Shown here: positions 1 through 44,680 of the stretch, in pieces | How the letters are laid out: each line of letters opens with the position of its first letter | Numbering within the stretch: the first letter of the stretch is position 1 | NCBI GenBank assembly: GCA_050749785.1 | Contig: JBOGSA010000007.1 | Location: 1-44,680 of the forward strand | Origin: Candidatus Micrarchaeales archaeon | GTDB lineage: Archaea > Micrarchaeota > Micrarchaeia > Micrarchaeales > CABMGC01 | Length of the DNA stretch: 44,680 bases | Direction of reading: 5' to 3' | Notes under the pieces: generated by a model | What the model was told of the DNA's origin: nothing | Database searches by the model: none | The model's input: only the letters and a program-made list of their open reading frames with translations | Made by a program: the position numbers and the translations under genes

Positions 1-1
1 C

Positions 2-2257
2 CAGATAGCAAGCAAGCTCAATGTGTCGCAGCGCACTGTGAGACGCGCTGCGCAGCTTCTTGAGGATGCTAAAAAGGCTGAGCTCTTGGATGGGAGGTCC
101 AGGACAGGCATCGCAGCAGCCGCGATATACATCGCATGCGTGATGGAGGGTGAGACTGTCACGCAACGAAACGTGTCAAATGCCTCGAAAATCAGCGAAG
201 TGACGATAAGGCACCACCAGCAGCTGTTTGTAAAAGGGCTCAAGCTAGTCATCCTAAAAGCTTCCGATTCAAAGCGACCTAGGCGCCGCACCGCACAAAG
301 GCATGGCAAATCGGATTCTACGTTCGCAGTCCAAAACCTAGATACGGCGTTGAAGACGATCAACGCCGCAGGAAAGAGCCCGACTCTTTTGGGCGCACTC
401 AAGAACAGCGTCCAGGATAGAAAGCTTATCAGGGGGCTGCATGCGGTCGAAGCGCTCGGCAAAAAACTTGGCCTTGATGAGAAATACATCAATCAGGCAC
501 ACGAACTATACCAAAGCGCATATTATGGCGGAACTTGGAATGGAAAGAGGGCCATGAGACTGACAATAGCGGCGATACAAGCGACCTGCACCCTGAACTA
601 TATCACAATTTCTGAAGAGGAATTTTTATCTAGAGCGGACCTAACAAAGGAAAATCTGCTTGCAGGTCTAAGAACGCTCAAAAGGCAAAAGCTGATCACG
701 CCAAAAGGCTACCTGCCGCGCGCAGTATCCGCGCTCAACCTTTCCAAAGAGACTGAGGCACGCGCATCAGAACTAATAGACAAGATCGAGGAGGCGAAAA
801 TCTGGAAAAGGGCAGATCCACTAAAAATCGCCGCAGTTGCAGCATATTTTGCTCTTGCCGAGATGGGAAAGAGGAGAACTAAAAGAGATGTCAGCACCAC
901 CATGAAAATAGGCCAGGCGAATTTCACCAGGGGGGCACGGAAAATAAACAAGCAGTTAAAGCTTAATTTAGATGCACACACAAAGATCGAAAAAATAATG
1001 GCCCTTGAATATCGTGCCACGGAAATCGCGAAGGTCCTCGAAAGATTGCCCGACATTAAAAATGCCCTAAACCTTCCCGATTCAATCCTTTCTAGATCAA
1101 AGGAGCTGCTAAACATGGCTGCGGAAAAGAACGTACTCGGTTTTATGCATAGCAAAACGGCGCTTGCATGCTGCATACGACTTGCATGCATTGAATCTAA
1201 GCAGCAAGTAGAATCCTTGAAAATATGCAAGGCGATTTCAGCCAATGAATCTAGTATATCAGCAGCCACATGGAAGATAGACAAAGGTCTAGGCCTAAAT
1301 CTAAGAACAGCAGGCAAGGTTTATTGTAAAGGTGATTTTACCGACCCAAAGGCACACGTGCTTAAAATTGGGGAGACATTGAACCTATCAAGTCATGTGA
1401 CATCACGTGCCGAAGAACTGCTTGTAAAGGTACAGGAAAAGAAAATTTTCCTCCGCCGGTCTTCGCGAGTTATCGCCTTAACGGTTTTATACTTCGCTGC
1501 CCAGGGGACTGAGCAGAAAATGACACAAAAATCTCTAGCTGACGCTGGAAAAATAAATCCATCTTCGCTGCATAGTGCATTAGCCGAACTCAGCGAGGCA
1601 TTTGGAATAGAGACAAGACACAAAGCAACTCAGGAGGAACGAGCCCAAAAAATAAGGGAGGCAAGCCAGAGGCAAAAAAAGAAGCTAAAGGATAGCAGAG
1701 TTAAGGAGCTTGGAAACTTTGCGTTAAAGCTAACCGACACCCTAAACTTAGATTCAACCTCCGCTGAAGAGGCAAAACGTATCTGGAGTATGGCAAAAGA
1801 CAAACAGGTGATTCAAGGCAGGGACGAAGCCGGGATCCTCTGCGCGGCGGTTTACGCAGCATGCAGGCTCAAAGACTCCTTCCACAGCCTTAGAGAGATC
1901 GTATCGAGGGCTAACGAACTCAATGGCAAATCATTTGATTACGGAGTAATAGCAGGGTACTACAATACGCTAATACAAGAACTTGAGATAAAGATGCCTC
2001 CCCCAGACATCGCAACAGGAGTTCTGCAGTTAGCGCAAAGGTGCGATGTATCAGAGTCGACAAAGAATATGGCCCTTAAAATATTGAAAAGAGTCGGAGA
2101 TGAAGTGGTTGGCGCAAACCCATACACCCTTTCCGGAGCAATACTTTATGGGGCTGCTCGCCTGAGCGGCAACCTAAAGACACAGGCGGAGATAGCAAGA
2201 GTAACCGGGGTAAGCGAAGTTTCTCTGCGCAACAACATTAAGAAATTGAATGTGTAA
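2..2257 (+). CDS. TFIIB/TFB-related protein built from at least 8 tandem cyclin-fold repeats; the 5' end lies outside the window
   Basis: The frame is open from nt 2: QIASKLNV precedes the track's GTG at 23. Repeated ~90-aa units each carry the TFB cyclin-box pattern: a helix (LNLS/LNLP/LNLD...), then GR/KR-x-x-x-(I/L)AAA-x-(I/L)Y-x-A, then a (T/S)-x-x-E/D-I/V helix. Examples are RSRTGIAAAAIYIACV, KRAMRLTIAAIQATC, ADPLKIAAVAAYFALA, SKTALACCIRLAC, SSRVIALTVLYFAAQ, DEAGILCAAVYAACR and NPYTLSGAILYGAARL...GVSEVSLRNNIKKL. Confidence 0.75.
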   Translation, partial: QIASKLNVSQRTVRRAAQLLEDAKKAELLDGRSRTGIAAAAIYIACVMEGETVTQRNVSNASKISEVTIRHHQQLFVKGLKLVILKASDSKRPRRRTAQRHGKSDSTFAVQNLDTALKTINAAGKSPTLLGALKNSVQDRKLIRGLHAVEALGKKLGLDEKYINQAHELYQSAYYGGTWNGKRAMRLTIAAIQATCTLNYITISEEEFLSRADLTKENLLAGLRTLKRQKLITPKGYLPRAVSALNLSKETEARASELIDKIEEAKIWKRADPLKIAAVAAYFALAEMGKRRTKRDVSTTMKIGQANFTRGARKINKQLKLNLDAHTKIEKIMALEYRATEIAKVLERLPDIKNALNLPDSILSRSKELLNMAAEKNVLGFMHSKTALACCIRLACIESKQQVESLKICKAISANESSISAATWKIDKGLGLNLRTAGKVYCKGDFTDPKAHVLKIGETLNLSSHVTSRAEELLVKVQEKKIFLRRSSRVIALTVLYFAAQGTEQKMTQKSLADAGKINPSSLHSALAELSEAFGIETRHKATQEERAQKIREASQRQKKKLKDSRVKELGNFALKLTDTLNLDSTSAEEAKRIWSMAKDKQVIQGRDEAGILCAAVYAACRLKDSFHSLREIVSRANELNGKSFDYGVIAGYYNTLIQELEIKMPPPDIATGVLQLAQRCDVSESTKNMALKILKRVGDEVVGANPYTLSGAILYGAARLSGNLKTQAEIARVTGVSEVSLRNNIKKLNV

Positions 2258-2271
2258 GTGAGTGTGATACC

Positions 2272-3234
2272 TTGGCTCAAATCTTAGAAAAAAGGGAAAA
2301 GAAGCATTCTGTAGATGATCACCTCAGGGATACCCAAGAGGCTGATCTCACAAAACTGTGCACCGACATTCATAGGGGAGAGAACTTCTGCCAAGAGTGC
2401 GGGTTTGTGTCTCCGATACCAATCTACGATACTAGGCCAGAGAGGACAAGAGAAAGTGAGATAGCCTATGGCCACAGGGATTACTATTTCGGAAAATCCT
2501 CATACATTCCAGCAACAAAAAGAGATTCTGGTGGACTGACAATATCGACATCTATTCAACAGAAATTTTACAACCTGCGCATCTGGGACAACAGGATAGA
2601 TAACGACTCTGATAGGGCACTAAACAAAGTATATTCTACCTTAATGAAATGCAGCGACAAACTAAGCATTACAGATCAAATGGTCAAGGAGGCATTCACT
2701 TTTTTCAGAAAACCGCAGATACGGGAGAAGGCCCGCGGAAGGGCAACAGATGGAATGGCGCTTGCCGCTCTCTACCAGATTTGCGAGAACCATAAGCTAG
2801 GCATTACGATGAGCGAGCTTTCTGATGTGATAGGACTAAGCACAAAAACGCTTTTCAGCTGTGTTCGTAGCATCAAGGAAGCGCTGCCATTGCCGAAGGA
2901 AGACGGGGCAGGCGGGGCGGTAGGCACATCAGTATCTGGAACGAAATTCATCTCCAAGATCGCATCCGTTGCAGGGATATCAGTAAAGAACTCGAGAATT
3001 GCATTTGAGCTGCTTGACAGATTGGAAAAGGAGACGACTTACACCCAAGGAAAGAATCCCAAAGCGCTCGCAGCCTCAATGATTTATTATGTTGAGATAA
3101 AGGACGCGCAGAGCGATATATCGCAAAAGGATATCGCAGATGCCGCATGCATAACAACTGTCACAATAAGAAACAGGGTATTGGAGCTTCAAGAAATAGT
3201 GGAGTCTCTGTCTAATTTTTCTTTTCCGGTTTGA
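2272..3234 (+). CDS. tfb: Transcription initiation factor B (TFB) paralog with a variant N-terminal zinc ribbon
   Basis: 320 aa. The N-terminus reads C-x3-H-x6-C-x2-C (LCTDIHRGENFCQECGFV). Two cyclin repeats follow (GRATDGMALAALYQIC..., KNPKALAASMIYYVE...ACITTVTIRNRVLEL). The track start is TTG. Confidence 0.8.
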   Translation: MAQILEKREKKHSVDDHLRDTQEADLTKLCTDIHRGENFCQECGFVSPIPIYDTRPERTRESEIAYGHRDYYFGKSSYIPATKRDSGGLTISTSIQQKFYNLRIWDNRIDNDSDRALNKVYSTLMKCSDKLSITDQMVKEAFTFFRKPQIREKARGRATDGMALAALYQICENHKLGITMSELSDVIGLSTKTLFSCVRSIKEALPLPKEDGAGGAVGTSVSGTKFISKIASVAGISVKNSRIAFELLDRLEKETTYTQGKNPKALAASMIYYVEIKDAQSDISQKDIADAACITTVTIRNRVLELQEIVESLSNFSFPV

Positions 3235-4657
3235 CCGTGGGAAAGAGGATTGTGTCCTTTATCGAAGGAGCATCGGCTATTAGCATCACGAGTCTGTCTA
3301 TCCCAAAACCCAATCCAGCAGTCGGGGGCATTCCATATTCTATTGCCTCAAGGAAATCTTGATCTGTAGGTGCAGCCTCAACATCGCCCCTCTTTCTCTC
3401 ACCCTCCTGGTCCTCGAACTTCTTCCTCTGTTCAACAGGATCAGTAAGTTCCGAGAAGCAGTTTGCAACCTCCTTGCCGTTTATGAAAAGTTCAAACCTC
3501 TCACTGAGCTTCGGGTTGCTACGCTTGTCCTTTGTCAGCGGGCACATGTATCCAGGGAAGTCGACCACAAATGTCGGGTCCTTTAGCCCTGGCTGCACAT
3601 ATTTGTCGAAAAGCGCATCAGCGACATGAATCGCATTTTTTATCGGAATATCAAGTTCCTCCTTCTTTGCAACCTTTATTGCACTTTCATCTGTCAGTGT
3701 GGAGATGTCTATTCCAGACTCTTTCTTTATCGCATCGACCAGATAGACCTTCTTGAATGGCGGCTTGAAATTTATCTTCGAACCCTGATATTCGATCTCA
3801 TGGCTTCCCTTTATTTTTTTCACGAGCCCGCCAAGCAACTCCTCTGTCATCTTCATGAATTCATTGTAATCGGCGTATGCCTGGTAGAATTCAAGCGCAG
3901 TGAATTCCGGGTTGTGGTTTGCGTCAACCGCCTCGTTCCTGAAATCCTTGGATATCTCGTACACCTTCTCCATCCCGCCGATTATCAACCTCTTCAGATA
4001 CAGCTCATCTGCAATCCTCAGATAGAACTCAGTTCCCAGATAGTTGTGGTGCGTAACGAAAGGTTTTGCGGCAGCTCCCCCGTAGACTGACTGCAGGATC
4101 GGCGTCTCAACTTCAAGATATCCACGCTCATCAAGAAACTTCCTTATGTAGCTTATAACGGCAGCACGCGTGGCGAAAGTCTTCCTTGATTCACCGTTCA
4201 TTATCAGATCAAGGTATCTTTTCCTGTATCTCGTCTCTATGTCCGTGAGTCCATGGAACTTCTCCGGCAAAAATCTGAGCGATTTCGCAAGCATCTCTAC
4301 AGAGCTGACCTCTACGCTTATCTCCCCGCGTTTGCTCTTTGAAACTTTTCCTTCGATCCCAACAATATCGCCTATGTCCGTGAGTTTCACAGTCTCAGAA
4401 GAGCTCTTGTCGAGATCCTCAGTTTTTATAATCAGCTGTATCTTTCCCGATCCGTCAAGAAGATCGGCGAAATAGAGCTTGCCCATCTCCCTCATTCCAG
4501 TCAGCCTGCCAGCAACGCTCACCGTCTTGCCCTCAAACTTCCCAAAATTCCCCTTTATCTCCTCAGCGTGGTGTGTCTGCTCGTAAGAATAAGGATAAGG
4601 GTCTATCTTCATTGACCGCAGCTTCTTTGCCTTCTCAAGCTTTACGGAATCGACCAA
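3212..4657 (-). CDS. lysS: Lysyl-tRNA synthetase, class II
   Basis: N-terminal OB-fold region, class II motif 2 (KDFRNEAVDANHNPEFTALEFY) and motif 3 (GLGFGIDRLVMLI). TTG start per the track. The 3' end overlaps the tfb paralog convergently. Confidence 0.9.
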   Translation of the reverse strand: MVDSVKLEKAKKLRSMKIDPYPYSYEQTHHAEEIKGNFGKFEGKTVSVAGRLTGMREMGKLYFADLLDGSGKIQLIIKTEDLDKSSSETVKLTDIGDIVGIEGKVSKSKRGEISVEVSSVEMLAKSLRFLPEKFHGLTDIETRYRKRYLDLIMNGESRKTFATRAAVISYIRKFLDERGYLEVETPILQSVYGGAAAKPFVTHHNYLGTEFYLRIADELYLKRLIIGGMEKVYEISKDFRNEAVDANHNPEFTALEFYQAYADYNEFMKMTEELLGGLVKKIKGSHEIEYQGSKINFKPPFKKVYLVDAIKKESGIDISTLTDESAIKVAKKEELDIPIKNAIHVADALFDKYVQPGLKDPTFVVDFPGYMCPLTKDKRSNPKLSERFELFINGKEVANCFSELTDPVEQRKKFEDQEGERKRGDVEAAPTDQDFLEAIEYGMPPTAGLGFGIDRLVMLIADAPSIKDTILFPTVKPEKKN

Positions 4658-4735
4658 TGCAGCACCAATACGGATTCGTAGATAAGATATAAATAAACCC
4701 AGATTTTATTCCGCCGAACCTATCTGATTAGAATT

Positions 4736-4813
4736 TGGTGGGCCTGGAGGGATTTGAACCCCCGACTTAGAGGTTAAAAGCCTCCCACTCTGGCCAAGCT
4801 GAGTTACAGACCC
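4736..4813 (-). tRNA. tRNA-Lys (anticodon TTT), CCA encoded
   Basis: Hand fold: acceptor GGGTCTG/CAGGCCC, D stem ACTC/GAGT, anticodon stem GGAGG/CCTCT with loop CTTTTAA, T arm GGGGG-TTCAAAT-CCCTC, discriminator A followed by CCA. Confidence 0.9.
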
Positions 4814-4915
4814 ACTACTAGATATGCAGGTTATGATATTTAAAAGAATTACCAGCGGCTCTATACATGCAAGCAATGTTTTTATACTAAGCTGTGATAT
4901 AGAATTGGAGATAAC

Positions 4916-5056
4916 ATGGAAGCATATTGCATGAAGTGTAAGGAAAAGAGGCAGATGAAGGACGCAAAGCAGGTCACGATGAAGAACGGAAGGCCGGCGA
5001 TGTCGGGCTCATGCCCTGTCTGCGGAACAAAAATGTTCAAGATCGGCGGGAAGTAA
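4916..5056 (+). CDS. Small zinc-ribbon protein (DUF5679-like), 46 aa
   Basis: ATG ORF below the track's length cutoff: MEAYCMKCKEKRQMKDAKQVTMKNGRPAMSGSCPVCGTKMFKIGGK. It has two CxxC pairs, the pattern I recognise for DUF5679. An AT-rich promoter-like stretch lies upstream. Confidence 0.6.
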   Translation: MEAYCMKCKEKRQMKDAKQVTMKNGRPAMSGSCPVCGTKMFKIGGK

Positions 5057-5133
5057 TCGATAAAAAGCTCACCGTCAATAGCATCAAGAGTTTTGCGGAG
5101 CTATTGCACATTCCTTTTATTTTGAAGGAGGTT

Positions 5134-6450
5134 TTACCCTCCCAGATCACCGACATACTTGAGTGTGTCTGTGCTTCCCGGTTTATTCGGCGATCCTGAA
5201 ACTATAATGTACTTGTTTATCCTGTTCTGTTTTGCTATTTTGGCCACAAGTTCAAGCATCTCGTCCATGCTGTTGTACTTTTTCATCGGCATGCATCTTA
5301 TCCCATAGTAGACGCTGAGCAGCTTCCTCACTTTCTGGTCAATTACAAGGGCTACCGTATCGGTCTTCGGCCTAAGCCCTGAGATAATCTTTGCTGTCGT
5401 ACCCCCTCTTGTTGGTATGAAGATGCAATCCGTTCTGTACGAATCAGCAAGATCAGAAGCAGCAAGTGCAATTCCAACATTTAGCTTCTTGATAGTCTGG
5501 CGGCGCTGCACTGGGTTTGCTATCATCGAGTTCTCTGCAACACGTGCGGCCCTTGCAAGGAAATTGACCGCAGCTTCTGGATACTTCCCGATTATTGTCT
5601 CGTCGCTGAGCATCAGGCAGTCCACTCCTTCCCTTACTGCACTTGCTATGTCATTTACCTCAGCCCTTGTAGGAGTCGGATTATTTATCATGCTCGTAAG
5701 AAGTTGAGTGGCGACGATGACAGGCTTTCCAACTTCCCGAGCCGCAGCTATTATTACTCTCTGCACGTCAGGGATATGCTCTAGACTTACCTGTTCGGCA
5801 AGGTCTCCACGTGCAACCATCACAGCATCAGCCGCGCGCACTATCTCATCTATTTTTCGCACAGCATCACGCTGCTCTATCTTTGCTATTATGCACATGC
5901 TTCCGCTTGCTTTTCTAAGTTCCTTTATGTCGTTAGCCGACCTTACAAAAGAGATGCCGACGAAGTCAAAACCCAACTTAGATGCGAATCTTGCAAGTTC
6001 CATGTCGATTGGCGTTGGCGCCTTCAGGTTCATTGTCAATCCTAGAAGTGTTAATCCCTTTCTTTTCGAAATGATGCCATCTTCAAGTGCTCTGGAAATA
6101 ACCGTTGTCCCTTTTATCTCTTTAACCTGGAACCTAGCAACACCATCGCCAATTTCAATAATTGCCCCCTTTCTTGCGTCCTTGTGAAACAAAGCATAGG
6201 AAACCTTTATCGTTCCACTTGCACCGTTGCTAGAAAATTTGATGATTTCCCCACGCTTAACGCTTATAGGTGTGTCAACCTTTTCCACCCGAACTTTCGG
6301 TCCTGGTAAGTCTGCAAAGAGCGCAACCTCCTTCTTTAGTTCTGCAGCTGCCTGCCTGATTCTTTTCACAGCTTCAATCCAGCTCTTCTTGTCTCCGTGG
6401 GAGAAGTTGATCCTTATTATGTCGGCGTGCTTGAGAACATGCCTAAGCAC
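5134..6450 (-). CDS. pyk: Pyruvate kinase; the true N-terminus probably lies upstream of the annotated GTG (see findings)
   Basis: RINFSHG, IIAKIEQRDAV and MVARGDLAEQV motifs. The in-frame upstream sequence to 6501 encodes IKTKLIVTYGPSISNEI, the conserved first strand of pyruvate kinases. Confidence 0.85.
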   Translation of the reverse strand: MLRHVLKHADIIRINFSHGDKKSWIEAVKRIRQAAAELKKEVALFADLPGPKVRVEKVDTPISVKRGEIIKFSSNGASGTIKVSYALFHKDARKGAIIEIGDGVARFQVKEIKGTTVISRALEDGIISKRKGLTLLGLTMNLKAPTPIDMELARFASKLGFDFVGISFVRSANDIKELRKASGSMCIIAKIEQRDAVRKIDEIVRAADAVMVARGDLAEQVSLEHIPDVQRVIIAAAREVGKPVIVATQLLTSMINNPTPTRAEVNDIASAVREGVDCLMLSDETIIGKYPEAAVNFLARAARVAENSMIANPVQRRQTIKKLNVGIALAASDLADSYRTDCIFIPTRGGTTAKIISGLRPKTDTVALVIDQKVRKLLSVYYGIRCMPMKKYNSMDEMLELVAKIAKQNRINKYIIVSGSPNKPGSTDTLKYVGDLGG

Positions 6451-6524
6451 AATCTCGTTGCTTATGCTCGGCCCGTATGTAACAATCAGCTTTGTCTTTA
6501 TCGTTTTATCGCCTTGACTTTAAG

Positions 6525-6596
6525 CGCCCTAAGCAGGGATCGAACCTGCGACCTACTGGTTAACAGCCAGTCGCTCTACCACTGAGCTATTAGGGC
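6525..6596 (-). tRNA. tRNA-Asn (anticodon GTT)
   Basis: Hand fold: acceptor GCCCTAA/TTAGGGC, D arm GCTC-AGTGGTA-GAGC, anticodon arm ACTGG-CTGTTAA-CCAGT, T arm GCAGG-TTCGATC-CCTGC, discriminator G, no encoded CCA. Confidence 0.9.
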
Positions 6597-6601
6597 ACGT
6601 T

Positions 6602-7291
6602 TTATTCTTTGAAGAACGCAAATTGCTGAGCAAGATTTATTATCTTCACGTAAAGATAAGAGTGCTCGCCGAAATCGTTCGAGAAGTCAACGGCGTTTGT
6701 TGCGAACTTGTACCGCGCAAAGCCGTACTTCATCTTAACATTGGAGATTGAATAATAAAAGGTTTTCTTCTCCCCTGAGAGCTCCTCTACGATATCGAAC
6801 GCGCCCAAGACCGTCTTGCCCTTGTACGGGAAAGCATACAGGTATTCTATTCCCTCGCGCATGGCGCCTCGCTTTATCGCGCTCTTCACCATGTCATCGA
6901 TTTTCTTTATGCGAACGCAGCCGATATCCTTTATCGCCGTCGATTTGGCGGGCTTGAATTTTGAGAGGTCTATGTCAATTAAGTTTGTGTACGAACTGCC
7001 ATTCTGCTGCTCGAAGCTACTCACGAATTCTACTCTGTTCTGCTGCTCGGTTCCGTAAACGTAACGTATGGTATCGGCTTCGACCTTTATGTCCTTGTAA
7101 AGAGCAATCACCTTGCTTCCCAGTGATTCAGCAAGTGCAATGACTCTGTGTTTGCCCCCAGAATTCCATATCAGCAGTTCTCTTGCAGATGTATCAAACC
7201 TTGATGAGAAGCGCGCAATGTCCTCTATGGTGTCTGCTTCAGTGTAGAGCAGTTCCTTTCCCCCTTTATCCTTCTTTGCCTCCTTTGCCAT
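6602..7291 (-). CDS. Hypothetical protein
   Basis: Long ORF with host-like composition. I prefer the ATG at 7291 (MAKEAKKDKGG...), which avoids overlap with the upstream gene ending at 7296. The track start is 7336. I recognised no motif. Confidence 0.55.
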   Translation of the reverse strand: MAKEAKKDKGGKELLYTEADTIEDIARFSSRFDTSARELLIWNSGGKHRVIALAESLGSKVIALYKDIKVEADTIRYVYGTEQQNRVEFVSSFEQQNGSSYTNLIDIDLSKFKPAKSTAIKDIGCVRIKKIDDMVKSAIKRGAMREGIEYLYAFPYKGKTVLGAFDIVEELSGEKKTFYYSISNVKMKYGFARYKFATNAVDFSNDFGEHSYLYVKIINLAQQFAFFKE

Positions 7292-7295
7292 AGAC

Positions 7296-8135
7296 TCACG
7301 TTGTGTTAAAATAAGAGAGCACGTAGTGGATTGCAAGCATCACTGCATATGTCGGCTCGTAGATTATCGGCGACAGATCCACTCCTTGTCCTATGGCTGA
7401 AAAGTCGTTGAACAAGCTTGCCTGCGCTACCATATTTATCCGATATGACTTGGAGATCAGCGCGCTTGTTGCGGAATTAATTGTTATGTTGTAATTGTAA
7501 ACTCCCGGTACGTCAACGAAAACGGGATAGACAAAAGAGCTTGTGGTTGAGTGCAGTGCGATGACCACATCCGACACATTCCATCCTGCCAAGCCGTAGG
7601 CGTTTATCAGGAAAGGATCATCGGATATGCCTGTGTTGTTTATCGTAACCCTTAGGTTGTAGGGCTGCCCTGTTCCAACGTTGAAATTTGTTGGGGTTAC
7701 GCTGGTTGTGAATACATTTGTTGTCACATTCACAATCGCCATGAAAGTCAGATTGCCAAGTCTGGAATAGTTTCCTACATTAACCGCCTGCAACTGCAGT
7801 GTGTATGTCCCGTTAACCGTGTTGGGCGCTGTTGTTATCTTGAGCTTCATCGGATTCTCATAAAGCGGAGACGCCTGAGCCGACCACCCATAAGGAAGGT
7901 TTATCGCCTTGAATGTGTTCCAGCCGATGTTTATCACCTTGCCGCTCGCATTTGTCGTGGTTGCGGAGGCAAGCACATAGAAGCTCTCCCCAGGCCCTAC
8001 CTTTCCGAGGTATACGCTGCCGTTGTTGTATAGTGTGCCGGTAACAGGTCCTTGTATCTGTAGATAAGTCGCATTGACAAAAGATACGAGTACGAGCGCT
8101 GTGAATAGACCTGCAAAAAGCGAAATTCCTCTCAT
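7296..8135 (-). CDS. Secreted, probably N-glycosylated surface protein with a C-terminal hydrophobic anchor
   Basis: Signal-peptide-like N-terminus (MRGISLFAGLFTALVLVSFVNA from the ATG at 8135; the track GTG is at 8144). More than 10 N-x-S/T sequons (NATY, NGSV, NASG, NGTY, NYSR, NLTF, NVTT, NNTG, NVSD, NITI). Hydrophobic C-terminal segment. Confidence 0.6.
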   Translation of the reverse strand: MRGISLFAGLFTALVLVSFVNATYLQIQGPVTGTLYNNGSVYLGKVGPGESFYVLASATTTNASGKVINIGWNTFKAINLPYGWSAQASPLYENPMKLKITTAPNTVNGTYTLQLQAVNVGNYSRLGNLTFMAIVNVTTNVFTTSVTPTNFNVGTGQPYNLRVTINNTGISDDPFLINAYGLAGWNVSDVVIALHSTTSSFVYPVFVDVPGVYNYNITINSATSALISKSYRINMVAQASLFNDFSAIGQGVDLSPIIYEPTYAVMLAIHYVLSYFNTT

Positions 8136-8185
8136 TTTAACCACTAACCATTAAATCTTTAAAATTAAAAATCAGTAGGTTCTTC

Positions 8186-8770
8186 TCAGCGAACCTGCCT
8201 GAGCTTTGATACCAGAATGTTGACGTTCCTTGCAAGCATCACAGGTGTGTCAGTGTTGAATACAATGTAGTCTGTCATCCCAAACAGCCTGTCTATTCCT
8301 GCGCCCGCTCCCTTCTTTGTCGAAACGCCGTATCCTCTCCTTTCAAGTTTCTCGCGCTCAGAGAATTTGCTCATGCTTGTTGGATCATCTACTCTTCCTC
8401 TATCATGCAATCTCTCGAATCTTGTCTGGAGAGGTGAAACTATTCCTATAATGTAGAATTTCTTTAGCGTCTTCTTGAAGTATTTCACCTCGTAAAGGTC
8501 GCGCACGCCGACTATCGCCACATTCTTGTTATTTTTTACATAAGGCGCGATCTTCTTCGCAGCCATCCTTGCCACTATGTCCCTTCCAAATCTGCTTCGC
8601 ATCTTTATTGAATATTTCCTGATGTTATCGCCAAGCGGCTTCATCTTCTCCTGCCGCATCTTCTCCCTGACCTGGTCACCCATCTCTATGAGGTGAAAAC
8701 CCTTCCTCTTGAGAATTTTTGCAACAGTGCTCTTTCCAGAGCCAGGCAATCCAATCACGCAAACTATCAT
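8186..8770 (-). CDS. P-loop nucleotide kinase-like protein (UPF0200 / dephospho-CoA-kinase-like family)
   Basis: The N-terminal Walker A, MIVCVIGLPGSGKSTVAKIL, is followed by GFHLIEMGDQVRE. This resembles archaeal UPF0200 proteins. Confidence 0.6.
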   Translation of the reverse strand: MIVCVIGLPGSGKSTVAKILKRKGFHLIEMGDQVREKMRQEKMKPLGDNIRKYSIKMRSRFGRDIVARMAAKKIAPYVKNNKNVAIVGVRDLYEVKYFKKTLKKFYIIGIVSPLQTRFERLHDRGRVDDPTSMSKFSEREKLERRGYGVSTKKGAGAGIDRLFGMTDYIVFNTDTPVMLARNVNILVSKLRQVR

Positions 8771-8777
8771 ATCATCA

Positions 8778-9113
8778 CTAATGAATCAGGCTTCCAGCCT
8801 TAATCGGTCTGTCAAGCGTTAGAAGCGCAACACCCGTTTCGTCTTCAGCTGCAAGTATCATGCCGTGGGACTGAGCTCCTGCAATCTCCTTTGGATCAAG
8901 GTTCGCAACACATATCACAGACTTGCCGATAAGCTCCTCCTTTGAATACCATGGCTTTATCCCGGCTACAACGTGCCTCTCCCCAGCCTCTCCAAGATCG
9001 AGCGTTATCTTATACATCGGCTTTCGCGCCTGTTCGTGTTCTTCGACACTCGTTATCTTTGCTACACGCAGTTCAAGCTGCTTGAAGATGTCTATGCTAG
9101 CCATATCAAACAT
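8778..9113 (-). CDS. Stand-alone tRNA-binding domain protein (Trbp111/CsaA-like; often annotated as MetRS beta subunit)
   Basis: 111 aa. LRVAKITSVEEH...KPMYKITLDLGE...VVAGIK...LIGKSVICVANLDPKEIAGAQSHGMILAAED matches the OB-fold tRNA-binding domain found at the C-terminus of many MetRS enzymes. Confidence 0.75.
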   Translation of the reverse strand: MFDMASIDIFKQLELRVAKITSVEEHEQARKPMYKITLDLGEAGERHVVAGIKPWYSKEELIGKSVICVANLDPKEIAGAQSHGMILAAEDETGVALLTLDRPIKAGSLIH

Positions 9114-9140
9114 CTTAAATATACTACAAGCTAATTTTTA

Positions 9141-9689
9141 ATGGTATTTATGAGAACTTTCATTGCACTAGACATTCCCGAAAGCGTAAGGGAAGAGATA
9201 GCGGCAGTATCGCGCGAATTTAGCGGCGATGGCGTTACGCTCGTCAACAAAGAGGCTATGCACCTCTCCATACACTTCCTCGGCGATCTCACAGACCAAG
9301 GCATACAGAAAGTAAAGGATTCAATTCAAGAGGTCGAATCGAAAAGTTTTGATGTTCAGGTAAAAGGCCTAGATTTTTTCTCCCCCTCATTTCTCAAGGT
9401 AATTTTTGGAAAGGTAGAGGGCGGAGGAGAAGAGTGCTCAAGAATATATGAACAGCTCGCAAACTCTATGGTTGCAAGAGAATTCGAGCTCGAACCGGGA
9501 CAATACACTCCGCACATAACTGTTGCGCGAGTTAAGAGAGTAAGGGATCCGCGCAGTATTGTAGCACTCGTAAGGAGCCACAGCGAAACGGATTTCGGGA
9601 CATTCACTGTAAACTCTATAAAATTGAAGTCCAGCGAACTCACGCCAGAAGGACCAGTTTATACAGATTTATACGAACTTAAGCTTTGA
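9141..9689 (+). CDS. thpR: RNA 2',3'-cyclic phosphodiesterase (2H phosphoesterase, ThpR/LigT family)
   Basis: Two H-x-(S/T)-x motifs, HLSIHFLG and HITVARV, in a ~180-aa protein. An alternative ATG lies at 9150. Confidence 0.8.
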   Translation: MVFMRTFIALDIPESVREEIAAVSREFSGDGVTLVNKEAMHLSIHFLGDLTDQGIQKVKDSIQEVESKSFDVQVKGLDFFSPSFLKVIFGKVEGGGEECSRIYEQLANSMVAREFELEPGQYTPHITVARVKRVRDPRSIVALVRSHSETDFGTFTVNSIKLKSSELTPEGPVYTDLYELKL

Positions 9690-10277
9690 TGCGCCCACCT
9701 TGAAGGAATCAGGAGTGATATCATTAACAAGCTCTCCTGCCCTATAAACTCTGTCGATAAGCAGAACATCGTAGCAAATTCCAGTCTTTAGATCAAGTGC
9801 CACATGCCTCTTCAGATTTCCGAACAGATCAACTTCTATCAGGTCTCCCCTGTAGACTTTGTGCAATGCCTCAATAGCCTTGACCAATGTTTTGTCGCCG
9901 TTCTGCATCCCGATTATGCGCATCTCCAGATTCGGGCGTTTGAATTTGCGTAGCATTCCATGTATCCTGTCAATGTCTAATTTATCGAACGGAAGTGAAG
10001 ACCTTATCACTATGCCGCTTTGTGAATTCACATCATACATTGTTATCAAGGTGTCAAAGCTCATGTCAGTAGCAATGATATACCTGAATTCCGGCTCATT
10101 AAGCGTTTTAAAGGTTGCTTCACATGGCCCAAGCTGCAGTGTGGTATTCTTTATCATCGACAAAGAAGTGTGTGGCCTGTTATTGGACACCACCGAAGCC
10201 TTTGTGCTAAATACAATGCGGTTGCTCCCGAAATCGGCTTTCGCCATTTCAGATCCAAACGCCTCCCAGTAGTCCAT
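9669..10277 (-). CDS. Hypothetical protein
   Basis: 202-aa ATG ORF with a TATA-like box (catttttaagg on the coding strand) about 35 nt upstream. No confident motif. Confidence 0.5.
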   Translation of the reverse strand: MDYWEAFGSEMAKADFGSNRIVFSTKASVVSNNRPHTSLSMIKNTTLQLGPCEATFKTLNEPEFRYIIATDMSFDTLITMYDVNSQSGIVIRSSLPFDKLDIDRIHGMLRKFKRPNLEMRIIGMQNGDKTLVKAIEALHKVYRGDLIEVDLFGNLKRHVALDLKTGICYDVLLIDRVYRAGELVNDITPDSFKVGASKLKFV

Positions 10278-10545
10278 GTGCTCATCCCTAATTAAGAAGA
10301 TAGTCCTTAAAAATGTAAACCCGAGCGCAGCTTTTTATATAAGTTAGTAATAATACAATAGTCAACAGTTACAATCGGTGTTATATTTGGGAAGTATTCC
10401 TAGGAAATGGAAAAAGAAGGGCAGAATGCGCTGGAAATGGGTAAAGAAGCGAAGGAAGAGGATCAAGAGAGCGCAGAAGAGGAGAGTAGGAGAACTCTGA
10501 TTAGTTTATCCTCCTCTTTTTCTAATCAGATACAAAGAACATACT

Positions 10546-11133
10546 CTAAGCTATGCTTCTTGCCTGGTATCTGCCGCGCTTTTCTATTTTGTGCAATCTC
10601 TCAAATATCCTCTTTGAGTCTTTTGAGACCTTAGCATAGCCCCTTCCAAAATCCCTGTAACATTTTTCGTTTATCGCCCTTTTCATGAGCAGCAAATCGA
10701 TAGCTTTCTCTTCAGCGCTGCTTGTTATCTCAGAAAGGCCAAAATCAATTACGAAATATTCACTGCCAAGTTTCATCACATTTGCTGGCGTGAAATCTCC
10801 ATGCGCAATGTTTCCATTGTGCATCAGACCGAGCTGTTCTCCTATTTTTCCAAAATCTACATGGCCTATCTTGTCATCGGTTAACAATCTACCCTCAATC
10901 CTATTCACATATATCGAAAAGCGACCGACACCTAGAAGCTTCGGCGCATTCACCCCAAGACTATCTAATTCGTAGAGAATCTTTGCTTCCCTTTTGGTTC
11001 GAGTTTCCCTCAACTCCTCATCTATCTCGCCTATCCTGTAATTTTTTGGCAGTCTTTCCTTTACCACCATCTCAATACCAAAAAGATTGGCAGAATATAC
11101 CTTTGCCTCGGCACCAGAACCTATCATTTTCAT
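10546..11133 (-). CDS. bud32: Bud32/PRPK-type Kae1-associated kinase (KEOPS subunit)
   Basis: GSGAEAKVY glycine loop, HGDFTPANVM catalytic loop, IDFGL. It overlaps kae1 by 4 nt (ATGA). Confidence 0.85.
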   Translation of the reverse strand: MKMIGSGAEAKVYSANLFGIEMVVKERLPKNYRIGEIDEELRETRTKREAKILYELDSLGVNAPKLLGVGRFSIYVNRIEGRLLTDDKIGHVDFGKIGEQLGLMHNGNIAHGDFTPANVMKLGSEYFVIDFGLSEITSSAEEKAIDLLLMKRAINEKCYRDFGRGYAKVSKDSKRIFERLHKIEKRGRYQARSIA

Positions 11134-12095
11134 ACAACGATCACCTTGTCTACTCTATACCTCTGCTCTATGCTGCATCTGTCCAGCGAAGAATCCTGTC
11201 CATGCCTCAGCATCCTTTCCCCTACAAACGCTATCATCGCGCCGTTATCTGCGTTGAACTCATCCGGTGCGTAGCCAAAGCTAATTTTATTCTCCTTTGC
11301 AACTTCACCAAGCATTTCCCTCAGTCTTTTACTCTGTGCAACCCCTCCGCATACGCACAGCTCCCTGCTCTTTGTAAGCATGAGTGCACGTTCCGTTGCT
11401 TCACAGAGCATTGAGAATGCAGTTTCCTGCAATGAAAAGCAGATGTCCTCAACTTTATTTTTTCCAACCATCTTTAACGCGCTTGTAAGAAGACCTGTGA
11501 AAGCAAAGTCCATCCCCTTGACCGTGTAAGGCAGCCTCACATATTTGCCATTTTGTGCAAGCTTTGCAACCGTGGATCCCCACGCGGGATTAAGCCCTGC
11601 CCCGCGTGCGAAATTGTCAATCATGTTGCCCACCCCAATATCAAATGTCTCTCCAATAATCCTGTAGGAATTCCCGTATCTTTTCAAAATCTGCGAATTG
11701 CCTCCACTCACATACAAAGCTAGTGGTTCCTTCATATTGGAAATCGATTTTGTAATCTCTACATGTGCGACTCCATGATTCACCTGTGCAATTCCCACAT
11801 CTAGCTTTTTTGCAATTGCCTTTGCGGTAAGCTCTCCAACCTGTAGACAGGGTCCTAGGCCCGGACCCCGAGTATAGCCAACTCCCTCAATATCACTTAT
11901 CTTAAGCCCGGTTTTCTTCAAGGCGAGGCTTACCACCTCTGTGGCATTTTTGGCGTGGAACTCTGCGACCTTTCCAGGAATGAGGCCTTTGTCAGTTATC
12001 TTGTACATCCTCTTCTCATTTGCGATTACCTCTCCATTGTCTACTATTCCTACTCCAAATGTGTGCGCACTACTTTCAATCCCAAGTACCAGCAT
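11130..12095 (-). CDS. kae1: tRNA N6-adenosine threonylcarbamoyltransferase Kae1 (KEOPS)
   Basis: GIESSAHTFGVGIV N-terminus and the VNHGVAHVEI metal-binding His pair. It is unfused from bud32 but translationally coupled to it. Confidence 0.9.
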   Translation of the reverse strand: MLVLGIESSAHTFGVGIVDNGEVIANEKRMYKITDKGLIPGKVAEFHAKNATEVVSLALKKTGLKISDIEGVGYTRGPGLGPCLQVGELTAKAIAKKLDVGIAQVNHGVAHVEITKSISNMKEPLALYVSGGNSQILKRYGNSYRIIGETFDIGVGNMIDNFARGAGLNPAWGSTVAKLAQNGKYVRLPYTVKGMDFAFTGLLTSALKMVGKNKVEDICFSLQETAFSMLCEATERALMLTKSRELCVCGGVAQSKRLREMLGEVAKENKISFGYAPDEFNADNGAMIAFVGERMLRHGQDSSLDRCSIEQRYRVDKVIVV

Positions 12096-12148
12096 CCGAC
12101 GAACCTCTCCTAAGGAGTATAAATAAACAAATTAATATCATTGAGTAT

Positions 12149-12355
12149 ATGGAGGAGGAAGAACCTAACAGCGAGATAATCCACTTGATAAGGCGTTCAC
12201 AGAATATCAATCCACAAGAGCGGATAAAGGCAGCAAAGGATCCGAAGCTACCTGAAGAATTCTTAAAGAAACTAAAGTTTGATCCAGATGAGACTGTCAG
12301 GGAAGTTGCCAAGCGCATAGTGGAAAAGAGGTTTCCCGATAAAACGAAGGCGTAG
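12149..12355 (+). CDS. Small HEAT-repeat-like protein (68 aa)
   Basis: The ATG at 12149 gives MEEEEPNSEI...DPDETVREVAKRIVEKRF, a PBS-lyase/HEAT-like D-x-D-x-x-VR-x-x-A pattern. The longer track ORF from 12020 overlaps kae1 antisense. The stop codon abuts the left target-site duplication of the island. Confidence 0.5.
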   Translation: MEEEEPNSEIIHLIRRSQNINPQERIKAAKDPKLPEEFLKKLKFDPDETVREVAKRIVEKRFPDKTKA

Positions 12356-12364
12356 CAACTCAAC
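12356..12364. repeat. Left copy of the target-site duplication CAACTCAAC
   Basis: Identical 9-mer at 18585-18593. It extends to 10 bp if the following G is counted. It directly abuts the left TIR. Confidence 0.75.
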
Positions 12365-12438
12365 GGCTTTGTGTAAATAGAGGTGTAATAAGGGCACTTT
12401 ATACACATTTTTAGGACTTCTTACACATAAATAAGGAC

Positions 12439-13257
12439 ATGGCAGTTAAGCAAATGTGGTCATTTCGAATAAGCGGAGATGATGAAACAAATGTTCATGG
12501 AAAACAATATCGTGTTCAGATAAGCCAATTTGCCAAAGACAGTGGTGTCAAAGGATCAGTTCAAAATATTAAATTTAAATCAGAGATAGAAGTAAAATTG
12601 GCATTAGAAGATAAAGCAAAGTCGCAGGAATTTAAAGATGAATTATCCAAAACTTTAGATAAGGAAAAGCTGGATAAATTGAAATTTTCCGAACTATATG
12701 AATTTCAGGAAGAAGAGGCAAGATATCCCGATTTTAGTGTAATTCGTGAAGATGAATTAACTGAAATGGTTTGGGCACTACAAGGTGCGGGAAAAGTATT
12801 TTTCGAATCTGCAAAAGCACAGAACTCCATGCTTAAAAGTATAGTTGAAATTATGGTTGCTCGTGATCATAAAAAAGAGCGTGGTCTTTTAGGAGCTTTA
12901 AATTTAGAAATAGGCTTCATAAATAAGAAATTAGATGATATGATTAAACAAATAGAAGAGAATAAAGAGGTCAATTTTAAATTTGAGGTCAATTTTAAAT
13001 TTGAACATCATTGCCTTCTGAAAGCACTGGTAGAACCAGCTTGGGCAGATGATGATACTTTTCTACAGCTCACTTCAGACTTATTTCATGGAATAAATAG
13101 AACAGATAAACCTCCATTTAATTCTCTCCCTAATAAAGAGGATAAACTGAAAGAACTACAAGCTCTTAAAAAAGTAGCTACAGAGTATTATAATATCATC
13201 AATAAACGAAGCGAGCAATTAGATAACCTGATAGATAATAATATAAAATCTAACTAA
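12439..13257 (+). CDS. Hypothetical protein (272 aa, charged and coiled-coil-rich) with an in-frame 18-bp tandem duplication
   Basis: First gene of the island, ATG start. The N-terminal ~65 aa loosely follow an acylphosphatase-like pattern (G..V.G..YR......A...GVKGSVQN...), which is weak evidence. EVNFKF is repeated twice. Confidence 0.55.
   Translation: MAVKQMWSFRISGDDETNVHGKQYRVQISQFAKDSGVKGSVQNIKFKSEIEVKLALEDKAKSQEFKDELSKTLDKEKLDKLKFSELYEFQEEEARYPDFSVIREDELTEMVWALQGAGKVFFESAKAQNSMLKSIVEIMVARDHKKERGLLGALNLEIGFINKKLDDMIKQIEENKEVNFKFEVNFKFEHHCLLKALVEPAWADDDTFLQLTSDLFHGINRTDKPPFNSLPNKEDKLKELQALKKVATEYYNIINKRSEQLDNLIDNNIKSN
12967..13002 (+). repeat. Perfect 18-bp tandem duplication (gaggtcaattttaaattt x2)
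   Basis: Units at 12967-12984 and 12985-13002 are identical and in frame (EVNFKF-EVNFKF). Confidence 0.95.
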
Positions 13258-13277
13258 TCATAATAATAGGTGTATGT

Positions 13278-13760
13278 GTGTCCATGTATGGCGAATTCGC
13301 CCAAAAATTCCAAATTATAGTTGGACACGCTATGGAGACAGGCACACTTGAAAAAAGGATAATAATCCAAAAAATTGCATATCTTTTATATAGAAAAGGT
13401 GTCAATTTCGAATATACTGATTTTTCATGGTATTTACACGGAATATTTTCATGGAATTTGTGGTACGATATTATACATTTTTGGGATCCAGCCCCCCAAC
13501 TACTTTCTACTGAACAAGTAGCCTCAGTGAATAATGTTTTGGAGGATTTTAAAAAGGCAAATTTAACTACTTATTTCACTACTTCAAATGATTTGGAATT
13601 GATAACTACTATTTTATATCGGGCAAAATCACAATCAGACTTAAATTCTGAAAATACAAGTCTAATTAATGAAGTAATTGCACTAAAAGGTAAATTTAGT
13701 CAAGAGCAAATTAAAATTGCAATTGATAAAATCAAATTAATTGAATGGAATTTTAATTAA
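13278..13760 (+). CDS. Hypothetical protein, possibly DUF4065/Panacea (SocA-like antitoxin) domain
   Basis: 160 aa, 20 nt downstream of the previous ORF. RIIIQKIAYLLYRKG...FSWYLHGIFSWNLWYDI resembles the KLxKLLY...GP(V/I) core of DUF4065 as I remember it. This is not verified. An alternative ATG lies at 13284. Confidence 0.4.
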   Translation: MSMYGEFAQKFQIIVGHAMETGTLEKRIIIQKIAYLLYRKGVNFEYTDFSWYLHGIFSWNLWYDIIHFWDPAPQLLSTEQVASVNNVLEDFKKANLTTYFTTSNDLELITTILYRAKSQSDLNSENTSLINEVIALKGKFSQEQIKIAIDKIKLIEWNFN

Positions 13761-13863
13761 TATTTTTACAATTATCTAAATAAGAGGAAGTGTGAAAAAT
13801 ACTCTCACTTTTTACACAAAAGTGTAATAATGGGTTTTTAAGGCTTCTTTTCGTATATTTTTC

Positions 13864-14544
13864 ATGCCAAACAGCAAAGAGAACTTCTTACAGCTACACA
13901 AAGTAATTTTATCCCTAAGAAGACAGATCATAAATGAAGTAACTTTGGCAATAGCTAAAAAAGTTAGTGGCGGCCAATTAGATGACTACCAAATAGTTTG
14001 GAATCAGCTTCAGATAATAGCGACCCCTGTAATAAAAAATGTTCTTAAAAGGAAATTCAAAGGAGCAATTTTCATCGAAGCCAAAAGTAAATCTACCTAT
14101 CCAGATTTAAGAATGGAATGGCAGGGATTTAAAGTAGCAATAGATATTAAATCAAATGAATCTTCTAAGGACCCTTGGTATGACATAGCAAGATTAGACA
14201 CTATAATAGAAACTCGCATTAATCAGTATGATGAAGAATACGAAGTAGTTATAAAATACGATAGCAAAACTAAAAAATTGATTAAAATCTTTTTTGATAC
14301 TCTTAGAGATACAGTGGGAATTAGGAAAGAATGTAATGGAGTTAAATATCGGCCCTATGATGGTAAATTAAGACCTAAAACCTGGAAAGAATTTGATGAA
14401 AATATTAATTATTGGAAGACGAAGGAAGAATTTTTGAAGGGTATTGAAAATTCTAAGAAACATAGATGGAAAGAGTCGGCTAAACAGCAATTAAAACATC
14501 TATCTAAAGAAGAAAAGAAAGAATTTCGTGACCTTTACACTTAA
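13864..14544 (+). CDS. Probable type II restriction endonuclease (PD-(D/E)xK)
   Basis: TYPDLRMEWQGFKVAIDIKS gives PD-x12-D-I-K. The gene is convergent with, and overlaps, the methyltransferase gene: the stop codons share one TTAA at 14541-14544. Confidence 0.55.
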   Translation: MPNSKENFLQLHKVILSLRRQIINEVTLAIAKKVSGGQLDDYQIVWNQLQIIATPVIKNVLKRKFKGAIFIEAKSKSTYPDLRMEWQGFKVAIDIKSNESSKDPWYDIARLDTIIETRINQYDEEYEVVIKYDSKTKKLIKIFFDTLRDTVGIRKECNGVKYRPYDGKLRPKTWKEFDENINYWKTKEEFLKGIENSKKHRWKESAKQQLKHLSKEEKKEFRDLYT

Positions 14545-15467
14545 GCTTTTTTTATTAAAGGTAATTTCATCGTTTTTGTTTTGTCTTTATTTATTCTTTG
14601 TTCTGTAGAGATGAGATGTGGTGCTACTGCATCATAATCTTTTTGTCTAATTGTAATTACCTTATTCAAATAAAGGGAAACATATTTACCCCCCAACATC
14701 GTCGGCTCAGAAGCTTCGACATTTTCTTTTGCTATTTTAACATATTTTTCATCTACATCAATTCCAATATATTTTCTACCCATTCTCTTTGCGGCTACTG
14801 CCGTGGTACCTGTGCCAACCATAGGATCAAAAATTATATCCCCTTCATCTGTTGTTGAAAGAATCATTCTTTCTACTAAATGTGGGGGTAATTGACATGG
14901 ATGGGCGTTCCGCCTAACCTTATGACGAATACGATGAATATCATTCCAAATATCACTTGCTACTTTACCGTAGGGATGAAGTAAATCTTTTTTGCCTCCC
15001 CAGTCTGCTAATAAATCTCCCTTTCTATCCCTTTGGTGTGGGACTCTAACTATAAAAGTTTTAGAATTAGATGTTTTTGTGTACCACAATATTCCGTAAT
15101 GTGCTGGTAAAAGTTTTGAATTTGTTGGGGATCCAAGAGCATCCCACGCTATCCAATGTCTAAATACCGCTAATGTATTGAGATGACATGCGTGATGTAT
15201 CAGCCATTTTGGAATATTTATTACAAATAATGATCCACTCGGTTTTAGTATTCTTATGCACTCAGAAAGCCATTCATTGCACCAAGCAATATATTCTTTT
15301 TCTGTTAACTCGTCTTTATAATTTGAATATTTTTTTCTTAAATTATAGGGAGGGTCAATAAAAACCATATCTACACAATTTTCGGACATTTTCCGCATAA
15401 GTGAGATACTATCCCCCAAAATAATTTGATTTTCCATTTTTTTAATATTAATCATATTAAACACCAA
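14541..15467 (-). CDS. DNA methyltransferase, beta-class N6-adenine/N4-cytosine (PF01555-like)
   Basis: Motif IV, FIDPPYNL, is near the N-terminus. Motif I, FDPMVGTGTTAVAAKRMGRKYIGIDVD, is near the C-terminus. That IV-then-I order marks the beta group. The track start is TTG at 15467; an ATG lies at 15455 (MINIKKMENQ). Confidence 0.85.
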   Translation of the reverse strand: MVFNMINIKKMENQIILGDSISLMRKMSENCVDMVFIDPPYNLRKKYSNYKDELTEKEYIAWCNEWLSECIRILKPSGSLFVINIPKWLIHHACHLNTLAVFRHWIAWDALGSPTNSKLLPAHYGILWYTKTSNSKTFIVRVPHQRDRKGDLLADWGGKKDLLHPYGKVASDIWNDIHRIRHKVRRNAHPCQLPPHLVERMILSTTDEGDIIFDPMVGTGTTAVAAKRMGRKYIGIDVDEKYVKIAKENVEASEPTMLGGKYVSLYLNKVITIRQKDYDAVAPHLISTEQRINKDKTKTMKLPLIKKA

Positions 15468-15606
15468 AAATTCGGTAAAAGCATACGCTAACTGATAATG
15501 TTTCCTTACCTATAACACCCAGAATCTGAAGGTAATTTGTATAGCGATGCCTAACCGCATTTCTTGTAGATGAATTGAGGAAGTTTAAATTTTTATAGGT
15601 TTCCAT
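15457..15606 (-). CDS. Small 49-aa ORF immediately upstream of the methyltransferase; possible controller, leader or spurious
   Basis: ATG 15606-15604 gives METYKNLNFLNSSTRNAVRHRYTNYLQILGVIGKETLSVSVCFYRIFGV, with stop 15459-15457. The stop lies 1 nt before the methyltransferase ATG at 15455. No motif recognised. Confidence 0.2.
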   Translation of the reverse strand: METYKNLNFLNSSTRNAVRHRYTNYLQILGVIGKETLSVSVCFYRIFGV

Positions 15607-15607
15607 C

Positions 15608-16819
15608 TTAATCCTCCTGTAAGAAGTTAGGTGTGATACCTAACTCATTTATCTCGTGAATAAGCACTACAATATTATGGCAAAGTATCTTTAATAGCAT
15701 CTCATTTATCTGTGCCGTTTTACTTCTACTCTTTAATCCGTCTCCAAACTTCATCTTAATCATGTGGAAAGTTGTTTCGATATTACTTCGATTATGATAG
15801 TGGTTCATGTAGTCGTCTCTGTTCATCATGAAATAATGATACATCTTTCTCCAGATTTTTCCATGTCTTGGAAGAGATGCAGAATTTGACTTGAAAGGAA
15901 TGAATGCTGTTCCTCCTATTTCATCAATATATTCCATATTCGGTCTTGCCAAGTATTCCTTGTCTGCACTCATCTGCTCTATATTGAAGCCCTTTTCATG
16001 AGTCTCTTTAGCTAATGGGATGAAGAAAGGCGAATCATTAGGGAACTCATCAGTTACTTGAACTGCGGTAATTATGTTTGTCTTAGTTCCACAGCAAGCG
16101 TGAACCTTGATCCATTTGTGTTGTTGGCCTGTTCTATGCTTGGTATAAAGATACTGCCCAAAGCTCGTGGTGTGGAAGCCTGTGCTGTCTATGGCAAACT
16201 TGGTTTCAACGCTTTTGAAAGGCATGGAAGAGAGACTTATGAGCTTATAAAGAATTGGTGTGATGTCCTCTCTTTGCATAAAATGGCCTGTAGAAGCAAA
16301 GCAAGGTGTTTTGACTACCAAACCCTTCTCTTTGGCTATCTTGAGGTCTGAAGCGAACCTACGCAGGCTGAATTGAGTATAGACCTTTAGGGCGGAAGCA
16401 AAGAGATTATCAGATTGCGGTATCTTAGGTCTGCCAAAGGTATAGGTTGGTTCATCTACTTCGCTAATTAAATCTTTTAGAAGATCCATGAACTTAGACT
16501 TCTCTTCAGTCTGGCTTTTGTTGTAAGCTGGCCAGTTTTGTGAGTAGGTTACTTTTTTGGTAATGGTTGTAGTACCATCGTCATTGATCTGTTTCGTAAT
16601 CGTTATCTCTACTGCGAAGATGTGCTTGCATTTTAGACCTCTTTCTTGGTAGTCGGGGCAATTGCATATAGACTTGTCAAGCCTAAGAGTAACTTCGTAA
16701 TGCTTATTAGTTGTCTGGGAGGGAACTAACCATGTGTTTCCATTCAGCTTAACCTTTCCAGCCTGTGCAATCTGGTTTCCCTTTTCTTTTCTTATTTGTA
16801 GTAGTTCTTGGATTTGCAT
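15608..16819 (-). CDS. DDE transposase (IS4/IS5-type) with an N-terminal SWIM zinc finger
   Basis: SWIM: CNCPDYQERGLKCKHIFAV. DDE candidates: FAIDSTGFH and MSADKEYLA. The C-terminal signature is Y-x2-R-x3-E-x6-K (YHNRSNIETTFHMIKMK). Confidence 0.85.
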   Translation of the reverse strand: MQIQELLQIRKEKGNQIAQAGKVKLNGNTWLVPSQTTNKHYEVTLRLDKSICNCPDYQERGLKCKHIFAVEITITKQINDDGTTTITKKVTYSQNWPAYNKSQTEEKSKFMDLLKDLISEVDEPTYTFGRPKIPQSDNLFASALKVYTQFSLRRFASDLKIAKEKGLVVKTPCFASTGHFMQREDITPILYKLISLSSMPFKSVETKFAIDSTGFHTTSFGQYLYTKHRTGQQHKWIKVHACCGTKTNIITAVQVTDEFPNDSPFFIPLAKETHEKGFNIEQMSADKEYLARPNMEYIDEIGGTAFIPFKSNSASLPRHGKIWRKMYHYFMMNRDDYMNHYHNRSNIETTFHMIKMKFGDGLKSRSKTAQINEMLLKILCHNIVVLIHEINELGITPNFLQED

Positions 16820-16835
16820 AATATCATTATTTGTT

Positions 16836-16933
16836 ATTAGGTATCTAATTCCTATAATAGTATTAGATATCTAAAGATATATATACTTTAGCTTTAGATA
16901 CCTAAAGCTTTATAAAGCAATAGATACCTAAAG
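16836..16933. promoter_or_regulatory. Array of four 12-bp (pseudo)palindromic sites TTAGATA(T/C)CTAA in the divergent intergenic region
   Basis: The copies are ttaggtatctaa at 16836-16847, ttagatatctaa at 16862-16873 (a perfect palindrome), ttagatacctaa at 16893-16904 (within gctttagatacctaaagc) and tagatacctaaagc at 16920-16933. Spacing is 26-31 bp. The array lies between the transposase ATG (16819) and the DUF488-fusion ATG (16940). Confidence 0.7.
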
Positions 16934-16939
16934 CAGATT

Positions 16940-17740
16940 ATGAAGCTTCAAAAAGTTCCGTCCAGAAAATTAAACCAAAAAGAATATGTTAAATGGTTAA
17001 TCATAGTGCCTCCAAAAGAAGTGGATCAGTTAGGATGGGAGGATGGGCAAAAATTAAAGAGTTTTGTAGAAAAAAATAATTTAGTTATAATAATAAGCAA
17101 AGAACCCTCTTATGATGAATTTAAAACAAAAATTGCACAATTATTGAACACTAAATCTCAAGGTTTTACTTGGAAAGAGATTAAGGAAAAATTAAAGCTT
17201 GAAATAAAAGTACCTAATAATAAATGGGTTAGGAAATTAGAAAACGAAATAAGTCTTAAAAGAATAAGCCATAATGGAGAAAAATATTGGTATATTGATA
17301 AAAAGGGAGTTACAGTTTATACATTAGGCTATGAGGGAATAGCTATTGATCAGTTTATTAACTACCTAAAGAAAAATGGTATCGAATGTTTAATTGATGT
17401 TAGAGAATTACCTTTAAGTCGTAAAAATGGTTTTTCTAAATCTGTATTAAATGAAGCTTTGGAAAAAAATGGTATTGTATATAGACATTATCCACAATTA
17501 GGCTCTCCAAGAGAATTAAGGCACAAATTATGGACTGAGGGCAATTATACCGAATTCTTTAAAGATTATGAAAAATGGCTTTCTTCACCATCAGCTACAA
17601 CTTATATTGGAGATGTTGAAGGGCAAGCTCATATTCGAACTACTGCAATAATGTGTTTTGAAAAAGACGTCGAAAAATGTCATAGAAGTGTAATAAAGAA
17701 ACGCTTAATCCATGATGGGTTCAAGGTAATAGACCTATGA
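16940..17740 (+). CDS. AbrB/SpoVT-like plus winged-helix plus DUF488 fusion protein
   Basis: The N-terminus, WLIIVPPKEVDQLGWEDGQKLKSFVEKNNLVIIISKE, looks like an AbrB-type swapped hairpin. The middle, GFTWKEIKEKL...NKWVRKLENE...GEKYWYI, looks wHTH-like. The C-terminal DUF488 signature is YTLGYEG...IECLIDVRELPLSRKNGFSK...NGIVYRHYPQLGSP...CFEKDVEKCHRSVI. Confidence 0.7.
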   Translation: MKLQKVPSRKLNQKEYVKWLIIVPPKEVDQLGWEDGQKLKSFVEKNNLVIIISKEPSYDEFKTKIAQLLNTKSQGFTWKEIKEKLKLEIKVPNNKWVRKLENEISLKRISHNGEKYWYIDKKGVTVYTLGYEGIAIDQFINYLKKNGIECLIDVRELPLSRKNGFSKSVLNEALEKNGIVYRHYPQLGSPRELRHKLWTEGNYTEFFKDYEKWLSSPSATTYIGDVEGQAHIRTTAIMCFEKDVEKCHRSVIKKRLIHDGFKVIDL

Positions 17741-18519
17741 CTTTTGAGAGGAAGCGAATTCTAATTGTGGTAAAAACTTACCCTAATCTGAGTAGAAAAT
17801 ATGTTGAGACTGTATGTGTGGGCGGTTTAACAGATAATGGAAAATGGATTAGAATTTTCCCAATAAGATTTAGGCAATTACCTTTTAATAAAAGATTTAG
17901 TAAATTTGATATTATTGAAGCCGAAGTAGAACCTACACATGATAAGTTTGGAAGGATAGAAAACCATACAATTAAAGATACAACGATAGAAATCTTAGGT
18001 AAATTACCTGCTACCCCCGAGAATTGGGAACGCCGTAAAAAATTGGTTCTTAGTCATTTAGATAAATCGCTGGAAGAATTAGAATTGAAAAAAGAATCCG
18101 ATCATGTGACTATGGGTATAATAAAGCCACGGGAAATTATAGATTTTTATCGTAAAAATATTGAAGAATTTAGAGAATGGGAAGCGGAATTAATACAGGG
18201 AAATCAGAAAACATTAATTGAAAAAATAACAGGTAAAAAATACGAGAGTCCTTTAGAGAAAATTCCTTACTGGATGGGTTACCACTTTTATTGTCAGGAT
18301 GAAAGATGTAATGGGCATAATATGATGTGCGAAGACTGGGAGATGTTAGAACTCTTTAGAAATATGCGAAAAAGGGAAGGTAGTGACGAAAAGGCTTTCG
18401 AAAAAGTAAAGCAGAGCTATTTTACATGGATGAAAGAAAGAGATATTTATTTTGTTGTAGGTACTGAAAGTAAATGGAATAATTTCCTGATAATTGGTAT
18501 ATTTTATCCGCCTAAATGA
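17737..18519 (+). CDS. Uncharacterised protein with a C-x4-C-x2-H-x3-C cluster, translationally coupled to the DUF488 gene
   Basis: 260 aa, with a 4-nt ATGA overlap with the preceding gene. The conserved-looking N-terminus is KRILIVVKTYPNLSRKYVETVCVGGLTDNGKWIRIFPIRFR. The Cys/His cluster is YHFYCQDERCNGHNMMCEDWE. Confidence 0.6.
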   Translation: MTFERKRILIVVKTYPNLSRKYVETVCVGGLTDNGKWIRIFPIRFRQLPFNKRFSKFDIIEAEVEPTHDKFGRIENHTIKDTTIEILGKLPATPENWERRKKLVLSHLDKSLEELELKKESDHVTMGIIKPREIIDFYRKNIEEFREWEAELIQGNQKTLIEKITGKKYESPLEKIPYWMGYHFYCQDERCNGHNMMCEDWEMLELFRNMRKREGSDEKAFEKVKQSYFTWMKERDIYFVVGTESKWNNFLIIGIFYPPK

Positions 18520-18584
18520 TCTATGGACAACTTCTTACACAAAAGGCCGACTTTATACACAAAAGTCACTAAATACACAAAGCC

Positions 18585-18593
18585 CAACTCAAC
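18585..18593. repeat. Right copy of the target-site duplication CAACTCAAC
   Basis: Identical to 12356-12364. It directly follows the right TIR. Confidence 0.75.
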
Positions 18594-18671
18594 GTTAGCT
18601 TTAAATAGATTAAGAAGCATAATCATCTCTATAAAAGTCAGGCATCCTAGGCCTCTTTTTTGTTGATTTTC

Positions 18672-19244
18672 ATGAAGGTTAATTTTATTGAGAATACCCC
18701 CTCCGTTGTCAGGTTCAAGATGACGGGAGTGAGCAACAACTTCGTCAACTCCGTCAGGAGAGTTGCGAGCAACAGCGTGAAGTGCTTTGCGGTTGACAAT
18801 GTCACATTCTACGAGAACACCACATCAATGTTCGACGAGTATATATCCCACAGGATAGGGCTTGTGCCGATAATAACCCCTGATGGCTACGACGAGAAGG
18901 ACGAGATAATGTTCCATCTTGAGGCTGAGGGACCAAAGACGATATTATCAAAGGACATGGAACCGACCGACAAGAAGGTCAAGGTGGCAAACGAGAATAT
19001 ACCGCTCATGAAGCTCGCCGAAGGGCAGAGGCTCAAGGTCGACTGCAAGGCGATATTAGGCAACGGGATGAAGAGCTCGAAGTTCCAGCCAGGATTCATA
19101 ACCTTTACTGCAAACGAGGAGAACAGCGAGTTCGAGTTTTACATTGAGACATTCGGTCAGATGAACGCAAAGGAAATATTAAATAGGGCACTTGAGATAA
19201 TAGATGACGGACTTAAAGCTACGCACAAGGAACTCAAGAAATAG
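18672..19244 (+). CDS. rpoD: DNA-directed RNA polymerase subunit D (Rpo3), short form
   Basis: MKVNFIENTPSVVRFKMTGVSNNFVNSVRRV...DEYISHRIGLVPI. Its position ahead of L18e-L13-S9-rpoN matches the conserved archaeal cluster. The track TTG start is at 18660. Confidence 0.8.
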   Translation: MKVNFIENTPSVVRFKMTGVSNNFVNSVRRVASNSVKCFAVDNVTFYENTTSMFDEYISHRIGLVPIITPDGYDEKDEIMFHLEAEGPKTILSKDMEPTDKKVKVANENIPLMKLAEGQRLKVDCKAILGNGMKSSKFQPGFITFTANEENSEFEFYIETFGQMNAKEILNRALEIIDDGLKATHKELKK

Positions 19245-19250
19245 CCGTGT

Positions 19251-19337
19251 GCGGGGGTGGCAGAGTCTGGTCAAATGCGCTAGCTCGAGGGGTTAGTAGC
19301 TTTAGTGCTTGCTAGGGTTCAAATCCCTACCCCCGCA
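19251..19337 (+). tRNA. tRNA-Leu (anticodon GAG), type II with a long variable arm
   Basis: Hand fold: acceptor GCGGGGG/CCCCCGC, D stem GCA/TGC, anticodon stem CTAGC/GTTAG with loop TCGAGGG, variable arm AGC-tttagt-GCT, T arm TAGGG-TTCAAAT-CCCTA, discriminator A. Position 33 reads C in this fold, which is unusual. Confidence 0.8.
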
Positions 19338-19349
19338 TAAAGTGATGAT

Positions 19350-19697
19350 ATGAACAGGATAATTGAGAAGGACGCGATAAACGCCTGGGTAGAGGCAATT
19401 TCCACTGTCAAGTCCGACTCGAAGAACGCTGGCCTTTGGAAGCAGGTGAACAGAATGGTGCGTTTGCCAAAGAGGGCAAGAGTATCAGTAAATCTCTACA
19501 AGCTAAACAAGCTCGCAAAGGACGGGGAGTTCGTGGTCGTTCCAGGTAAGGTGCTGAGCTTTGGAAACATTGACAGGAAGATAAAGATTGCAGCGGTTGA
19601 ATACTCGCAAAGCGCACTCCACAAGCTCAAGGAAAGCGGCTGCGAGATGATGACGATTGAACAGATGATAAAGAGCAGTCCAAGAATAATAACATGA
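19350..19697 (+). CDS. rpl18e: 50S ribosomal protein L18e
   Basis: 115 aa. Assigned from its position between rpoD/tRNA-Leu and L13, plus the typical N-terminus (...LPKRARVSVNLYKLNKLAKDGEFVVVPGKVL). Confidence 0.85.
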   Translation: MNRIIEKDAINAWVEAISTVKSDSKNAGLWKQVNRMVRLPKRARVSVNLYKLNKLAKDGEFVVVPGKVLSFGNIDRKIKIAAVEYSQSALHKLKESGCEMMTIEQMIKSSPRIIT

Positions 19698-19701
19698 TTA
19701 C

Positions 19702-20139
19702 ATGGCAAGCGAGATCAAGGTCGTAGACGGGAAGAACAAGGTGCTGGGCAGACTAGCGAGCCAAGTCGCAAAGATGGTCCTAAACGGCCACGAGGTAGCG
19801 GTGGTAAACGCAGAGCACATCTTCATCAGTGGCCATTCAAAGGACATAATCGCAGGCTACAAGCAAAAGCTCGAGTTCCAAGACAAGGCAAATCCTGAGC
19901 ACTCACCATACCATTCAAGAAGGGCGGACCTTTTCGTCAAGAGGGCGATAAGGGGAATGCTTCCTTTCAAAAAGCCAAAGGGCAAGGCGGCATACAAGCT
20001 GCTCAAGATATACATCGGCGTGCCAGAAGAGTACAAGACGGCGAAAATGGTTGAGATAAAGACAAGCTCGCAGCACCAGATATTCGAGAGCACAATGTAT
20101 GTCAAGGACCTTGTACAGAAGCTCGGTTACAATAAGTGA
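19702..20139 (+). CDS. rpl13p: 50S ribosomal protein L13
   Basis: VVDGKNKVLGRLASQVAKMVLNGHEVAVVNAE is typical of uL13. Confidence 0.9.
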   Translation: MASEIKVVDGKNKVLGRLASQVAKMVLNGHEVAVVNAEHIFISGHSKDIIAGYKQKLEFQDKANPEHSPYHSRRADLFVKRAIRGMLPFKKPKGKAAYKLLKIYIGVPEEYKTAKMVEIKTSSQHQIFESTMYVKDLVQKLGYNK

Positions 20140-20144
20140 TATTC

Positions 20145-20678
20145 ATGGCAGAACAAAATGCAAAGGCAGACGCGCTTGAGAATCTCAACAAGGAGATAAG
20201 CGCAGTTGTGCAGGTAAAGGAGGAGAAGAAAGTCGTTGTGGTCAAGCAAAGGAAGAGAACAGCGCCGAAACAGAAGATGGTCCTTGTCAAGGCAAGGAGA
20301 AAGATGGCAATCGCAAGGGCGAGGCTAACAAAGGGCGCAGGAAGAGTTACAATCAACAACATAGGCATAGGCCTATTCAAGCCAAAGGAAGTCAGAGAGC
20401 TGATACTTGAGCCGATAAACTTCTCGCCGCTCACAAGAGAAATCGCTAACAATTCAGACATAAAGATCAATGTGTACGGGGGCGGGCTTTCAGGCCAGGC
20501 ACAAGCATGCAGGACAGCGATCGCAAAGGCGATGGTTGCAGCGTCCCCATCCGATGCAATAAAGAGCGCTTACATGAAATACGACAGGACCCTATTGGTC
20601 GACGATGTCAGGCAGGTCGAGCCGAAGAAGTTCCTCGGAACAAAGGCAAGGGCAAGGTTCCAGAAGTCGTACAGATGA
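20145..20678 (+). CDS. rps9p: 30S ribosomal protein S9 with a ~45-aa N-terminal extension
   Basis: The core is KARRKMAIARARLTKGAGRVTINN...GGGLSGQAQACRTAIAKAM...DVRQVEPKKFLGTKARARFQKSYR. ATG at 20145; the track GTG at 20136 overlaps the L13 stop. Confidence 0.9.
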   Translation: MAEQNAKADALENLNKEISAVVQVKEEKKVVVVKQRKRTAPKQKMVLVKARRKMAIARARLTKGAGRVTINNIGIGLFKPKEVRELILEPINFSPLTREIANNSDIKINVYGGGLSGQAQACRTAIAKAMVAASPSDAIKSAYMKYDRTLLVDDVRQVEPKKFLGTKARARFQKSYR

Positions 20679-20693
20679 GATGAAGATGATACC

Positions 20694-20894
20694 ATGATGA
20701 TACCGATAAGATGTTTCTCGTGCGGACAGGTAATCGCAGACAAGTGGGAAGAGTATGACAGAAGGGTCAACAAGAACCACGAGGATTCTGGAAAGGTCCT
20801 AGAAGACATGAAGATCAAGAGATACTGCTGCAGGAGAATGCTCATATCGAACGTCGATTTGATTGATGACGTGATAAGCTACGGAAGAAAGTAA
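20694..20894 (+). CDS. rpoN: DNA-directed RNA polymerase subunit N (Rpo10)
   Basis: [21 protein letters not shown]...RYCCRRML, the zinc-binding CxxC...CC signature. Confidence 0.9.
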
Positions 20895-20930
20895 TGGAAT
20901 TAATAATATGATTATGTAAAATGATATGCT

Positions 20931-21017
20931 GGGGTCGTCTGCTAGCTTGGTTAGGCTCTGTGCTTAGGGAGCATAAGACCCGAGTTCAAAAGGAAACTGA
21001 AAATCTCGGCGACCCCA
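20931..21017 (+). tRNA. tRNA, Pro-like (anticodon reads AGG in my fold), with a 13-nt insertion in the T-loop
   Basis: Acceptor GGGGTCG/CGACCCC, anticodon stem TGTGC/GCATA with loop TTAGGGA, T stem CCGAG/CTCGG enclosing 20 nt (ttcaaaaggaaactgaaaat) instead of 7, discriminator A. The D stem is weak (TGCT/GGCT). Its position between rpoN and S2 is where I recall a tRNA-Pro in other archaea. Confidence 0.65.
20989..21001 (+). other. Putative non-canonical tRNA intron in the T-loop (aaaggaaactgaa)
   Basis: Removing these 13 nt restores TTCAAAT, the T-loop seen in the intron-less tRNAs of this window. TTCA (20985-20988) pairs with TGAA (20998-21001), leaving a 3-nt bulge AAT. The exact boundaries are ambiguous within the A runs. 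Confidence 0.5.
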
Positions 21018-21033
21018 CATTTATGGTGCAAAC

Positions 21034-21660
21034 ATGACAGATGAAAACAATGATAATTTGCTGATGGACAGGACGGAATACCTAGAGGTAGGAGTAAACA
21101 TAGGCACCAAGACAAAGTCTCCGGGGATGAAGCAGTTCGTCTACAGGACTAGGGAGGATGGACTATACCTGCTCAACCTCGATACGATAAACGAGAGGAT
21201 AATAACCGCATCAAAGATGCTCGCAAGGTACGAGCCAAAGGACATAGTCGTAACCGCCTCAAGGATCTACGCGATATCAGCAGCGTCGAAGTTCGCAGAG
21301 ATAATCGGAGCAAAGTTCATGCCTGGAAGAGTCATGCCGGGAATATTCACAAACTCAAACAGGGCAGATTACACAGAACCTGGAATAATACTGATGAGCG
21401 ACACGAGGAACGAGAGGCAAGCGATTAGGGAGGCAAGCAAGACAAGCATACCTGTGATCGCGCTATCAGACACAGACAACTGGATAAAGTTCGTCGATCT
21501 GATTATACCTTCGAACAACAAGGGAAGAAGGTCCCTAGCGCTAGTCTACTTCCTGCTCGCAAGGGAGTACATGAAAGAGAAAGGCTTAATAAAAGCAAAC
21601 GAAGAGTTCAACTACAAGATCTCAGACTTCGAAGCGAAGGTCGAGATGAAGGCGAAGTAA
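21034..21660 (+). CDS. rps2p: 30S ribosomal protein S2
   Basis: YLEVGVNIGTKTKSPGMKQFVYRTREDGLYLLNL...PVIALSDTDN is typical of archaeal uS2. Confidence 0.9.
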   Translation: MTDENNDNLLMDRTEYLEVGVNIGTKTKSPGMKQFVYRTREDGLYLLNLDTINERIITASKMLARYEPKDIVVTASRIYAISAASKFAEIIGAKFMPGRVMPGIFTNSNRADYTEPGIILMSDTRNERQAIREASKTSIPVIALSDTDNWIKFVDLIIPSNNKGRRSLALVYFLLAREYMKEKGLIKANEEFNYKISDFEAKVEMKAK

Positions 21661-21663
21661 GAA

Positions 21664-22206
21664 ATGCTTCATAAGAAAACAAAAGGGCAGGCGGCAGTCG
21701 ACTTCATGCTTTCGTACGGCATCGCATTCATTCTGATACTTATTTCAATAGCCGTGATCTACAAGACCGGTCTGCTCAATCCGCTCATTATACCTGCAAC
21801 CTGTTCTCCTGCGCCAAGCTTCGGCTGCAGCCAATATGCAATAAACGCATCGACAGGAATACTCACGCTTACTTTCTCGCAGGCTACAGGCGGCACGCTG
21901 ACAATAAAGGGATTTGCGTGCGCGAACCAAAAGAACGCGACGGGAGACAAGCCCCAGTATGGCAACATATACGCGACAAATGCGATAAAATACTATCCGA
22001 CAAACTACGACCCCTCAAACATAATAACATCGCTACCGACAACAACATCCGAGACGCTCAAGCTCTACTGCTACAATGCCGGTGGGATAGCAAAGGGAAG
22101 CCTGGGCAATGCGTATTTCGGATATGTCTGGCTCAACTACACGATAAGCGGATACACGGGAACGTTTGTCCAGAGCATCGCATCATTCACAGCAAAGTAC
22201 TCCTGA
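21664..22206 (+). CDS. Class III signal-peptide (archaeal type IV pilin-like) protein
   Basis: MLHKKTKG|QAAVDFMLSYGIAFILILISIAVIY: a prepilin-type cleavage motif followed by a hydrophobic helix. Several N-x-S/T sequons (NASTG, NATGD, NYTIS). It starts 4 nt after the S2 stop. Confidence 0.7.
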   Translation: MLHKKTKGQAAVDFMLSYGIAFILILISIAVIYKTGLLNPLIIPATCSPAPSFGCSQYAINASTGILTLTFSQATGGTLTIKGFACANQKNATGDKPQYGNIYATNAIKYYPTNYDPSNIITSLPTTTSETLKLYCYNAGGIAKGSLGNAYFGYVWLNYTISGYTGTFVQSIASFTAKYS

Positions 22207-22612
22207 GCCTAGAGCTCTTGTAGATTTTGGGATTCGCGCTAACTTTTATCCTTACAACCTCTGCATGCATGCTTTTTTGCGCAAGCCATTGCTTAATCGC
22301 ATTTAGATTTACTTTTTGGTCGTAGCCAAAGACTATGACCTGCGGTTTGTACTTCATGAGGATTTTGTATCTGTCAGATGATTTGGATAGTTTGTTGCCG
22401 AGCACCGCACTGTCGACGATCTTAAGCGCATTAAGCATCTTCACTCTGTCATTCTGATTGAAGGCTGGAGATTTTCCCTTGAACATCCTGATGCTTTCAT
22501 CCCTTGCCACTACGACAACAAGCCGATCACCAAGTTTCTTTGCCTTTTCAAGGTATAGGAGATGGCCCGGATGTAATATGTCGAATGAGCCAAATGCGAG
22601 AACGGTTTTCAT
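22187..22612 (-). CDS. ribL: FAD synthase (FMN adenylyltransferase), archaeal RibL-type cytidylyltransferase fold
   Basis: LAFGSFDILHPGHLLYLEKAKKLGDRLVVVVARDESI... has the GxFDxxHxGH nucleotidyltransferase motif. Size and sequence resemble RibL. Confidence 0.75.
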   Translation of the reverse strand: MKTVLAFGSFDILHPGHLLYLEKAKKLGDRLVVVVARDESIRMFKGKSPAFNQNDRVKMLNALKIVDSAVLGNKLSKSSDRYKILMKYKPQVIVFGYDQKVNLNAIKQWLAQKSMHAEVVRIKVSANPKIYKSSRLRSTLL

Positions 22613-22617
22613 TTAAT

Positions 22618-24159
22618 CTACTTTATCTTGTCAAAAACAATGTATGGTTGCTTTATTGCAATCCCCTCCGTTGTGCTGGTTCCCAAGATGTTCAGCAGTT
22701 TCTCCGATGAAGACGGTGTGTAAGGATAAAGTAGCCTAACGATTATCCCACACGCTTGCCAGCACACAAACAATATGCGTTCTGTGTTCTCCTTGTCTGT
22801 CTTTATAAGTTCCCACGGCGCATTGCTCTGGAAATATTTATTTGCATCATTTCCTATTTCCAATATCCTCAACATAGCCTCGTGCAGCCTGCATTCACCA
22901 AGTAATTTTGTAGCCTCACCTTCCAAGGTCGAAATTTTTTGCAGGAAGTCCTCATCTTGCTTTTCCAATTTTTTAACACCCAATTTGCCACTATAGTTAT
23001 TCCAGATGAATGTCAAAGACCTGTGGATAAAGTTGCCGAGATTGCCAACTAGCTCATTGTTTATTGCCTCGACCAACCCAGTTTCCGAAAAGTCTCCATC
23101 CTCGAAAGTCGGTATGCTCTTCAACAGATAATATCTCAACTTTTCAGCGCCATATTTGTCGATTAACATTAGTGGATCTAGTACGTTTCCTATGCTCTTG
23201 CTCATTTTCTGCCCGTTTACTGTTATGTATCCGTGTATGAAAATATTTTTGGGCAGCGCAAGACCTGCAGACATCAATATTCCTGGCCAATACAATGCGT
23301 GGAACCTCGTTATTCCCTTCCCAATAACATGAACATCAGCCGGCCAATACTTCTCGAATTTCTCCTTATTTTGTGGATACCCAATTCCGGTGAGGTAGAT
23401 TGCCAGCGCATCGAACCATACAAACATTATCTGCGATTGATCTCCAGGGACGGGGACCCCCCAGCCCTTGGCACGCTTTACCGATCTTGAGACGCTAAAG
23501 TCCTGAAGCCCTTCCTTCACAAATGTTAGCATCTCACTCTTTCTAGATTCTGGCATTATCCTTAGTTCATCTTTTGAAATCAGCTCTTCAATCTGCTTTT
23601 GATATTTTGATAATCTAAAGAAGTAGTTTTCTTCCTCCACAATCTCCGGCTTTATTCCGTGCTCTGGACATAAGCCCTTTATCAGTTCTTTTTCCATGTA
23701 GAACTCTTCGCATTCAACGCAATACAGACCGCTGTACATCTTCGTGTATATATCTCCAGACTTGTTGCACAGTTCCCAGAGCATCTCAGGTCCTTTCCAA
23801 TGTTCCTCTTTGACCGAAGATCTCACAAAGGAATCAAATGAGAGTTCGATTTTCTCTGCAAGTTCCCTAAACATCTTTGCATTCTTCTCGCAAAGAAGCG
23901 CAGGTGTTATCCCAAGTTTTTCCGCAGCTCTCACATTCTTCAGGCTGTTCTCATCAGAACCGGTTGTTAAAAATACGTCCTCACCTAGACTTTTGTGATA
24001 TCTTGCAATTGCGTCAGTTTGCACGAACTCTAAGGCATGGCCTAGGTGTGGTGCGGCATTAACGTATGGAATTGCCGTAGTTATGTAAAATTTGGATCTT
24101 CCTGCTATGAAACCACCGTGGCTTGCAACTGTTCTATGTAGTTCATATTTGCACCACAT
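22618..24159 (-). CDS. metG: Methionyl-tRNA synthetase, core enzyme without a C-terminal tRNA-binding domain
   Basis: HIGH-type PYVNAAPHLGHALE, KMSKS (QKMSKSIGN) and a Cys-rich knuckle (CVECEEF...CPEHG). It ends after the anticodon-binding domain. Confidence 0.9.
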   Translation of the reverse strand: MWCKYELHRTVASHGGFIAGRSKFYITTAIPYVNAAPHLGHALEFVQTDAIARYHKSLGEDVFLTTGSDENSLKNVRAAEKLGITPALLCEKNAKMFRELAEKIELSFDSFVRSSVKEEHWKGPEMLWELCNKSGDIYTKMYSGLYCVECEEFYMEKELIKGLCPEHGIKPEIVEEENYFFRLSKYQKQIEELISKDELRIMPESRKSEMLTFVKEGLQDFSVSRSVKRAKGWGVPVPGDQSQIMFVWFDALAIYLTGIGYPQNKEKFEKYWPADVHVIGKGITRFHALYWPGILMSAGLALPKNIFIHGYITVNGQKMSKSIGNVLDPLMLIDKYGAEKLRYYLLKSIPTFEDGDFSETGLVEAINNELVGNLGNFIHRSLTFIWNNYSGKLGVKKLEKQDEDFLQKISTLEGEATKLLGECRLHEAMLRILEIGNDANKYFQSNAPWELIKTDKENTERILFVCWQACGIIVRLLYPYTPSSSEKLLNILGTSTTEGIAIKQPYIVFDKIK

Positions 24160-24297
24160 TATTCTTATTACTTAGGGGCTAAAGAAACAACGTCTAAAAC
24201 GTCGATTTAGCGTATTAGTGGAAGTTTCAGTCAGCCCTTTTATTCCTTTTAAATAGTAATACAACAATAATATCCTAGTTTCTTTTGGGGTACATGC

Positions 24298-26358
24298 ATG
24301 GATGCTATAGCTACTGACGATTTGAAGAATAAATTCGTAGAGTTCTTCAATGCATACTACACGGAGCAGATAAATGCGATGTTCATCTCCTATCCAAAGA
24401 AGAGGAGCGTTCCGATTGATATAAAGGATCTCGAGAAGTTCGATTCGGATCTGGCCCACGAGCTGATAAACAAGCCAGACAACATAATCCTAATATCAAA
24501 CGATGCTCTTGCATCAATGAATCCCAACACCGAAGCAAGAGAGCCAGTATATGCAAGGTTTATCGGGCTGGAAAATGAAGGGCTCATGATTCAAGACGTC
24601 GGGTCCCAAAATATCGGGAAACTTTTGGTCCTTGACTCACTCGTGGTAAAAAGGTCCGAGATTACGCCAAAAGTTCACATCGGCGTATACAGATGCTCTT
24701 TTTGCAACTCTGTGGTTAAGATTCTCATTGACAAGGACAATGTGCCAGATGTATGCCCGCAGTGCAAACGAAGGGCGCTCAGGCAGATAAATGACGAATC
24801 AGAATTCATAAACCTGCAGAGAATTGCAGTGCAGGATCCTCTTGAAAGACTCAAGGGAAGCACGCCCACATGGCAGCTTGAAGTCTGGCTCTCCGACGAT
24901 CTTGTCAATACGATTATTCCCGGAGACAGAATCGACATAACCGGAATACTTAGAATCAGACCGAAGAAGACCGCGCGCGGAAGAGAGGACAAAACACTCT
25001 TCACCATGTTCTTTGACTGTGTCGGGATAAAGACGAAGCAGAAGGAGTTTGCGGAGATAGATATTTCCGAGGATGAGGAACAGACCATAAAGGAGATGGC
25101 AAAGGACCAGCACATCTTCGATAAGATTGCTATGTCAATTGCCCCCTCCATCTACGGTCACGAGCAGATAAAGCAGTCGCTTGCCTTACAACTTTTCGGC
25201 GGAACGCCAGATAAGAAGCTCATAGACGGATCGCCGATAAGATCCGATGTACACATCTTGCTGATTGGAGACCCAGGTTCAGCTAAGACAAGATTGCTTC
25301 AGGCAGTTACAGCGATTGTGCCGAAGGGAATCTATGTGAGTGGAAAGTCGACAAGCTCTGCCGGACTCACTGCATCTGCTGAAAGAGATGAATTTGCAGA
25401 GGGCGGATGGACACTCAAGGCAGGAGCGCTGGTGCTTGGTTCTGGCGGAGAGGTATCTATCGACGAATTCGATAAGATTGGAGATGAGGACAAGTCATCG
25501 CTTCTTGAAGCGCTCGAATCGCAAACTATCAGCGTTGCAAAGGCTGGAATAGTTGCAAGGTTCAATGCAAAAACATCGGTGCTCGCAGCGGCAAACCCGA
25601 AATACGGAAGGTTCGATCCCAACACCTATCCTGCAGAGCAGTTTGATATCCCTCCAGCGCTGCTTTCAAGATTCGATCTCATATTCCCTATAAAGGACGT
25701 TATTGACGAGGAGCAGGACAAAAAGATCGCAAAGCACATACTCATACAGCATGAGGCGGCAGGTGCATCTCTTGCAGACCTAAAGGACTATGCGCAGGTT
25801 GAAGCCCCACCAATAAACTCTGACATCCTCAGAAAATATGTAGCATACGCAAAGAAGAACATAAGGCCAAGGCTCTCTCCAGAGGCCACAGCAAAAATCG
25901 AGGAGTATTATTTGGATCTTAGAAAAATCGGGATGAAATCCGGAGCAACTCCTATAACCCCAAGGCAAATAGAAGGTCTGGTAAGGCTCGCGGAGGGAAG
26001 CGCAAAGTCACGATTGTCGCTGATGATAGAGCTCAAGGACTCAGAACTTGCTATCAGCCTCTTCGAATTCATGCTCAGGACCCTTGCGGTCGACAGGGGA
26101 GGAAGGAGAGACATCGACACCCTCTTAACCGGAATGCCGAGAGAGAAGGTCACGAAGATAAACTCAATAATCTCGATAATCAAGAAGCTCGAACAGGAGG
26201 AGAACTTCGCCAAGATGACCAGAGTCCTTGAAGAAGCAGAAAAGGAAGGCGTTGATAGGGCGAGCACCACCAAGTACATCAACGAGCTTGAGAGGATCGG
26301 CGATATCTACAGCCCTAAGCCGGGAATACTCAAGATAGTCAAGCACGACGAGGAATAG
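24298..26358 (+). CDS. mcm: Minichromosome maintenance (MCM) replicative helicase
   Basis: Zn finger CSFCNS...CPQCKRR, Walker A GDPGSAKT, Walker B SIDEFDK, Arg finger SRFDLIF and a C-terminal wHTH. No intein. Confidence 0.95.
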   Translation: MDAIATDDLKNKFVEFFNAYYTEQINAMFISYPKKRSVPIDIKDLEKFDSDLAHELINKPDNIILISNDALASMNPNTEAREPVYARFIGLENEGLMIQDVGSQNIGKLLVLDSLVVKRSEITPKVHIGVYRCSFCNSVVKILIDKDNVPDVCPQCKRRALRQINDESEFINLQRIAVQDPLERLKGSTPTWQLEVWLSDDLVNTIIPGDRIDITGILRIRPKKTARGREDKTLFTMFFDCVGIKTKQKEFAEIDISEDEEQTIKEMAKDQHIFDKIAMSIAPSIYGHEQIKQSLALQLFGGTPDKKLIDGSPIRSDVHILLIGDPGSAKTRLLQAVTAIVPKGIYVSGKSTSSAGLTASAERDEFAEGGWTLKAGALVLGSGGEVSIDEFDKIGDEDKSSLLEALESQTISVAKAGIVARFNAKTSVLAAANPKYGRFDPNTYPAEQFDIPPALLSRFDLIFPIKDVIDEEQDKKIAKHILIQHEAAGASLADLKDYAQVEAPPINSDILRKYVAYAKKNIRPRLSPEATAKIEEYYLDLRKIGMKSGATPITPRQIEGLVRLAEGSAKSRLSLMIELKDSELAISLFEFMLRTLAVDRGGRRDIDTLLTGMPREKVTKINSIISIIKKLEQEENFAKMTRVLEEAEKEGVDRASTTKYINELERIGDIYSPKPGILKIVKHDEE

Positions 26359-26408
26359 GTGTTCAACTGCTCAGAAGAATTGAGGTAAGGCAACTAGCGC
26401 ACATAATC

Positions 26409-27455
26409 GTGCTCTTCCTAATCGTCCAGTTCGGCGGGCTGCTACTTGCCTCAACTGTTTTCTCCACCGCACAGATTACTCTAGTATCGACAGGCACCGC
26501 ATCTAGCACCGGGTCCCTCTCTGAAGTGCTCTACTATTTCGGATTCATACTGCTATCAGCAGTGCTGCTTTTGATATTGATAAAACGTTACAACGGTGAC
26601 ATACTTTTCACGCTCCTGGAGGGATTCATGGTAATAGTTACCGGATTCTTCTTCTTTCTCTTACTGCTTAGCTACATATTTCCCAACGCTCCTGCAACGC
26701 CACTGAGCGCTGCTTCGCTCCTGCTCCCACTCGCCCTCTTATACGCAAAAAGAAAGAGACCATCTCTGACAAACTTTGTGGTCATAATATCGAGCATCGG
26801 ATTCGGAGTCGTATTGGGAATAACCTTCTTATCCGCAGGCTTTGGTTTCGTTGGCGCTTTCCTACTTATGGCACTGATTGCCGCATACGATTACATCGCT
26901 GTTTTCATAACCAAGCACATGATAACTTTTGCCAAAGCGCTCTCCAGCAGGAATCTTGCGTTTCTGATAACTGCATCAGATGTTGAGGTCGCGCCAAGAT
27001 CTGTCGCGATGAAAAACGACAGTGGATACAAAGCACACCTGCAGGAAATAAAAAAACTTAACAACCCACTAATCAACAAGATAATAAAAGATGGAGATTT
27101 TCCAATCATCTCCCAGGTCGCTTTAGGTGCAGGCGATCTCGGATTGCCCCTCATGGTCGCTGTAGCAGCGTATACGCTTTTCCTCAACTATTTCCTCAGT
27201 GTGGCTGTGATTATCGGAGGTGCTGTTGGACTTATCGTAACTATGGCTATGCTCAAAAAGTATCAGCGCGCGCTTCCTGCAATTCCTCCACTATTCACAT
27301 TCATATCCATTGCAATTGGCATAGCCCTACTCTTTACCCCGCAATCGGATATATTTTCGTCTCTGGCGTTTGTGGGAATCGGCGTCGCAGTCCTTGCAAT
27401 AATGATAATTACGTTGAACAATGGCGAGCAGAAAATAGGCAGAAAACAAAGTTGA
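26409..27455 (+). CDS. Presenilin/signal-peptide-peptidase-like intramembrane aspartyl protease (A22 family)
   Basis: Polytopic membrane protein with the YD (IAAYDYIAVF), GxGD (LGAGDLGLPL) and PAL-like (ALPAIPPL) motifs in the canonical order. Confidence 0.75.
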   Translation: MLFLIVQFGGLLLASTVFSTAQITLVSTGTASSTGSLSEVLYYFGFILLSAVLLLILIKRYNGDILFTLLEGFMVIVTGFFFFLLLLSYIFPNAPATPLSAASLLLPLALLYAKRKRPSLTNFVVIISSIGFGVVLGITFLSAGFGFVGAFLLMALIAAYDYIAVFITKHMITFAKALSSRNLAFLITASDVEVAPRSVAMKNDSGYKAHLQEIKKLNNPLINKIIKDGDFPIISQVALGAGDLGLPLMVAVAAYTLFLNYFLSVAVIIGGAVGLIVTMAMLKKYQRALPAIPPLFTFISIAIGIALLFTPQSDIFSSLAFVGIGVAVLAIMIITLNNGEQKIGRKQS

Positions 27456-27492
27456 AGAGCAGCTATAAAAAGAGTCTTGCATAAGCCCCTGT

Positions 27493-28065
27493 ATGGAAAC
27501 AGTTAAGCCTCCTACATCAGCATTTAAAAATGTAGAAATATTAGAGATAAAATCAGTCGCAAGGGGAGACCGCGTTTGTGTTGACACTATTGCTAAGCTA
27601 AAGAATAAAGAAGGTATGCTAGTGGGTAGCAGATCAAACTTTTTATTCTTAATATACAACGAATCTCGCGCTTCAAAATTTACTTCCGCAAGGCCCTTCA
27701 GGGTGAATGCAGGTGCAGTACACTCGTATACGCTATCTGCTGATGGAACCACAAAATACCTTTCGGAATTGGAAGCAGGTTCAGAAATCTGGGTCTTTAC
27801 ACCGCAGGGATGGGGTAAGACTACAACGGTAGGGCGCGCGAAAACCGAGACCCGCCCAATGTTGTTAATAACAGCGAAAAGCGGTAAGGAGATTGGCAGC
27901 GTGATAGTTCAGGATGCCGAGACTGTTAATCTGGTACTTGCTGGTGGGGGGAGAGTTAAGGTTACGGAATTAAAGAAAGGACAAAGGGTAATTGCCTGTG
28001 TGACACGTCCAATCGGAAGGCATTTCGGCAATGATGTATCTGGCGAATTCATTTTAGAAAAATGA
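27493..28065 (+). CDS. 3-dehydroquinate synthase II (archaeal type), C-terminal half only; possible gene remnant
   Basis: GDRVCVDT, RPFRVNAGAVHSY, KYLSELEAGSE, GRAKTETRPMLLI, QDAETVNLV and GRHFG all match the C-terminal half of archaeal DHQS-II as I recall it (for example the M. jannaschii enzyme). Only 37 nt separate it from the upstream gene, so there is no room for the N-terminal half. Confidence 0.65.
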   Translation: METVKPPTSAFKNVEILEIKSVARGDRVCVDTIAKLKNKEGMLVGSRSNFLFLIYNESRASKFTSARPFRVNAGAVHSYTLSADGTTKYLSELEAGSEIWVFTPQGWGKTTTVGRAKTETRPMLLITAKSGKEIGSVIVQDAETVNLVLAGGGRVKVTELKKGQRVIACVTRPIGRHFGNDVSGEFILEK

Positions 28066-28069
28066 GCAA

Positions 28070-28774
28070 TTAGAACATTCCAAATTTCTTCTTTTTAGGA
28101 TCAGAATCTTCCTTCCCTGATTTATCAACACGAACTCTGAATCTATCAGTCACTACAACTTTTCCCTGTCCCTTGCATGTTCCACACTTTTTCTCGAATA
28201 TCTTTCCCCTGCCCTTGCACCGATCGCAGGTAATCACCATCTGAAATCTTCCGAATAAGCTGTTCTGCTGGATATGCCTTCTTCCTGTGCCATCGCAAGT
28301 CTGGCATGTAACCTGCTTTGATCCGGGCTCTCCTCCGCCTCCACTGCAGTGCGTGCATGTCTTGTAATGCTCTACTGCAAATTCCCTGTCTATGCCCTTT
28401 TCTATGTCGTTAAAGGAGAATGAGAGATTTACACCCTGTTGCTCGGTGTTGTCACCGAAGCCGCCGCTGAACGGATCGAAGTTCTGTCCGAAGATATCCT
28501 TAAACATTTCCTCTGTGTTAAAGCCCCTGAAGATATCCTCTGCATTGTACTGCTGCCCGAACTGCTGCGCTCCATAGGTATCATACTGCTGCCTCTTCTG
28601 AGCATTGCCGAGTACAGCGTATGCCTCGTTTATCTCCTGCATCCTAGCCTGAGCCTTGGGATCCTTATTCTTGTCCGGATGATATTTTATTACAAGCTCC
28701 CTGTAAGCCTTCTTTACCTGCTCTTCGCTAGCGTTTTTCGCAACCCCGAGCACTTCATAGTAGTCTTTCGTCAT
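28070..28774 (-). CDS. dnaJ: DnaJ-type co-chaperone, short form (J domain plus G/F region plus Zn finger)
   Basis: DYYEVLGV...YHPDKN J domain. Four CxxCxGxG repeats ([32 protein letters not shown]). At 234 aa it lacks most of the C-terminal substrate-binding domains. Confidence 0.85.
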
Positions 28775-30630
28775 TACTTCTCCTTGTCAGGACCTTCCTC
28801 CTTTGAATCGCTGCCATCATCCTTTTTCTCTTCGCTGCCTGCGTTCTGATCCTCTGCGCTTGGTCCCTGCGCTTCGCTCTGCTTGTACATCTCGCTTCCC
28901 ATGTTCTGCATCGCTTCTTTTAACGCGTCGAACTTCTGCTGCATCTGATCCTTGTCCTCCTTCTTTATCGCCTCCTGCGCGTCCTTTACTGCGCTCTCGA
29001 CTTTCTGCTTCGTTTCAGCCGACACCTTGTCTCCGTTCTCCTTTAGCAGCTTCTCAGCCGAGTAGATCATCGATTCTGTGTTATTCTTTACCTCTATGTA
29101 CTCGCGTATCTTCTTGTCCTCTTCAGAATACTGCTCAGCCTCCTTCATCTTCCTTTCGATGTCGTCCTTGTTCATCTTGTGCGGCGCCACTACCTTTATG
29201 CTCTGCTCCTTGTTCGTTGCCTTGTCCTTAGCTGTTACGTGCAGTATGCCGTTTGCATCTATGTCAAAAGTCACTTCAACCTGCGGCACTCCTCTAGGCG
29301 CAGGCGGTATGCCTGTTAGCATGAACCTTCCAAGCTCTATGTTGTCCTTTGACATAGTCCTCTCTCCTTGGAGTATGTTTATGTCAACGCTGGTCTGCGA
29401 ATCATCTGCGGTTGTGAATATCTGAGACTTCTTTATCGGAATTGTTGTGTTCCTCTCGATAAGTTTTGTCATCACTCCCCCTAGAGTCTCAAGACCCAAA
29501 GACAAAGGTGTTACATCAAGCAGCACAATATCCTTGACCTCCCCTGTTAACACTCCGGCCTGAATCGCGGCTCCAAATCCTACAGCCTCCATGGGATCCA
29601 CTCCTCTTTCTATCTTCTTTCCAAGAAGCTGTTCGACATATCTCTGCACTATCGGCATTCTTGTCGGCCCACCAACAAGTATGACCTTGTCGATCTGGCT
29701 TGGCTCGAGCTTTGCGTCCTTGAGCGCGCTTGCAACCGGTTTGGTTGTGCGTTCCACTATCGGCACAATTATCTCCTCAAGCTTTGCCCTTGTGAACTGG
29801 TATGTAAAGTGAACTGGCGCGTTTCCAGGACCCATTCCCAAGAAAGGAAGGTTGATGTCACTAGTCAGCGTGGTAGACAATTCGATCTTTGCCTTCTCAC
29901 CAGCCTCTTGCAATCTCTGCATTGCCTGCCTGTCGTTCTTGATGTCGATTCCCGCCACTTTCTTTACTTCTGCAAGAAGGAAGTCGACAATCGCATTATC
30001 CATATCGGTGCCACCGAGCTCAGTGTCCCCGTTAGTTGCCTTTACTTCAAAGACTCCGCTTCCTAGTTCCATTATGGTGACGTCAAGCGTTCCTCCTCCG
30101 AAATCGTAGACAAGGATCTTCATGTCCTTTCCTGTCTTGTCTAGTCCATATGCAAGGCTCGCAGCAGTCGGTTCGTTAACAAGCCTCACGACTTCTAGGC
30201 CTGCAATCTGGCCCGCGTCCTTTGTCGCCTGTCTTTGGTTGTCGTTGAAATATGCTGGGACTGTTATGACCGCCTTTGTAACCGGCTCTCCTAGGAATGC
30301 TTCCGCGTCAGCTTTTATCTTCTGCAGCAACATCGCAGAAAGTTCCTGTGGCGTGTATTCCTTCCCGAATATCTTGTACTTGTAATCAGTTCCCATCTTC
30401 CTCTTGAAAGCAGATACCGTTCCTTCAGGATTTGCTACAGCTTGCCTCTTTGCTGGCTCTCCCATCAGCCTCTGGCCATCCTTAGTGAACGCAACATAGC
30501 TTGGGAATGACTTCCCGTACAGCGATGTTCCCTCGCTGCTAGGCACCAGCACTGGCCTTCCTCCTTCGAGTACCGCTGCTGCTGAATTGCTTGTTCCTAA
30601 ATCTATTCCAATTATTTTCATCTCATTCAC
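28774..30630 (-). CDS. dnaK: Hsp70 chaperone DnaK
   Basis: [19 protein letters not shown] and [11 protein letters not shown] signatures. Its stop overlaps the dnaJ ATG by 1 nt (TAATG). Confidence 0.95.
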
Positions 30631-31075
30631 CTTTTTCTTTTCCTTTCGATACGATGACCGAAGCCGGCCTTATCAAGATCTCCTTGAACGTATATCCCTT
30701 CCTCACAACTTCTAGGATCGTTCCCTCCTCTTTCTCGCTCTCTTTTGTCATTATGATCTCATGCTTGTACGGGTCTGATTTTCCCTTCGAATCTATTGCT
30801 CGCAGTCCATCTCCCATAAGAGCGTCAAGGAAGTTTGAATAAACCATTCCTATTCCTCTTATTCCCTCGTTGGGATTGTTGTTGATCGCAGTGATAGCAA
30901 GTTCGAACTCATCAAGCGCTGGCAGCATCTTCTTTATCAACTCCACCTTGCCTAGGTTCTTTGAATCTTCGATTTCCTTTGCAACCCTTTTCTTATAGTT
31001 GTCAAACTCAGCGGCTAGCCTAAGCAACCTGTCCTTGAGCTCATCAACCTCGCTAATCGTCTGCAGGGGTTGCAC
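30623..31075 (-). CDS. grpE: Nucleotide exchange factor GrpE
   Basis: [14 protein letters not shown]...[10 protein letters not shown]...PYKHEII...[16 protein letters not shown] is typical of GrpE. It overlaps the dnaK start. Confidence 0.85.
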
Positions 31076-31082
31076 ATCTGTT

Positions 31083-31526
31083 TCATTGTTTTTTATTTCT
31101 TCTTTGTCCTTTTCCTCTTCCGTAAAGATCCCCCATTATCATCTGGTCAAATTTCTCCGCAATCTGCATCATCCTTCCAAATTCCCTTGTCATATCAGCC
31201 TGCATCTCCTCAATCGTGCTCTCCATGTCCGTTGCGCGAAGGAAATACTTTCTTCCCTTCCTTACCACAAGGCCTGAGCTTATGAACCTGTTGAGGTGGT
31301 ATATCACAGTTGTCCTTGGAGTGTCAAGCTTGCTGTTTAGCTCCTTGCTCGTTACGCCTATGCCAACGAAGCTTGCACTCACAATCTCCTTGAGCATCCC
31401 AGGCTCAAGCGCGTTCTCATTCTCGGATAGGTCAAGCGATTTGAGAAACCAAGAGACGAAAGTGTCAACATTCTCTTTCTGAGGCCTCTGCACCTGCCTT
31501 ACAACTATCTTCTCCTCAGCTGCCAT
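31083..31526 (-). CDS. Winged-helix transcriptional regulator at the head of the grpE-dnaK-dnaJ operon
   Basis: GVTSKELNSKLDTPRTTVIYHLNRFISSGLVVRKGRKYFL is an ArsR/TrmB-like wHTH. It sits 7 nt upstream of grpE on the same strand. Confidence 0.6.
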   Translation of the reverse strand: MAAEEKIVVRQVQRPQKENVDTFVSWFLKSLDLSENENALEPGMLKEIVSASFVGIGVTSKELNSKLDTPRTTVIYHLNRFISSGLVVRKGRKYFLRATDMESTIEEMQADMTREFGRMMQIAEKFDQMIMGDLYGRGKGQRRNKKQ

Positions 31527-31668
31527 ATTCTACTTATATATGAATAAATATAAATATCTTTGTTTTCTTTCAACTAAAAGTTGTAAGAATAGCAATTTTG
31601 CGGAAGCGAGACGCGCAAGATGAAGCATTCAGATATGCTTTTATCCTTAGAATTTATAACTCATTTAT

Positions 31669-32739
31669 ATGGCATACACTGTTCTATTTGATTCTTACAT
31701 CGCCTTCGTAGCGTTGATTGGAATTGGAATGCTTGCTCTTAGTCTACGCACCTATAAGCAAGAGATAGTTGGGAACAATTACAATCCAAAGGTGTTGGTA
31801 ATAGTTCCATGCCGCGGAAAAGATCTGACGCTAGAAAAGAACCTGCAATCGCTCAAGGAACAGATGTACAAGAACTGCGACATACTCTGCGTTGTTGATG
31901 ACACCCATGATATCGCACTCAAGACCATAAAAAAATTAAAAATCCCCTACATACAAGCAGCCCCTAAATTCCCAAACGCTAGCGGCAAGGTAAGGGCAAT
32001 CGCCACTGCAATTGAGAAAAGAAATCGATATGAAGTGTATACAATTGCAGATTCCGATGTCTGGTTCGAGAGGGAATGGTTATCCAAACTAGTTGCCCCG
32101 CTCAAAGATAAAAGTTATGGCTTATCAACTGCATATCCCTTCTTCAATCCAAGCAATGGAACATGGTCAAAGATAAAGAGCGCATGGGGCATGGTTGGGG
32201 AAGGTCTAATGGAATCAAAGATAACAAGATTCGGTTGGGGCGGATCACTTGCTTTTAGAAAGGATCTGTTAAACGGGAAAAACTTTGAGCTCTTCAGTGA
32301 ATCAATTTCCGATGACATTGCTCTTACAACACTCAATCAGAAAAGAGGCCTGCAGATTTTCTATAGTGGCAATGCAGACATTAGAGTAAATCTGAAAGAG
32401 AATTCGCACACATTCTTCGAATGGGCAAACAGACAGACCGCGCTATCTTTACTAGGCTATGAAAAGAACTTCTACTTTGGCGTAGCCTTCTACTTCTCGC
32501 AAATTCTCCTTTTTATCTCTGGAATCGTATTGGGAATCATAGTTAACGCAATATTTCTCCTGCTGTTGACGCCATTTATTCTTGGAGCCATAAGAGGGTA
32601 TAATCGGCTAAGGGAAAAGTATCCTGAATATTTCCTGATAGCCGTTTTTCTCCCGTTCCTATACCTTTCCACTCTATTCGTCGCAAAAGGGATCAAGGAA
32701 ATCCAGTGGAGGGGCAGAAAATACAAGTTAAAAAGGTAA
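31669..32739 (+). CDS. Family 2 glycosyltransferase (GT2/GT21-like) with C-terminal membrane segments
   Basis: VLVIVPCRGKD, IADSDV and ISDDIAL motifs. N- and C-terminal hydrophobic helices. Confidence 0.7.
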   Translation: MAYTVLFDSYIAFVALIGIGMLALSLRTYKQEIVGNNYNPKVLVIVPCRGKDLTLEKNLQSLKEQMYKNCDILCVVDDTHDIALKTIKKLKIPYIQAAPKFPNASGKVRAIATAIEKRNRYEVYTIADSDVWFEREWLSKLVAPLKDKSYGLSTAYPFFNPSNGTWSKIKSAWGMVGEGLMESKITRFGWGGSLAFRKDLLNGKNFELFSESISDDIALTTLNQKRGLQIFYSGNADIRVNLKENSHTFFEWANRQTALSLLGYEKNFYFGVAFYFSQILLFISGIVLGIIVNAIFLLLLTPFILGAIRGYNRLREKYPEYFLIAVFLPFLYLSTLFVAKGIKEIQWRGRKYKLKR

Positions 32740-32791
32740 AAACAAAAAGCCCGCTAACGCTTAATAATATGAACGCACAGAAAGATGCTAT

Positions 32792-32866
32792 GGCCTTGGT
32801 GGTGTAATGGCTGCACGGAGGACTGTGGATCCTCTAGACCGGGTCCGATTCCCGGCCAAGGCCCCA
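32792..32866 (+). tRNA. tRNA-His (anticodon GTG) with encoded G-1 and CCA
   Basis: G-1 precedes the acceptor GCCTTGG/CCAAGGC and faces C73. D arm GTGT-AATGGCT-GCAC, anticodon arm GAGGA-CTGTGGA-TCCTC, T arm CCGGG-TCCGATT-CCCGG, then CCA. Confidence 0.9.
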
Positions 32867-32891
32867 TTACAAATGAAACTAAGGTTTTGTC

Positions 32892-33455
32892 ATGAAACTC
32901 TATTTTGGATTAGTAATAAAATTTGATAAAAAGGTAAATAGCAAATTAAAAGAATTAACTCATTATGTAGCTAAAAAATACAAAACAAAAGCCGCGTTTA
33001 ATGACCCTAAGGGTCCACACATAACAATGGCTTATTTTGATACCGCAGTTAAAACTGAAGATATTAAAAAAATAATTAATAGAATTAGAGTAAAATTATC
33101 AAAGGCCGGAGAATTTAATGTTAAAATCGATGGGATCAGATCTTTCAGAAAAGAAAGAGACGGAATAGTTAATTATGTTGTATATATCAGACCGGTTAAG
33201 AACAAACATTTAAGTAAAATCTACAGAATATGTAATCGCGAGACCAAAAAATACAAGATATGGCCGCCTTTTAAAATATTTGTACCACATATCACGCTGG
33301 CTAGAAAAGATTTAGATAAAACTACTTTTTATAATATTCTAAAAGAGTTTAACGGTTATAATCTCCAAATGAATGCGAGGATTAATTGCATCTATTCAAT
33401 GACTCGTTGTACACGTAAGGAAAAATGGCATGAGCAAAAATTGTTGCTTACTTAA
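32892..33455 (+). CDS. 2H phosphoesterase family protein (LigT/2'-5' RNA ligase-like), AT-rich and probably acquired
   Basis: Two H-x-T-x motifs (HITMAYF, HITLARK) at the expected spacing. Its G+C is far lower than that of the neighbouring genes. Confidence 0.7.
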   Translation: MKLYFGLVIKFDKKVNSKLKELTHYVAKKYKTKAAFNDPKGPHITMAYFDTAVKTEDIKKIINRIRVKLSKAGEFNVKIDGIRSFRKERDGIVNYVVYIRPVKNKHLSKIYRICNRETKKYKIWPPFKIFVPHITLARKDLDKTTFYNILKEFNGYNLQMNARINCIYSMTRCTRKEKWHEQKLLLT

Positions 33456-33456
33456 G

Positions 33457-34389
33457 TTAACCAACCTTTGTATGGAAGCTCTTCAGTCCGCTGATGACCT
33501 GCCGTCCCTTCATTATTCCAGGTATGCTTATCCTATCTGCTCCACGCTTCTCAGCCAGCTTGAATGTCACATAATCCAGCAGGTAGATCGAGCTTACCAC
33601 TTCAAGCACCTTGTTTGTCTTCTTCGCCTTTATCTGAAAAGCCTGCGGCAGTAACTTCGCCGTTTTGTGCGCAAGGTAGCCGTTGCCTATTATTATCGGT
33701 ATGAACTTTGTCTTGTCGTTCCAGAAGAAGGGCTCTATATCATTGTGGAACGAATCTGGCATCTTGGAAAAGAAGGCGAACATCTTTGCATTTTCGTTTA
33801 GCTGCTGCTTGAATCTCTTCGCAGCCGCGACCATCCACCCTGATGAATATATCACCGGTGTCTTTCCATCTATTATGTCAACAATCTTCTTTGCAGGCCT
33901 TAGGCTTGTACTTTTCACCGCCTTTATTGCCTCCTTCAACTCCTTTTTGCATCCTATGGCTGCAAGGGAGGCTGAGAGTATGTATGGGAAAGAGTCCCTC
34001 GGCAGCATGCCTGCAGGGAGTTTTACCACAATATCTGCATATTTCGGAAGCTTTCCGCCCGAAGTGATCGCAATTATCCTAGCTCCACGTTTTCTCATGC
34101 TCTTAACTGTGTGAATCGTCTCTGTTGTGTTGCCGGAATAGCTAACCGCCAGCACCCAGTTGACATTTTCCCTAATCGGCATCTTTGAGAATATGATATC
34201 CTTGTTTGTTATGTGCTTCAATACTTCTCCGACTATTCCACTTCCTCCCATTCCTGTGGCGAAGATTCTGCCATTGACCGGAACAGTCTTCAGGTTAAGA
34301 TACGAGGAAAGCGCGTCGATCCACTCTTTCTCCCAATTGTTAATATTCATTACTATAGGTCCTGTAACTTTTTGTTTCTGAATTGCCAT
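33457..34389 (-). CDS. Bifunctional phosphoglucose/phosphomannose isomerase (SIS domain)
   Basis: GMGGSGIVGEV and SYSGNTTETI motifs. The ~310-aa size is typical of the archaeal PGI/PMI family. Confidence 0.8.
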   Translation of the reverse strand: MAIQKQKVTGPIVMNINNWEKEWIDALSSYLNLKTVPVNGRIFATGMGGSGIVGEVLKHITNKDIIFSKMPIRENVNWVLAVSYSGNTTETIHTVKSMRKRGARIIAITSGGKLPKYADIVVKLPAGMLPRDSFPYILSASLAAIGCKKELKEAIKAVKSTSLRPAKKIVDIIDGKTPVIYSSGWMVAAAKRFKQQLNENAKMFAFFSKMPDSFHNDIEPFFWNDKTKFIPIIIGNGYLAHKTAKLLPQAFQIKAKKTNKVLEVVSSIYLLDYVTFKLAEKRGADRISIPGIMKGRQVISGLKSFHTKVG

Positions 34390-34436
34390 TAATTCACTCC
34401 ATAAAATAATGCCGAAGCGAATTTATTAAGCTGCAC

Positions 34437-37013
34437 TCATGCTATGTGTAGGCTGAACCATCTAAGAAACTTGGTTATACTCTTCATGTACGGACTTGAA
34501 TTCTTCTTCACGTCCTTAACAAGCGCCTTGTACCTTGTTTTCTCCTCAGGGGAGAGCTTTCCTTCCTTCACTATTGTCTGCTTCTTGCCATCAACGATTT
34601 GAGTCTCGGTCTTATTCACTATGTCCTTCCTTACCATTGCATACCATTCATCAAGCGTTCCTCCATGTTCCTTTATCATCCTAAGGAAGTCGCGCATCAT
34701 TATCTTTCTCCTTCTTCCAGTCCTGTCCTCTTCCGCCGCAGGAAGCAGCGCCGTCTTGTCGCATATCTCTGCTATATCTGCCTGCGAGAATCCTATCGTA
34801 GCCCTTGCAAGCCTGCCGAAGTTGATGCCTGAGAGCGGCATCTTCCTGGTGTTGTATATGAAAGCATCTTTCCTTGTTATGTAGTCCGGTGGCGGTATGT
34901 ATATCGCCTCCCCGAATCTTCCCGACCTTTTCAGAGCTGGGTCCATGTCCCATGGCTGGTTTGTTGCGCCGATTATGAAGATACCCTCTGGGTTCTTCTC
35001 TATTCCATCCATCTCCTGTAGGAACTGGTTCACTGCCATTCGCATGTAGCTCTGCGATCCTCCATCTCCACCTCCCCCATCCCTCTTCATTCCAAGCGCG
35101 TCCACTTCGTCGAAGAACACAACGCATGGCGTGTTCTTTCTTGCCTGCTCAAATATCTGGTGCATGTTCTTTTCCGTGTTTCCTGCATACATGTCCACGA
35201 TTTCGTTTATCCTAGCTATTATCAGTTTCGAATTCGTCTCTCCGCCTATAGCATTAACAAAGAAAGTGTTGTGCACGAAGAAATCATTCGCGACGAAATT
35301 ATGAGTTTCGTCAACAGTTAAGTCGTATACATATTCTGGTGCAGCTATGTGCTCTATGCTCGTGATCTCCTCGTATACAACCCTATTTCCGCCCTTTTTC
35401 TTAATCTTGCCCCATGACTCCTTCTTCTTAGAAAGTAGCACTGCCCTGCTGCCGAACATGCCTATTTCGTCTATAAATATGTCAATGTCCCTGCTCCTAT
35501 ATACCATAAGCGAATAGTTGCCGTTTTTATTCACCTTTCTTTTTGAGATGCTGGAAAGGATTCCGAAGCGAAGTAGAAGATGCTGTATCTGCCTGATAAG
35601 CACATTGGAATTGCTCGAGTATCCTATTATCCTATGGCGCTTTGTTCCGTACATTGTGCCTGCTTCTTCTCTGTTTTCTATCCATCCATCACCAGAAAAG
35701 AGCCTATTGAGGAAAAGTGCAACTAATCTTTTTTGTAGTGTGAAAATTACTGCTGGTATCTTCTTGTTTGATGAGTTGGTAAAGGACAGCAGGTTTTGGT
35801 CAAGGAATTTCTGCATAGAGCTTCTGCCTTGCGGCCCTGTTTGAGTGATGTATCTACCCACTACCTGCATTGTCGCAACTTTCCCGTTGTCTACCCTTGT
35901 GTTTATATGGAGTTTGCTGTCAAATTGCCTCACCGCCGACTGGAAATCCTCAAGCAACTCCGGTTCAGAATTTGTAAAGATTGGGCTGCCGGTAGTGAGT
36001 CCGCCCTCCGCAATATAATACGCGAGAAGCTTTACCTCGCATTCTCTAATTACACTGTTTCCAAATATTGCAAGACGCCTTGGTACGCCAACCATACCAC
36101 CAATCGCCAAAGTAGAGGCATCCACCCATCCGGTTTTGGTAAGGAAAGGGTGTTCTGGTGTGCATTCTACAATTCGTCCTCGTCTCGTGGTTATTTTTAA
36201 TAGTGGTTTACCATCAAGTTTCCACCACCCACTTACTTTTCTCACAGCAAGCTTGTGTTTTTCGGTGAGCGTTATCACATAAGGCTCCTTGTTCTCAACA
36301 ACTTCTTTTATTGGAACATATCTGCCGTCGGGCAGCAATACCTCCGTATCCGCGGTTACGCACTTCCCACAGCCTGGCGGACCATAGAACAGAACGCCAA
36401 GGCCGAGCTTCTTTCCATAGGCCTTGAGGAGTTCGGGCTTTTTTATCGCAAGTACTATGTTATCGTGAATGAGATCCTTTTGCCTTTTCATCCCCATGAT
36501 GTCCTTGAATGTAAGGTTAGACTTGTGGTATCTCACACTCTTTATCTGTCCGTCTTGAACAACTGTCTCATCAGATTCCTTCGAAGCCCCGACCTTAACA
36601 GTTTCTTTTGATGGTACTTCCATCTTTGATTTGAGCTGCTCAAGCCTTGCCCTTGCCTGTTCGTACTTCGGGTTCTTCTTTAGCGCATTCTCATACCAGT
36701 CCTTAGCCTGATCAAAATCTTTTTGGTACTCTGCTATGATGCCCATCACGTACGGCGCATCGTAGCTCTCTGGTTCAAGTGAAAGCACCTTCTGAGCGTC
36801 AGCTGTGGCCTGTTCGTACTTGTTTAGGATTGCATACGCAAGAGCCCTGTTGAAGTACGCGCTTGCATACTTTGGGTCCTCTTTTATCGCCTGGCCGTAG
36901 AGCTCTATAGCCTCCTCGAACTTATTGTCCTCGAAGACAACCCCGGCCTTTGTGTAGAATTCCTTTGCAACCGGGTTGTTCGTGCCCTTTTTTGGTTCCT
37001 TGTCATCAGCCAT
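34437..37013 (-). CDS. TPR-repeat AAA+ ATPase interrupted by an intein in the Walker A motif
   Basis: N-terminal TPR repeats (AIELYGQAIKEDPKYASAYFNRALAY...). The P-loop GPPGCGK is split from T. Walker B is VVFFDEVDAL. The second region of homology is GATNQPWDMDPALKRSGRFGE. ATG at 37013; the track TTG is at 37022. Confidence 0.85.
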   Translation of the reverse strand: MADDKEPKKGTNNPVAKEFYTKAGVVFEDNKFEEAIELYGQAIKEDPKYASAYFNRALAYAILNKYEQATADAQKVLSLEPESYDAPYVMGIIAEYQKDFDQAKDWYENALKKNPKYEQARARLEQLKSKMEVPSKETVKVGASKESDETVVQDGQIKSVRYHKSNLTFKDIMGMKRQKDLIHDNIVLAIKKPELLKAYGKKLGLGVLFYGPPGCGKCVTADTEVLLPDGRYVPIKEVVENKEPYVITLTEKHKLAVRKVSGWWKLDGKPLLKITTRRGRIVECTPEHPFLTKTGWVDASTLAIGGMVGVPRRLAIFGNSVIRECEVKLLAYYIAEGGLTTGSPIFTNSEPELLEDFQSAVRQFDSKLHINTRVDNGKVATMQVVGRYITQTGPQGRSSMQKFLDQNLLSFTNSSNKKIPAVIFTLQKRLVALFLNRLFSGDGWIENREEAGTMYGTKRHRIIGYSSNSNVLIRQIQHLLLRFGILSSISKRKVNKNGNYSLMVYRSRDIDIFIDEIGMFGSRAVLLSKKKESWGKIKKKGGNRVVYEEITSIEHIAAPEYVYDLTVDETHNFVANDFFVHNTFFVNAIGGETNSKLIIARINEIVDMYAGNTEKNMHQIFEQARKNTPCVVFFDEVDALGMKRDGGGGDGGSQSYMRMAVNQFLQEMDGIEKNPEGIFIIGATNQPWDMDPALKRSGRFGEAIYIPPPDYITRKDAFIYNTRKMPLSGINFGRLARATIGFSQADIAEICDKTALLPAAEEDRTGRRRKIMMRDFLRMIKEHGGTLDEWYAMVRKDIVNKTETQIVDGKKQTIVKEGKLSPEEKTRYKALVKDVKKNSSPYMKSITKFLRWFSLHIA
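35268..36362 (-). mobile_element. 365-aa intein with a LAGLIDADG homing endonuclease domain
   Basis: It begins GPPGCGK|CVTADTEVLLPDG and has block B TPEHPFLT. The LAGLIDADG motifs are LLAYYIAEGG and LFLNRLFSGDGW. It ends YVYDLTVDETHNFVANDFFVHN|T. Removal restores GPPGCGKT. Confidence 0.9.
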
Positions 37014-37018
37014 GAATA

Positions 37019-37498
37019 TCAACCGAATAATTCCTTCTGCGAGCCTGTCCTCGATTTTTTAAGCATTCTAATATCGTTATCATCCTTTTTAATGCTATCT
37101 AAGAGTTCGTTTAATTCCCTGTCCACCATCGATACGTATTTGTCCTCCCTTCGGACGTTTGCAAACTTGCAGCCTGTGAACTTCAAGGCAAGCTTTAGCG
37201 CCTCTGAATGTAGTGCCTTGAGTTTTTTGTCCCTGACTTTGTAATTCATGGTGAGTTGGTTTACAACCAGTTCGCTATCAGAGTAGAGCAGTATCGATGC
37301 ACTGCTTCCATATTCACTGTGCACCTTCTTCAACGCCGCGATTATCGCCAGATACTCTGCGATGTTATTTGTCTGCTTGCCATTGTAGAATGAGTTCTTT
37401 ACGATCAATTTCCTCTTTTCATCAAGGACCAGATAGCCAGATGCACTTGGGCCAGGATTGCCGCGGGCAGCACCATCGGTGTAAACATAAAATGCCAT
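37019..37498 (-). CDS. rnhA: Ribonuclease HI
   Basis: VYTDGAARGNPGP, NNIAEYLAIIAAL and LYSDSELVVNQL carry the DEDD catalytic residues. ATG at 37498; the track TTG is at 37507. Confidence 0.85.
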   Translation of the reverse strand: MAFYVYTDGAARGNPGPSASGYLVLDEKRKLIVKNSFYNGKQTNNIAEYLAIIAALKKVHSEYGSSASILLYSDSELVVNQLTMNYKVRDKKLKALHSEALKLALKFTGCKFANVRREDKYVSMVDRELNELLDSIKKDDNDIRMLKKSRTGSQKELFG

Positions 37499-37538
37499 GG
37501 AATACAATTGCTTTATCCAGTATGCCTATTTGAACTTT

Positions 37539-37985
37539 TCATGAATTGCCTACTTTGCTGAGATCATCGATAAATTTTTCTACTTCTGCGCCGAATCTCG
37601 AGTCCTTCTTGAGCACTTCTATCATCTCAAATTCCCTCCCTTTGCGCATGGTCGTAATCAAAGGCAGGATCTGGTTGTTGTATATCACAGTCCCAAGAGC
37701 CGTGTGCTTGTGGACGCCTACCTGCTTTTCTACAAGCTTGTAGCCCTTACTCAGCTGGTTTAACCTGGTATAATACTGTTTCTTCGTCAGGCCCCATTCC
37801 TTGTGCGTATCCCCCCTCGAGACAAATCCCTCCCTTGCATTTAAGAATATCTTCATTGCATCAGGTTTGGAGAGGATGCTATATATGCCATTTATCATTT
37901 CGATGTCCTTGGGCATTATGTCTATGTGTTTGGAAGTGTATTCCATACGTAAGGTTTTCCCAGGGCTTTTATATTCTTGATTCAT
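37539..37985 (-). CDS. Winged-helix DNA-binding protein (ArsR-like)
   Basis: ILSKPDAMKIFLNAREG...GLTKKQYYTRLNQLSKGYKLVEK fits an HTH followed by a wing. Confidence 0.5.
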   Translation of the reverse strand: MNQEYKSPGKTLRMEYTSKHIDIMPKDIEMINGIYSILSKPDAMKIFLNAREGFVSRGDTHKEWGLTKKQYYTRLNQLSKGYKLVEKQVGVHKHTALGTVIYNNQILPLITTMRKGREFEMIEVLKKDSRFGAEVEKFIDDLSKVGNS

Positions 37986-37994
37986 GTTTTGTTT

Positions 37995-39434
37995 TTACCC
38001 CTTTGCAACTCCCAAGGGAACATTTCTCGATACGATATCGGAAAGTCCTGCTCTTTCCACAACGCTCACAACATCATCAACATTCTTGTATGCCCATTCA
38101 GCCTCTTCGCTGATAAGCTTTCTTGTCCTAACCCTTATCACAATCTTTTTCTTTTCTAGGTCCCCAAAAGTCCTCTCTGCAGGTATTTCCCTAACCGCTT
38201 GGTGCCTAGACATAAGCCTACCTGATCCGTGGCATGTTGAGCCGAACGTCTCATCCATTGCTCCCTGCTTCCCACACAATACGTAGCTGGCAGTGCCCAT
38301 GCTGCCTGGAATTATCACAGGCTGTCCAACACCACGATACACTTTTGGTATGTCCTCCCTATTTTTTGCAAATGCTCGCGTAGCACCTTTCCTATGAACA
38401 TATACATTCATTCTTTTTCCTTCGAAAACGTGCTCTTCAAGTTTTGCAATGTTGTGTGCAACATCGTATAGCAAATCTATTCCAAGTTGGTCCGGATTCT
38501 TCTCAAAAGTTTCTTCAAAACTTTTTCTTATCGAGTTTGTTATTATCTGCCGGTTTGTGAATGCATAGTTCACCGCGCAATTCATGGCCCCGAGATAGTC
38601 GTCTGCCTCCTTAGTTCCTATCTTTGCATAGCTGAGTTCCTGATCAACCAATTCTATTTTGTTTTTGTGTTGGTATTCAATCAGGGTCTTTAGATAGTCG
38701 CTGCATATCTGATGGCCGAAACCTCGCGAACCAGTATGAATCATTATTACAATCTGGCCTTCGTATAATCCGTAACTCTTTGCAATTTTCTCATTTAGAA
38801 TTTTGTCAATCTTCTGCACTTCCAGAAAGTGATTTCCCGCACCTAAAGTTCCCAGTGCCTCCATTCCCCTTTTTCTTGCCATTGCGCTGACCTTGTCTAT
38901 GTCTGCTCCAAACACTGTTCCATTCTCCTCAATTCTTTCCACATCCTCCTTGAAACCGAATCCTTTTCCCACCATGTGGCTGACTCCCTCCTCAACCACT
39001 TTTTTTAGGTCGCTTTGCGTCAATCCAATTTTCAATTTACTTCCAACTCCACTTGGTACATTAGCGAAAAGTCTGTCCATCAACTTATCCAGCTTTGGTC
39101 TGACTTCCTTTTCGGTTAGGTCTGTTTTTATCAGCCTAACTCCACAATTAATATCAAATCCGATTGCGCCGGGCGATATTATTCCCTCGTTTGCATCGAA
39201 TGCGACCACTCCTCCCACCGGAAAGCCGTAGCCCATGTGGCCATCAGGCATCACCATCACCTTGCCAACTATTCCTGGAAGAGTTGATGCGTTGATTGCT
39301 TGCTTTATCGTTTCATCCTCCTGCATCTTGTCAGTCATCTTCTTTGTCGCATAGATTCTGACGTCGGTAGTCATACCCTTTGATTCGTCTCTTTCCACCT
39401 CAAATCGCACATCATCAATCTTTTTGAGCTCCAT
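37995..39434 (-). CDS. rtcB: RNA-splicing ligase RtcB
   Basis: PDGHMGYGFPVGGV, GFDINCGVR, HTGSRGFGHQ and CHGSGR motifs. No intein. Confidence 0.95.
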   Translation of the reverse strand: MELKKIDDVRFEVERDESKGMTTDVRIYATKKMTDKMQEDETIKQAINASTLPGIVGKVMVMPDGHMGYGFPVGGVVAFDANEGIISPGAIGFDINCGVRLIKTDLTEKEVRPKLDKLMDRLFANVPSGVGSKLKIGLTQSDLKKVVEEGVSHMVGKGFGFKEDVERIEENGTVFGADIDKVSAMARKRGMEALGTLGAGNHFLEVQKIDKILNEKIAKSYGLYEGQIVIMIHTGSRGFGHQICSDYLKTLIEYQHKNKIELVDQELSYAKIGTKEADDYLGAMNCAVNYAFTNRQIITNSIRKSFEETFEKNPDQLGIDLLYDVAHNIAKLEEHVFEGKRMNVYVHRKGATRAFAKNREDIPKVYRGVGQPVIIPGSMGTASYVLCGKQGAMDETFGSTCHGSGRLMSRHQAVREIPAERTFGDLEKKKIVIRVRTRKLISEEAEWAYKNVDDVVSVVERAGLSDIVSRNVPLGVAKG

Positions 39435-39631
39435 AAAACGCCTTATTATACGAATACATAGAGATGATTTATAAATACGGAGAATAAACTAGCTGTTGTA
39501 TGATTTTGAGAGTTGAAAGATCTCTAACGAGTATAATCAGGCAAGTAAGTATAAATATCAGAAGATATTCATTAATAACTTGTTGGGCGATTGGGAAACC
39601 TTTAATATCATACGCAATAATTAATAGTGCT

Positions 39632-39730
39632 GCAGGGATGGCGGAGCTTGGTCAAACGCGACAGACTCAAGATCTGCTGGCTTAGGCCTACGGGAGTTCA
39701 AAAGCAATTGAACAAATCTCCCTCCCTGCA
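39632..39730 (+). tRNA. tRNA-Leu (anticodon CAA), type II, with a 14-nt insertion in the T-loop
   Basis: Acceptor GCAGGGA/TCCCTGC, D stem GCG/CGC, anticodon stem (A)CAGA/TCTG(C) with loop CTCAAGA, variable arm GGC-ttag-GCC, T stem GGGAG/CTCCC enclosing 21 nt (ttcaaaagcaattgaacaaat), discriminator A. Confidence 0.8.
39701..39714 (+). other. Putative non-canonical tRNA intron in the T-loop (aaagcaattgaaca)
   Basis: Removal restores TTCAAAT. TTCAA (39697-39701) can pair with TTGAA (39708-39712). It sits at the same position as the insertion in the tRNA at 20931-21017. The boundaries are ambiguous within the A runs. Confidence 0.5.
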
Positions 39731-39748
39731 CACATTAAGGCGATCAAC

Positions 39749-40513
39749 ATGGCAAAGAACACAAAATCAAGAAAACCTGCAAGGGCTGCTGCAAAAAGAC
39801 CTATTAGAGTTAGAGCAAGGACCGCAGCAAAGGTAATACCTGCGCAGAAAGGCAATTTGCTTGCAAAAATCAAGAAGATGAAGATAAAGGACAGCGTCAT
39901 GTTCGACATACCCCATTATCCGCAGACCGAAGAGTTCACAAGCTCAGCTGCATGTGCAATGATGGTTCTCAAGTACATAAATCCAGAGTTCAAGCTCAAG
40001 AGGGAGAGCGAATTCGACATCTGGCAAGAAGCTGTGAACGGAAGCGTCTGGCATGGTTCAAGGTACGGCCTTGCATACGCGCTCTCAAAGAGGGGAGCAA
40101 AGGCCGGAATAATTACGAACGCAAAGGACGAGGGTTACGAGAAGAAGCTCGCGGTATACGAGAACGTAAATCTTGACACACTTACAGCATCATTCAACGA
40201 GATCAAGGAGAAGGCAAAGAACGCAAGCGTATCAGAAGAGATTGGGAACGTTAATCTCCAGGCGATAAAGAAGAGCCTCTCTGCAAAGAATATTCCAATT
40301 GTGCTCATAGATGCAAAGGTCATCAATCCTTATTTGGAGTCATCTCCGCACTGGGTTGTGGTCAAGGGCTACGAGAAGGACACATTCTACATCAACGACC
40401 CTTATTCAGATAGCACGATAACAATAGACGCTGATGCGTTCAAGCAGGCAATCGGATTCGACACAGATGCGCACATGATACTGATTGATTCGAAGACTTT
40501 CAACAAGAAGTAA
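39749..40513 (+). CDS. Papain-fold cysteine peptidase, C39-like, with a very basic N-terminal tail
   Basis: YPQTEEFTSSAACAMMVLKY supplies the Q and catalytic C. SPHWVVVKGY supplies the His. YINDPY supplies the Asp. The order and spacing fit the peptidase C39_2-like fold. The N-terminal 45 aa are Lys/Arg/Ala-rich. Confidence 0.6.
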   Translation: MAKNTKSRKPARAAAKRPIRVRARTAAKVIPAQKGNLLAKIKKMKIKDSVMFDIPHYPQTEEFTSSAACAMMVLKYINPEFKLKRESEFDIWQEAVNGSVWHGSRYGLAYALSKRGAKAGIITNAKDEGYEKKLAVYENVNLDTLTASFNEIKEKAKNASVSEEIGNVNLQAIKKSLSAKNIPIVLIDAKVINPYLESSPHWVVVKGYEKDTFYINDPYSDSTITIDADAFKQAIGFDTDAHMILIDSKTFNKK

Positions 40514-40611
40514 TCGGTCTTTAACTTCCAAATCCAAACTCTTAGCAGAGCTAATTTTTGCTGCTTTTTGAAAGGGTTTTTATTCCTTTGAGATGTTATC
40601 ACTATGATAGT

Positions 40612-41097
40612 ATGCTTGGCAAACCAGGTTTAAGGGCGCAGAGCGCCATGGAATACCTGCTCACCTACGGTTGGGCGTTCCTGATAATAGGCGTGGTCTT
40701 AGTGACGTTCTTCGCGCTCATAGGCAATCCCAGCAAGTACACAAACCCGGAATGCTTCCTTCCGGCAGGTTTTAGCTGCCTGAGCTACACCCTTGCGACA
40801 AACGGCATGCTTCTCGTCAACCTAGAGCAGGCGACGCAGACATCGCTCAACGTGACCGGATTCAACTGCACGCAGAACTCGACTGTAAAGCTTATACCTC
40901 TGGGCGTGGCAAACCAGATCTACATGCCTATAGGCTCAAACTACACCTTCACTATGAGCTGCTACACCACAGGTAACATACTAGAATCCCTAAACCCCGG
41001 GCAGCTCTATAGCGGCACTCTTGCCTTCAACTACACCGAGTCGACCACCGGCTTTCCGCACATAGCGCAGGGCAAGATAAGCGTCGATGTGAGCTAG
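40612..41097 (+). CDS. Class III signal-peptide (archaeal type IV pilin-like) protein
   Basis: MLGKPGLRA|QSAMEYLLTYGWAFLIIGVVLV is a prepilin-type N-terminus. Sequons include NVTGFNCTQNSTV, NYTFT and NYTES. It is a paralog of 21664-22206. The track start at 40558 is TTG. Confidence 0.75.
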   Translation: MLGKPGLRAQSAMEYLLTYGWAFLIIGVVLVTFFALIGNPSKYTNPECFLPAGFSCLSYTLATNGMLLVNLEQATQTSLNVTGFNCTQNSTVKLIPLGVANQIYMPIGSNYTFTMSCYTTGNILESLNPGQLYSGTLAFNYTESTTGFPHIAQGKISVDVS

Positions 41098-41161
41098 GTC
41101 TGCGAATCATTAAATATATATCTACTGCATCATTAGGCAGACAGAAATTGGGGTAAGCTAC

Positions 41162-41458
41162 ATGGCAAAGAAAAAGTCGTCGTCACAAAAAAGGCTCGAG
41201 ATGCTCAGAAAGACGCAGGAGTTAACGGAGATAGTCGAGCGCGGCAGCATAGAGGAGCAGGCGCTGTCGGATAGCGCTGATTCGCAGGGGATGGCAGAGG
41301 ACCAGCACCTAACCGACCTGCTTGCAAAAGAGGACGACGAGTGGGAAAACACAAAGGGAAAGTCAGCAAAATCCAAGCCAAGATCAAAGTTCAAGGCCAA
41401 GATGGCCCACAAGAAGGCCAAGTCTTCAAAGGCGCCAAAAAAGAAGGGACGAAGATAA
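41162..41458 (+). CDS. Small highly charged Lys-rich protein (hypothetical)
   Basis: 98-aa ATG ORF with a basic N-terminus, acidic centre and basic C-terminus. The antisense ORF 41158-41466 is Phe/Ser/Leu-rich and looks like a shadow of it. Confidence 0.4.
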   Translation: MAKKKSSSQKRLEMLRKTQELTEIVERGSIEEQALSDSADSQGMAEDQHLTDLLAKEDDEWENTKGKSAKSKPRSKFKAKMAHKKAKSSKAPKKKGRR

Positions 41459-41504
41459 AAAATCAACCTACAGAATCACTATCATTCGTCAGATAGCTTA
41501 ATCG

Positions 41505-42035
41505 GTGATAACTTTGCCAAAGCGCGTATTATTCAGATGGGGGAGCCATACTGTAGAGGAAGAAGAGGTAAAAGTGAAAGGCAAGAAGATTACAATAAGA
41601 CGGGTCACCAGTAAAAATTCAGTATGTATTATGCCCATATTTGGAAAGGACAGCATTCTGATTGAGAGACAATACAGGAAGGGAATCAATAAATACATCT
41701 ACGAACTCCCTGCCGGCCAGATGGAGAAGGGTGAAAAGCCAATCAACGCAGCAAGAAGGGAACTCGAAGAGGAGACAGGATACAGAGCAGGAAAGCTCAA
41801 GTTCCTCTTCAAGACATACCTAAATCCGGGCCTAGAAACCGAGGTGGTGCACCACTTCCTTGCGAGCGATCTGGTAAAGACAAAGCAGGGCACAGATGAG
41901 GACGAATACATAACCCCCATCATAATGAAGATGTCCCAGATAGTTAAAATGATAAAGAAACAGCAAATAAGGGACAACGACACGCTTGTGGGGATACTGC
42001 ACTACCTAATGATGCAGTCAAAAAAGCGAAGATAA
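41505..42035 (+). CDS. NUDIX hydrolase (ADP-ribose pyrophosphatase-like)
   Basis: Nudix box: LPAGQMEKGEKPINAARRELEEETGY. Confidence 0.85.
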   Translation: MITLPKRVLFRWGSHTVEEEEVKVKGKKITIRRVTSKNSVCIMPIFGKDSILIERQYRKGINKYIYELPAGQMEKGEKPINAARRELEEETGYRAGKLKFLFKTYLNPGLETEVVHHFLASDLVKTKQGTDEDEYITPIIMKMSQIVKMIKKQQIRDNDTLVGILHYLMMQSKKRR

Positions 42036-42036
42036 A

Positions 42037-43140
42037 TTATTGGAGACACCACTTTTCTATCACTGATCTAAAAGTGTTTGTTGCCCTTTTGAGGTTCTCC
42101 ATCCTTACATATTCGTTCGGCGTGTGGCTAAGCTTGCTTTCACCAGGACCGTAAACCACACATTCGATACCAGCAGTGCGGCCATAAAGTTCCGCTTCCG
42201 TATAAGTCCTTGCATAATATGTTTGCGCTTTAGTTATCCCCTTTAGCATTTTCACAAATTTTGACTTTGGATCTATCGCATATGGCTCGCGTGCGACTTT
42301 TACATCAATGCACGCTTTTGGGTCATGGCGTTTTGCAAGTTTTCTTATCTGTGAAAGCGCAGTAGCAGTGTTGCCTCCAGGTGCAATCCTTCTATCTATG
42401 TGGACTTCGCAGTAATCCGGTATTACATTGCCGGCAACCCCACCATTGATCCTGGTAATTGCCATCGTGTCTTTCCTTGCCATTGTGTCAACTGCTCTTC
42501 CTTCTCCAGTTTTTCCAATATCATTTACAAATGCGCTAGCCTTTGCTATGGCATTATCACCTAGCCAAGGGGATGATCCATGTGCCATACTCCCAGTGAA
42601 TCCAACTTTAACGCCCAATATACCTTTCTGCCCTATGCGTATTTTCAGATTGCTTGGCTCTGCTATTATCCCATATTTTACGTCCTTGAATATCCCCTTC
42701 CTCTTTTCTAGTAGATATCGTGACCCCTTGAACTTGGATTCCTCATCTGCCACAAAAGCAAGCAGCAGTCTTCTCCTGAACCTGTCTACATTAATCCCTT
42801 CCAGCGAAGCAAGGATTGAGGCTATGCCACCTTTCATATCTGCTGCGCCTCTGCCATATACCTTGCCGTTTTGTACCGTTGCAAATTTATTAACGCTGTT
42901 GCTAGGAAACGGTACAGTGTCAATGTGCCCATTTAGCATCATACCTTCTCCTTTTCCGATGTTTGCGATGAGGTTAGCTCTGCTAGGTTCAAATTCTATC
43001 ATTTGTGATTCTATCCCTAAACCTTTCAGGTATCCCTGTATGAATTTTGCCGCCTCAATCTCACGTCCTGGGGGATTTTCAGTGTTTATATTAATTAATT
43101 CCTTGGTGAGGCTGACAACAGTGGGCGTGCGCCTTTCCAT
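42037..43140 (-). CDS. M20-family metallopeptidase (ArgE/DapE/LysK-type deacylase)
   Basis: LNGHIDTVP, GRGAADMKGG, FVADEESK and MAHGSSP motifs. Confidence 0.8.
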   Translation of the reverse strand: MERRTPTVVSLTKELININTENPPGREIEAAKFIQGYLKGLGIESQMIEFEPSRANLIANIGKGEGMMLNGHIDTVPFPSNSVNKFATVQNGKVYGRGAADMKGGIASILASLEGINVDRFRRRLLLAFVADEESKFKGSRYLLEKRKGIFKDVKYGIIAEPSNLKIRIGQKGILGVKVGFTGSMAHGSSPWLGDNAIAKASAFVNDIGKTGEGRAVDTMARKDTMAITRINGGVAGNVIPDYCEVHIDRRIAPGGNTATALSQIRKLAKRHDPKACIDVKVAREPYAIDPKSKFVKMLKGITKAQTYYARTYTEAELYGRTAGIECVVYGPGESKLSHTPNEYVRMENLKRATNTFRSVIEKWCLQ

Positions 43141-43161
43141 GCTTATTAGATGGCAGCAATT

Positions 43162-43896
43162 TTATATAAAATCGAGCTTTGCTGCAACAATAAGTGCATC
43201 TCCATTATCCTGGTCCATTCCAATCTCTCTGAACCTGCTCTGTATTTTTGCTACCGCAGAGTCTGCATCATCTATTGGATATGTGCCTAGCCTGCCTTCT
43301 CTATAAATACACTTGCATATCCCTGTTTTCTCCTCTATATTAGCGTTGCGTAGTTCGGCAGTCTGTGTCTTGAGCGACTGGAGAATCTCTCTATTTATTC
43401 CTGTGGAATAATCATCATCAATAGGTAATATCGACTTTGGCTTGAGACCACGGAGCATCTTTATTAGATTGGGGTTCTGCGTTCTGCCAGCAATTATCCT
43501 GCTTTGGGTTGTCTCTACTGCCTGTTGCACAAGTGTTCTACCAAGGCCTAATCCCTGACGTGTAAATCCAATAGAATCGATGAAAAGTATATTGCCTGCG
43601 CTGCACCCAGCATTCTCAAATATCGCATATCCGATTCTCTCTGATCCTGCTTCATTCTCAACGAGATAGCCAAAACTTATTTCCTTTATCCTAACCAGGA
43701 CCTTCTCCACAGGCCAACAACGAGAAGAATTGTCAGTGTTGAAAAATGCCTTGCCAAAAATTACCGATATCTCATTTGCAACTTCCTTGAGACCTTCTTC
43801 GGATAGTGATTTCGGTGTGAAGGCAAGCAATTCGCTCTTTATGCCCGTAGCGGATTGTACTGAAGACCTTACAAATCCCTTGCTTGCAAACATCAT
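43162..43896 (-). CDS. GNAT-family N-acetyltransferase-like protein
   Basis: IDSIGFTRQGLGLGRTLVQQAV fits the acetyl-CoA-binding R/Q-x-x-G-x-G/A motif. Confidence 0.55.
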   Translation of the reverse strand: MMFASKGFVRSSVQSATGIKSELLAFTPKSLSEEGLKEVANEISVIFGKAFFNTDNSSRCWPVEKVLVRIKEISFGYLVENEAGSERIGYAIFENAGCSAGNILFIDSIGFTRQGLGLGRTLVQQAVETTQSRIIAGRTQNPNLIKMLRGLKPKSILPIDDDYSTGINREILQSLKTQTAELRNANIEEKTGICKCIYREGRLGTYPIDDADSAVAKIQSRFREIGMDQDNGDALIVAAKLDFI

Positions 43897-44011
43897 TTAC
43901 ACCAGTTTTCATAATATTATTGTTTTCTGGTTTTATAAACCAGATCCAGTTTTTGTACCCTCCGAAATCTTCCTCGAAAGGTTTTTAGCTTTGGAAAACC
44001 CACAACTTTTC

Positions 44012-44557
44012 ATGAGGAAATTACAGATAGGAGTCATGGGCTCGGTGAGCGACCTAAACTACTCAAAAGTTGCAGAAAAAGCCGCAGAGGAGCTCGGATA
44101 CCAAATTGCCAAAAACGACGCCATACTCTTCTTCGGGGCAGAGAAGGATTACGATTCGCTCTCAACAGCTGCGTGTAGGGGGGCAAAAAGGGCGAAAGGC
44201 CTTGTCGTTGGCGTAACTTATGGGAAACACAAGGATATTTGGCAGAAGGATGCCGATATAATAATACCTTCTGGCTTGGAACGCGGAGGAGGGCGAGAGC
44301 TCGTCCTTACACTTTCATGCGATGCAATAATATCAATAAGCGGCGGTTCAGGAACCCTTACCGAACTCGCTATCGCATACCAAGCCGACATACCAATGAT
44401 AGCGCTCAAGGGCTATGGGGGGTGGTCTGACGAGCTATCCGGAAAATTCTTTGACGCAAGGAAGAGAAGAAAGGTTATAGGCGCATCTACACCAAAGGAA
44501 GCCGTCAAAATTGCAATAGCCGAGGCCAAGAAGTATAGAGAAAAATACGAAAAATAA
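44012..44557 (+). CDS. LOG/TIGR00725-family Rossmann-fold nucleotide-binding protein
   Basis: The ATG at 44012 gives MRKLQIGVMGS.... The ISGGSGTLTELA motif (GGxGTxxE) is present. The longer track ORF from 43730 overlaps the GNAT gene antisense. Confidence 0.7.
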   Translation: MRKLQIGVMGSVSDLNYSKVAEKAAEELGYQIAKNDAILFFGAEKDYDSLSTAACRGAKRAKGLVVGVTYGKHKDIWQKDADIIIPSGLERGGGRELVLTLSCDAIISISGGSGTLTELAIAYQADIPMIALKGYGGWSDELSGKFFDARKRRKVIGASTPKEAVKIAIAEAKKYREKYEK

Positions 44558-44680
44558 CAATTATCGGCTCTGTAGAAATCCTATGAAAACAGATACATTG
44601 TGGTTCATGTATCTGTGAATATTGTAAACAATATCGGTCACCTTCATTTCTCTTCTCTGCATTTTCAAAAGCCTGCTTCT

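Follow-up and report, generated by a model that had tools for sequence, protein, structure and literature searches.

The window analysed here is a stretch of 44,680 nucleotides from Candidatus Micrarchaeales archaeon (contig JBOGSA010000007.1 of assembly GCA_050749785.1). At its 5′ edge lies one ORF (2–2257, + strand). The initial annotation described it as open to the edge and longer than 750 residues, and it indeed runs for 751 codons before a TAA stop codon; at this base composition, the probability of 751 stop-free codons is ∼1e-18. The ORF is the 3′ portion of one gene of ∼973 codons, which belongs to a tiny symbiotic archaeon of the Candidatus Micrarchaeota (DPANN) and encodes a 'poly-core' TFB, hereafter the giant TFB. 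The first 222 codons lie outside the window and are present in L001 (7986–8651), which, like L002, is an independent assembly of the locus. The features of the locus are as follows:

2–2257, + strand: giant TFB gene, 3′ 77%; 5′ end open at the contig edge
2–241, + strand: unit 2, second cyclin repeat of the complete N-terminal TFB module; repeat-2 type (Pfam 70.9 bits, own HMM)
242–442, + strand: linker 1, Lys/Arg-rich, contains RPRRRTAQRHGK; net charge +11, no Pfam match
252–1172, + strand: in-frame 921-bp segment missing from L001, spanning linker 1, units 3 and 4 and half of unit 5 (assembly comparison)
443–688, + strand: unit 3, repeat-1 type, diverged; G-x-W-N-x-K where RGR is expected (Pfam, own HMM)
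710–958, + strand: unit 4, repeat-2 type; BRE-reading signature gone (Pfam, own HMM)
1046–1291, + strand: unit 5, the most diverged repeat (Pfam 21.6 bits, own HMM 42 bits)
1355–1600, + strand: unit 6, repeat-2 type; BRE-reading signature gone (Pfam, own HMM)
1601–1723, + strand: linker before the C-terminal core, Lys/Arg-rich, contains QRQKKKLKDSR; net charge +6
1724–1984, + strand: unit 7, first repeat of the conserved C-terminal core; GR loop kept
2021–2254, + strand: unit 8, second repeat of the conserved C-terminal core; BRE-reading helix SEVSLRNN kept
2258–2271, + strand: 14-nt spacer between the giant gene and the paralog (sequence)
2272–3234, + strand: two-repeat TFB paralog of 320 aa; first CxxC knuckle of the Zn ribbon lost (Pfam, NCBIfam)

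Repeat architecture of the giant TFB

Canonical TFB/TFIIB is composed of one ribbon, one linker and exactly two cyclin repeats, and is among the most invariant transcription proteins of archaea and eukaryotes. The giant departs from this two-repeat, ∼300-residue norm; it contains 8 repeats in ∼973 residues, 7 of them inside the window. Pfam PF00382 (TFIIB repeat) matched the window ORF in 7 stretches with an E-value of 5e-68, and NCBIfam TFB (PRK00423) matched it in 4 core-length stretches. The PRK00423 score, 253 bits against a curated whole-protein cutoff of 384 bits, is that of the window fragment, whose N-terminus lies outside. Scored singly with PF00382, the units gave 21.6–70.9 bits, with only unit 5 slightly under the cutoff of 23.6. 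Profiles of other cyclin-fold families gave sub-threshold scores on the giant (Cyclin_N, 13 bits; Cyclin_C, 17.1 bits; RB_B, 12.1 bits).

On the reconstructed protein, our own repeat HMM recognised 8 units, which are repeat-1-like and repeat-2-like in strict alternation (1,2,1,2,1,2,1,2). Units 1 and 2, with PF00382 scores of 50.3 and 70.9 bits, were typed as repeat 1 and repeat 2. We also built one full-length TFB profile of 308 positions from 111 ordinary TFBs. Residues 5–303 of the giant matched profile positions 4–305 with a score of 287 bits, and the three later cores scored 77.5, 62.6 and 129 bits. The giant is thus one complete TFB, with C4 Zn ribbon, B-reader/linker and cyclin repeats 1–2, followed by three two-repeat TFB cores (repeats 3–8). 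We are close to certain of this identity and architecture. It agrees with the earlier suggestion of about four TFB cores fused head to tail, on the grounds of the profiles, the alternation of unit types and the AlphaFold and PDB matches described below, and the internal units proved to be TFIIB folds. The cores were multiplied either when a two-repeat core was duplicated inside the gene or when neighbouring TFB genes fused.

Two details of the initial annotation needed revision. It counted seven complete units and the tail of an eighth in the window; we found seven units, six of them complete and the first without a few N-terminal residues. The missing eighth is unit 1, which lies upstream of the window edge, beside the Zn ribbon, and was recovered from L001. 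It also regarded the last unit as the most canonical. Unit 8 scores 34.3 bits and unit 2, the first in the window, 70.9 bits; the last pair is the most canonical only among the three extra cores (129 bits versus 62–77 bits).

The ribbon, which the initial annotation proposed to look for upstream of the window, is encoded in the 222 residues recovered from L001; it reads CPNC...CKKC and matches Pfam Zn_Ribbon_TF (PF08271) with 41 bits (cutoff 29). The B-reader/B-linker region aligned contiguously to the profile, with the B-linker motif DRLRVWD aligned and the B-reader segment divergent. Like the ribbon, the Lys/Arg-rich linkers between the blocks are real features of the protein. Linker 1 is predicted to be disordered, with pLDDT below 50 at residues 85–137. 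The linker at 1601–1723 was modelled as one long helix, and its end aligns with the final stretch of the TFB B-linker (profile positions 96–115).

Assemblies, relatives and the gene neighbourhood

Over the shared parts, L002 and L001 are 100% and 99.975% identical to the window. All three assemblies break or differ within the gene; the window contig starts inside it, the L002 contig starts exactly at 1173, and L001 does not contain 252–1172, which is supported solely by the window assembly. In one relative, contigs L005 and L006 likewise break inside the gene. Such breaks would be expected if the long ORF were an artefact, produced by repeat expansion, by missed stops or by the chimeric joining of ordinary TFB genes, but we consider this extremely improbable. 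Within the gene, we found no direct DNA repeat of 12 nt or longer that could collapse or expand, only short chance pairs; DNA-level repeats were thus ruled out as a cause of mis-assembly. The segment 252–1172 aligns collinearly with the orthologues and makes unit 5 whole, and in L001, where it is missing, only half of a unit is left; codon usage is coherent along the gene, and that of the segment is like the rest. In none of the assemblies is the ORF split into ordinary TFB genes. Either a deletion allele at the strain level or a faulty join in L001 accounts for the absence of the segment there; no microhomology was found at the deletion junction.

The relatives also argue against an artefact. 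The orthologue P0004, which is 1019 residues in length, is intact on a 336,861-bp contig and has the same neighbours, and the alignment of another orthologue, P0002, is collinear with the giant. Between P0002 and P0004, dN/dS is 0.16 overall, 0.05–0.35 per unit and 0.03–0.22 for the linkers. Judged from these ratios, the whole layout of the giant, every repeat included, is under purifying selection.

The relatives are 26–31% identical and have the same collinear layout and the same gene neighbours. The terminal modules are best conserved between the giants (59–85 bits), and the middle units differ in number. Unit 3 is orthologous throughout the giants, and unit 7 has one family-specific insertion with an invariant GYY. 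The number of repeats is 4, 8, 9 or at least 13, depending on the lineage. The 4-repeat protein, P0006, is without the conserved C-terminal core, which shows that not every member of the family has a second DNA-reading core. In the close Micrarchaeota relatives, MCM is 84–87% identical, and the locus lies more than 10 kb from MCM.

A TFB-like repeat array of this kind could also be read as a polyprotein, from which several proteins of TFB-core size arise by internal initiation or by proteolysis at the linkers. The disordered basic linkers could be cleavable, the layout resembles fused tandem genes, and tandem TFB genes are present at the locus. However, the core starts carry no conserved internal Met, the linkers are under purifying selection, and one uninterrupted frame has been kept over 973–1430 codons in lineages that share only 26–31% identity. 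We therefore regard the polyprotein as highly improbable.

The giant family is very rare: 1.84 billion representative proteins include about four lineages of it, and those that carry a name are Candidatus Micrarchaeota. Among the best 152 proteins of the representative search, 136 have 2 repeats, 8 have 3 repeats and 3 have 4 repeats. One word-indexed search with the giants' profile returned only the giants P0001 and P0002, and P0005–P0007, which it missed, were found by exhaustive search. When genome contigs were searched with the window protein, only one ordinary two-repeat TFB of Bathyarchaeia was found. Scanning of JGI metagenomes with the conserved C-terminal core, using peptide patterns that are not family-specific, yielded 71 loci, every one of them an ordinary two-repeat TFB, and no further giant. 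In line with the earlier statement that no equivalent had been described, we found no TFB with more than two cyclin repeats in the literature searched or under database names, and the accessions of the assemblies and runs led to no paper. NCBI annotates the members of the family only as hypothetical proteins. Given the label 'hypothetical, partial' and the tendency of assemblies to break within the gene, the family is easily missed.

The 320-residue TFB paralog begins 14 nt after the stop codon of the giant, as originally reported, and the short gap suggests that the two genes are co-transcribed. Scanning for promoters and terminators gave counts at or below the shuffle expectation; the models are of sigma-70 and intrinsic-terminator type and are uninformative for an archaeon. 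Comparable TFB genes follow the giant in all relatives. These downstream paralogs are only 25–32% identical to one another, with one pair giving no alignment, so that one-to-one orthology is doubtful; loss of the first CxxC knuckle is common to the paralogs of the window and L004. In two relatives, the giant is adjoined by one stand-alone TFB of 344–370 residues, which leaves room for the giant to be a specialised rather than a general factor.

DNA-reading motifs and possible functions of the additional cores

In TFB, the ribbon recruits RNA polymerase and the HTH of repeat 2 reads the BRE (PMC13502027). The GR loop of repeat 1 and the (T)EV(T)IRN helix of repeat 2 are among the most conserved columns of the 111 ordinary TFBs. 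In the giants, both are essentially confined to the first and last cores; elsewhere, the only remnants are GR in unit 5 and, in the 13-repeat protein, part of the helix in unit 9. Unit 2, which aligned to residues 115–196 of P. woesei TFB, has the BRE-reading helix SEVTIRHH. The (S/T)EV(T/S)(I/L)R signature is kept in units 2 and 8; units 4 and 6 have lost it. The C-terminal core of P0002 has GN in place of GR in the loop. The CPxC...CxKC ribbon is intact in all giants.

AlphaFold modelled the units as five-helix bundles with pLDDT of 75–90. The best Foldseek matches in the PDB were the P. woesei TFB core (1d3u_B and 1ais_B), followed by TFIIB, Brf1 and Brf2; cyclins appeared among the structural matches only weakly and at low TM. 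The best pair in the whole-window model superimposed on the TFB core with a TM of 0.79 and 2.7 Å. Different from this pair, the middle units gave TM values of 0.51–0.57 and 5.4–6.4 Å, and their geometry departs from that of the DNA-bound core. The pTM values of 0.31 and 0.46 indicate that the relative placement of the domains is not fixed by the models.

The initial annotation had listed multi-site binding, a decoy and a scaffold as possible functions. The motifs narrow this choice, since the DNA-reading signatures are kept in the first and last cores only. We tentatively favour a multivalent TFB with one polymerase-recruiting head and extra promoter- or TBP-binding valency at its far end, a proposal that draws on the intact ribbon, the pattern of motif conservation, the well-conserved terminal modules and the net basic charge of the units and linkers. 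The N-terminal module would act as an ordinary TFB that binds TBP and BRE-TATA DNA and, with the only Zn ribbon of the protein, recruits RNA polymerase. Of the extra cores, the C-terminal one alone has both DNA-reading signatures; it could provide a second binding site for TBP-DNA or the BRE, without the polymerase-recruiting head. The diverged middle repeats may form a basic spacer or scaffold, the length of which varies. Together, the modules would make up a multivalent initiation factor, with higher avidity, a tethered supply of TBP or the ability to bridge two promoter sites. When architecture and mechanism are blended into one explanation, the result is the best we can offer, and our confidence in it is evenly poised.

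The same middle units bear on another reading, in which repeats 3–8 dock regulators, TFE, chromatin proteins or host/partner factors on promoter-bound TFB and bind neither DNA nor TBP. The cyclin fold is known as a protein-binding module from cyclins and the Rb pocket. The middle units are under purifying selection even though the DNA-reading signatures are gone, the geometry of the middle pairs is off that of the DNA-bound core, and the repeat number is plastic, all of which would suit docking. We nevertheless consider such a scaffold unlikely: the C-terminal core retains the DNA-reading motifs of TFB, and the geometry of its pair is near-canonical; almost every unit and each of the two long linkers carries a net basic charge, as would befit nucleic acid binding; and the Cyclin_N and Cyclin_C profiles stay below threshold.

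Three of the four cores are without the N-terminal domain that recruits RNA polymerase, and such ribbon-less cores could take up TBP or BRE/TATA sites and thereby dampen or gate initiation. In all giants, however, the cores are covalently joined to one complete TFB with intact ribbon and B-linker, so that a pure inhibitor is hardly expected, and the DNA-reading motifs are kept in only one extra core; in our view, a decoy or negative regulator is improbable.

Multivalency could also go further. The giants might be general factors with one head and up to a dozen further cores, which would hold extra TBP-promoter complexes or coat promoter-proximal DNA; we see this as a doubtful extension. Equally doubtful is the corollary that valency is tuned by gain and loss of repeats, from 4 to at least 13, possibly including the 307-residue deletion allele in one population. 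If such a multivalent general factor were real, the basal initiation factor of one reduced DPANN genome would double as a promoter-bridging or chromatin-like organiser.

Relation to known initiation factors

Compared to canonical archaeal TFB (Pyrococcus; PDB 1AIS and 1D3U), the giant aligns end to end over its N-terminal 305 residues, has a divergent B-reader segment and adds ∼670 residues, that is, six TFIIB repeats in three cores. The eight-repeat giant is a new form of the known TFB family.

The C-terminal extension of Brf1 anchors TBP and Bdp1. Like Brf1 (TFIIIB70) and Brf2, the giant has one TFIIB-like N-terminal half and one long C-terminal extension, and both proteins are among its sequence and structure matches. 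The matches to Brf1 are limited to the cyclin region (chain residues 94–260), however, and the extension of the giant consists of PF00382 repeats instead of Brf homology blocks. We found no evidence for common descent of the two kinds of extension.

Lineage-specific multiplication of TFB modules is also seen in the TfbA-G set of Halobacterium and in TFB2 and TFB3 of Sulfolobus. These expansions are thought to diversify promoter usage (PMC3261711, PMC6101594, bioRxiv 10.64898/2026.09.06.749720). The TFBs of Halobacterium and Sulfolobus are separate genes with at most two cyclin repeats, whereas the giant consists of fused copies with one single Zn ribbon, next to one or two separate paralogs at its locus. 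The undescribed TFBs of 3–4 repeats (P0003, P0015, P0065 and P0130) resemble the giant in layout; like it, they have one Zn ribbon and one canonical core, followed by 1–2 extra C-terminal repeats. P0065 was assembled identically in ENA, JGI and Logan data. These proteins probably come from other lineages and are probably of independent origin, because their genomic contexts differ from that of the giant.

One model of sigma/TFB evolution postulates a primordial 4-CLR/HTH initiation factor, in which a two-repeat unit with HTH was duplicated and odd and even repeat types alternate (Burton and Burton 2014, PMC4581349). The giants show the same duplication and alternation in living archaea and offer a living example of what the model postulates. 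They are derived expansions in one narrow lineage, not relics, and say nothing direct about sigma factors.

The existence of one conserved and selected form with 8–13 repeats and one ribbon means that the TFB core can be multiplied within a single polypeptide. The giants offer a natural system for studying TFB cores that are uncoupled from polymerase recruitment, be it for a second promoter, for TBP holding or for scaffolding. They also suggest that the basal machinery of some genome-reduced DPANN archaea has been elaborated and not merely simplified.

The giant TFB gene and its reconstruction

The window contains the 3′ part of the giant gene and a TFB paralog that begins 14 nt past the giant's stop codon:

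2–2257, + strand: giant TFB ORF, 3′ part, open at the 5′ edge, 751 codons followed by TAA
2272–3234, + strand: two-repeat TFB paralog, 320 aa

The probability of the first ORF staying open by chance over its length is ∼1e-18. Pfam matched the TFIIB repeat (PF00382) to seven stretches of it (E = 5e-68), the NCBIfam TFB model matched four core-length stretches, and the matches among PDB sequences were the P. woesei TFB core, human TFIIB and Brf1. The initial annotation had therefore correctly described a giant TFB-repeat ORF running to the window edge with a paralog 14 nt downstream. Its count of seven units in the window also stands, but the fragment of an eighth found no place there by Pfam or our own repeat HMM; it is also the window's first unit, and not its last as had been stated, that comes closest to the canonical form.

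The window is an entire contig, the 5′ end of which falls inside the giant gene. Using the downstream paralog as an anchor, we found two other assemblies of the locus. One (L002) is 100% identical to the window from position 1173 onward; the other (L001, NCBI GCA_975254265.1) is 99.975% identical and reaches further upstream. L001 adds 222 codons, encoding one C4 zinc ribbon (Pfam 41 bits), which the initial annotation had proposed to look for, the B-reader/linker region and one cyclin repeat. The reconstructed protein is 973 aa in length and contains eight units by our single-repeat HMM; repeat profiles, another of the proposed checks, bore out the fold assignment, as all eight individually match PF00382 (21.6–70.9 bits). 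Against one full-length profile built from 111 ordinary TFBs, residues 5–303 form a complete TFB (profile positions 4–305, 287 bits), followed by three successive two-repeat cores of 77.5, 62.6 and 129 bits. Repeat-1-like and repeat-2-like types alternate along the units.

AlphaFold2 predicted a five-helix bundle in every unit (pLDDT ∼75–90) and disordered or helical basic linkers; with pTM of 0.31 and 0.46, the models do not fix the relative arrangement of the domains. In Foldseek, the best pair of the whole-window model fell on the P. woesei TFB core as bound to DNA and TBP (TM 0.79, 2.7 Å), which was also the first match of the middle units, with looser pair geometry (TM 0.51–0.57).

Genuineness, relatives and distribution

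Could the ORF be an assembly artefact? No direct DNA repeats of ≥12 nt were found within the gene, and its units share only 10–32% protein identity; repeat collapse or expansion is therefore not an issue. One discrepancy exists between the assemblies: window positions 252–1172, 921 bp encoding 307 aa in frame, are absent from L001 (junction 8901/8902), and L002 begins at exactly 1173. No microhomology was found at the L001 junction. The intact version is that of the window, since it shows collinearity with the distant orthologue, completes unit 5, of which L001 keeps only half, and has codon usage like the rest of the gene. L001 represents either one genuine deletion allele, which may exist at the population level, or one join artefact. 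Three of the five assemblies of this gene family are interrupted within the gene despite its lack of DNA repeats, a hint that strains are structurally heterogeneous.

Relatives carry such genes as well. P0002 and P0004, 1020 and 1019 aa in length, share 84% identity and contain nine repeats each; dN/dS between them is 0.05–0.35 for all units and linkers, and 0.16 overall. The P0004 gene is whole on one 336,861-bp contig, with neighbors as in the window locus (S11-S4-S13, giant, 315-aa TFB, LysRS, pyruvate kinase). A 7-nt in-frame overlap connects two contigs of a further MAG, GCA_028866975.1; joining them restores one split repeat and gives one 1430-aa ORF, which has 13 repeats and lies between the same neighbors. 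P0006 is a complete four-repeat version of 594 aa. These relatives give independent support for the reality of the giant.

An exhaustive profile search over 1.84 billion representative proteins gave 5075 TFB-family matches, the giant family being limited to the window protein, P0004, P0005 with P0007, and P0006. Among the best 152 of the 5075, 136 have two repeats, eight have three and three have four. NCBI names the two halves of the 13-repeat protein 'hypothetical protein, partial [Candidatus Micrarchaeota archaeon]'; the window MCM is 84–87% identical to proteins named Candidatus Micrarchaeota. Literature searches turned up TFB gene-family expansions and truncated paralogs, but no TFB whose repeats had multiplied inside a single gene. 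The giant TFB is a real architecture, both conserved and very rare, in a well-known family, and would surprise specialists.

TFBs with three or four cyclin repeats also occur in unrelated genomic contexts: P0065 (538 aa; assembly identical in ENA, JGI and Logan data), P0130 (615 aa), P0003 and P0015. Loci of such TFBs are:

L080, 181–1797
L081, 226–1842
L082, 4052–5899

Owing to these unrelated contexts, extra-repeat TFBs seem to arise recurrently, and they are apparently undescribed.

DNA-reading motifs and a proposed mode of action

In TFB, the zinc ribbon recruits RNAP and the second-repeat HTH reads the BRE (PMC13502027). Across the 111 ordinary TFBs, the GR loop of repeat 1 and the (T)EV(T)IRN helix of repeat 2 rank among the columns with the highest conservation. 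The three large giants keep them essentially in the first and last cores only; elsewhere, unit 5 and unit 9 of the 13-repeat protein show just GR and one partial helix, respectively. Between lineages, the first and last modules are the best conserved and the middle units differ in number. A net basic charge is found in nearly all units and in the two long linkers. Based on these observations, we favor a TFB in which the N-terminal module would be the sole polymerase-recruiting head and the far-end core a putative second TBP/BRE-DNA binding site, across a basic middle spacer of variable length. However, the last core of P0002 has GN instead of GR, and P0006 altogether lacks the C-terminal core. 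Rival readings are that the giant would serve as a protein-binding scaffold, as a decoy or as a polyprotein, or that the ORF is an assembly artefact.

The TFB cluster and the neighboring genes

At the locus, one or two TFBs of ordinary size come after the giant, forming a cluster of TFB genes. The N-terminal modules of the giants are 35–45% identical to neighboring stand-alone TFBs of 344–370 aa; together with the clustering, this is consistent with tandem duplication and fusion as the origin. In the paralogs directly 3′ of the giants (window 2272–3234, + strand; L004 3506–4453), the zinc ribbon is degenerate: the first CxxC knuckle is lost and only CQEC or CITC is retained. The downstream paralogs of L004 and L079, two relatives' giant-TFB loci, are under strong purifying selection (dN/dS 0.09).

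Just 3′ of the cluster, the LysRS slot holds class II (PF00152) in the window (3212–4657, − strand) and L079, and class I (PF01921) in GCA_028866975.1 (contig L006, 3436–4992, − strand), which looks like in-place non-orthologous displacement. The usual archaeal operon is S13-S4-S11-RpoD-L18e-L13-S9; here it is split and partly inverted, with the TFB cluster between the halves:

L001 6040–7652, − strand: S13, S4, S11, divergent, upstream of the giant
18660–21660, + strand: RpoD (18660–19244), tRNA-Leu, L18e, L13, S9, S2, ∼18 kb from the other half on the opposite strand

One low-GC island at ∼12000–18500 (33% versus ∼45–47% elsewhere) probably represents an insertion of mobile or defence type:

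14541–15467, − strand: N6/N4 DNA methylase
15608–16819, − strand: DDE transposase with SWIM finger
16940–17740: DUF488 protein
17737–18519: DuOB-like protein (weak)

The 190-aa ORF at 27493–28065 (+ strand) covers only the C-terminal half of 3-dehydroquinate synthase II (positions 166–344 of 344), perhaps because the gene is truncated or split. Positions 28070–30630 (− strand) encode one DnaK-DnaJ pair (Hsp70 745.7 bits); archaeal DnaK-DnaJ genes are generally regarded as bacterial acquisitions. The 861-aa TPR and AAA ATPase at 34437–37022 (− strand) is split by one intein with a LAGLIDADG homing-endonuclease domain, and inteins also occur in two MCM homologues of related organisms (P0262 and P0324, 1050 aa each). 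The RtcB (tRNA-splicing ligase) gene (37995–39434, − strand) adjoins one 99-nt tRNA at 39632–39730 (+ strand; Rfam 40.6 bits), which is absent from the ARAGORN calls and probably contains an intron.

Follow-up and report, generated by a model that had tools for sequence, protein, structure and literature searches.

DUF488 is, to our knowledge, among the most widespread prokaryotic domains that lack a demonstrated biochemical activity. Within the rhodanese-phosphatase superfamily, DUF488/DUF488-N3a and DuOB belong to the RapZ-C-DUF488-DUF4326 clade. This clade was reportedly described by Burroughs and Aravind in 2023, who are said to have predicted that it acts in DNA-end processing during virus-host conflict.

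Both domains are already named in Pfam (DUF488-N3a, DuOB), and a pair of genes encoding them already has a name, PDC-M19. PDC-M19 is a two-family cassette (CAS_00089) with 174 RefSeq instances that came to light nested within BREX, DISARM or type I restriction-modification (R-M) systems; it is a predicted “guilt-by-embedding” defence candidate, and PDCs are predictions by their authors' account (Payne, Hughes, Fineran & Jackson 2024, bioRxiv 10.1101/2024.01.29.577857). In E. coli, deletion of the DUF488 gene yeaO leads to Cas1-Cas2 spacers derived almost solely from insG, the IS4 transposase gene, and the authors suggested that YeaO restrains IS4 mobilisation (bioRxiv 10.1101/2024.05.24.595836). 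No functional study of, or experiment on, a DUF488-DuOB pair was found in the searchable literature.

Here we describe two genes, A and B, in a 44,680-nucleotide stretch of the Candidatus Micrarchaeales contig JBOGSA010000007.1 (the whole stretch is referred to as the window; Table 1). An earlier, sequence-only reading reported two overlapping open reading frames, and their coordinates, lengths and overlap are exactly as it gave them. The stop codon of A is shared with the start codon of B in the ATGA at 17737-17740, a 4-nt overlap that relatives of the pair also keep. B likely starts at the ATG at 17737, since alignments with homologues begin at residue 1 (MT[FY]xxxxI..VKTYPNLS); one gene caller chose a later start (P0001, 250 aa). 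That reading could assign the pair to no named system, a statement that did not survive comparison with PADLOC. The profile PDC-M19A (PDLC04505) matches residues 93-258 of A (7.8e-40, 135 bits), PDC-M19B (PDLC04508) matches residues 4-260 of B over profile positions 2-262 of 269 (6.4e-67, 224 bits), and the adjacent order of A then B is that of the cassette definition, FAM_02799>>FAM_02993. Judged by these matches, the pair represents the DUF488-N3a + DuOB module (PADLOC candidate PDC-M19) in an archaeon.

Table 1. Features of the A-B pair and of the element that carries it (window coordinates).
Feature	Position	Strand	Description
Left target-site duplication CAACTCAACG	12356-12365		Perfect direct repeat of 18585-18594, just outside the termini
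Left end	12366-12431		Terminal inverted repeat G(G)CTTTGTGTA
Left-end subterminal repeats ACTTTATACACA, ACTTCTTACACA	12396, 12416		20-nt spacing
orf272	12439-13257	+	Cargo; weak acylphosphatase match only (Pfam)
orf160	13278-13760	+	Cargo; weak DarG C-terminal match (7e-5)
orf226	13864-14544	+	Candidate restriction endonuclease; convergent with the methyltransferase gene, 4-nt overlap
N6/N4 DNA methyltransferase	14541-15467	-	Type II-like; PF01555 1.2e-50, PADLOC MTase_II 4e-63
DDE transposase	15608-16819	-	IS4/IS5-type (DDE_Tnp_1), N-terminal SWIM zinc finger; divergent from gene A
Four 12-bp palindromes TTAGRTAYCTAA	16837, 16863, 16894, 16920 (16837-16931)		Putative operators
Gene A	16940-17740	+	266 aa; predicted AbrB/MazE-like β-domain (~1-55), winged helix (~58-119), DUF488-N3a (~125-266) (Pfam, AF2, Foldseek)
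Gene B	17737-18519	+	260 aa; dual-OB (DuOB) protein, Zn knuckle in second OB fold
Right end	18530-18584		Three subterminal repeats ACTTCTTACACAAAAG, ACTTTATACACAAAAG, ATACACAAAG, 20-nt spacing
Right target-site duplication CAACTCAACG	18585-18594		10 bp

Protein A had been read as a fusion of AbrB-like, winged-helix and DUF488 domains. The last of these is secure by the Pfam cut-offs: DUF488 (PF04343) matches residues 136-256 (1.2e-31; 110.3 bits versus a gathering cut-off of 22.2), and DUF488-N3a (PF22751), the “active” subclade, scores 32.6 bits versus a cut-off of 27. The polar and cysteine residues of the “active” form are invariant in 35 homologues and are all present in A (T128-x-GYEG, D153-V-R-E, S160-RKNGF-x-K, Y181-x-H, LGSP, R194, C239-x-E241 and C247-H-R249). 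The winged helix is supported by the AF2 model (pLDDT 89) and by Foldseek matches to SelB, Rpc34, ScpB, Fur and MecI. The AbrB part fared less well. AbrB/MazE/SpoVT (PF04014) reaches 14.4-16.6 bits in the N-terminal domain, under its Pfam cut-off of 24.7, and weak MazE matches occur in 8 of 18 homologues; one distant partner (L022) clears the cut-off at 28.1 bits. Residues 2-52 are modelled as β-β-α-β-β (strands 2-11 and 14-22, helix 25-31, strands 39-44 and 47-52), and with the sub-threshold matches this predicted structure suggests an AbrB-like domain. No AbrB-fold entry is among the best 50 Foldseek matches listed for the full-length model, of which the best are PTP-fold phosphatases, tetrapyrrole-methylase-like (diphthine-synthase-like) domains and winged helices at E-values of only 0.04-0.1. 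When the PDB was searched by sequence, neither the profile of A nor that of its N-terminal domain gave a significant match. Many homologues of A, including forms of 150-220 aa, have no AbrB domain, and several carry the JGI label “antitoxin component of MazEF”.

Protein B scores 22.2 bits against DuOB (PF22557; E = 1.6e-4), under the 27-bit gathering cut-off. We consider it a divergent DuOB relative by transitivity, because homologues at 47-60% identity bear the precomputed PF22557 annotation. Its only family matches are Pfam DuOB and PADLOC PDC-M19B, and a profile search found no sequence relative in the PDB; thus no housekeeping family claims it. The AF2 model (pLDDT 89, pTM 0.87) contains two β-barrel-type strand sets, and its best Foldseek matches in the PDB are RPA, CST, Oxytricha TEBP-α, Teb1, HIN-200 and RecO, at low TM-scores (0.2-0.36). 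Baculovirus LEF-3 and phage SSBs are the best matches in BFVD, and the best structural matches to tandem-OB proteins have probabilities of 0.87-0.99. The two motifs singled out in the sequence-only reading, a conserved N-terminus (KTYPNLS...WIRIFPIRFR) and a Cys/His cluster (C186-x4-C191-x2-H194-x3-C198, then E-D200-W-E202), are both present. As a family hallmark the cluster fails, because the knuckle is missing throughout one subclade of B, and we rejected it as the functional core of the protein. Invariant in the alignment are R39, R73, E75, D200 and E202, a set that could make B, instead of or alongside A, catalytic.

The pair was proposed to lie inside a transposon; it does, and both the ends of the element and its target-site duplication could be located. 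A and B are cargo of a 6.2-kb low-GC element (12366-18584) that has inverted termini and is flanked by a 10-bp duplication, the GC content being 30-38% within the element versus 44-48% outside. The right end starts 11 nt past the stop codon of B and closes in the terminal inverted repeat TACACAAAGC(C); the termini read GGCTTTGTGTA and TACACAAAGCC. With its inverted termini, flanking duplication and enclosed DDE transposase, the element has the structure of a DDE (IS4/IS5-type) composite transposon, and this design recurs in four relatives (L003, L009, L021 and L001), each with another duplication of 9-11 bp. Direct repeats ACTTNTTACACAAAAG were considered as att-like sites or a long target duplication and rejected, because they proved to be subterminal repeats within the inverted termini; what is duplicated at the target site is CAACTCAACG, of 10 bp. 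An exact-match search of metagenome contigs with the joined flanks, which would represent the unoccupied target site, gave 0 matches.

The transposase matches PF01609 at 6.8e-23 and SWIM at 4.8e-6 (NCBIfam IS5-like, under cut-off) and belongs to a large DPANN family. In sibling transposons, the slot held here by A and B is filled with type II or IIG R-M genes, and on that account we rejected the pair as a core component obligatory throughout the transposase family. Seven independent Micrarchaeota elements share the layout of transposase, operator region, A and B while their other cargo varies, and the smallest (L021) is hardly more than transposase, A and B. The claim of a neighbouring R-M system was confirmed for its methyltransferase part by the N6/N4 DNA methyltransferase gene within the element; the candidate endonuclease orf226 has no match in Pfam, NCBIfam, PADLOC or the PDB. 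The genes orf272 and orf160 are those taken earlier for a putative toxin-antitoxin (TA) pair, and no PDB relative was found for orf272.

The palindromes TTAGRTAYCTAA have the form TTAG-N4-CTAA and bracket the TATA-like boxes of two divergent promoters, those of the transposase gene and of A. Four copies are found versus 0.52 expected and none elsewhere in the window, in agreement with the operator-like array noticed before; no shuffle out of 100 gave four. Their positions are kept in 7/7 elements with transposase, A and B, and their centres are lineage-specific, co-varying yet palindromic. Sibling transposons that lack A, like all other DUF488-DuOB loci, have no palindromes of this type. The putative operators co-occur exclusively with this form of A.

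We surveyed related loci with a homologue alignment as query. Cellular and viral contigs were treated separately, and at every assessable locus a DUF488 ORF adjoins a DuOB ORF (43/43 cellular and 40/40 viral-contig loci; 83/83). The pairing first seen in one window thus recurs near-obligately elsewhere. The family comprises about 3350 clusters at 50% identity and spans at least 14 archaeal and bacterial lineages, 23 plasmids (homologues occur on those of Rhizobium, Pseudomonas and Streptomyces) and cultured Gordonia phages. No DUF488 neighbour was detected for the DuOB of Sulfolobus plasmid pSOG2. In one protein (P0073) DuOB is fused to a TIR domain; the gene upstream of this fusion is not DUF488 and by eye resembles a second DuOB, on contigs too short to show any DUF488 gene lying further upstream. 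R-M, PIN, HepT, ParE, HNH and transposase genes are enriched among the neighbours of the pair, and orphan-type DNA methyltransferases recur beside it (8/130 viral neighbours). In viral contigs the pair lies between TerL and portal genes, or next to ParB-methyltransferase and TerS/TerL genes, and this position in a packaging module fits an element-serving or counter-defence role as well as defence. In Gordonia phage Nymphadora, the pair is gp42/gp43, and DuOB is co-transcribed with the immunity repressor within an integrase/immunity cassette. The DUF488 gene gp42 is annotated “HipA toxin” in the record; the repressor gp44 was considered as a DUF488 fusion and rejected.

With a little better than even confidence, we interpret the pair as an autoregulated, mobile-element-borne conflict module, acting in defence or exclusion, that would combine recognition of DNA ends or single-stranded DNA (ssDNA) with DUF488 catalysis. 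The TIR-domain fusion, the R-M- and TA-rich neighbourhoods, the R-M genes in the sibling slot and the Nymphadora immunity cassette together constitute the conflict signature. Autoregulation is suggested because the palindromes occur only in this intergenic region, hold conserved positions and are absent where A is absent. Through its tandem OB folds, B may recognise ssDNA or DNA ends, for example those of replicating or incoming foreign DNA, and could present a substrate to A. The DUF488 domain of A, with a predicted rhodanese/PTP-like fold and an invariant C...C-H-R site, might then catalyse transfer or hydrolysis of the phosphate or sugar-phosphate type, acting on the terminus of a nucleic acid or on a nucleotide-derived substrate. 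Translational coupling would supply A and B in fixed proportion, and a complex of the two is probable. The AbrB-like and winged-helix N-terminus of A may bind the four TTAGRTAYCTAA palindromes and, when bound, repress the operon that encodes it together with the divergently transcribed transposase gene; the operator-binding protein could, however, be the transposase rather than A. On this reading the module is self-contained and horizontally mobile, its carrier here being a DPANN-archaeon transposon driven by the SWIM-DDE transposase, and it might confer an antiviral phenotype. Our results support what the sequence-only reading had made of the pair, and the defence-type mobile context it described is evident in the terminal inverted repeats with their duplication, the R-M genes of the sibling slot, and the R-M, TA, HNH and transposase neighbours at other loci.

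Three of the features described above could also point to transposition itself: the single arrangement of transposase, operators, A and B in seven Micrarchaeota elements, with L021 near-minimal; a right end that begins 11 nt after the B stop; and a modelled B fold that resembles DNA-end and ssDNA binders. Adding the YeaO-IS4 link in E. coli (bioRxiv 10.1101/2024.05.24.595836), one can imagine a transposition-linked module in which A represses the DDE transposase and A and B handle the ends, hairpins or ssDNA gaps of IS4/IS5-type cut-and-paste transposition, so that donor and target sites are protected or repaired, or transposition is kept in check. We think this unlikely, as close transposases are mobile without A and B and carry R-M genes instead, no such transposase lies near 76 of the 83 adjacent DUF488-DuOB loci, and the pair is found in phages and plasmids too. 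Decidedly doubtful is the proposal that DUF488 and DuOB form a dedicated sensor or processor of the ends or ssDNA arising from IS4/IS5-type transposition and, likewise, from phage packaging or replication; in the Micrarchaeota transposons, A would repress the transposase via TTAG-N4-CTAA and, with B, control transposition intermediates. If this were true, the pair would represent a new class of factor, encoded by transposons, for the control of transposition and the processing of ends, and the almost exclusive origin of ΔyeaO spacers from IS4 insG would be explained.

Likewise improbable in our judgement is a toxin-antitoxin-like addiction module by which the mobile element is stabilised. One partner would be growth-inhibitory, for example B by coating ssDNA or DNA ends, and the other would neutralise it and autoregulate through an AbrB/MazE-type domain. 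Such an arrangement agrees with the MazE/AbrB-like N-terminus on the upstream gene, the overlapping stop and start codons, the palindromic array over the promoter, the residence of the pair on transposons, plasmids and prophages, and the JGI antitoxin label on several homologues. Yet at 266 and 260 aa both proteins are large, no toxin family in Pfam, NCBIfam or PADLOC is matched by either, the AbrB domain is wholly missing from many A homologues, and what is conserved at the core of A is an enzyme domain whose active-site motif is intact, something a simple antitoxin would not need. Quite unlikely, too, is a counter-defence or DNA-maintenance accessory that shields or repairs the ends or ssDNA of the element against host nucleases or DNA-damaging defences. 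The TerL-portal and ParB-methyltransferase/TerS/TerL neighbourhoods of viral contigs, the accompanying orphan-type methyltransferases (8/130) and the modelled likeness of B to RPA, LEF-3 and SSB proteins would suit it, whereas the PADLOC cassette is embedded in cellular defence systems, the TIR-domain fusion points to an effector role, and the place of the pair in the immunity cassette of the Gordonia prophage suggests that the lysogen expresses it.

Whichever role it has, the DUF488-N3a/DuOB pair is a compact two-gene module that occurs in both prokaryotic domains and on phages, plasmids and transposons. The locus described here provides new handles on it: a putative operator of A (TTAGRTAYCTAA), a transposon with ends and duplication, and the invariant residues of both proteins. 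Cultured relatives open to genetics are Nymphadora gp42/gp43 and the pairs on Rhizobium, Pseudomonas and Streptomyces plasmids. If the conflict module proves antiviral, it would represent new immune chemistry, in which a tandem-OB sensor guides a rhodanese/PTP-like enzyme, and would be among the few such systems common to DPANN archaea and bacteria. SWIM-DDE transposons ferry either R-M genes or A and B among DPANN genomes, a route by which defence genes might pass between organisms whose genomes are small.

Among known systems, the type II TA modules MazEF, PrlF-YhaV and VapBC resemble the pair in the swapped-hairpin-like N-terminus of the upstream protein, the coding overlap, the promoter palindromes and the residence on mobile elements. 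However, A and B are far larger, B matches no toxin family, A bears an enzyme domain, and AbrB is dispensable across the family. Where a type II TA module has a recognisable toxin and a small antitoxin, we found no toxin match and two proteins of ~260 aa. The tandem-OB binders RPA70, CST/Teb1, Oxytricha TEBP-α, POT1, HIN-200 (AIM2/IFI16) and LEF-3 have two OB folds per chain, as B does, and RPA70 DBD-C has a zinc knuckle inserted in one OB, also as in B. They have no sequence similarity to B and the TM-scores are low; the invariant R39, R73, E75, D200 and E202 are not shared, and B, unlike these proteins, is obligately paired with an enzyme gene.

E. coli YeaO shares its catalytic-domain family with A, and its sole reported phenotype concerns an IS4-type DDE transposase gene. 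The parallel here may be a DUF488 co-regulated with an IS4/IS5-type transposase; YeaO itself is a single-domain, stand-alone DUF488, while A is multidomain and falls in the N3a clade. The likeness of the A model to PTP-fold phosphatases and diphthine-synthase-like methylases is as expected from the RapZ-C-DUF488-DUF4326 classification. PDC-M19 is matched strongly by both HMMs, with the same two-gene order, tight spacing and R-M association. It was defined on RefSeq genomes, whereas the present instance comes from the metagenome contig of a DPANN archaeon. In A, alignment to the PADLOC model begins only at residue 93; an AbrB-like and winged-helix N-terminus is apparently added here, and the pair resides in a DDE transposon with putative operators common to the pair and the transposase.

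Two overlapping genes in the window encode a DUF488 protein (A) and a tandem-OB protein (B). The sequence-only reading, which had described them as a coupled pair, is correct in each detail that can be checked. Both ORFs are co-oriented, the TGA of A shares bases with the ATG of B (ATGA at 17737-17740), and B contains KTYPNLSRKYVETVCVGGL, WIRIFPIRFR and C186-x4-C191-x2-H194-x3-C198 followed by E-D-W-E. B probably starts at the ATG at 17737, since its homologues align from the first residues on; one gene caller picked a later start (P0001, 250 aa). The same reading held that the pair could not be assigned to any named system, which proved not to be so: in PADLOC-DB, the profiles PDC-M19A (7.8e-40) and PDC-M19B (6.4e-67) match A and B, respectively. 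Judged by these matches the pair is PDC-M19, a candidate, unvalidated system made of the Pfam families DUF488-N3a and DuOB. PDC-M19 is cassette CAS_00089 (FAM_02799>>FAM_02993; 174 RefSeq instances), among 145 untested “phage defence candidates” that owe their listing to being embedded in loci of BREX, DISARM and type I R-M (“guilt-by-embedding”; Payne et al., 2024, bioRxiv 10.1101/2024.01.29.577857). No functional study of DUF488-DuOB was found in the searchable literature.

The proposed AbrB-winged-helix-DUF488 architecture of A is borne out for DUF488 (residues 136-256, 1.2e-31; DUF488-N3a, 32.6 bits against a cut-off of 27, described as the “active DUF488-N3 subclade”) and, in the structural model, for the winged helix; by score the AbrB part falls short, as the MazE_antitoxin (AbrB/MazE/SpoVT superfamily) match of the N-terminal 55 residues is below threshold. 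This assignment is supported by similarly weak matches in 8/18 homologues, by a distant DuOB-linked DUF488 protein (L022) that clears the cut-off, and by a β-β-α-β-β unit at residues 2-52 of the AlphaFold2 model (pLDDT 88.8). Helices and a β-hairpin follow at about 58-119 and resemble the winged-helix proteins SelB, Rpc34, ScpB, Fur and MecI. The best structural matches of the DUF488 part, at weak E-values of 0.04-0.1, are PTP-fold phosphatases (SsoPTP, C. difficile PTP, PRL-1, KAP) and tetrapyrrole/diphthine-methylase-like domains. This pairing is as expected if DUF488 belongs to the rhodanese-phosphatase superfamily, where Burroughs and Aravind reportedly placed it in 2023. Invariant residues across 35 homologues (T128-x-GYEG, D153-V-R-E, S160-RKNGF-x-K, Y181-x-H, LGSP, R194, C239-x-E, C247-H-R249) make A look like an active enzyme, preceded by two predicted DNA-binding modules. 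Among the DUF488 partners of DuOB the N-termini differ and the DUF488-N3a core is constant.

In B, DuOB (“dual OB-containing domain”) scores just under threshold (22.2 vs 27 bits), and homologues 47-60% identical to B carry the annotation. For B, AlphaFold2 gives a confident model (pLDDT 89.2, pTM 0.87). Its best PDB matches, with probabilities of 0.87-0.99 and low TM-scores, are tandem-OB DNA binders (an archaeal RPA filament, CST, Oxytricha telomere-end-binding protein α, Teb1, HIN-200 domains from IFI16, p202 and p204, RecO and POT1). The closest viral models are baculovirus LEF-3 and phage SSBs; a sequence search of the PDB returned no entry related to B. P16, R39, P42, R73, E75, W97, D200, E202 and P258 are invariant among 33 diverse aligned homologues; given this acidic and basic set, B could be a catalyst in its own right. 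An entire subclade (P0068, P0073, P0075, P0078, P0080, P0081, P0083) has other residues in place of the Cys/His cluster, which is therefore more likely to serve as a structural zinc knuckle than as the functional core.

Co-localisation of the two families elsewhere, on which the sequence-only reading had staked its interpretation, is complete in the loci assessed, and that interpretation passes its own tests. A word-indexed search gave 84 homologues of B, and a full profile scan gave 3352 clusters at 50% identity (E ≤ 1e-3). In 43/43 cellular loci with flank (46 less three cut by a contig end) a DUF488 ORF directly adjoins the DuOB ORF, upstream on the same strand in 41 and convergent in 2; with 40/40 DuOB-encoding IMG/VR viral contigs, adjacency is 83/83. 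Hosts include archaea (Micrarchaeota, Iainarchaeia, Bathyarchaeia, Thermoplasmatota, Methanosarcinales, Heimdallarchaeia) and also Chloroflexota, Ignavibacteriales, Arenicellales, Actinomycetota, Eremiobacterota and Planctomycetes. Homologues occur on 23 plasmids. The sole exception met was the Sulfolobus islandicus conjugative plasmid pSOG2 (L100), where DuOB adjoins a tyrosine integrase and no DUF488 neighbour is detectable; the crenarchaeal conjugative plasmid NC_010597 and an S. shibatae plasmid share this arrangement.

Families recurring among the 144 nearest cellular neighbours, as raw, qualitative counts with no background model, are DDE transposase (6), ResIII (4), N6_Mtase, N6_N4_Mtase, PIN and HNH (3 each), and HepT, ParE, EcoEI_R_C, Eco57I and Mrr (2 each), interspersed with ordinary metabolic genes. 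Viral neighbours include N6/N4 methyltransferases (8), large and small terminases, portal, Mu-F, integrases and Cro/CI-type HTH proteins, in orders such as TerL-DUF488-DuOB-x-portal and ParB_N-methyltransferase-DUF488-DuOB-TerS-TerL. In the integrase/immunity cassette of the cultured Gordonia phage Nymphadora (NC_031061), the DuOB gene gp43 (“hypothetical”) overlaps the preceding immunity repressor gene gp44 by one base and is co-transcribed directly after it; gp42, which is convergent and bears the annotation “HipA toxin”, encodes a DUF488 protein (2.8e-32 against our profile). Phages Eviarto, BatStarr, TimTam and Herod show the same gp42-gp44 situation. Short soil metagenome contigs (L087-L089) encode a 441-aa fusion of DuOB with a TIR domain (P0073), whose upstream neighbour appears by eye to be a second, stand-alone DuOB paralogue.

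The pair had been placed inside a transposon, and inverted termini with a perfect 10-bp direct repeat now delimit a discrete, complete 6.2-kb composite transposon, with the Kae1/Bud32 genes on one side and the rpoD-L18e-L13-S9 ribosomal cluster on the other (table). Its GC content is 30-38%, against 44-48% outside. Besides A and B it carries two cargo ORFs (orf272 and orf160, the possible TA pair of the sequence-only reading), a candidate R-M pair and a SWIM-DDE transposase. Repeats of the type ACTTNTWACACA(AAAG) lie subterminally at both ends with 20-nt spacing, two on the left and three on the right, beginning 11 nt past the B stop; 0.15 are expected in the window, and the only other copy stands alone inside the element, separating the two cargo ORFs from the R-M pair. 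This copy may be what is left of an earlier left end that was shorter, in which case cargo was added stepwise. The 110-aa ORF upstream of Kae1 starts inside the left end; it is spurious, or else its 5' end was supplied or replaced when the element inserted. Of the neighbouring R-M system, the methyltransferase is identifiable and its partner orf226 matched nothing in Pfam, NCBIfam, PADLOC or PDB; by position orf226 is the expected candidate for the cognate restriction enzyme. Relatives have a different 351-aa ORF (L001) or an Mrr fusion (L003) at this position. Related elements share the design, each with a different target duplication; an exact-match search of metagenome contigs with the joined flanks found no empty site.

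Features of the transposon and target duplications of related elements
Feature	Coordinates (strand)	Details
110-aa ORF	12076-12408 (-)	upstream of Kae1
Target-site duplication	12356-12365 and 18585-18594	CAACTCAACG
Left inverted terminus	from 12365/12366	GGCTTTGTGTA
orf272	12439-13257	weak acylphosphatase match
orf160	13278-13760	weak match (7e-5) to C-terminal part of PADLOC DarG model
Internal subterminal-repeat copy	13807-13823	ACTTTTTACACAAAAGT
orf226	13864-14544	convergent with N6/N4 methyltransferase gene, 4-nt overlap
Transposase	15608-16819 (-)	SWIM-DDE
Palindromes	16837, 16863, 16894, 16920	TTAGRTAYCTAA; spacing 26, 31, 26 nt
A	16940-17740 (+)	266 aa
B	17737-18519 (+)	260 aa
Right inverted terminus	to 18584	TACACAAAGCC
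L003 target duplication		CTCGCTTCTG
L009 target duplication		CTGAAGCCT; inverted repeats 16-bp perfect
L021 target duplication		GATGGATCTG; element little more than transposase-A-B
L001 target duplication		TATTAAGCCCG

The suspected operator-like array beside the pair was recovered as four 12-bp palindromes between the divergent starts of the transposase and A, each pair bracketing a TATA-like box. The window has no further copy of the motif (4 found vs 0.52 expected; 0/100 shuffles). All seven transposase-A-B elements have 2-4 such sites at the same positions, with a constant outer TTAG...CTAA and lineage-specific centres that are still palindromic (ATAT/GTAT, GCGC, GCAC, ACGT, GTAC). Constant arms with co-varying centres are the hallmark of a dimeric repressor that evolves together with its site. 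Such palindromes are missing upstream of the five sibling transposases without A, and no other DUF488-DuOB locus has them in its promoter. The predicted binder is accordingly the N-terminal AbrB/winged-helix part of this form of A, which would repress its own operon and the transposase; the transposase stays an alternative candidate.

In DPANN archaea the transposase belongs to a large family (2642 matches at E ≤ 1e-20), with sibling hosts including Diapherotrites and Aenigmarchaeota. A-B is absent beside the sampled siblings (L090-L098), whose slot next to the transposase, or divergent from it, holds an N6_Mtase and Methylase_S fusion (L090-L093), an EcoRI-type methylase (L094), a methyltransferase-Mrr fusion (L095, L096) or an Eco57I-type IIG enzyme (L097, L098). 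The family looks like transposons ferrying defence genes, with A-B as one alternative cargo. As far as we searched, the exact anatomy of the transposon, the array of operators with their co-variation, the alternation of R-M and PDC-M19 cargo in a DPANN transposon family, the 83/83 adjacency across cells and viruses, and the mis-annotation of the Gordonia phage genes are new.

Slot equivalence with R-M cargo is the strongest contextual argument for a conflict function, and on balance we lean towards an autoregulated conflict module borne by a mobile element. In it B, as a tandem-OB protein, would recognise ssDNA or DNA ends and present them to the DUF488 enzyme A, or activate it; A might then act on a nucleic-acid terminus or nucleotide-derived substrate, in a reaction of phosphate or sugar-phosphate type. 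This locus, with its predicted function, offers clean handles on DUF488 biochemistry. A toxin-antitoxin-like addiction module seems unlikely, and an accessory serving the element itself, through DNA protection or counter-defence, slightly less likely still. These roles are compatible with one another and with a part in transposition. We consider control of transposition or end processing just as doubtful as addiction: a requirement for A-B in transposition by this family is ruled out by the siblings carrying R-M genes instead. Some colour for the transposition role comes from E. coli lacking yeaO, a stand-alone DUF488 gene: nearly all CRISPR spacers acquired by these cells derive from insG, the transposase gene of IS4 (bioRxiv 10.1101/2024.05.24.595836). 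This experimental link between YeaO and the DDE transposase of IS4 has a parallel in the window, where the DUF488 and transposase genes have a co-regulated arrangement.
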